Shown piece after piece: positions 1 through 47,160 of a stretch of DNA of 47,160 nt. The notes under the pieces were generated by a model. The model was not told the DNA's origin. It did no database searches and saw nothing but the letters and a program-made list of their open reading frames with translations. Within the stretch, counting starts at the first letter, position 1. Every line of letters begins with the position of its first letter. The translations under genes and the position numbers were made by a program. Source of the DNA: Catajapyx aquilonaris (taxonomy: Eukaryota); the NCBI GenBank assembly GCA_000934665.2, contig JYFJ02003041.1, positions 1 to 47,160 of the forward strand, in the 5' to 3' direction.

Positions 1-227
1 CATATTGAGCGGCGGGGAGTATGGGGAAAGGAGAAGAGGGTCGCTTCCACTAGCCCTGGGGGAGGAAACACTTTTTTTTAACAAAAAAATAGAGGCGCCC
101 CCCTCCTCTCTACTCCCCTCCCTACCCGCTGCCCCGGGGCACAAGTGGCCCTGTGAACCCAGCCCTGACCTCCCCAGCCCCCCTTGCCCCTTTCCCCCCA
201 TATCCATCACGCTACTCCCGCTTGCAG

Positions 228-356
228 AGGACCGCAAGCTCTTCGTGGGGATGCTGAGCAAGCAACAAACGGAGGAAGACGTCCGGCAGCTTTTCGCCCC
301 TTTTGGCACCATCGAGGAGTGCACCATCCTCAGGGGTCCAGACGGCACCTCCAAAG
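228..356 (+). CDS. CELF4: CELF coding exon (start of RRM2)
   Basis: ttgcag|AG GAC CGC AAG ... TCC AAA G|gtgggc; encodes [14 protein letters not shown]...GTSKG. Confidence 0.93.
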
Positions 357-3300
357 GTGGGCCCTCGTTCCCCCCTCCACCACCCAGCCAAGGGAATGAG
401 GCAGGCTGAGAGTCGGGGGAATCAGAGCCCTCTTATCTCGAGCGCGCAGTCAGCGAGTTCTTCTGCGATTGTTGGGGAGGGGTAATAGGATGGATGGATG
501 GATGGAAGGGTGGATGGAAGGAATGGAAGGATGGATGGATGGGGGGCCCGGGCCAAAAGTCGATGTGCGGGTTGCGTCCAAAAAGCGCAGGCGCGACATG
601 AGCCAGGTCAGAGGTCGGGTTGGTGGGTGGGAGGGTTGGTGGGTGGATAGTTTGAGTGGGTGGGTGGCACATCAACAGGTGGCGTGTGCGCCCCCTTTTA
701 TATACCGGCCTAGTGGGGGGAGGGGGGGCAACAGGTTGCTCTGTTTCCAAAGTAGGCTTTTCCTCTCAACTCATTGCAGGCTGCGCCTTTGTCAAGTTCA
801 GCTCCCATCAGGAGGCGCAAGCGGCTATTAACAGTCTTCACGGGAGTCAAACGATGCCGGTGAGCTCCCATCTAGTCCTAGCTTATGTCCGAGACTCAAC
901 CATTTCCGAACCATGCTGCAGGGCGCCTCGTCGAGCCTGGTAGTCAAGTTCGCCGACACGGAGAAGGAACGACAGCTTCGGCGGATGCAGCAGATGGCCG
1001 GAAATATGGGCCTCCTCACCCCATTCGTGTTCAATCAGTTCGGAGCCTACGGAGCGTACGCGCAGGTGGACGTGGGTGCGGGGTCACCATCTCTTGGGGG
1101 GAAATTCTTTTCTCTTAATTGCCCGCGGGCCGCCGCACCGATGGTTGCCCCCTTCTTTCCCTGTCTACTCCGCAGTTCATGCAGCAGCAGGCAGCGCTCA
1201 TGGCGGCAGCAACGGCACACGGCACCTACATCAGTCCCATGGCAGCCCTGGCCACGCAGATACCGCACCCCTCGCTCAACGGGCTGGCCAACCCCGTCGT
1301 ACCGCCCACCTCGGGTGCGTATACCCATGCTCGTCTGCTGCACCCACCCAAATTATGCATGTTTTTGTGTCCTTGTTGCATCGAGGCATGCAGTGTTCTG
1401 TTTATTTTTGCGCATTTGGTTTTATGCATGGGGAATATGTGCTTCGACTAGACGTACTGTACAGTATTTCATAGTCCACAGGTGGGGGATGAGATTCGTA
1501 TAGGATCAGCGTAACCTGGATACACACCAATATGCAATATTTTGCGGATGATATGAAAACCATAGTAGAGGATAATGCCAGTTATGTCAATTAGTGCTTA
1601 TTAGAACCCGTTTGCTATAGTTTAGCAATTATAAATATGCAGGAATGTGAAGTTTCGGCATTTGACCACTTAAATGACGTGGTGTTTCAGTAATAACAAA
1701 TGATTACCTCAGCTCTGGATATTAAGAAACCATTCTTTCATTCGTTGTTTATACTATGGACGAGTGGATATGATTTCCTTTACATCAAACTCGTTGAGTA
1801 CTATATAATTATTATCTTTATTGTATTATTGTAATAATAACAATATCAATTTTAAATTTACATTTCAAGTCTGCAAATATAATATATGCACAATACTACT
1901 GTCACATGAAACGCATCACTCTATTGTTATATATTTTAATAGCATGCTATATTAACCTAAATGCAAAACTATAATTATTTATGGATTAATAAATTAGGGT
2001 AATATTACCGATACGCAAGGTGTATAGCTGGCTAACACACGAGGTAGCATAATTATCCTATCGCGGAACCAAATTCAGTCACAATCATTTTCTCTCCGAA
2101 TACGGTAAGCTTATATATTTTAACATCACTATATATTTACTCCGAATTTCAGTATTTATAATCAAAATTGATAACGCAGCAACGATTGGAGGAATTACAT
2201 CATTAACCTCATTTTTACAGGATATTGTATGCTCTCTGCAAAGGTACATTACAAATCACAGTAATTACTTTCATTGAAACTGTAATTTTGGAAACGGTGG
2301 AACTGTATATAATCCATCCATGAACACAGAAAAGCTTGTTTACAGCGAACCTTGGGCACCAGGTAACTAGCCCATTACGGAACTTTTATTAGTCCCGTCC
2401 AGTATTTTTAATCCCCGAATATTTCTATCGTAACGGAAATATGTTGAGCACAAAAAAATGCGGCCGGGAGCCACTCCGCTATACGCCTACTATAGACACG
2501 CCATATCACGGGCTTTACTATAGTATAGGACGTTCAGTCAAGGAATTTGTAGTTTATAGCATTGATGCCCCTGACTTCGCGGCAACAAGTGATGTAAACG
2601 AGGCTCATAGGTTAGCGGACTTCCAGGATGAGATTTGTCCTTGAGAATACTTCATCCTCTATCACTGGCGCGGCGCGGCGGGAAGTCAGCGCATTGCCGC
2701 TGCGCTGGCTGAGAAAAATGTAGATGCGAAATAGGAAACAAAACTAGATTGCACTAAAATTATTCAAACACTATTTAAAATAATTACTGTTAGTAAGATA
2801 TGTTTCTTTGTTCTGGGGGCTAAAATAATATTGTAGTTTCATGTGGAATAAAACGGAAAAACGTCATGACCAACTGCATGGTCGAGGCATTTGCATTACA
2901 TTGTTCGTGCATAGGGAATAAAATAGACACACTTGTAATTAACACAGCAAAAAAGGCGGCACAAATGGCAAAGACCAGGTTTGTGTGAACACATAGGAAA
3001 ATCTCGCATTTTATCGACGCGAATCATCGCATGTAAAATCACAATTCTGCAAATATCCCTAGAAAATCTCGCATGAACACAAATGTCCCGAAATTCAGTC
3101 TTTTATGCGAAAATAGCAACACTCCTGTATTGTGACTTATGGCGTCGAGTGTTCAGACGAATTTCAGCGTGAACTGGCAAAGAAGGCGGTGAAAATTGTG
3201 GCCAGGCCTTACACGAATGGGTGCGGGCACATTTGGAACAATTACGGGACTATTTCGCTCGAAAAGGCATGACGAGGTTCAAGGGGCACAGCAGCAGAAT

Positions 3301-5992
3301 TGGCCGGGAAGAGAGGGAACGGGCAAGAGGGTCTGTGCCTCGGTTAGCTGCCAAAATTCGACCTGTCTGGGTAGAGTACACCTAAGATGAATGTTACTGC
3401 TGGAAGCTGCCATATTGGATGGGTCACATGACTTTTTGAACATAAGTGAATGGAACGAAGGATAATGTTGGAAAAATTGTTGACTTATGTGATAATCGTC
3501 GAAAATGCGAGATATTCGGCTAATCTGTGGGTTTAAAATCTTTAATTTTCACCTGCATTAATGTGTTTATATATTAACCCACTAGTAGGACGTGCGGTGG
3601 TTATACTCTCCAGTATTAAAAAGCAGGAAAGCAGGGATTGGTTCTTTCAATCTTTTTCACATGAAGGCAATTAACCTAAAATTCAGGCACCATTAGCACC
3701 ATTACTACTGTGGCGCAAAATTAGTTTCATTACGATCTCGCAGGTTACCGTTACATGGGGATGTAACACCAAGTTCTTTAGAATATTATCGATCGCCTCC
3801 GAGCGTTCATAAATAAAGCAGAACAAAAGGGCCACCGCTGAACCGTATTAGCGGCCTCGTTTATTTTCGCTTTGCCATATATTGGTGTATAGTCCGGTCA
3901 CATCCTGTGGACATTGCGCGATTCGAATTGAATTTTAGTTATACGGCGTTTCATCACAAAGTGTTCAGGCGGCCAGTATATGTTTTTTTTTTTAGATACC
4001 GGTACCTAGATTTATCATTCATATGACTGTCGTGTTGTCACTACAAAAAATTCGCTACGTCAACAAATCGCTGTATACTATAGTGTGTGCACATCGTAGT
4101 TTTCATCAATGCAAAACAGCATATCTCAAAAAACATTAATTTTAAAGGCAATTCAGAAATACCGCCTCAAAGTCGAGGCTTCAGCTAGGATCTATAGGGA
4201 CGCCATGATAGACACCGAAGTCCTGCACCCAAAATGGGAGGATTCCTCAATATACCGGTTTTTTACGACATTTTAACAGGCGGTCAAACAAGCACTGTCA
4301 TTGGTTAACGGAGTACGTGGTTTAGGAAGCTGGACCACGGAGAACTGACCTAGCCAGTAAAATTATTTTCGGCCAAACTTAGAGTTACTATGTTTTGCAT
4401 TACGGACCACGACACAGCAGTTTATACTGCTACACAAGCAAAAGTAATGACTGTGGAGGTTTTCAAAGTGGTACATTTTGTGAAACCAAGTATTTTTTGA
4501 TGCACTCAAATAGTTTTGACATGAACAAAAACTTATTATTTTGCTGGCCAACATTTGGTATTTGCAACAAAAATGCAGAATTTGTGCATGCATGATACGT
4601 TTCTCCAAAGCATCACCTAACCTGTTACTGACGCTTATTATGGGCCCTAAAATGGCCAGCCTGGATAACTATTCATTTGCATAATTGCCTTGGGTTACAA
4701 CACTATACGCGTAGAAGTGCAACAGTCCGGGGGAATAGTCATATTCAGGCTGTGCATATGCTAAGGATCTTTATGATAGCAGTGGTGGTGCCAACATATC
4801 ATTAGCGAATGTCCTAACTCCAGTTTGATGCACTGGTAGATCTTGAGATGTACTCGGGAGTGTACATGAACGGCTGGAGCGAGTCATCCGTCACGTTTTA
4901 CTCCGCTCTTATTGTTGAAGCTGTTCATTTGGGCAATGTATCACCTTTATAATATACGAGGCATGCAAGGGACAATATGAAATCATTATGACGCCAGTGG
5001 TTGTTTTTTTGCAAACAAATTGTGCTACAGTATCTGTTTAAAAACCTGAGACAAACACTCAGATTCAGAAACATCGAAAACACGGAATATAAGGACCTAA
5101 TTTTATTCCCACGGGAATAGGCGGTCTTCGAAAAAGTACAAATTCAGAGAAACGGAATATAGGCTTAAATCCTCCGACCTTATACACTGGGGTTAGCGTG
5201 GAATATGGCAGAATACATAGTGACGTCACTTAGTATTGCTACAGCACCTTATAGTATAGCCAACCAGTGTGGCCAATACTTCTTTACTACATTAATTTTA
5301 TCACCAATATTTTCTGTCTCGTTTAAATATTTGCCAGTATAGTTATTTTATAGGTATAAAGATTGACAGGTAAAGGCCCTAACTCCACACTTTTACTGAT
5401 GCATTCGAATATTAATTCCGGAAATTACAGTGTTACCCCCATTTTGTTCAGGAATAGCGAGGAATAACTTCTAACGTATTTCTGAATGACCTTTGACCGC
5501 CTCTCTTATTCCCCCCTAGTTTGGGAATAGCTTATTCCGTCCTTATATCCCGCGAATAGCGACACGTTTCTGAATATGGCCCCGTGGAGTTATACAACCA
5601 TTAGCACTCGAGCAAAGTGAATGTTACCGGAAAAAACACGTTCATCTTGGCAGAGTGCTGATGGTTTGTTTGAAACTTCCTCTGACACGCCGACATACAA
5701 ATCACACTTACACGAACAAATAGCAGCGACTACCAGTGATAACAGTTAACATATTGACAATATTAGACATGTCTAGGGCGACACGGTGGTGTAGTGGTTA
5801 TCGCCACAGGCATCCACCTCTGAAGTCCCGAGGATACTTATGTGGATAGAGTTTGGATGGGTTCTCTCAGTGTTCGCGTGGGTTTTCTCGGGGTTCTCCC
5901 GTTTCCTCCCACAATCAAAATCCATCACAGCAAAGGAAATGATTAAAGACTGTTCACGAAAAGATGATCCCCTACGAGGCCCAATCGCCCAA

Positions 5993-6078
<86 letters not shown>

Positions 6079-7459
6079 AGACCTGTCGGGAAAAGGATAA
6101 GAGTATATGCATGCATCTATCCGCAAGTATCATTCCGTCAAATCCTCATTCAATTACCACTACTCCATCTGTTGGCTCACTGTAAAACAACCAACTGCAC
6201 TTGCTGCTTTTACAAGAACTAGATAGCGATTAGCCTAGATTAGCACATGTGTGAGAAAATATTTTGATGGTTCGTTGCATATTTTGGTGTCCAGGGGCTG
6301 GCTCGGCGCAACCAGTGAACGGCGCTCTGCCCAGCATGGCGTCACCCAGCGTTCCAGCCTTCAACATGGCGGCGGCGCAGACTCCAAATGGACAGGCGGC
6401 TGCGGCGGCTGCGTCGGACGCGGCGGCAGCGGCGGCGGTCTACGCCAACGGCATCCCGCAGAGCTACCCCGCGCGTGAGTCGACACCCGCATCTTCACAG
6501 CCGGGCCCAAAGTCTTTGGCGCCTCGACTTTCTTTTCGACAATCGCTAACTGCAGATTAATCAACGTCACTGCCTGCTGCTGGAATGCATGAACCGCTAA
6601 GGAGAAATTGCCTTGATTTACTAGAGACTTCGCGGCATGCCCTTCGATCTGGTCTGTACTAGTCGGGCTATTCATATGGGAATGAAAAAATCATCAAGTG
6701 AATGATGTCTGGGGCCCACTCGATGAGGGGTCTCGTAACCAGGGACCGCTCAATGAAAATTAGTAGGGGAATGTATTATGAGTACAATGATGGCCCGTCA
6801 ATCTTGTTCCCTTCAGTCGAGAGTCAGATAACGCAAAGTAATTTCCGGGATGATATGTATTTTCTGAGGTCGTTAGATATTTTGGATACATGTAAAAATT
6901 ATCTTTATGTAGGCTTTGAAAATCTAGGTCAATGCTTATGACACCTTCCTTGCTAAATCGTTACAGTACGTAACAGGTTCGCTTCCTTATAACCAATCTA
7001 ATGGGAAACTGACTATATCTTTAAAAATGACAAATGGAGATATAAAATAATATGCGAGGCTAGAAAATGCGCTAGTTTTAATTGTGGTTCTCGTTAGTTG
7101 CGAGAAATTATCAGCGTATGGAATAGGGCCTACGCGTGCGATATCATGTTATAGTTACTAATATGACAGAGCCGCAATATTTTGACTGCGCCAAACAAAA
7201 AAAGTGTATATCTTGTTAAAGTACCCGCAGAAGTAGTAGTGTCAAAGATCAATCGTTACAACGTTTTAATTGACGTGTCTACACCACTGAAGGATTACTC
7301 GCGGCTAGTAGATAAGGGTGACACTTTATCTTCCCTATCTTTGAAGAGCGCCACCAGTGCACGAAAGGTCTTAAAATGGTAACTGAACTTGGGGAGTTTA
7401 TAGCTTTCACGTTCAATGACTCAAATAATGTTATTTCCTTTTTGATTAGCGGCCTTTGA

Positions 7460-7527
<68 letters not shown>

Positions 7528-10500
7528 GTGAAGCTAGCTAGTGAACTTAGAAACACCGTAAGAATTACTGTACTGCAAATCAATCGTAACAATAGTAAAT
7601 GCAACAATGTCCAATGATATAAATCGTCGTCATACGAATTTAAAACACGATATAAAATTTTTATCGACAAATCTCACAAAAGTATCCTACAAGTTTTTTT
7701 TATTTATTATTTATTTTTTCAGTACCCCGTGCTAACCCTTTCGGGTTTATAGGGGGACAGTATCCTACAAGTAGTGTGTGTAAAGTAAGGTGGAGTTTCC
7801 GAGTCGATATCAACTGACAAGCCTGATAAAAGGTGTAGGGCGCGGTGTGGGCAGTCTTCAAATTCATCTGACCGATTATACGACAACAAAAAGACAGCTC
7901 TTCGATTGGGCACTAGAAAGTGGTCCTCAAACCGAATCAAAATGTCATCCACTTCATTTGATTCAATATAAAAAAACCGCGACATCCTTGAAGCAATAAA
8001 ACGAATAGTATCAGCTAGTTCATAATTTGTAGGCGACGCAGCTAAGGTCATCACGGTTCAATTTTCAAGCAGGCATATTTTTGACACCGCACAGATAACA
8101 TTTGACGAAACCCTTGCGATATCATCTGATCGATTTTTCCTGAGAAATATAGTCGGTTGTAGCGGATACTTGTTACATCTCATACAGTTCGCCTGTATTA
8201 TTCTGTACGCATGCCGAGAATAAAGATTGCAGAGGATTTTTTGTGCCCAAAACGATGCCGGAATGCAGGAGACGTGCCAGAAATTTAGCGCCTGAAAGGC
8301 GAGTGTACCGTACGACAAATAAGGTGCATAGGTCAGCTAACAGCCAGGATGAAAAATATAATATGCAGAGATATTTCCCGGGGGCCTGCCACTTGATGAG
8401 CTATTATAAATATGATAAGTGAGGCCATCTGATTATGCACAGAGAGTTTGGACTATTTAAATATTCATTGGTAAAATGGCCTTTATTATACTTTTATCAG
8501 GCGCATATGCTTCGAGGCGTCAACAACGCTGCGAGTTAATGATGGTGTTGACAAAAAAACGACCCAACCTACGTCCTCCGCTGCAGTGTTGATTAGCAAA
8601 CTTTAAAAGTAGCCGCATTATCCTGAATGTCCCAGGTGGCCCAAACTGTGGGAAAGGATAAAGTACAGGTACATTAAATCTGGCAGTAATGCAATTAGCA
8701 GCAAAAGCTTCCTCCCCTTTAGACCTACCAGTTGAGCGAAAAAAAAACACATGATTCATAAATAACCATTTTCATAGTTCCGTTAGCTCCTCGATATAGC
8801 ATCGCAGGTGCGCTCCATTATTGCTATGCGTAACCTTGAGTTGCTATACCGAGCAGCGCAATTGATTCAAAGGCGGTGGCCGTCCTCGGCGCAAATGTGC
8901 CGATCGAAACTTTTCTTGATGATGATAAGCCCAGTGACAAAATAAGGGAAGCCGGTACACCGCATTTGGGACTTACAATGGAAGGGATCAAAATTATCGC
9001 GCTGCACAAGGCGACGCTCCATTACGCAAATTAACTAGGGGCTTACTGCAATTAGAACATCTACTAGCTTTTGACCTGCCGTGGGAAGAGGGGAAAAAAG
9101 GGCAGGTTCCGTCAAATTTATTGGACATGTTATGGCGTCGTGAGACTCTGGGCGCATTATGGATCATTACGGATTCACGATTCTTCAAGTTTCTACATCG
9201 ACGGATATATGCACTTGAGTTCCTCCCATGAGAAAAATCGACCCGGACGATCTAAAAAACTTATGTTCGTTGATAGTTATTCCCCAAGTTTATAGGCGGG
9301 TCAGTTAACTTTCTATGCTCGTGTTTCGTGCCCTCTAATCGTTCAACAGGCTTGGTTCCGGGCAAGACCAGTACATTTAACCCATCTTGAAAGGCCGGCT
9401 AACGATGGATAGTTCCGACAATAGGCTATGCTTCTGCGTTATGGATGACCTGGCTCATGTATGAGAACAGTGTCTTGGGCCTGGCCCGGATTACAGCCGT
9501 GGCTCCAGGAGGAAACCGGGTCGAGGTGAATTGAAAGAGAAGAACGACAAGCAAGGGAGGAAAGGAGGGGGCTTGAGGCGATGAGAAATTACGCGCAGTA
9601 GGAGAGAAAATCCGAATTCCTCTAATGCAACTTCCAAGTTTCACCGTGACGACATGCATAGGTGAAGTAAAGGGCCTTCAAGTGAGGGCTATAGAAGGAG
9701 TAATGGGCCTTGGAGGCAGAAACACTTCACTTCTAGCAACATAAGCCAGCCCGTAAGAACGGCTCGCTTTACCAACTTCTCGGCGAATATTAATACGAGG
9801 GAAGTTTTATCCTTTCTGTTCTTTAAGTAGACCTGCTCTATTCATTCATGGTGCCAGCTTCACACGAATATTACGTTTACAATGGTTGACATTTGCCGTT
9901 ATTTATCTCGTAATTTTGAAATAACTTTGCCGAGTAGGAGGTCAAAGTGAGAAGACGCTTGCGGTGCACATAAAAGACAAGTGCAATTGATGAGAACTTG
10001 GACTGTTTCCAGCCATATCTTTATTACCCACTACATTTTATGAGTGCTGGAAATTATTTGGTTTAGCCTCACACAGCGCAGTTATACTCACTGAATTGGC
10101 AGTTTCAAGATGCCGTTTCATTTCCAGTGGTTTTCGCAGGATTCAAACTACTGCACAATAATCGTTCTCCGTTGCTATTAGCTGTTTGTCAATTGCACGT
10201 GGTTGAAGGGTGTGTAATAATCAACACGAGATAAAATGAAGAGATGCAAGGATGTGCAGCAGCAGGCCTGCCCGACAAGAAAGTCAGTCGGCAAAGACTT
10301 TGGAGTGTCCCGTGCCGTGGCCTTTAGGCCCCGCTGACCCGACCCGTCCATGCCTCGGGGCAGACGGGGCACCACCGCCTCCTCACGTAGACGCCCTCTT
10401 TACAGCACAGGCGCTGCCCAACGGCGAGGCAGCGCTTCAGCCCGCCGCAGCCTACCCGGGGATGCAGCCCTACCCGGGTGTGGGTACGTACCCATACTCA

Positions 10501-13500
10501 CCCACCTGCACTCTGCTCTGCTCTGATCTGCTCTGCCCTGCCCTGACCTGCTCTGCCCCCAACTCCACTCACCAGGCCACAGCAATTCCAAAATGGCCAC
10601 CATCACTAAGCCAACAACTCGCAGCACTCTCAGACTCGGTCTCGCAGCACGGTTAGTAGAATTCTGATCCATGTCAATTGTTGTGCTTCGTTCCCTTCAA
10701 CCACACGGGGAGAATCTTTTGTCTCACACAAACTTACTTTATCACTTGTAGCCTTTCATTGTACATTTATCTTCTAATCTCAATTCCCCCCCTTCTCCTT
10801 CACCCCCCGCCTCCAATGCTTAACCACCTACTGTATTCTTCACCAATCAAACCAACCTATACCAACCGACCGTGTCAGTGCAGGTATAGATGTGACACTT
10901 CGATGTGTCTTTTGCCAGAATGCATGTAGTTCACTAACAGATGACCGACAGTGCTGGTGTTCGCGCCGTGTCGCTTCACTGAATGTCTATTTTGTCAAAA
11001 CAAACTAAAATATACACAGTTATCATACAGTCTCATGCGCATTTCACATCAGCTAGTCCGGACAGATATACAAGGCTGAGAGAATCGCTGACTTGTCAGA
11101 GAAAAGAGAGCTGGAAAATGTGTGGCTGTTTTTGTATTGCTGCCTAATTAGGTGGCCTGGTGAGAATGTAGCCTGCCTCTTAATTGTCATGGCTGCAGCT
11201 GCTCGAGAAGCACAACTATATATACTGTATATTAACCCCCCCACTGGTGTCGTTTATGCCCCAGCGCCGCAGACTTCATCTCCCGGCTGTTTTTTTTAAA
11301 ATTCTTTTTTTTTTTTTTTTTTAAAAAAAAGCTCTTCCTGTAGTTTATCCCTCTCCTTATTCTTCGGTTCTCGGCTAGAAACAAGATCAGGGTTGACTTC
11401 CTGAGGTCCCGGGTTCTTTCTTCCCGAATACGACACGCCCACGCTCGTTTATTTCCGGATTATCTGGCGACTCTCGGGCAGAAATTACTGTAGTCTCGAC
11501 CCGAAGGATATACTGTACTGGACCGGAAGTTTACTACTGGATGCTTGTCCGGGAATGTTCCCAGCCGAGCAATTTTCCGGTGAAGCATAGCGATGGGCTA
11601 GAAAAACATTCCAGCCGTACCTGTTTTTTTTCCTGTTGAATTTTTACTGGATGCTTCAGACTCACCTGCTGTTGATATCAGCTTCACTAATAATATATGT
11701 CGTCTGGAGGACTGTTAGTCATCACTCTCTAATAGTACAGTTACAGTAGTATATAAGGGAGGGCGGAGTTGTTTTGTCAAATATTTACCAAAGCCCAACT
11801 GCCGGTGCTTTGGTGGCAGAGTTACATTTCCAAGGTCCTAGAGTAGCCCGAGGGGTGTTGATCTTTAATGCAGCACAAATATTTGCAACTAGAATCCACA
11901 TCCTGCTGACCCAAATGGACGCGATTTATGCTTCACGCTGGAGATGCAACGCAATCAAACGCGTGTAAAAACAGCCGGGGCCTCTTGTCTGCGGTGCCAA
12001 ATGTTTGTTTTTGGTCTTCTAGTTTTTAGTATCATGTGCTAGGCGTTCCTGACTGCACCAAATAACCACCCGTGCTAACTGAAAGGGAAATTTTTGTACT
12101 TGCTTGCGATGTGCCCTTACAGCATCCTCGTTATCCTCTCAGGCGGGGACTGTGTCCATGCCCCCTTTGTGTCTGTTTTTTTTTTTTTGGTTCAGTTTTG
12201 TTTCGTGTCAAATCGCGTACGAAATGTGACGTCCGGCACGGTTTAATACGCTTGATTTATTTCAGTTGCCAGTATTGATGACTAAAACTAGACTAGGGGG
12301 AAGCTTCCCAGACACTGATTTGTTGTTGGCAGCTTGTGACGTCTTCCTGGGGCGGCGTTGAGCAAGCAGTTTTGTAGGTTACGTCAAAATCTCTTTATAG
12401 GAGATGGCGCCGGCGGAATACCTCGGCCCTCGAGTATACCGCCGCCATCTATCTGTTTATTTTGGACTCAGCTCTCGGCAAAATTGCTGGCTCAATTTCC
12501 TCCCCAGGTAGCTTTTACAAACCTCTTTCACAATTTGGGTGGAGCTCTTTTTTCAAAATATGTTTGGTGTGTAATCACGGGCGTTTTCACCAACACTCAT
12601 TATGTTCTCGTTTTTCTTGCGGCATTCGCACAGATTCGCTCTTTCGCGTGCGTCACAACAGAAACACAATTATTTTTTCATACACCCCACAGCCAGTGCC
12701 TAAAAGCGAGTCCGTCAAGCGGTTATAAAGTAGCCCATGTTGTTCATCAAGCACAATGTGGGGGTCCCGGGAACCAGGACAAAGCACTGGAAGTTGCCAA
12801 GTGCCGCCCCGGCGCGGTGGTTCAATCGTGGCTCCTCCAGAATGTTAATGGCGGGCTTGTGTATCCTGGGCTAGGGCAATACGGAGCAGAATGAAGATGT
12901 GATATTCCACGGGCTGGAATGACAAACTCGATTGTTTTGCTGAGATGGTGGTGCTGGTGCATAGCACCAGCCCTGGGCACGGTTTCCGGAGAAGTCTTGG
13001 CCGTTAATTCGCCGAGTGGAGTTGCATGCAGCTGGCGACACACGATTTATACCGTATGTGAAGAAAGTTAGGTCCTCCACCCACTTAAGGTATACGACAT
13101 CTAATGGGCCTGACTTGCTTGGCACGAAATATTCGCCACAACGTTTTGGGGATGATCAAAACAGGTTGGCTCAGTCCTTCAAGAGTGGTGCTTCCCGGAC
13201 ATCGATTTTTGGCTTAAAAACATGCTTCCGTGAACATGGCGTTGCTAAAAAACAGCCTTTCAAGTCCGTGTGTTATGTAAAAAAAAAAGGTGCTCCAGTT
13301 TTACGCCCTTGACGTGATTATAATCAGTTTGCATTAAGGTAAAAATCTCTCATCTCCAAAAATGAGCTGCTCAGATTCTTATTTTTAAAAAGATGGCGCT
13401 CAAATTGATTCGAAGATTTTTCATGTCCTGAGACCTGCATGTGAAGCCAAGATGACGTGATTTGCGTCCATAAATTTCGCGAGAAACGGTCTTGTAAAAT

Positions 13501-15438
13501 CCCATTTTTCTTTAAGGACGCATGGTCGAGCGTGATGTTCGCCTTTCTATTGGAAAGAAATTACGTGGAACGCAAAAAAAAGAGGATGAAATCAGACCCC
13601 CCACTTGAGTTTTTCACGGATCAAAATGCAGGCTGCATATTCCCCCAAATTATAGCCATGATGACGTGCGAATGTCGCAAGTGAATTTTCCGAGAAAGCG
13701 GGATTTTTTTGATGGTAAAGACAGCTCAAAGGGCTGAGCATGGCTTGATTCTGTAATGGTCTGGGTGTTTGTCCCCCCGGCCGGTGCTTCACTTTTTGGT
13801 CCGCCCCCGCTCGCTCGTCCACAGCACCCCCCCTCCCCCTGCTGGCCCCTGCCATCGCCTCGCCGCCGGCCCCTGCCAACAGGGAAGGTACAGTACTTGC
13901 TTGCCCTAACAGTACACCTCTTCTTACCTTTCACCTGGTTGCTGGCCCTACCTAATCCGCTTGTGCTTTTGCGATCTTATGGTCAATGTCAGCTGTGCAT
14001 CTTGTCCCACCTTTTGCCCTTTCTTATGTGTGTTGTGTGTTGTGTGTTGTGTGTGGGGTGGGGATAAGCATTGTGCACCTCTGCCTTTAGGTAGTAATTT
14101 CGCGCTGAGAATGGTGAGTCGTTGCAGGATTAACGATGCGGTTGAGTAGTAGCAATCATTAATGCTTCCTCAACCAATCACAATCGATTTTTGCGTCTCA
14201 TTAAACGTAATTTAAGCACTGCTAAAAATAACGTATCCTCGATCCAGTCGAGCAGTAATTTGGGTTCCTCATTCACTGCTTCGTCTTTCTTAGTTCTCCA
14301 GCTTCAGTTGATAATCGTATTAGGACAGTTGAAAGACATTCTTTCATGGCTCGTTGCAACTGCTGAGCCATCCCAGTGACCTTGTGTACGTCCAAGTATT
14401 ATGTAGTGTCGAATTATTACAGCCATCGCAACAACTGCCACCTTCGGATGAATAATTCAGTTGTTTTTGACAAAATAAGACATTCTCAATGCCAGTACTG
14501 CAATCGATCAGTAAGACCATACGGAGTGTACCAAAAGTATACAGTAACATACTTGTCTTGGTCCAAGGTTACACTCGTGTTTATGTTTTATTAGGATCGT
14601 CACGTCGCAAAAGTGATCGATAAATTTTTCAGCGGACTTTTGCTGCACTCCGTAGAACCCTATTGAGTGCCATCAATAGATTTTTTTTGTCAAAGTTCCA
14701 GCTACAAAAAATTCTATACTAAGCAGTATTGATTTGTTCGTCTGCTCATCCAAACCGAACGAACTGACACCGTAATTCTTATCGGATTCTCTCAAGTCAG
14801 TGTCTCCTTTTAGGATATTTCCCATGGTAAGAGAATTTTTACTTCAACCAGTACCTTGTAATGCCAGTGTTGCCTGTGCTCTCAAATGAATCATTCCCAC
14901 TCTCGTCGCGTACAACTTGTTGTGCCACGTTTCCTTTCCGATGCAAATAGTAATCGTTAAAAAGCAATCCATCTGGCTCAATCTCGAGCAAGTGCTGTAA
15001 CTTGTCATGATATTGATCTATTTCCGACTTGAAAGTCTTCACATCGCCTAACTTGTCAAGCGTAACCATTTCGAAATGACACTAGAAGCCCAGAGGAGCT
15101 CAGCAATGGGTTCCAGCCCGTACCCAATTCTTCTTTCTTTGTCCATGTTGTTTTCATCTTTCAAGGTTTGCCAGAGTTGCTTGGCTAGTGTCTCACCAAA
15201 ATGCAGGTGTCACGAAAGTCCTTGTGTTATAATGTACTGTATACAGTTACCTGCCCTCTAATATACTGGACTCTGAATCACGTGTGCACAAAGGCTTTTG
15301 TGATACCCTTACTCAAGGTGATCAAGCTAGTCCTTAGCAATATTTGTTTTGCTGTCTTTGTGTTAATCTGTCCTGCCATTTGTTCCCGGCTTAACAATAT
15401 GATGTGGGAGTGTGTGTGGGTGTGTGTGGGAGAGAGAG

Positions 15439-15499
<61 letters not shown>

Positions 15500-16622
15500 A
15501 ACCAGGAAAGTGTGAGCAACACAGAACCACTTTTCTCGGAATTCCCATATCTTTTTCGTCTAGGTTGCTCCATCTCCGGGCCTGAAGGCTGCAACCTCTT
15601 CATCTACCACTTGCCACAGGAGTTTGGCGACGCCGAGTTGATGCAGATGTTCTTGCCCTTCGGAAACGTCATTAGCTCCAAGGTGTTCATCGACAGGGCC
15701 ACCAACCAGAGCAAATGCTTTGGTACGTTTCTTCTTATTAAACTTTAGTCTTGGGGTGGTTTCTGTCTCAGGAAGAGTGACCTTTGGGCCTTACTAATGT
15801 TCTGACTTCGGACGTTACATAAACACCGGTTTTGAAAAGAAATGCAACCGCTCCAATTCCGTGATTAGGCCGGGAATGTTTACATAATTGGGATTGTATC
15901 CACGGTGGGGGACTCTCGACGGGAAATAAATAAGCCCATTTTTCAGTCGCTCATACCGGAACATGAATTACAGAGTGGATCAAGAACAGTGATAGGTCTC
16001 AGGATAGGAAATTTTATTGGAGTTGATCTTCCGGTAACTACTAAGGCTAAGTTCATCTGCCGGAAAGAAACAATCACATTACTTGGAAAATCGCCCAACT
16101 TTGATCCAACCTGACAAATCCAAAGTTAAGCGATCAATATAGGGTTACTGGGACATAAATTTTTACAACCAGAACTTTTGTGATCAACCCTTATGGCTTG
16201 GACTCAGTATCTCTGGTCCTTCCCAACCGACTAAAATCCCAAAACAGTAACTGGCGAGACCTGTCCGTGGTGTCAAACAGTCCCAGTACATCGACAGTCT
16301 ACAAACTCAATTCCACCTTCCCCTGATGGGACAGCCAACCGACTGATGAAGCGACACGAAAGCTTGAGAGGAAAAAAAAAAGTTCTGGACAACCTGAAGC
16401 TTCTTGTGGTCTCTGATGTGGGGATGGTTGGGGCAACAAGTTGTTCATCTGCTTGACTTTGGGGGCTGCATTTTTTTGTTCTTCTTCTGCGCAGGTTTCG
16501 TGAGCTTCGACAACCCGGCCAGCGCGCAGGCGGCCATCCAAGCCATGAACGGGTTCCAGATCGGCATGAAGCGGCTGAAGGTTCAGCTGAAGAGACCCAA
16601 AGATGCCAGCCGGCCATATTGA
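228..16622 (+). CDS. CELF4: CUGBP Elav-like family (CELF3-6 / bruno-3 type) RNA-binding protein, 5'-partial; join(228-356,780-859,922-1065,1176-1314,6295-6474,10406-10483,13825-13887,15564-15722,16495-16622)
   Basis: RRM2 ([23 protein letters not shown]...[54 protein letters not shown]) and RRM3 ([90 protein letters not shown]) match the CELF3-6 subfamily. All junctions are GT-AG and the phases join into one frame. RRM1 exons lie upstream of the window. Confidence 0.95.
487..541 (+). repeat. (GGAT/GGAA)n tetranucleotide repeat
   Basis: Direct reading. Confidence 0.8.
780..859 (+). CDS. CELF4: CELF coding exon (RRM2 RNP1)
   Basis: cattgcag|GC TGC GCC TTT GTC AAG ... ATG CCG|gtgagc. Confidence 0.93.
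922..1065 (+). CDS. CELF4: CELF coding exon (end of RRM2)
   Basis: ctgcag|GGC GCC TCG TCG AGC CTG ... GCG CAG|gtggac; follows a 62-nt intron. Confidence 0.92.
1176..1314 (+). CDS. CELF4: CELF coding exon (divergent linker)
   Basis: ccgcag|TTC ATG CAG CAG CAG ... ACC TCG G|gtgcgt; [12 protein letters not shown]...VVPPTSG is typical CELF3-6 linker. Confidence 0.9.
5058..5582. mobile_element. Degenerate MITE (Harbinger-like end ...TGGCCC)
   Basis: ATTCAGAAAC...GGAATATAAGGAC on the left versus GTCCTTATATCCC...GTTTCTGAATATGGCCC on the right; multiple GGAATA/TATTCC subrepeats. Confidence 0.45.
5776..6075 (+). mobile_element. tRNA-derived SINE with V-domain-like core and (ATT)n tail
   Basis: A-box-like GGTGGTGTAGTGG; core GCGTGGGTTTTCTCGGGGTTCTCCCGTTTCCTCCCACA resembles the V-SINE central domain; B box apparently deleted; related copy near 27 kb. 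Confidence 0.75.
5993..6075 (+). repeat. (ATT)n microsatellite (SINE tail)
   Basis: Direct reading; explains the poly-I and poly-L ORFs. Confidence 0.95.
6295..6474 (+). CDS. CELF4: CELF coding exon (divergent linker)
   Basis: gtccag|GG GCT GGC ... CCC GCG C|gtgagt; GC-rich, 180 nt, phase 1-1; ...QTPNGQ...[12 protein letters not shown]. Confidence 0.87.
7461..7527 (+). repeat. (CTA)n microsatellite
   Basis: Direct reading. Confidence 0.95.
10406..10483 (+). CDS. CELF4: CELF coding exon (divergent linker)
   Basis: tttacag|CA CAG GCG CTG CCC AAC ... GGT GTG G|gtacgt; 78 nt, phase 1-1; [25 protein letters not shown]. Confidence 0.83.
12860..13125 (-). pseudogene. Decayed LTR-retrotransposon integrase (rve) fragment
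   Basis: Frameshifted [12 protein letters not shown]...RVS / [15 protein letters not shown]...[13 protein letters not shown] resembles the integrase core pattern EAxPLxxxTA...GIxHxxSAPYHP. Confidence 0.45.
13825..13887 (+). CDS. CELF4: CELF coding exon (linker end, ...NREG); frame not listed in the ORF track
   Basis: gtccacag|CA CCC CCC CTC ... AAC AGG GAA G|gtacag; 63 nt, phase 1-1; [22 protein letters not shown] supplies the REG motif that precedes RRM3 in CELF proteins. Confidence 0.75.
15410..15496 (+). repeat. (GT)n followed by (GA)n microsatellite upstream of the RRM3 exon
   Basis: Direct reading. Confidence 0.9.
15564..15722 (+). CDS. CELF4: CELF coding exon (RRM3 first half)
   Basis: cgtctag|GT TGC TCC ATC TCC GGG CCT GAA ... 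TGC TTT G|gtacgt. Confidence 0.93.
15845..16400 (+). mobile_element. Possible Penelope-like relic (GIY-YIG remnant plus minimal hammerhead-like motif)
   Basis: GNVYIIG...[12 protein letters not shown]...[14 protein letters not shown] loosely fits Penelope endonuclease motifs; followed by CTGATGA-N8-GAAAGCTT at 16343-16365. Confidence 0.35.
16495..16622 (+). CDS. CELF4: CELF last coding exon (RRM3 second half, TGA at 16620-16622)
   Basis: tgcgcag|GT TTC GTG AGC ... CGG CCA TAT TGA; the exon continues to a CAG|gtgagt donor after 16634. Confidence 0.93.
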
Positions 16623-18790
16623 GGGTGGAGGCAGGTGAGTCATCACACAGAACCCTCATGGTACAACATGCTGGCTGCATGACACAGATTTTTAAAATGC
16701 AAAACTATAGCCATTGATTTTTAGTTATTACCAAATGGAACATAAGGGCATCTCATTTCACATCCATTTTGAATTCTGCCAGTACAGTAACTCATTTTAG
16801 TCGGGTGCGGTGTGCCGTGCGTACGCGGGAGCTGTAATTGAGTGTCGTGCCCTATTTTTCACTGTCAGGACTCTTCTGGCTCGGATACTGCACACGAGAG
16901 TTGATTTGGAACAAAGCGCTCTCAAATTGTTTCCTTATTGCAGGAGTTATAGTTGAAAAGCGTGGATATTGTTGTGCTAGAGCAGCAACGAGCAAATTAT
17001 TTACGCTCATCCAGATTGGTGAAATGAACTCTGAAACAGATGCCAAATTTTTTTTTGAACGGTGTTTGAAACGCTGCCAGGCGTTTATCAGAACTACAAT
17101 ACTCGGAGTATATCATGACACCACTAATGCAAAAATTCATCAGCCGCTTGCACTTTGTTCTCAAGTTAATCAATTACAAGTGGAAGCACGCAATATCTCG
17201 CTTAACCCCGGAATTTCACTCCGTTACTTCACTATACGAAACACAGTAAAATGGAATGACAAAAGTTATAAAATGTCGGGGTTCAGTTTGGCCATGTAGA
17301 ACTTGCAACAGTGGCTTCTGTACAGCAATAATGAGACATCAGATCCTAACTGCATGAAGAACGTGCTTACTGGATGATGGGTACATGACTGCAGATGCAT
17401 CTTTGCTGTCGTCCTTGAAGTCGCGAAAATATCACCGAAACTGTATAACACCCAACGGAATATAATATCACCGCAACAATTACGGATAACGTGGTTTCGC
17501 TCGGAGATGACGTGCACGCTTTGGGGACACTATCTGGGAGCCCGTTATTAACTTGACACCCAAGTGGGACTACTTGATACCATCGGAGCTAGGCTTGTAC
17601 CTATACCGTATTATATGCTGCTTCCCCGCCTACCCCGTTTTACCCAACTCTCCCCTACAATATTACTTACAAACTCAATCGGAAGGACGCATTTGGGATA
17701 ACAAGGTTTGCACCCACTCCAATTTACCGAACCTGATTTCAGAGGAGTTGGGAAATATACAATGGTAGACCGAGTTCTTTTATTCACAGCACCAGTTTTT
17801 CTACAGGGTTACAACAAGCCTTTTTTGCTCCAAAAGGACTCTTGCTGGGCGGTCAAGTTGATATGCTACCGATCGGGATCAGATATGTTTTCATTACGGG
17901 CTCTTGTGGATACCTGGGGTGCTCTAGAATCAAGGTTGCGATTTTAAAAAATATAAGCCTGTAGGGTCCCACACAAGAGCATTACAGTAGTTTTCCGACT
18001 CCGTTTTTAGTAGTCCCATACGGGTTGTATTCAGTTTCCTTTACCCATACACGTCATAGAACTTGCCAACGAGCAGTAAATGGTTCCATACGCATGCATA
18101 CGAGAAGTATACAGTGGAGCAGGCAGGGAAAGCTGAGGATTGTGTAGTTGGACATTAATGGTTCGAATACGAGTGTAGCGTCGCTCCAGTTCACATTTCT
18201 GTCATCACTGAATTTTAAAATAAAATTTAATGACGGAATTGTTAGACTATATGAACATTGCGATGTGTCTTTTGCTCACGACACGACGGTCAGCCTGGTG
18301 ATAACATGACATCAGTAATAAACTTAGGTTCAGAGAGGAGAGAAAATCTGTTACATAACTTTCCCCATAAGTATAATCTGCTTTCCGTGAAATGTATTTA
18401 GCGTGCCTTGCTCGAGCAGTTTCAATTTCTTTGAAAGCATGACGTCAGGATTGTTGGAGCACCGCACCCACTCGGACGTCGAAATTTCCGCCACCCATCT
18501 GATATGCTTTTTTATGAGCGTGGCACGTCATTAAAGCGACCCAATCTCTTCTCTTGTCTTACCGCGTGATGTAACCCCGCTGCGCTTAATTGGAAATTAT
18601 GGGAATGGCCTTAAGGGCAATCTGTAATTATTGTGTGTGTCTTTTTACCCGTCACGAAAGTTTTTTGATTACATCACGGTTAGTAAATGTTACGTATGTC
18701 AAGGCCAGCTTGTTTACGACGTGCGAGTCAGTGTGATTGTGTTATTTCTGGTTGATGTGAGATGGCTAATGAGTGCAACTGTTGTCACAG

Positions 18791-21155
18791 GCGGCGGCGG
18801 CCAGCGCAGCCTCCAACGGCGGCGATGGCGCTGGCGGCGTCGGAGACGTCGGCGGCGTCGCCTGTCCCCTCTTGATCCCATACACCCCTCAATACCCTCT
18901 CCCCACATACTCCCTCCCAGTCTCCTTCTCCCAAACCAAACAAAGCAACCCCTGTAGTGAAATCCCTTTAGCGCTTGTAGAGTAGGCGAGGCAGCAGCGG
19001 ACATGAATGACGGATCATAAAAAGAAAGAGGGGGAGGAGGAAGGAGAGATGAAGACGAAGAAGACGAAGAAGCTGACGACGAAGAGGAGTAAAGAAGCGG
19101 AAGCAGAAGAGGAAATCGTATTTATTATTGCCCAATCGGGACATGCGCGAGATGCTAATTAAGTAAGCAATATATAAGCGAGCGTTCAATTCTGGCCCTC
19201 CCCCCAGTAGCTGCGAATCAGGGGAGCGCTTGCCGCAACAATGCAGCCAGCAACAATGGAGCTTGAGAGTGGTGAGGGGGGAGAGGGAACGACGTTCTCC
19301 TTTCTTTGTTAGCATGTAGGAAAAATATGGCCCTCCACGGATGGTAGCCAGCAGCGTTACATTATCACTCTGTTAAAAAGGGCTGCTGACTGGCTTCCGT
19401 CACACGGGGCCCGACCTTTTTTCGCCTCTCTCGAGGGCCAGTGTACATAAAAACACACCTAACGATGACCGAAATGTCACCATAACCCTACCCCCCCCCC
19501 TCCAGTTATAACCCCTTAATTTATTTATTTATTGTTTATTTATTTAATTATTTATTTATGGGTTCCTCTGGACAATTTTTCGGGTACTGTAGAGACGACA
19601 AAGAACGGTTCCCTTTCTCCCACTCCGCCCATACAACATAAAGAAAAAGAAGAAAAAGAAAAATGGTAGCGATACATTTTTTTGTCGTAGGCCTGCCTTT
19701 GTTGGCCAGGTGAGATTGATCTAGTGTATAGTAGTGGCCCTTCCTCGGCCCCCTTTCGGGGCGGGCGATTATTCCCACCGCCACAAGTGCAGTGCGGGTG
19801 CCGCCGACAACTACTGTACGCCAGCGGCCAAGACAACACTAGCCTATATTCATATTCATATTAATTTATTTATTATGGAGAAAAAAAAAATAAGCAAAGG
19901 CAGGGCCGCACCGGGTGCCAAACGCGCCGTCATTACTTATTTATACCCCGCTATTTCTTATCAGTACTTAGAAGATGAGGAGCGAACGAGTACCTTAAAA
20001 AATCATTACTAAATAATAAAAAAACATACACAACACACATATACGAAGCATATATATAAATAATATATATATAAATATAAAGTATATATTATCTACGAGG
20101 CGGACGGCGCCGGCGCGAAGGAAAGGATCTTGGGAAAATTTTGGGGAGTTTTGGGGGTAGAACGTGAGAAAAGGCAGTGTGTCAAACGGGAAGGGGGGGA
20201 AAGGGGGGGGGGGGTGATTTTTTAAAAAATCTGCCATTACTAAGTGTAAATCCGCCCACACGAGCGATTTTGGGGCTTGGGTACAATGTTTTCCGAGTGC
20301 TTTAGTTATTTAATATTACGACAAGGGTGATTCTTTTACTAGGGTGGAGGGGGGGTGGACGGATGGTTGGTGGTGGGATGGTTAATGAGAAGGGGGATAG
20401 GGGGCAGGGGGGTGGGATGGTTGGGTAAGAAGCATTTTTGAGAAGGGGTGGGCCGTGCGCAGGCGCCGTGGGACCAAAGCTCGAGGGCAGCTGCACGCGC
20501 CCGACGCACGGCCAAACCTTCCGCCGGCGCTGCGTTTTTTTTTGGCGTTTCTACTTAGGAATATTTGGGGATAACCCCCCAAGTGGGGGGCGCATGGGTG
20601 GGGTGGGATTTCAAACTAAAAAAAAAATACAACCATTCAACAGGGCCCTGACGTCACCAGCCCACAAAGCATATCAGGGGGGGTTGGGAAGGGTGGGTGG
20701 GGGATGGGTGGACCCTACGGAGAGGGGAGTGGGGGAAGGGGGGATAAAATATATAGATTATATAATTATTTAAAACAAAATGGGGGGTGCCCCTGTGCCA
20801 AAGACCGACCTTGGCACCCTCCACCAGATTTTGCCAATCAACATCCACTCCCCTCTCCGGATCAGTCATCCATCGCTTTTTAGACACGTATCATTCTTGA
20901 TTTCATCTTTGTCCAAAAATCAGACCAGCTTTCTGCACTAATACGGACTTCTCGGAGGGCGAAATTCATTGTTCTAGCTTTTTTGAGACACTGGGGGAGG
21001 AAGGTGACGTCATGGCTCTGGTAACAGGCAGCGCACACGTGACTGAACGTACCGGTCCACGTGTGTGAGTGTTGTGGGGAGGGGAAGGGAAGCCAACCAA
21101 CAATAAAATACCGCAGCACAACAAATTGTCTGTCGGAAAGGAAACCATAAATAAA
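18791..21155 (+). other. Probable terminal (3' UTR) exon of the CELF gene
   Basis: Acceptor gttgtcacag| at 18790 is the best candidate partner for the donor at 16635. Downstream is low-complexity UTR-like sequence with a TGTACATA element (19442-19449), ATTTA repeats (~19519-19558), G-runs and AATAAA at 20015, 21102 and 21150. The 3' end is uncertain. Confidence 0.55.
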
Positions 21156-22928
21156 GAAAGCGAAAACCAAAGTCGAAAAGGGTGTGCTTCTTATTTTTGT
21201 GGCCCTTGATCCACAGGTGCACGCCATTCTCCTCGTCGCAGATGCCACAAAAAGGTAGGTTAATATCTCACCGAATCACATTTGTAGAAACAAGAGCAGA
21301 CCTGTGATTTTTTTTTAAAATTTATAAAGTTAGCTTGTATACCATCAGCACCAAGACACACATAATACATGTGACGTATGTGTAGCACTTTTCACATAAT
21401 AATTCTCCTCTAAAGATGTGTTCCCACGAATGAGCCATCGCACCGGTTCGTGACAATTATTGATGTTATTAGATTGTCAAAAAGTAATTTTAACGGCCTA
21501 CGTTAAACTTGCCCATTCTCTGACCGGGGCAAAAGAAAGCTGTTTTCTCAGATACGTAAAGCCATTATAACGCCCATAATAATTATGCAGATAACGTAAG
21601 CACGTTGCAATCTCAAATTCGTAAGAACATAGCTGGAATCGGATGTATGCCTGAAGGATAATCGCACAGATTATATCCTGATTTTCTTGACATTGTTAGG
21701 ACATAAAATGGTTGTTAAGGATAATTTTAAGCAGAATACCACACAGACGGCCATAATATTATTATAGCAGGAAAATCTTTTTAGGCTATTTTGCTCAGTC
21801 AGACCCCTGTACCATACGTGCAGCAGCGTTCTACGTTTCTGACAGTGAGGCTTCTCGCTATAATGAGTTGTTCCTTATGAAAGTGCAATCATTGATCAGG
21901 GCTCCAAGGAGGATATACTTTCAAGGTAGTCACTCACTAATCTTGTCAGACAAAAGCAGCATGCTTAGACTCAGTGCTGGTGCAAAGGTGGATTAAGGAA
22001 TATGCAGCACGATTTCTGAAGCATGTCTTGTCTGAGGAACCTTCAAAAAGAGCTCAAATCTGGACAAGAATGGTAGCGCTGTCAGTTTCGACGTCATTGT
22101 CCACCATCTTTGATCGTAAATTTGTGAACTCTCTTTTGTCACAACCCGACAGAGGCGCTTTTTTTTGAGCCGCCCAAAGCCGACCTATGTCCATTAGCGC
22201 TGACGTTCGAAGCAAGCTCCGTCCCCCCAAATCAATCCATCATTGAATATCGGTCGGAAATTTAGAATCCTCTCCATTGTGGGTCGTCAGACCTTTTATA
22301 CTGTAGTAGTGGTGGGTTTGTGCATTGTTAGAGTGCTGGGTAATCCTTATTATTATCGCTACTGATACACACCACAGTAAATCGTTAACATTCGTTAAAG
22401 TAGTTTGGATGAAGATACGCACATATGCTGTACATATAATTATATTAACTTGCATTGGACTACAACGTGCCCTTTCCCTGCATATAGCGAGTAGTCAGCT
22501 ATGATGAAGGAGATGAAAGTTACCTCAAATTATGAGGTAAAATATTAAACACATTCACTGCAATAAAATTAGCAATTAACCATCGCGCTCAATGTGAAAT
22601 ATACGAAATGTAATATTATGAAATATATCGTATCTTGAATGATCTAATTTCAAAATCAACAGCCTTCAGCTACTTAGTGGTTCTTAAAACTTTTTGCTGT
22701 CACACCTCCCTTGATAAGATCTCATGTCCCACACCTCTCATGTTTCCAGCCTTGAGGACGGAAGTTACTAATACTAGATCGTGACATAGTTCACTGTCAC
22801 TGGGCATTCTAGAATTTTGTGTACGTAAAATATGGATAAAACTCTTTCTAGTGAGGCAACGCACACCTCCCCTGAGGAGGCGTAACCCCACAGTTTAATA
22901 ACCCTGGAAGCTAATACAAGAAGCAATA

Positions 22929-23005
22929 GGGAGGCGGAGTGGTGCCGCGGTAACGTATGCGCCCACGGATGTTAAGGTCGCGGGTTCGATCCCAGCCCGG
23001 GGACC
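22929..23005 (+). mobile_element. tRNA-derived SINE head (or tRNA pseudogene)
   Basis: A-box-like TGGTGCCGCGG and B box GGTTCGATCCC at tRNA-like spacing; no clean cloverleaf. Confidence 0.55.
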
Positions 23006-24127
23006 CCCTTCATCTAGAGAAGAGTTAGGTCGTCTCTGGCTTCGTCTCGGGTGGATATTCATGTATTACTGAGACCAATCATACTGTAACATCTTCACTA
23101 AACTGGCAATCACTGTATGGTTTACCCTACACGAAAATTTACCAACGAGTTCAGTAAAAAGTCCAGCATATTTGTGGGGTGAAAACCCGAAAGGGAACAC
23201 TGGGTTCTAAGTAATGTGACGTACTGTAGGCTGTACTATACTTGTTGGAGCACGTGGTCTATCTCATCGTGATTATGCATGACGTATCCAAGATCCCAGC
23301 AGCATCCGCAATGCAAGTGTTTTTATGTGAGGATCCCCCTTATACGTATAAGTTATTAATGTTCCCTGAAACTACTTTAAATATTCGTCAGCCATCTCAT
23401 TAAAACATTCAATCATCATCAACTTTTCACTTTCAGTATTGGCATTGACTGTCATCAATCAATGCCAATACTGAAAATAAAAATGTTATGATTCAACGGA
23501 TGAAATACACCATATTTATTTTCACAGTAACTAATTGCTAATCACTTCTTAGTACACATTAGCGTTTGACGGGTAATTAGCAATCGCTACACTTTATCTC
23601 GGAACATCGCGTTCGCCAAACAATCCTCGCGTCCTCTATCCACTTCAGCTTTCAGGGACATCCCCTTAAGACATGTCGAATAATTCGATTCCGTGGGACG
23701 ACTATAACGGCTCTCCGATTCTTTGCCACCAACTCCAGAAAATGCCAGTGTTGTTCTCAAAGGCAGAACACGGTCACTTCCTTCCTCTCAGCATCCGCAA
23801 GCCTCATAAGAGAGACAATATAAGTGTTTCAAGCGGAACAATCCAGCATAAGCTTATAATTAAAACTCTGATAATAATGCTCAGCCTTGTCTCGATAATA
23901 CAGCCTGATCAAAAAGTCACACTACATTTTTTCTCCATATTAGTCTTAGTATTTATACACCGTGTAAATGAAATAAGTGCGCATTTTTTGAAGAAGGATA
24001 GAGTGACTCGAAAGAAACCTTTTTCGCCAATACACTCGGTGCCGTGGTTACCATAATATTGCTATGGTTACTAAGGGTATGACGTGTTTGTATATGACGC
24101 ATGACAAATCGTCGTTTTCTGACTTAA

Positions 24128-24811
24128 GGGGGCATTACAGTCATCGACCTTCAAAAATTATATTTTTTTTGGTGAAAAAATCAAGCGTCTTTTCCTGCGT
24201 AGAACGCGGCAAACCGCGTCCCGAAAGTCAAAAAATTGGCGCGTCGGGAGCCGGACGCCTGGCAACGACCTTTGGAATCTTTTAACTTTAAACGCGTTTT
24301 TCTCAGTTTGCCGGATTTGGACACTGCGGGCATCGCCCAGGCCACAAAAATTTTGCTACGGACTTCCCGCTTCACCAGCTTTATCCTCAAACATGGCGCT
24401 ATCGTTCGGCCCAAAAGAATTAGCCTGCTCGAACTACTTCTATTTGTAACTTTAATAAATGTTTTCTCAAAACTGCTTAATTTTGAAGTTATCTTTCTGA
24501 AATCGTCAAAAAAAATACTAAAATGATTTCAAAAATTATAATTCTAGGTCAAACGAAATTACATGGTCAAGGAAGCCTGAGGTCCAATCTGACGGTTGTA
24601 GGTTGATCCCAGCGCCCTAAATCGTGCCCACAGCGGCGTGACGTCACGCGGCCCTGGAGGCCCTTCGACACACGAACGTGATTCGATTATAGGCGCTAAT
24701 AGGTCTTTGACTTATGTACATTCATGAAAATGAAGTCCCAACTTCTTGTCTCTAATGGGTTTTTTGGGGCGATTTTTTTACAAAACCCTTGATTTTGACT
24801 GTAGTGCCCCC
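24128..24811. mobile_element. Non-autonomous DNA transposon with TTAA TSD and GG termini (Kolobok-like)
   Basis: TTAA|GGGGGCATTACAGTCA ... TGACTGTAGTGCCCCC|TTAA; no transposase ORF. Confidence 0.8.
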
Positions 24812-26087
24812 TTAACGATGCATCTGCTGATCTGCGGCACCAAGTGTATTGGCAAAAAATGTTTCTTTCCAGTCACTCTATCATTTCGCAAAAAATTAGC
24901 ACTTATTACTTCATTTACAAGGTGTCTATTGTTCTTGTTGCTTAGACATTTAACAAAATATGGACCTTCCTTACAAGGCGTAAAAAAACTTATGTGGATT
25001 CAGATATAGGCTGACTTACATGTAGTCACTGTTAACGATTTCACCTTGCAAAGCTGTCTCCTGGGAGATATGAGAATGTAAAAAATCGACAATGATGCTG
25101 TTCGCCCCAATTATCTTGCTACCTGACCCGAAAAAACCAGACTTGTGACAAACAAGAACATTTGTGAGAGGCATAGGTGAGAGGAGAATAACGGTAAACA
25201 ATAATAATTGTCATTATTGACAAATGTCTCGTTATTCTAGGAAGGGGCTGAGACATACCTAATGATGTTTTCTTGGCAAAAGCAGGCATATGAAACAATA
25301 TTGGAAGCCCCCCCCCCCCCCATTTTTTGTCCCTTAGCTTTACTTTTTTGTTACAGATCTGGTTTTGTCAGTCAGGTACTGATAATATTTGAAAATGTCT
25401 TCCAAATACCCATCACCTGGACTGTAATGAAACAGGGCAAATTGCAATGGTATTTCGGACATTAGCATACTTTGAAAAGTTTTAAAAAGTTAAGCACGTC
25501 TGCACGTGTGCAAATTATATTTCCAATGGTCCTAAATCATTTTTGTAGCAACCTGTTGATATACAGTACATGCTGTAGATTCAAAACTGTAGTAGTAAAG
25601 AAGTACCGGTATCGTTTAAAAAAAAGTCGACTAAATACGGAACCAGTTAGTGTACTTTACTAAAGACGGATGCAGTACAAGCACAGTACTTCTTGATGCG
25701 GGCGTTGGAAATACATTCATACATTCAGATACAGCAAGCTAGTGGAGACCACAGGTAGTTTCTTATGTGATCTCCGGTGATTTCTTATTATTTGCCTAGT
25801 AACAACTCCAGACATCCAGAGATTAAACTTATGCCTCCTTCCCCTGTTCCCCACCCCTAAATTTAAAAACCCTTCGCCGGATCAAAACCGTGATGTATTC
25901 CTGAGACCTGCCTGGGGGCGTGGGTGTTACCGCTGCCCCCCCCCCCCCCCCNNATGCTTCCAAGGAAATGGAAATCAAGCTTATGATAATTAGTTATGAT
26001 AACCAACAAAAGTAGTCTACTGTAATGGGCAAATGTTCAACTGACCACATGTTTCGTTGTATTATGATTTTGTTGCATTGCTATTAA

Positions 26088-26871
26088 CCCTGGAACCGTG
26101 CCATGGGGTCTTTTTGGACCCCAAGGAATAAAATGCATTAAAATGATAATTACAATGAACTTTTCCCATTTTTACAGTATATAACAGGAAGTGACGGTTT
26201 ATTTTGAATTAGCGATCATTTTAGGCATTGTTCAAAGAATGAACCTATTGTACAGGGTGATTCTCTCGAATGGAAACCCAAACATTCCTCAATAACTTTT
26301 TCACTATGGTGTGGTTCCCGGTGAAAATTGACATGTACTTACCTTGTATCATGCCAAACAAGGTCTGACTAAAGAATATACCAAAAGTGGTCCCCTCCAG
26401 CATCCAGGAATTTTTTAATGCGAGTCTGCACATTGCCGAAGACTCCTGCTGATTCTCGGCGGCCATGCCATCCATCCCCGGCCGCCCGCCCGCTTGACGA
26501 GGGAGAATCTCTTGGCGGGCGGGCTGGAGATTGAGCCATCCCCGCCGCCATCGCCAGTCGGAAGGAGCCTTCGGCAATATGCAGACTCGCATTTAAACAT
26601 TCCTGGATGCTGGAGGGGACCACTTTTGGTATATTCTTTAGTCAGACCTTGTTTGGCATGATACAAGGTAAGTACATGTCAATTTTCACCGGGAACCATA
26701 CCATAGTTAAAAAGTTATTGAGGAATGTTTGGGTTTCCATTCGAGAGAATCACCCTGTATATAGTCAATACATTGAAAATAATAATTAATAAAAATTAAA
26801 ATATGGTGGAGTCCGAAAAGACCCCACGGCACGGTTGCCGTAATACTCTCAGGAACGGCACGGTTCCAGGG
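26088..26871. mobile_element. piggyBac-type MITE (host of a nested element)
   Basis: TTAA|CCCTGGAACCGTGCC ... GGCACGGTTCCAGGG|TTAA, plus a subterminal inverted copy (26807-26834) of CCGTGCCATGGGGTCTTTTTGGACCCCA. Confidence 0.85.
26253..26757. mobile_element. Tc1/mariner-type foldback MITE nested in the piggyBac-type MITE
   Basis: TA|CAGGGTGATTCTCTCGAATGG ... CCATTCGAGAGAATCACCCTG|TA; ~190-bp near-perfect inverted arms around a GC-rich core. Confidence 0.9.
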
Positions 26872-26974
26872 TTAATAATACAAATTAATACAGGTTAGGA
26901 CAAGCTTAGTTAAGATAAGACTGTACTTTGAAATCTACTGGTGTGGTGCCCACAATATCTCTTTTATGGGTAGA

Positions 26975-27222
26975 ACAGTGGTGTGGTGGTTATAAGGCCA
27001 CAGCCTGCCGCATATGAGGTCCCCAGTTGGATCCCTGGGTCAGGCAGAGGCCACGTTCTGATGTGGATCAAGGTTTGAGAGGTCATCACTGCATTCTGGT
27101 TGGTTTTTTCAGGGTCTTTCTGTTTCCTCCCACAATCAAAATCCAACCTCAATGAGGTGCGAATCAATAAGTCCAGAATTAAATGAGAATCCCCTAAAAG
27201 GTTACAGACTTATCACAAGGTA

Positions 27223-27256
<34 letters not shown>

Positions 27257-27277
27257 TCATCGTCATCGTCATCATCA
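26975..27277 (+). mobile_element. Second, more decayed V-domain-like SINE copy with (CAC)/(CAT)n tail
   Basis: Shares GTGGTGTGGTGGTTAT, ATGTGGAT, GTTTCCTCCCACAATCAAAATCCA and ATCCCCTA with the 5776 copy; B-box-like GTTGGATCC. Confidence 0.7.
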
Positions 27278-28189
27278 CTCTATCCACAATACATAATATT
27301 ATTATAGGGTGAAATCTCCAGTATTTAAACATTTTAACTTGAAAATTATATGAGTGACATAATTATTTCAACTGTGTAATGACAAAATGTTATGGCTAAC
27401 AGTCATTTTTCAAAATATGGCAAGTAATTCAATATTTTTCACCGTGTAATGAAAAGTTGATGTCTAAGTTCTTCATAACTTGTACTTGAACAGCCCAATT
27501 CCAGAATGTCTTCACTTTGGAACTGGGCTCTTCAATTACATCAGTGAACATCTTCAGCTGATTTCAATACAAGCTTTGTTTCACTTCCATTCTGGCCCCC
27601 ATTCTATTCCATTCACTCTGGAAGGAATTCAGGTTAGTAGGCCTACTTACTGAGGTTTTATAGAGTAGCAAGAGAGAATATCAATTTATAGGTTTCATGA
27701 GCAGATTTTAATGGGAGCAAAATAAGAAAAAAATGACAATTCAGAAACTTGAATCATACACATCCAAAGATATGTTCACTGGAGATTTACAATACTAGCA
27801 TTCGAGTTACAAGTCTTAGAACAAGCTGCAGTTAAGGTCAAAATCTGTACGTACTACATGTGAAATTAGCAAATGACTAATATGTCCCCTAGCCTTAGTC
27901 ACTAAACTTGGCATATAATCTTTGAGTTTCTCCTGGTAATCAACAGGAACTGTGCTACAGTTCATCACAAGAAGATACTCTTTGTTTCATCGATACTCAA
28001 TTTTCAGGGGGAAGAACCAGAAACTTGCAATTATGTGATTAATGAAGTCATTTAATAAAAATATATACCACACAGACCACAGTTTCATTTTGGATACCAG
28101 GGTTGTCCAGAATCTATTGAAGTATTATTATCATGAATCTACACTTTCAGTAATATCAGGTAGTATTAATATTGACATTCAGTAGAATG

Positions 28190-28790
28190 ACAATGATCAA
28201 TTTGTGTTCCACTCAGAGTTTGATGCAGCTTTTAAGACTGGTTAGCATACCAAGCAGTTGTTATCAGGACATGCTTTTCATGGTTAAGCCACTGCTCATT
28301 AAGCATCAGGTCTACAGTAGTTTATTCCTGACCATCACCCTGCTTTTACACCAAAAGTTGTGCTTTCCATATGCTATGATACTCCATAATACTCAAATGC
28401 AGGATGAGGGTACTCTTCAATGTGGTTATATAATACACATTTTCCACAACAAGGTTTTGCATGGTTCCCCAATCCTAAGGAATCTCACTGGAAACATTTG
28501 TTGTGTGCCAAGATGAATTTCATTCCAATTCGTGTATTGCTAACAGATATGTGGTTTTGTGCATGTGTACTTCACATAACTGTAATATAATTTTACAGAA
28601 AAATCTGCGCTTTCATTCCTTCAAGATCCATTTGCAATGATTAATCCATTCAGTATCATGCAGGGATCTGGACAATGACATGTACATTTGGGTACAATAT
28701 TTCACACCATTTTGAAACTATCAAAACCATATCCCTTTTCTCCTCGCAAGTGAAAGGTGTGCCGTACCTGTCAAATATGTGTTTATTTTG
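28190..28790 (-). pseudogene. Decayed Tc1/mariner-type transposase (DUF4817-like N-terminus)
   Basis: FTCEEKRDMVLI...LYPN / HCPDPCMI at the 5' end and KSCIKL*VEHKL near the 3' end resemble such transposases; many stops and frameshifts. Confidence 0.4.
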
Positions 28791-29174
28791 GCACATGGGT
28801 TCCCTTAAACCAAAAGTCAGCTGAGACTGGAATTGAAGACCTGATAGCAAAAAGGGCAGATGTCAATGATGGATAGTTTCGAGAAAACAAAGAAAAACTT
28901 CCCTGCTTCCCATGCACGGCAAGCAGCCAGGTGATATTATAACACACTATCTTTGTCGATGTTTTTCTACCAGACTACTGCCATTTTCACGGAATGGAAT
29001 TTGTGGGGACCTCCGCATTGCTACTGACTACCACTTGGCGTCGCTATCTGCAAATTGCATTTTTCATGACATCTGCCCTTTTTGCTATCAGGTCTTCAAT
29101 TGGTAGAAATACAATATCATGGGCTGCTAATTAAAANGGGGGGGGTGATAGGGGGGGTGGAATACCACAATTTT

Positions 29175-29450
29175 TCCTTCAATTTTCTGATCTTTCTTCT
29201 AACTCCGGTGCAAGGATGAAAGGACATGGGGTAAGGATGGGGATTTTTTGGGGAGGGTACATGGGTGCAAGGGCAATGTCTGATATGGGGTCATGTGCTG
29301 TTCCCCAGGTGGTTAGGTTGCCAGACACCTCCAAGGTGCAGGTCAGAGACCCTCCTGACGCAGGTGAAAGGGAACTCCCAGGCGGGGATCGAACCTGGGA
29401 CCTTTCACTCAGCAAGCTGAGACGTTACCATCTTGGCCACCACACCTCCC
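29175..29450 (-). mobile_element. tRNA-derived SINE
   Basis: Minus strand GGGAGGTGTGGTGGCCAAGATGGTAACG...CCAGGTTCGATCCCCGCC (A and B boxes) followed by a non-tRNA body; 3' end approximate. Confidence 0.55.
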
Positions 29451-31083
29451 CATGGGCTGCTAGTTTATCAGTTGGCTAGACAAATGGCAGGCATGCGTGT
29501 ACTAATCACCTAAATGAGAAATACTATGCTGATCAGCACTGCATTTAGCCATCTGCTGGGTCTCTTTATGCCTTGATGCCTGATAGGAAGCACTCATATG
29601 AAGACAAACCTACACCACAATCCCTTGACATACGTGCCTCCATTCAAGACAAATAGATTAGCTCAATGTTCTTAATCAGTGTTGAAAACATACATCATCA
29701 TGGTAATATCTTGCAAAAATGACATATACAACACTCCAACTTGTATATTTACATAAGGAACTCCCTTTTTTGCGATTCTAATTTTCACATAAAGTAAACA
29801 TCAGGCATCTCTGCACCAAAAATCTCAACTAAACAAAATAGGTGTCTTACAGATTCTATATGTGCCTGAAAGATCATTTTTTGTAAGTGCCGTAACTTCC
29901 TTGAATGCCAATATGCCTACCAATTTCCAACTCTCCATTTGATAACAAATGCTTAGCAGTGAAATTATAATTTCAGTCTATACCTGCCATTTTACAAAGA
30001 TAAGGCATTAATTGATAATTAGCAATAAAGCAGCCTTTTCAGGCATTTAGCCCCAATTTTTCAAAATTGCCACTGTAGGGATTTATTGGTGTACAAATAT
30101 ACATGTCATGGAACAGATGAAGTGAATTCTTTTCATTAATGTCAGGTTGTGGTTAATATCCCCTTATAGTGTGGCTGGAAAGTTCATTAATGCAAGTTTT
30201 GTTGGTTTTTACACCTGGTTTAAGCCTCTTGGAAAATATCCCAATGATTGTTGTATAGCAAACAGAATATTTTTCTCACCCCCCCCCCCCCCATATGTTT
30301 CTTTAATTTGTTTATTATGGCAAATAATTGATGATAAATGACAGGCTCAAACATGTTCTACAAGATTTCCTGTCTAAAAATGACCAAACTCCCATGTTGG
30401 GGCTCATTTGGTGTTGCCTCAGGAAGGTTAGAAATGAGAAGTGACAATATCATGATCTGCAAAGGCAAGGCCCAGTATAACTACTAATCTTTCGATTAAG
30501 TTGTAATGGTTTCGATTCAGTTCAGTTATATGTAAGAGTCTGAAACAGCGGTCGGAAAAAAAATTGTCAGGATTGCTTTCTTCTTAATACTTATGTTGTA
30601 AACCAATCAGTGGCTCAACATTTCACTCCATGATGAAAGTTTTCATGCAAGAAAACCTTGCCTGTATTTATGAGACTTATATTTGTTGACAGTGTTTCAA
30701 TGGTAAAAAATTATGCTATAAAAAATTGTTTACTTGGCATTAACAATTTTCCAACCACCTTCTACATTCCTGCAAAGGTATTCCACAGGGCTTAAAACAG
30801 GTTTTAAAAACAGCAAAATGAACGTAACATACGGCACTAATATTGATATTATGAATTTGGACATTTAAATGCATTAAAAAATCACAATTACAGCTGAAAT
30901 ATTGCTGATGCTGCAGTTGGAAAAATAACACGGTGACAAACTTTCCACTCACCCTAAACACAGCGACACACAGTTCATGCAAACAAAAATTGCTTATCTT
31001 TGAAATGTTCAAGGCTTCACTGTATAAAACAGCCTACAATCACATTGGCAACAGATACAATGAGAAGCAGACATTTTTATATA

Positions 31084-31421
31084 CAGGAAGTCCCCGGCCT
31101 ACGAACCGGGTTACGTTCCTGAAAACGTCCATAAGTCAGAATGTACGTAACTCGGATCCCTGAGGAACAGCGCATGTATACAGTGTAAACAAGGAACCGC
31201 TTACGTCATGTGTGTTTGTTTACATGCACGGAAGAACGTAGTTTCACAATTATTTATTAATTACACCTAGTATTTATGTTGAACCTGGTCTCGGTCAATG
31301 TACGCAGAAGTGATCGAAAATGGAGGGATAATTATACATTATCCTTCTGGGGATCCTTGGTAGCCCTTTTGTAAGTACAGATCGCCATAAGTCGGGTCGT
31401 TCATAAACCGGGGACTTCCTG
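31084..31421. mobile_element. pogo/Tigger-like MITE
   Basis: TA|CAGGAAGTCCCCGG ... CCGGGGACTTCCTG|TA; 338 bp. Confidence 0.85.
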
Positions 31422-31694
31422 TACCTCAGAGGATCACAAAATGTTTTATCTATACAATTCTAAAAATACTGTTATGCCATGCAATGTTGTCTTAAAACCA
31501 CCACATTCACACAGTTTAGTGTTCAATGCATGCACACTGTTGAACTCTTTCGGTTTTCACAATTTATTGTTATATTTTGCCTGTACAACTCTGACAGCAC
31601 ATTGGTGACAGCCACCGATGTGAGTAAGTTAATTAAGAAATTGCATCCATTATCGAACTCGGTATAGTAGTTTGTTATCTTGATTGCTTTATAG

Positions 31695-32212
31695 CAGGGG
31701 TGTCAAATTCTCTTTGTTCAGTAAGGGTACAAGACAGTATTCGGGACTGAAGGCAATATGTAAATATCAAGTTGATTGTTGATATTCCAAACTTGATAAC
31801 CCAAGACATATCACAGAGGCTGCATTCGGTTTAATATCCAGGATGGCATTATCACATGTCCTGCTACAAAAAGAGCCACAACTGCATTGTGCAATAAGGT
31901 CGTTTTGACAGTGCAGCTGCATTACTTTTTTTTCCCCCCCAAACAAGTAACACTTGACCTTACAGAACAGCTCTCTTTTGTAGGACAAGATATGCCCAAC
32001 CTCCTTCCAAAAAACTGCTAAACACATAACAAGGCATGAAAGAAGAAAGAAGCAATCACTTAGAAATGCTTGTAGAATTACAAATACAAATATCAATTCT
32101 GGCACTCATTTAGTAGAGGAAGATGGCAGAAGTATTGAATTCGCTGCCAAATCTGTTGACAAGTAATCAAGAAGAGCAAAGGTGGCCCCTGGCCACATGT
32201 TTGACACCCCTG
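31695..32212. mobile_element. hAT (Charlie-like) non-autonomous element
   Basis: TIR CAGGGGTGTCAAA / TTTGACACCCCTG; 8-bp flanks CTTTATAG / CTTTGAAG (6 of 8 match). Confidence 0.75.
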
Positions 32213-32620
32213 CTTTGAAGGAATGCATATCATAATTATTGCTAACATGGCTGAAGAGATGCTGGTGTTTACAAAAATTACCGGTAATAGGCATCTAAAA
32301 TCACAAGTTCAACACCAGCAGAACACGTAACTGTAACACTGAATGAGGCACAATCATAAAAGGAAGCAGAGGATTGACTGAATGAGACCAGTTATATGAA
32401 TGAAAATCCAATGACAGTGATTGGGCAAAACATGCCAAATGACTAATTACAATGACACAATAGGGCTAATTCCCATTGGATTTTTAAATTTGCTACACAC
32501 TTATTCGTTGCAGGTTGCATACAGACTATAACTCTTCCACAATTATTACCATGTTTTTAGTACTGTTGGAATTTTTTTTGAACACTTTCATTAAAATTCA
32601 TAGCTATTTAAGATACAGGA

Positions 32621-33013
32621 ACTGTAAAATGGGATGAATAGGGATACTTTTGTGGTTTTTAGACTTTTTCTCTAAAAAAGAAAGTTTGGAGATCGAAAAT
32701 TAGTCACCAAACACCACTAATTCCAATGTGCATTCACCAAAGAGATCAGCCTGACCACTCGATTGAATCAACAAATGGGTTGAAGGCTATCAAATATGAC
32801 ACCAAAATATCAACTGATTCTCATCAGGCCAATCTACATATAATTTTTTTGAACAAATGTGCCTACTGCAAATCGTAGAGAAAGGACTTCCTTCAATTGC
32901 AAATACCCTATTCTGATATCTTTCAATTTGTAAAAATGCCTATAATATTTTAAAAATTGTTAACTTTCTGTCCCATTCACCCCTTGCATCCATATTCACC
33001 CAATTTGACAGTA
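32621..33013. mobile_element. Degenerate pogo-like MITE
   Basis: Imperfect TIRs ACTGTAAAATGGGATGAATAGGGATAC versus reverse complement ACTGTCAAATTGGGTGAATATGGATGC. Confidence 0.5.
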
Positions 33014-33314
33014 CCAAAACATTTGCAGAAATATAATTTGTTAGCATGAAATTCCTTTTGTCATGTTATGTTTGACCAGTGATAATTGTGTCAGTCCATC
33101 GCATTGTTGTTGTGCCTGAAGAACTTTGCATAATGACTGGCTAAAACGAGATGTCACCAAATACACCTCCCACGCTCTTTTCTCCTAATCATACCACAAG
33201 GTCAGATCTGCCAAATGTTAAGGAGAGAGAAGGGGTATTGGTGGCAGAGGTGGGGCCAGGTGGTTATACACCTTTCTTCTTTTGTTGCAGATGGTTCATG
33301 CACTGACATTTTAA

Positions 33315-34187
33315 CTCTGTCTCCCGCGACCTTGAACGTTGTACAATCCTACAAAGTTGTCTGTATATATATTTTAAAATTCAATGGTATAACCCCAACA
33401 AAAATTTCTTTCGCCATAGCCTTAGGTAACTCTTCTAGTGTCTATGTTCATTAGCATTTACACCATCCACGTGATATTTTTAATGACATGACGTCATAGT
33501 CATAGGCCGAAGGTCTCGTTCATTGTAAACAAATACTTATGCATGAATTTAAAACAGTCATTGCTCCCTGTCGCATTTCCCCCGGTATGTGGACGTGTAG
33601 GAGAAAACCAGATTAAAAATCCCGGAAATTCTGTGACTTACTTTTCGCGGGGAAAAAATCCCAATGATATGCTCAAGGCTACGCCCCTTCCCGCGCTTCG
33701 CCATGAGCCAGTGGGAAGAGACCTTGCTCCTGACTGGTCTATCCGACTGCTCCGAGCAGCTCCAGGCGACCAGGTGGAGGCATTGAAACACACAAGTCAC
33801 CTCCGTATTGACCTGGTGGCTCACATTACCTCCTTTTAAACCGGACCTTTAAAAAATTTTAAACTGGCAATTAATGTTTTCATAATTCATCAGAGGGACT
33901 GGGCATTCATATGGAATTTTCTTGGAACTTTTCAACGCGACCTACATCCTCAATATGTCACGTATCAGCGTTGGAAATAAGGTGGGTCGCTATGATGAAA
34001 GAGCTTCATAAGGCAGTATTGTGCCCCCTGTGGACAAGCAACATAATGATATGTATCAGACATTCCCGCGACATCTAGTGGATGAACAGAGCACAAAATC
34101 AGGGGTGCATGTTTCACTTATTTCTCCCCATGGCACCAGACTTAAACATACTGTTAAAGGAGGCAAAAACCAGTGGGAGACATAGGG
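33315..34187. mobile_element. piggyBac-like non-autonomous element
   Basis: TTAA|CTCTGTCTCCCGCG ... CAGTGGGAGACATAGGG|TTAA; imperfect TIRs. Confidence 0.5.
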
Positions 34188-35003
34188 TTAATAGCCTGAA
34201 TGTTCCTTTAGTAAAACACTACTGATGGTGACTGCCAATTCAGTGGTCAAACAATACAGATAAACTGGGAGAGTGCAAGTTTTATAAATAGAGATTAAAC
34301 CTTCAATTTATGAAACATGAACTCTTCTAACATGGCATCATCTCACTACTTTTGGGGCTATTATCATATTTAAACAAATTACAATGCCCTTTATATAACT
34401 TCTTCAGCTACAACAAAGTCATAGGTATGGTGACATAAGTTGAGTGCACATCACATTAATCTTGACTTCAATAAAGCTTTTGGTACTTTCAGTTATATCT
34501 CAGCTAGCTGATCTGCAATTTTATGTACAAAATTGTTCAAAAAAAAGTTATCACAAGTGTCAGGTTGATAGTGCTGAGTTTGAAATACATGCTGGTCAAT
34601 CACACCACAACGACATGAACAAGTCATGAAACAAACGTGCCATTGACACATCAAATGGTAGCATTACCGACATGGGAACCTCTGACTGTACAATCCATTG
34701 ATAGTGCCCATCCAAAAAAGAAAAAGAAAAAATCCAAGAGATTTAACTGGAATATTATTTCAGTCTTTCAGCATTTCCTGTGCTTCCTTGTAATATTTGA
34801 CACTTACCCAGTGATATTATTAACCTTCTTGTGCAAGACAGTAGTGCATATATTTTTGTAGATTGCTTTGCATCAACCAAGGGGCTTTGCATAAATAAAA
34901 ATCCTCATAAGGCATTATCCAACGAACTGATCGCGATCAAGTTATGCATAATTTCAAAGTGGCTAGTCACAAGCATGAAGAATGTTATATACTGCTACAC
35001 TTC

Positions 35004-35054
35004 TCACGTTGCAGGCAATTGTGGAAGTCCAAACTCATCCACTGGCACACCATC
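35004..35054 (-). CDS. CHMP5: CHMP5 exon 5 (stop)
   Basis: catacag|GAT GGT GTG CCA GTG GAT GAG TTT GGA ... ACG TGA. Confidence 0.9.
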
Positions 35055-38000
35055 CTGTATGAAATCAGAGGTTATATTAAACCAAGGTTCTGCTATATCA
35101 ACAAAAGTGATTACCTTGTTTGCGGGAACCTCTGTGCCAGGCTCCTTCGTGGGAGCTGATGGAGCTAAAACAGCATCATCCAAGTATGATGCGTCCTCAT
35201 CAAGGGCCATCTCATCTCCAAGTGCTTCTAGCTCAGCCTCCAGTTCACTCTCATCGACATCAGGCATGCCATAGCTACGACCCAGAGCTTCCTGCACTTC
35301 GTCAGCTGATTCCAATAGGTCAGCCAGATCATCTTGAACATCCTGCCACAAAACAATCCAATTGCATAAGCAATGAATTCTTGTACTGAGTGTTTCAGAA
35401 TTTAGCTCGCATTTATATTTATGAAGGTTTCTGGTCTTTGAATTTGGCTGTTACAGATGAGTCATTGAAGGAAGTCATTTTTAAAAATGCAACATATGTC
35501 GCCCTATGGCCACTTGTCAACAGCTAGCACTGGGTCAAAGGTTGGCTTTGGTGAAGCTGGCAATGAGGAAAAAAACAACAGCTGGCTCATGGACATGTGG
35601 CCGATGACAGGGCCAGGGTTGTAAATATAATTAAACCCCACCCGCGAAAAATTCCTTATGGCAGTAATGGGAGGGTTAATTGGCACATTATACATAATTG
35701 GGAGTACAGTGTACTACTACTACTACTACAGTACTACCAAAAATGTTGGTCACAATGAGAGTGTCCACAACCCTTTGTTAGAGCTGAACTACACAGAAAG
35801 GACAGACAGTGCTTCCTATCCTTCTTGCTTCTGCCATAAAAGATCTGTAACTACAAACCTCAATGTCATCAATGTTCACTTTCTTGAATTCCTTTTGCAT
35901 TTGCTTCACACCAGTCTTCATAGCTTGAACAGTGGCCTGAGTGTCCTTGAGTGTTTGACATGCAAAGTTAGCTTGTTCCATATTGAAAGACTGTTGGCGA
36001 AGATTGTCAGACTGTTGCTCGTACCTGGAAGGAAAATAAGAAATGTGCAGGTTCGTGAATTCCATTAAGTGACGCCTCCATTGACATTTCAACTTAATAA
36101 CTGTGGATGTTAATTCATTTTTCTCACACCACAGTACCAGCTTCTCTAATGCCCTTACCGAGAGATGTGCCATGTGGAAGAAAATGCAGCCGAGGGGTTG
36201 GATATTTTTATTTTGTTATTTATTTGTTACCCAGTTACAGGGTACGTTTTGGGGGACGGCTCTGGGTACACAAGCGAAATAAAAAATTAAGTTATAGGGT
36301 TTGCGTATTGGGGTTGGATATTCTGACGAAGCGGTATGATACTGACTGAAGATACCTCATGACCTATTTGGGGGATTCACCTTCTCACCTTATGAGATTC
36401 AACCTGGATTCACTTCATTGTCCAACCCTTCAGGAAAAGCATCTCTCTCCAGGCCAAGGCCTCAAGAAACCTTGTGCCATGGTGGAAATAGTGGACATCA
36501 AAAGTGCTAATGTTGAAATGCAGATGATTCTATGCAGCACTACACTTGCAACTCATATTTCCTTACATTCAACTGGGTGGGCAACTGTCACACAGTGGTG
36601 GGTCGAACCCGTTTTCGTGGACAAAAGTCTGAAACTCATTTGATCATCGTGAAATTCGGTATATTTACGATGTTGGAGGAGCACATGCCGATTTTAGTGG
36701 TTTGAGCCCAATATGGACAATTTCAAAAATTTACATACCACGTTTGATAAACACACCATCATAGGCACATATGGAAATTTTTGTTATGCCTCTGGAGAGT
36801 CTTTTAGGCTTTAACATAGCTTCTATACATTGCACTAGTTTGAAATTTTTTACGTCCAGCAATAAGACTGTAAAAAAAAAGAGGCTGAGGTTCGGGTTAC
36901 GTTTGCCAGCACTCGCGTCCGATTCCATGCAGCGTTGCCTTATTTTTCCTTCCAATACGGTGAAATTACCCATGAAAACATTTTGGATTTGAAGCTAATA
37001 ATATTATAGGCATCATTTAGCTGCACTATGGTCAAAAACAAAGTATTACAAAGTGCATAATTAGCAACAGCCCAATGACATGGCAGCCATCTTTGATATG
37101 CAGATAACTGCAATTAATATATTTTATGTCATAATTTCTATATTTCGCTGTTTACTTCCTCAATTGTAATGAATGGTCAGGAATTTCTTGACACCCATTG
37201 GGCCGATAGTGAACGACTATGAAACACGGATGTAACATTTCTGGACTTTGAATTTGGCGCGTTACAGACGATTCATTGGATGAAGTCATGAAAAATGTAA
37301 TAGATGTGGCCCTATGGCCACTTTTCAACAGCTAGCACTGGGTCAAAGGTTGGCTTTGGTGAAGCTGGCCATGAAAAAAAAAAAAGATGGCTGGCTCATC
37401 GACATGTGGCCAATGACAAGGCCAGGGTTGTAAATATAATTAATTAAACTCCACTTGCATGAAATTCCTTATGGTGGTAGATAAAGGGTTAACCCTCCCG
37501 TTACCGCCATATGGAATTTTGTGCGGGTGGGGTTAAATTATATTTACAACCCTGGCCTTGTTATTGGCCACATGTCGAGGAGCCAGCCGTCTTTTTTTTT
37601 CTCATGGCCAGCTTCACCAAAGCCAACCTTTGACCCAGTGCTAGCTGTTGACAAGTGGCCATAGGGCCACATCTCTTGCATTTTTTCATGACTTCCTCCA
37701 ATGAATCATCTGTAACGCGCCAAATTTAAAGTCCAGAAGTGTTACATCTGTGTTTCATAGTCGTTCACTATCGGCCCAATGAGTGTCAAGAAATTCCTGA
37801 CCATTCATTACAATTTAGGAAGTAAACCATGAAATTTAGAAATTAAGCCATTAAGTTAATTGCTGGAACCTATATCAAAGATGGCTGCCATGTAATTGCG
37901 CTTTTGCTAATTACGTACTTTGTTATGCCTTGTTCTTCACCATACGGCAACGAAGTGATGCCAATAATATATTATTATTAGCTTGAACTCCAAAACGTGT

Positions 38001-40181
38001 TCATGGGTAATTTTAGCATATAGGAAGGGAAAATAAGGCAATGCTGCATTGAATCGGACATGAGCACAGGCAACCGTAATCCGATCCTCAGCCTCTTCTT
38101 TTAACCGTGTTATCGCTGGACGTAAAAAATGTCAAACTTGTGCAATGTATAGAAGAGGACCTGAGTCATGCACACAAATAGTTTTTCACTCCATATGAAA
38201 CTTTATTGTAATAGGAGAGCTAGATAATGGCATGAAATTCAAATTTCCTGAGCAATTTTTCCATTATCCTGATTTTCAGGATAGTGGGAGATAAAGGGTT
38301 GTACAGCCAACCACATTGACAACATCCTCTAAAGAAGAGAAGTGGGCTATTCATATTGGAAATTCCACCGAAGCAGTGGTGGCGGAGGGGATATGGTATC
38401 TGACTGCTAATCGGGAGGTCCTGGGTTCGATCCCCGGGGCCGGCAACCCTAACCGTGGTTTTCTGTGGTTTCCCACGGTCCCTCCAGGTAAATGCCGGGG
38501 TTGTTTCCTAAAATAATAGGCCACAGCCGCGTCCTTCCGTCCCTATCCTATCCCCAAAAGCGAAGTAAATATGCAAAGAAAGAGTTCCAGTCAAAACAAA
38601 ACTCCCCCCTAAAGAGCCGCCGGCTGATAACGGGGTATGATATTATTATTATTATTATTATTATTGGGAATTCCTCGAACCTATCCAACACCTCGCACCT
38701 GAGTGCTGGTTAATTGTGCCTTAGCTATTGCATGCCATGCAGTGTGGTACCATCACCCACATTTTCTTTTGCTTTAAGATCCTCATGGCCTTTTGTTTCA
38801 CAGCATTCTTTGCTGGCCCATCACGCATTTTCTTCATCTGGTCCTTGTACTTCCGCAGCTCTGCATCCAGGCGTGCAATCTTCTTATCCACAGATTCAGC
38901 ACGACTGTCCACCTGCAATTAAAATTGGGTTATAAGACTATCCAAGGAGTGAGTGGTGACTATTCATTCAAGATGGTTGGCAAGGAATATTGGGTACTTT
39001 TCCGTTTGCTGATACCCAATATTACCGAAAATTGTTCTCATACTGAACCTGTCAACTTATGATGACAGAAATCAAACTGTTCTGAGTTGTTCACACAATG
39101 TATACACCTGCTGGGAAGTACCTAGGGGTAAAAGCACAAAATGACCCAGACTGACATTGCAATTCTACCTTGCACCACCCCTGATCCCCCCCCCAGTCAC
39201 CTTACCCTGCCAGCAGACCTGAGTGTTTCGATGAATGGTTACCCCTTGCTAAATGGTTCCCTAGAAGATCTAACAACTTAGGTTCAAATCAACACTAGCC
39301 ATATAGACATATGCAACATTTCTGCCAATACCGATGCGAGCTCAATTATGAAATGTACAGTATATTCTGTAATACTGACAAAATACCTTACCAGCCCAGA
39401 GCCTGAATAACCATTAAGATAAGAAATACTGACATGTTTCCAAGCCTAGTATATACGTTTACAGCACTGCTCTGTCTACATGACTGTATTTACTGCACTA
39501 ACTGTCAATGAGAGATTAGCACTTATTTATGTGCGCAGCACTCATTTTGTGGGCAATTTTGCAAGCATGTCATAATTTGGCCTCATCTCTGGATTTGCAT
39601 TAGCTGATGGAAGCGGTGGGTCCACCACTTTCATCTGCTAATGTCAGCAAGAGCCTTGAACACAATTCCTTGGTTCGCCTAATCCTGCCCATGCAAGAGG
39701 TTAGGCACTACTCATGGAAGTGTACAGTGTTGGACATTAATCGTGCCATACTGCTAGCGACATTTTCCAAAGCGGCAGAAGAACGATTGAAGATATGGAT
39801 TGTTCAAGCCGTGCGAGCAAGATTCGTTCTTCTGCCGCTAGCAGTATGACGCGATTAATGTCCAACACTGTACTCTGGCTTCTGGTGCACCTCGGTGCAC
39901 TAGTTGATGTGACGCAGCCCTCCATTAAATGTACACCAACGTGCCTAACCTATGTCAACAAATAAAATTGCTATGGTTCAACAATACTTTCAACACAGTA
40001 GGTCAGCCAGCAGCCATAAAAGTCTTACGTAAAAACCATGAGTTATTACCAGTCATTTGCATATTATATGCTGCACAAAGTCACCCTACACAAATGGCCT
40101 AACTATACTTACGCCGGAAATGCAGTCTGTCAGGTTTGGAGGTGGCTCTTTGGGCTTAGCTCTGCCAAACAATCGGTTCAT
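35004..40181 (-). CDS. CHMP5: Charged multivesicular body protein 5 (Vps60, ESCRT-III); complement(join(35004-35054,35115-35342,35859-36024,38761-38912,40113-40181)), 221 aa
   Basis: [94 protein letters not shown]...[20 protein letters not shown] junctions give 666 nt in frame. Confidence 0.96.
35115..35342 (-). CDS. CHMP5: CHMP5 exon 4
   Basis: tggcag|GAT GTT CAA GAT ... AAC AAG|gtaatc. Confidence 0.92.
35425..35679. mobile_element. Terminal fragment of the piggyBac-like family that forms the 36820-38155 palindrome (CHMP5 intron 3)
   Basis: Aligns by eye to ~37238-37492 (e.g. CAACAGCTAGCACTGGGTCAAAGGTTGGCTTTGGTGAAGCTGGC) and ends GGG|TTAA. Confidence 0.8.
35859..36024 (-). CDS. CHMP5: CHMP5 exon 3
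   Basis: ttccag|G TAC GAG CAA ... GAC ATT GAG|gtttgt. Confidence 0.92.
36820..38155. repeat. ~1.33-kb imperfect palindrome: two inverted copies of one piggyBac-like end sharing a TTAA
   Basis: Centre GGG|TTAA|CCC at 37486-37495; arms stay reverse-complementary out to CTTCTATACATTGCAC (36820) / GTGCAATGTATAGAAG (38155). Confidence 0.88.
38367..38661 (+). mobile_element. tRNA-derived SINE with (ATT)n tail and 13-bp TSD, in CHMP5 intron 2
   Basis: A/B boxes (GGTGGCGGAGGGG / GGTTCGATCCC); body GGTTTTCTGTGGTTTCCC...CCAGGTAAATGCCGGG...GGCCACAGCCG; flanks TATTGGAAATTCC (38354-38366) and TATTGGGAATTCC (38662-38674). Confidence 0.8.
38761..38912 (-). CDS. CHMP5: CHMP5 exon 2
   Basis: ttgcag|GTG GAC AGT ... 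AAG AAA AT|gtgggt. Confidence 0.92.
39725..39870. mobile_element. 146-bp Tc1-like MITE in CHMP5 intron 1
   Basis: TA|CAGTGTTGGACATTAATCG ... CGATTAATGTCCAACACTG|TA, with inner inverted GCGGCAGAAGAACGA / TCGTTCTTCTGCCGC. Confidence 0.88.
40113..40181 (-). CDS. CHMP5: CHMP5 exon 1 (ATG)
   Basis: aagATG AAC CGA TTG TTT GGC ... TCC GGC|gtaagt; 69 nt. Confidence 0.92.
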
Positions 40182-40570
40182 CTTGTTCCTAGACGTGGTC
40201 TGTGCCTTCCCGAATGATAATGTCAGTCAGTGGAAGCACAAGCCACCAATGATGCACGACCAGCTCCAAGGCAAGCACCCTCACCTCCCCGTGACCGGAA
40301 GTCAGGCCGAGTACATTAGCAGACGCCAGATATGGGCCCAGATATGCAATGTCATTAGGCCCGTATTTTTAAACGTTCGATTAGAATAGGCTAACAAGTT
40401 TTTTAATTACTATTACTTGATGAACGCCAGGTACATGTTGAATAAATGTGCGATTTAGGCGGAATCGGGTGGAATTGCGAAACATTAGCCACCTAGCGAC
40501 AAGACAACTAGGTGCTGTTAGGTGTGTTCCACACCGTCAGATGGTGCCAGCAGCAAATATGGCGACAAGT
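40182..40570 (-). promoter_or_regulatory. CHMP5 5' UTR / promoter region
   Basis: Locally CpG-richer sequence just upstream of the ATG; ETS-like CCGGAAGT (40295-40302), CTCF-like GCCACCTAGCGAC (40488-40500) and CCGTCAGATGGTGC (40534-40547), YY1-like CAAATATGGCG (40554-40564). Motif matches only. Confidence 0.45.
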
Positions 40571-41834
40571 GGCTTGGAGAAGCGCAATTATTCAAATTAA
40601 TATATGATTACAGGCTGCACAAACCTCGCGTGTAGGCAAAGTCTGCACGAAAATCATTAGTTTGTGCGAATGTGTTCGGTCACTTCCAATCAAGAATTTG
40701 CCACTTAGTGTTTGATTTACAAGTCCTAAAGTGCACAAAAGTAACACAAGAGAGACCCACATTTATTAAGAAATGGACACAAGCTAAATCCAAAGCAGCA
40801 CTTGATTGTTTCTATAGTAGTTTCAAGGTTTCATACACCTTCAAACTCTCATAATGGGAACATACAGTGCCCTAACATAACTTCACACACACACAATGAC
40901 TGCAGAGTTAGTATTGTGAAAATTTCCCTCATCCTTTCCAATGCTTGATGCAGTCATAGACAGACATGTCCTGAACGCCTGACAGTAAAACAACACAAAT
41001 CAAAAGATATCCAACAAGCAACTCTAGGGTCATATTACAGGACCAATCAAATGAATGCACTTTTATTTCCATCCATTTTTGACAGATAGCCATCCAGTAG
41101 CCATCAGTGCACATGGCAATAGATGACAGAACGCTGTTCTCTATAGGAAGGTACTTCATGGTTCTCATCATCCATTAGAAAAGATCAAAACATGTGAATA
41201 ACTATTCTACACATTGCATATGAAACGTTTTATTCCCTTAAAAATACAACACAATTACTGAAATATATGCGACATAAACTCATGATCATAAAAATTAAGC
41301 ACAAATTGCTAATCATCAACACACAGGTCATACCTGGATCTGCAAGAATTACATGCTCGGATGCTCCGACCATTCAGCCTTCAATCCTATTTCCTCTCTA
41401 ATACTCACTGCATAGCTATAGTTCCAACTGCTTGACCAGTGACTTGAACAAGATGCTTTCCAATCCCACTGAGAGGTATACACATTAGTTTAGTCACTTA
41501 ACCCTTTTCCTGATGAGCTCATTTTGAAGTTGAACTATCACTTCACCAACAATATTGTTCTCCTCATAAAATCAATCCAAAGAGCATGAACATGGGACAT
41601 GAATTGGCACAAATGATCGTATGTGACAACAAATGAAAGGCTTTGGCCATATTCCCAGGCCCAATACTGTACCTTCTCTGCTTTGAACCTGAGTTTGTTG
41701 GGGATTGTTGTGGGTGAATTGCAGGCACCAAAGAGTGTACTCTCATTATGGATAACTGGCACTTGCACTCTTCTTGCCCATTGCACTAAATTGCAATAAT
41801 ATAATTCAGTTCTGTGATACACCATTAATGCAAA

Positions 41835-42136
41835 AGCATTACCCGGATTATCCGTCACCCACGGGGCTGGGGCATCGTCGGATAACCAGAAAGGTCAGAA
41901 AATCCGGGGAGTAAAAAAACTTCGATAAAACAACAAAAAGCATAAAAACATGAAATAACATCCAATATTACGGTTTTCTAAGAAATAGTGTAGAATTTTC
42001 TTTTACACACTCAACTGAACTGTATTTACAATTTAACTAAAACAAAAACAACAAAAAATGCACAGAACATTACAGTATTTCATGAGAAAACATTTATTGC
42101 CAGAGCAGGATGGCCGGATAATCAGGGTTCTAATGT
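41835..42136. mobile_element. Degenerate Tigger-like MITE
   Basis: ACCCGGATTATCCG on the left versus CCGGATAATCAGGGTTCTAATG on the right; repeated GGATAA motifs; ends approximate. Confidence 0.45.
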
Positions 42137-44233
42137 CTTTGCAATCACCGTATAATTGTTAGTATTACATGTTAATTTAATGAGTGACCATTACAACTTA
42201 ATTAGTGACCATTACAATTTTAATGAGGGGCCAATGGACCTGCCACCTTTCCAGTGTAAACAAGGTATCAATTGATATGAATATATTTTACATTGCAGAG
42301 CCAATAAATAAACGAATCTCAATAAAATTGCACTGCAATACTGAAAATATTTATCGAGCCTCTCTCTAATCTGCCCTGATGGGAAGCAGGCATGTGCAGA
42401 TAAGCCTTTATCTCAACCCACTTTAGCAGACTAAGCTGTATGTTTGCACTTTTGATGCACTTCCCTCCCTTCAAAGCAGAAATGGACAGACCCAATGAAC
42501 ATTGTTAGTGCAGCAATGCCATCTTATCAGGACCTCCCTCTCCTTTGTTGACCAGCAGCAGACCAAGAATTACTCGCATGACAATGACAGGCCTTGTAAT
42601 TCTGTCGTCCCAAGGAGAAACACTGAGGGGTTAGCCACTTATGAAGTCCTTCGTACACCTAGACTGAAGTCAGGTTGAAGGTTGTGTGCATTCCCTGCAC
42701 TTATCCTCCCTGGGCCATGGGGGATTAGTGCAGGGCAGCCCCTAGACACTTCTATCCCAGCGCAATAGAAAAGGCTGATCCGTTATTCCTTCCCGCAGCG
42801 GCGCTAGTAAAAACAATGGAATCTCGCTGTGCGTGTCGTTCATTCGCCATAACAAACTAGCGACCCTGTCGGTACAACTCGTGCTACCAATAGCGTATAC
42901 CAAGATGGCCGCAATATGGAGATGTTCACGATCCAGTTCACATCATGGCGACCTCCAGTCAGCGCCACGGCGGGATTGAGTAACGGATCGCAAGATGGCG
43001 GGGAGTTTCCCGACCTATCCTTCTAAGACCATGGTGCAGGGCATGCACGCGACCTTCATCCTTACTGGTTTTGGAGATAGGTTGTTTCTCCTTGGGATTG
43101 CAGAATTATACTGTAGTGTAGCATGAAGTAATAGCAGTACTTGAGACTCCACACATTTCATCACACCATGTTGTAAATTGCAGGAGGGGCCAGAGGGGTT
43201 ACCTTGGTACACAGCAGATCAATCATCATTATCCCTAGTGCTGTTTCCCCAATTGAGGCTCTTGATTGAATTTGAGTGGGAAGAAGCCTAAGCATGATAT
43301 TTGGATGAGAGGCCATTAAAATCAGGCAACAAATCATATGGCAAGATAATGCCTTTCAATTATCCCAGTGTTACAAAACTCAACCCTTGCAATGTTTTGT
43401 AATTAGGGAGGCCCCACTGACCAAAATTTTGATGGGAGTGAATGTTAGCAGACTTGAAAGATTCAAGAGCCATCAGCAATATAATTAGAAAGCCCTGAGC
43501 ATAGGAGTCCTGTGGTTCTTCCTCTGTAACAAGTGAGTCACTGGTAAGGCTGGTTGCATGCATTTTTTATTGGTCCAGACTGTCAGAATGTTGAAATCAC
43601 TGTATGCTGATATGAATTTATTTTTCTACGTCACTCATGGTAATCCAGAATCCTACTTATATTTTATTATCTTGCATGTTATTTATTGTTCAGATATCTT
43701 ATCAACCAGGTTAGGCTCAAATATGCATTGTTCTCAGTGACAATGACCACCTAGCCCACAATGCCAATATACCTAGCAAAGTAGGTCCTGGTGGTGCCAC
43801 CACGCATGACAAAAAATACATTACAAGTACCGCTCTAACCACTGAGCTACCGGGGGCTGACATGACAATAAGTACAGAACACTTCATGTTGGTATATGAA
43901 ATTTTATGTCACATGAAAATTGAGGACAGCCAGTTTAAAACATTTCCCTGCTTTGCATCTGCTTCATTTATATGAGGTAAATAAAGGCGCCATTGTATTA
44001 AATGAATGTCTACGGACGGTTCTTTCTCTGCTAACAATCACCCTCTGGGTGGGATTGGTCAATTCTGTGAAAAATCAGGCAAAATGTACAACCATGCTAT
44101 GCTTTGCAGTGTCTTGCGAGAGACAGTTATTGGAAAATCAGTTAACTTCTACTTCATCATTAATAGTATGAAGCAGTTTTTAAGGAATACTTGCAATTAA
44201 AACTGTCAGGGCCCCATGCACTGTCACATCTCA

Positions 44234-44480
44234 GGTGATAGGTCAGAAGGGCGTATGAGCCTGTAAGGGAATTTTACATGAGAGGGAAAAAAGTTTCATT
44301 ATTTCAATATTCATTATAATTTTGTAACTTTTTTGTGCAGCACACATCTTATCTGCATTGAAACGTGTGTTTGCTGCACAAAAAAGTTGCAAAATTATAA
44401 TGCATATTGAAATAATGAAACTTTTTTCCCTCTCATGTAAAATTCCCTTACAGGCTCATACGCCCTTCTGACCTATCACC
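44234..44480. mobile_element. Foldback MITE-like hairpin, 109-bp arms, 4-bp TSD CTCA
   Basis: CTCA|GGTGATAGGTCAGAAGGG ... CCCTTCTGACCTATCACC|CTCA; arms 44234-44342 and 44372-44480 with two mismatches seen. Confidence 0.85.
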
Positions 44481-44742
44481 CTCATCATAATAATGTTGGA
44501 CAATGTCAAATTTTTCAAGTGGTTCACGTCTCTCAGGAGCCATATCAACTCACTCAAGTGGCTGGCCTGAGAACATCAGCCTTGCATCAGCTTCATTCTT
44601 CCTTGACTGAAACTAGCGCAATTGCTCACTGTCAAAAGCACTGCTATAAGGCATTCAAGTATGGTAACTAATTCAATGGTGCCAGGTGGTAATCTGCTGA
44701 TCTTCCTATTTGTAATTAAGCCCATGTATTTCAATTGTGACA

Positions 44743-45643
44743 CTACCTATCCCCTCCAACAAAGTCATCCTTTGGCTTCTTCTCCTTCTTCGCCTCTTCA
44801 TTCCATTTCATAAAGTAGCTCTTTCCAAACTCATAAGAAGATATCATTATGGCACAGGCAGGTGCCACTTTCACCAATCTGGGTACCAGACCTGCAAAGA
44901 GCCCTCGAAATCCTCTGCCAGCATATATAGATCTGATGGAGTTCAAAACTGAAGGTGCCCGATTATGCTTTCCTACTGAGGAAGAACAGTTTTAGTAAGA
45001 GATGTAACTATCACACTAGTTGCTGGAAACAATTACCGTAAAATATTTCTTTGTTCCCCACTTCAATCTGGTGATGCGTCTTCACCACATCAAATGGGAG
45101 TGTGACTACAGCTGCTATGGAACCAGCTGTTGCACCAGCAACAAGAGAGAAACTCCAATGTGGCTCCACTTGCTTAAATGACTTCTTCATGCTTTCATAG
45201 GAGCACCAATACATTGCTGTAATGAAAATGCACTTATCAATTTGCCTCCTGAAATCCTTTGCACTGACAGTACCAGAGAAAGGAATATCTCTCATGAGTG
45301 TGGCACCCACACCTCTCCAGAGACCCAGCCATCCACGTTGCCTAACAAGTGCAGATAAACCTTCCCCCACCTCCGAGTACTGAAGCTGTTTAGCTTGCAT
45401 CCAGGTACGAAGTAGCTCTAGTGGTGAAAAAATTGTGGCAGCAGCAGTACGTGCTGTCACAGAAGCTGCCAGTGGGACCCAGAGTGGCATATCTAGAATT
45501 TTGGGTCCTGCCAACCATCGTCGCAGACGGTCGTAAGTTGTATAATACAGAACAGTAGCTGGCACGGCCATGGCCAGTGTAGGCGGAAGACCAGACCAAA
45601 GTGAAAAGAAGCCTTCTTGGCGGGAGATCTTCAAAAAGGCATC
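44743..45643 (-). CDS. SLC25A40: Mitochondrial carrier of the SLC25A39/40 (probable glutathione transporter) family, 5'-partial; complement(join(44743-44975,45037-45216,45274-45643))
   Basis: [38 protein letters not shown]...SPLELLRT...RDIPFSAMYW...TLPFDVVKT...[28 protein letters not shown]; carrier Px[D/E]xx[K/R] motifs; introns of 57 and 61 nt. No upstream exon was recognised, so they probably lie beyond the window. Confidence 0.93.
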
Positions 45644-46289
45644 CTGCAAATTGACCAGTTAGATCACTTTCCTGTCAAATTATGCTTCGGTGCATATTTC
45701 TGAAGCAAAACTATTCTTGGCTGTCTACTTTAATATGGTCATTCCTGACAGCCATAGGTATATTTAAAAGTAACAATTTTACACCAGAAAACCAGGCAAT
45801 AGTGCAGTGAGGCACATTTGAGAGGGCAATAAATATAGAGAGAGATTGACCAAGACCAAAACTTTTTGGATGCCATGCTTTGTGACCTTCGACAATTTTA
45901 TTTAGGTTTTGCACATAGTCCACAGGAAAATCATTAAGGTGTTAACTGTACAGTTAATTTCAACTCCACAAGTAACCTGATATTTTTTGCCTATTGGATG
46001 ACAATAATTAGGTACATTTCTGAAACCAGGGGTCCTTCCCTGTTTGTTTACCTTGTAGATCAATCCTAAGTTCATTCCCTCAAAGTTTCAGAATTTCGTA
46101 GCATCAGACAGCAACAGGGATCAACTCTACACACTGCTTGGAAATTGCATCACTTATATCAATGGCCTTATAACTCTTTGTAAGATAATATTAACAATAA
46201 TTTAGAATATTTAAATGTCTTGACTGTAATGAGCTGTCTTTAACAACTTGCAATGACATTACAAAGTATGTTTCATTTTCTTGGACATA

Positions 46290-46791
46290 AGGGTCATTCC
46301 CACGTGCCACAGGGATCCTGATCCTTACCCCTGAAAAACGCGATTGGGGTGTTCCCACATGCCCTTCCTCCACCCTAACGCGTTTACGAAGGTGACTGGC
46401 AACCAGCTTGAGGAAGTTGGCTGCCAGCTTTCGAGTCGCGATCCTGACGTCACTCCCCCCTCTGGACCGGGTCTTAGCCGGGCAACATGGCAGCTCTCTG
46501 CTTGGCCCCGTCTGCCCCCTCGCTCTGCGGGCAGCCAGGACCTGTGTAATAACGTAGATAGCATGCCTCCATGCTATTACAGCCAGGCCTATCGTAGAGT
46601 CACCCGTGCCTTTGGCCAGGAGCCGAAGCGAGAGTCATTTTTTCGCCATGCGGGAAGGCATGGTTCCAAACCAATCCACCAAAAATCACGAAAAGTACGT
46701 GGCTCGTGGAAACAGTCACCAAACGATCCTGATTTTCCCCCTCAGAAACGTGGTTCAAGATCGAGATTTTGTGGCACGTGGGAATGACCCT
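46290..46791. mobile_element. PIF/Harbinger-like MITE in the SLC25A intron
   Basis: ATA|AGGGTCATTCCCACGTGCCACA ... TGTGGCACGTGGGAATGACCCT|ATA; 22-bp perfect TIR, 3-bp TSD, CpG-rich interior. Confidence 0.85.
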
Positions 46792-47160
46792 ATAATCATA
46801 GGTATGTCTAAAGGTGAGCATTAGCGCCGCTAATCCGCTAACAGCTAATAGTGGAACGAATTTTTCGTTAGCTGATTAGCTGTTGTCGCCCACTTTTAAG
46901 GCCGCTAGCGGACCAATTAGCCTCAGCTAAGTTTAGTGCTGCTAAAGGACATGGGGCCAATCCTTATGTAAAAGTTGCACTATTGGATTTGGCTGAAACT
47001 TGGTCAGTTGATGGACCTTGACCTAAGGGTCAATTGTTCTGAAGGACGAAGAAAATATACCGTGCCGTTTGGCCGCTAGAGACACTCAAAGTCGGACTTT
47101 TACGGACTTTCAGGTGGCTCATATCGGGCTCGTTCTCATGTATGTTGTAGAGTTTCATGA

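Follow-up and report, generated by a model that had tools for sequence, protein, structure and literature searches.

A probable stop-codon-proximal 3'UTR intron, rather than a read-through extension, at the end of a CELF4/Bruno-3-type gene of Catajapyx aquilonaris

The window, which is the whole 47,160-nt stretch of Catajapyx aquilonaris DNA analyzed here, carries an arthropod gene of the CELF4/Bruno-3 type, of which it holds the 3' part. In the explanation that we regard as probable when taken as a whole, the GT at position 16635 would be the 5' splice site of the conserved stop-codon-proximal 3'UTR intron of the CELF family, and a 64-codon open frame farther downstream would be a chance opening where a GCG/GGC repeat and then a C/T tract make the sequence stop-poor and low in complexity, with no recoding of the stop codon. 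Since the GT would be the donor of a stop-proximal 3'UTR intron, the last coding exon would be internal, with the remaining 3'UTR in one or more downstream exons.

The gene was closest in protein similarity to malacostracan crustaceans, and eight of its exons were covered by tblastn with decapod and stomatopod CELF4 queries. Pfam RRM_1 matches were found at 224-358, 15566-15721, and 16497-16619. The RRM domains, the third of them at the extreme C terminus, and the [NS]RPY end place the protein in the CELF3-6/Bruno-3 subgroup of the CELF/Bruno family. The penultimate coding exon is closed by a phase-1 donor, ttg/gtacgt, and the last coding exon is preceded by the acceptor ttcttcttctgcgcag, with pyrimidines at 17 of 20 positions. 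The C-terminal motif was present in 72 of the 120 listed relatives, and all 72 of these end in ...RPY. The protein encoded here would end at the universal C terminus of the family, at the TGA that follows ...RPY. The features of this region are collected in Table 1.

Table 1. Features around the stop codon and downstream of it, in window coordinates (a slash within a motif marks a splice boundary)
Feature	Position	Strand	Evidence or remark
Penultimate coding exon, first half of RRM3, ending ...NQSKCFG	15564..15723	+	tblastn with decapod CELF4, 93-100% identity; Pfam RRM_1, E 5e-6
Last coding exon, coding part, second half of RRM3, ending ...RPY	16495..16619	+	RRM_1, E 7e-6; tblastn
Canonical TGA stop codon, next base G	16620..16622	+	Sequence reading
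Exonic 3'UTR bases between stop and donor, 12 nt, GGGTGGAGGCAG	16623..16634	+	L020 alignment runs through
Probable 5' splice site CAG/GTGAGT of stop-codon-proximal 3'UTR intron	16635..16640	+	Consensus match; conservation in relatives
Intron body if acceptor 18791 is used	16641..18790	+	Predicted; whole intron 16635-18790 = 2156 nt
AG of strong candidate acceptor tttttcactgtcag/	16867..16868	+	15/20 pyrimidines
AG of proposed acceptor tcacag/	18789..18790	+	Weak pyrimidine tract, 9/20
64-codon open frame plus TAG	18791..18985	+	Shuffles, GC1-3, homologue searches; likely noncoding
C/T-rich tract ending cccag/	18866..18920	+	Possible polypyrimidine tract for acceptor 18921 (17/20)

The original prediction had placed a donor 12 nt after the stop codon, and the stop, the spacer, and the donor all lie exactly where it put them. 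The donor matches MAG/GTRAGT at 7 of 7 positions, and the + strand of the window holds only two such matches, at 16635 and 26668. A consensus 5' splice site therefore lies less than 50 nt past the stop.

We surveyed relatives among 80 metagenome loci, 79 of which were scored (L073 was dropped for a regex mismatch) and which collapsed to 54 groups. A group counted as having a donor-like site when a position no more than 60 nt past the stop matched the donor consensus at 5 or more of 7 bases. Such a site was present in 19 of the 30 genomic groups versus 2 of the 24 cDNA groups (Fisher P = 3e-5). The background rate was 11% of 1854 windows, against which the genomic groups gave a binomial P of 1e-11. 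When locus L020 was kept in the cDNA class, the counts became 18/29 genomic and 3/25 cDNA (P = 1.6e-4). The cDNA L003 has the same predonor motif as the genomic loci L015, L025, and L028 and diverges from them exactly at their GT, and the counterpart of a 3'UTR element found at +308 in this cDNA is at +2166 in L025 and +4433 in L028, although alignment did not yield the exact acceptor of either locus. Comparison of the cDNA 3'UTRs with the genomic loci by blastn returned short elements only. When window positions 16623-47160 were compared by blastn with the DNA that follows the stop in the 80 loci, nothing significant was found.

An intron in the same place is annotated in vertebrate CELF genes. 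In supplement file 3 of PMC7310861, the 3'UTR intron is placed 10 nt past the stop for human CELF3, 28 nt for CELF6, 40 nt for CELF5, and 44 nt for CELF4; 9 nt for mouse Celf3 and 44 nt for Celf4; and 44 nt for zebrafish celf1 and 38 nt for celf2. CELF1 is named among the genes with conserved proximal 3'UTR introns in the preprint version of PMC7310861, and RNA-binding and neuronal genes are enriched in the class to which these CELF genes belong (PMC7310861). The vertebrate introns and the one proposed here share the gene family and the place, at most a few tens of nt past the stop in the exon that encodes ...RPY; the gene in the window, however, is an arthropod gene, in which splicing is predicted. 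The position is conserved across orthologues and paralogues, in the genomic relative groups and in the annotation of vertebrate CELF1-6. These data suggest that the stop-proximal 3'UTR intron known from vertebrate CELF genes is present also in many sequence-diverse invertebrate relatives, and it therefore looks like an old feature that the CELF family has kept. The donor at 16635 is very probably real, and we infer that the intron is spliced in Catajapyx aquilonaris. The post-stop intron of the original prediction is thus supported by the conservation, across the CELF family, of a donor placed between a few nt and about 57 nt past the stop.

Were the GTGAGT unused, the donor match would be coincidental and the 3'UTR would run unspliced from 16623 to a poly(A) signal. 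The AATAAA motifs at 18219 and 18317, both inside the candidate intron 16635-18790, fit such a transcript, and the two cDNA groups in which the stop is still followed by a donor-like site point the same way. However, a perfect 9-mer donor that occurs only twice on the + strand of the window would then stand 12 nt past the stop by accident, at a position shared by most of the genomic relative groups and by the vertebrate annotation. We therefore consider an unspliced 3'UTR unlikely.

Across the CELF family, the donor lies 5 to 57 nt from the stop, in all three phases. The distance was congruent to 2 modulo 3 in 12 of the 18 genomic groups with strong donors, and we considered a family-wide constraint on frame. 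This was rejected, and the excess was not taken as coding constraint, because the groups are mutually related and the donor distances of alignable related CELF loci differ by non-multiples of 3. In 25 of the 54 groups the stop was followed directly by C, compared with a background of 20.6%. This excess may point to leaky stops in certain lineages, although not in this window.

The exon junction complex (EJC) is deposited about 24 nt before a junction. With the junction at 16634, it would fall within the last codons of the open reading frame and the terminating ribosome would remove it, and for this reason the junction should, on established knowledge, not flag the mRNA for EJC-type NMD. In vertebrates, some proximal introns, mainly those at least 36 nt from the stop, elicit EJC-dependent NMD (PMC7310861), and EJC-independent NMD is described as common in insects (PMC13278127). 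EJC-dependent NMD from a junction 12 nt past the stop is unlikely in this arthropod.

The original prediction went beyond the intron. It held that the UGA at 16620 undergoes read-through or recoding, that 16634 is spliced to 18791 in phase 0, and that a 69-residue tail is thereby added after RRM3, with splicing gating the tail. The frame does exist as described: the tcacag ends at 18790, 64 sense codons (AAAASAAS...PLALVE) run from 18791, and a TAG occupies 18983-18985. A branch-point-like CTAAT about 24 nt upstream of the AG also speaks for this junction. Its designation as the best acceptor did not hold up. We scored pyrimidine tracts at positions -23 to -4 (20 positions). The tract of the 18790 AG was weaker than that of any of the six real acceptors compared from this gene (12 to 17 of 20) and than those of 33 other nearby YAG sites, and 67% of the 431 AG sites in 16700-24000 have at least as many pyrimidines. 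Better tracts precede, for example, 16869 and 18921 (Table 1).

We then examined whether the frame itself carries any sign of coding. Its first part is a GCG/GGC-rich block (18791-18865) and its second a C/T-rich block, and four of the six reading frames over 18791-18957 are free of stops. In-phase frames of at least 64 codons open from 25 of the 431 AG sites in 16700-24000. Among 5000 dinucleotide-preserving shuffles of 18791-19090, 11.9% were open for at least 64 codons, as were 16.8% of shuffles of the 195 nt of the frame alone. The second open reading frame is therefore neither longer than chance nor specific to frame 0, with P of 0.12 to 0.17 even before one corrects for having had 431 AG sites to choose from. 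The GC1/GC2/GC3 values of the frame were flat (0.64/0.58/0.67), and the GC3 of the real exons of the gene was 0.76 to 0.85. The extension peptide, of which GWRQ/AAAAS and LLIPYTPQYPLPTYSLPVSFSQTK are example peptides, had 0 matches at E ≤ 1e-3 among 1,835,955,588 representative proteins and no family in Pfam. The likeness to CELF linker exons that had been claimed for it was not borne out, the best BLASTP E values being 0.22 (decapod CELF4) and 18 (the linker frame of the window itself). None of the 80 loci showed DNA similarity downstream of the stop. On the opposite strand, a 135-amino-acid open reading frame at 18717-19121 had 0 matches among 1101 candidates, of lengths 74 to 237 amino acids only, which is uninformative about transcript structure. 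The shuffles, the GC values, and the searches with the peptide suggest that 18791-18985 is most likely noncoding 3'UTR or intron sequence.

Read-through of the orthologous fly gene is documented. A preprint (bioRxiv 10.64898/2026.07.13.738141) reports a read-through efficiency of 0.178 for Drosophila Bru3 and, with a reporter, the extended form in cytoplasmic granules; the extension belongs to a disordered, lineage-restricted class. It also links stable post-stop structure to read-through in Drosophila, finds UGA-C enriched at read-through sites, and gives 82 of 87 extensions as detectable only within Diptera. Read-through extensions are thus usually lineage-restricted, so that the absence of homologues is weak evidence. 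As in the fly, the gene in the window encodes a neuronal RNA-binding protein in which the tail would follow RRM3. In contrast, the stop context here is UGA-G, and the tail is only predicted from the DNA. The word "intron" is absent from the main text of that preprint, and bru-3 did not occur in the 12 searchable supplementary files (file 1 not among them) of the FlyBase 2015 paper. Published catalogues already allow for extensions assembled over such a 3'UTR junction: Dunn et al. 2013 (PMC3840789) tabulates extensions that cross splice junctions, and Jungreis 2016 includes an exon-break rule for second open reading frames (PMC5100048). However, the cases given there rest on footprints or PhyloCSF signal between stop and junction, whereas that segment of the window is only 4 codons long.

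Folding of the first 100 nt after the stop, when spliced at the candidate junction to 18791, gave -59.2 kcal/mol (z = -2.2 versus shuffles), a predicted stability that would suit the tail; unspliced, the first ~100 nt gave z = +0.6. Editing of the TGA from A to I was considered through inverted repeats of at least 12 nt in 16560-18800, and none of the 25 pairs examined (of 26) touched 16600-16640. In the closest relatives found, L024 and L020, in-frame stops occur after 7 and 8 codons, respectively, and that of L020 precedes its donor. Together with the weak acceptor, the chance-length frame, the flat GC values, the lack of homologues, a stop followed by G rather than the leaky C, and family donors that shift phase by non-multiples of 3 between related loci, these stops leave the extension without positive support, and the 69-residue tail spliced to 18791 is in our judgment extremely unlikely.

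Read-through could also act on a different form of the mRNA and give a short, probably neutral tail. We computed the frames that this would use. Retention of the intron would give GWRQVSHHTEPSWYNMLAA (19 codons), and other acceptors would add to the first 4 codons a further 11 (16869, with a 234-nt intron), 16 (18921), 33 (19211), or 45 (19313). These frames and the general prior for arthropod neuronal RNA-binding proteins are set against the same UGA-G context, and we hold this form to be very unlikely. In its broadest version, the UGA would allow a low rate of read-through, as that of Drosophila Bru3 does, the tail would run across a phase-0 junction, and acceptor choice or intron retention would select among tails, for example a 69-residue disordered one that could redirect the protein to cytoplasmic granules; this, too, is improbable. 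Overall, there is a small chance of a lineage-specific read-through extension.

If true, read-through would tie an ancient UTR intron to the recoding reported for fly Bru3, but nothing found favors it. The conserved 3'UTR intron, which we prefer, would have its own consequences. For arthropod CELF4/Bruno-3 genes, models in which the 3'UTR continues past the stop without a break would be wrong, and retention of so ancient an intron, here among neuronal RNA-binding proteins, is usually a sign of a role in regulation.

The window begins within a CELF4/Bruno-3-type gene on the + strand, for which tblastn with decapod and stomatopod CELF4 proteins gave eight exon matches (see the table). Pfam RRM_1 matched the RRM2 exon and both of the exon halves that code for RRM3. 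One 48-aa exon had 5067 relatives at an E value of ≤1e-5 (of 5142 candidates); the top relatives with a name were arthropods, including decapod crustaceans, mites, and ticks (96 to 98% identity), and a 13-residue motif of the window gene was common to the malacostracan proteins compared. The C-terminal motif KRLKVQLK was present in 72 of the 120 listed relatives, and all 72 finished at ...RPY with no residues beyond, indicating that the TGA at 16620 to 16622 is the canonical stop codon. At positions 865 to 922, the end of the RRM2 exon reads ...ATGCCG/GTGAGC. Decapod isoforms occur with or without a short "VS.." insert at this exon end (MPVSHTGASSS versus MPGASSS), a pattern pointing to alternative 5' splice sites or to a micro-exon there.

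Features of the window, with the basis or detail of each assignment
Feature	Position	Strand	Basis or detail
CELF exon matches	~224-358, 779-865, 922-1074, 1218-1316	+	tblastn with decapod/stomatopod CELF4
CELF exon matches	6294-6473, ~10357-10494, 15563-15724, 16488-16619	+	tblastn with decapod/stomatopod CELF4
Candidate acceptor	16869	+	15/20 pyrimidines; 234-nt intron; 11 in-phase codons
Candidate acceptor	18921	+	17/20 pyrimidines; 16 in-phase codons
Snf7-family (CHMP-like ESCRT-III) gene, two exons	35007-35450, 35781-36215	-	Pfam Snf7, E 2e-12 and 1e-14
Mitochondrial carrier gene exon	45014-45658	-	Pfam Mito_carr, E 3.5e-35
Microsatellites in CELF introns	(ATT)27 5993-6075; (ACT)22 7460-7527; (GA)33 15430-15496		perfect or near-perfect; (GA)33 ~70 nt upstream of RRM3a acceptor
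N bases (three)	25952-25953, 29137		

The original prediction proposed that this UGA may be read through, with an intron at 16635 to 18790 spliced in phase 0 and a 64-codon frame then translated. Its sequence facts were all correct: 12 nt follow the stop before CAG/GTGAGT at 16635, tcacag/ extends to 18790, and the 64-codon frame ends at TAG (18983 to 18985). The observation was therefore accurate, but two evaluations built on it, that 18791 is the best acceptor and that the open frame is notable, did not survive analysis.

The donor was examined in metagenome contigs searched with the last-exon peptide, which matched 594 stretches. Of these, 265 code for a relative, and the analysis used the 80 best. 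Loci were classed as cDNA or fused when the RRM3 halves were contiguous in frame and as genomic when an intron preceded the last exon, and were collapsed to 54 groups at 75% identity in the first 60 bases past the stop; 79 of the 80 were scored for a donor (L073 was left out owing to a regex mismatch). A donor-like site (at least 5/7 consensus matches, within 60 nt of the stop) was found in 19 of 30 genomic groups versus 2 of 24 cDNA groups (Fisher P, 3e-5; rank test P, 2e-7), against a background rate of 11% in 1854 windows of the same loci (binomial P, 1e-11). One locus, L020, has fused RRM3 halves but was assigned to the genomic class, since an acceptor-like site interrupts its ORF 127 codons upstream; counting it as cDNA gave 18 of 29 versus 3 of 25 groups (P, 1.6e-4). 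All of these P values are optimistic because the groups are phylogenetically non-independent; even so, such a contrast is what a spliced-out intron would predict. A post-stop motif, CAAGGCTTA(A)CTG, was common to a cDNA (L003) and genomic loci L015, L025, and L028, from which the cDNA diverged precisely at their GT; a 3'UTR element lay at +308 in L003, +2166 in L025, and +4433 in L028. On its + strand, the 47,160-nt window has just two perfect MAG/GTRAGT sites: the one 12 nt past the stop and another at 26668, where no exon was identified. Both this rarity and the recurrence among genomic groups argue against the donor at 16635 being unused, which we regard as unlikely; on these comparisons, the donor is very probably real and old.

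The acceptor is a different matter. Only 9 of the 20 bases before the AG at 18790 are pyrimidines, compared with 12 to 17 of 20 at six real acceptors of the same gene. A count of 9 or more is reached by 67% of the 431 AG sites in the interval 16700 to 24000, and one of 14 or more by 33 YAG sites. Better candidates include 16869 and 18921 (see the table), the latter having the best pyrimidine tract of any acceptor up to 2.3 kb from the donor. A 55-nt C/T-rich tract ending in cccag/ occupies 18866 to 18921, and what had been read as the peptide PLLIPYTPQYPLPTYSLP may be the pyrimidine tract of that acceptor. Two features favor 18791: the CTAAT motif ~24 nt before it and a jump in GC content at that position. 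Read-through on an mRNA of a different form is very unlikely.

The 64-codon frame was also unexceptional: 25 of the 431 AG sites give in-phase frames of at least 64 codons, frames of this length were open in 11.9% and 16.8% of dinucleotide shuffles (two shuffle sets), and the stretch 18791 to 18957 contains no stop in 4 of its 6 frames. GC at codon positions 1/2/3 was 0.64/0.58/0.67 (0.84/0.76/0.80 in a GCG block and 0.51/0.46/0.59 in the rest of the frame); GC3 of the real CELF exons was 0.76 to 0.85. The claimed likeness of the peptide to the CELF linker was not borne out by sequence comparison, and the peptide had no match at an E value of ≤1e-3 among 1,835,955,588 representative proteins and no Pfam family. 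Among 25 listed repeat pairs, considered for possible editing of the TGA, no inverted repeat involved the stop region. Downstream of the candidate exon, purine-rich low-complexity blocks at 19000 to 19100 and 20100 to 20800 consist of GAA/GAG repeats (K/E-rich on translation; GC skew up to +0.79) and are possibly 3'UTR elements.

The frame past the stop was also followed in relatives. In 21 loci, mostly cDNAs, it ran for 0 to 78 codons and was mostly short. In the closest relatives by nucleotide identity among the best 80 of 265 loci, an in-frame stop followed 7 codons past the CELF stop (L024, a cDNA with TGA-G) or 8 codons past it (L020, with TAA), in the latter ahead of the donor, which lies at +40 in L020. 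In the 18 genomic groups whose donor was strong, the stop-to-donor distance was 5 to 57 nt, an in-frame stop preceded the donor in 4, and the donor phase was 2 in 12 groups, 0 in 4, and 1 in 2. The 12 distances congruent to 2 modulo 3 were 5, 8, 14, 14, 14, 17, 20, 26, 26, 41, 44, and 56 nt; this excess probably reflects kinship among the groups, since relatives that can be aligned likewise show differences other than multiples of 3 (25/28/20 nt; 14/19/26 nt).

Read-through does have precedent. A preprint reports that Drosophila Bru3 is read through in neurons with an efficiency of 0.178, that its extended form localizes to cytoplasmic granules, and that 82 of 87 extensions are detectable within Diptera only (bioRxiv 10.64898/2026.07.13.738141); with extensions so lineage restricted, the absence of a homologue is weak evidence. 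Extensions containing splice junctions were tabulated by Dunn 2013 (PMC3840789). With 18791 as the acceptor, the 100 nt past the stop would fold at -59.2 kcal/mol (z = -2.2). The base after the stop was C in 25 of 54 locus groups versus 20.6% background C (binomial P, 2e-5, with phylogenetically non-independent groups), and TGA-C occurred in 14 of 27 TGA groups, a possible sign that the CELF family often has leaky stop contexts; the window itself has TGA-G. Against this precedent and fold stand the pyrimidine-poor acceptor, a chance-level frame with its codon GC and no homologue, the UGA-G context, the early stops in the closest relatives, and the occurrence of all three donor phases. The extension is without support, and read-through exactly as originally modeled is extremely unlikely.

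On established knowledge of termination, the EJC of a junction 12 nt past the stop would lie over the final ORF codons, where a terminating ribosome would remove it, so that EJC-type NMD would not be expected; EJC-independent NMD is described as common in insects (PMC13278127). A stop-proximal 3'UTR intron is already known in vertebrate CELF genes: supplement file 3 of Gangras et al. 2020 (PMC7310861) gives stop-to-intron distances of 10, 28, 40, and 44 for human CELF3, CELF6, CELF5, and CELF4, 9 and 44 for mouse Celf3 and Celf4, and 44, 38, and 70 for zebrafish celf1, celf2, and celf4. The preprint version of that paper describes conserved proximal 3'UTR introns in 167 genes, enriched for RNA-binding and neuronal functions and with CELF1 named, some of which elicit EJC-dependent NMD, mainly at ≥36 nt from the stop. 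We consider it likely that the CELF4/Bruno-3 stop of the window is an ordinary one, that the conserved stop-proximal 3'UTR intron of the family comes after it, and that the downstream frame is open by chance; the donor would be the arthropod counterpart of the vertebrate CELF intron.
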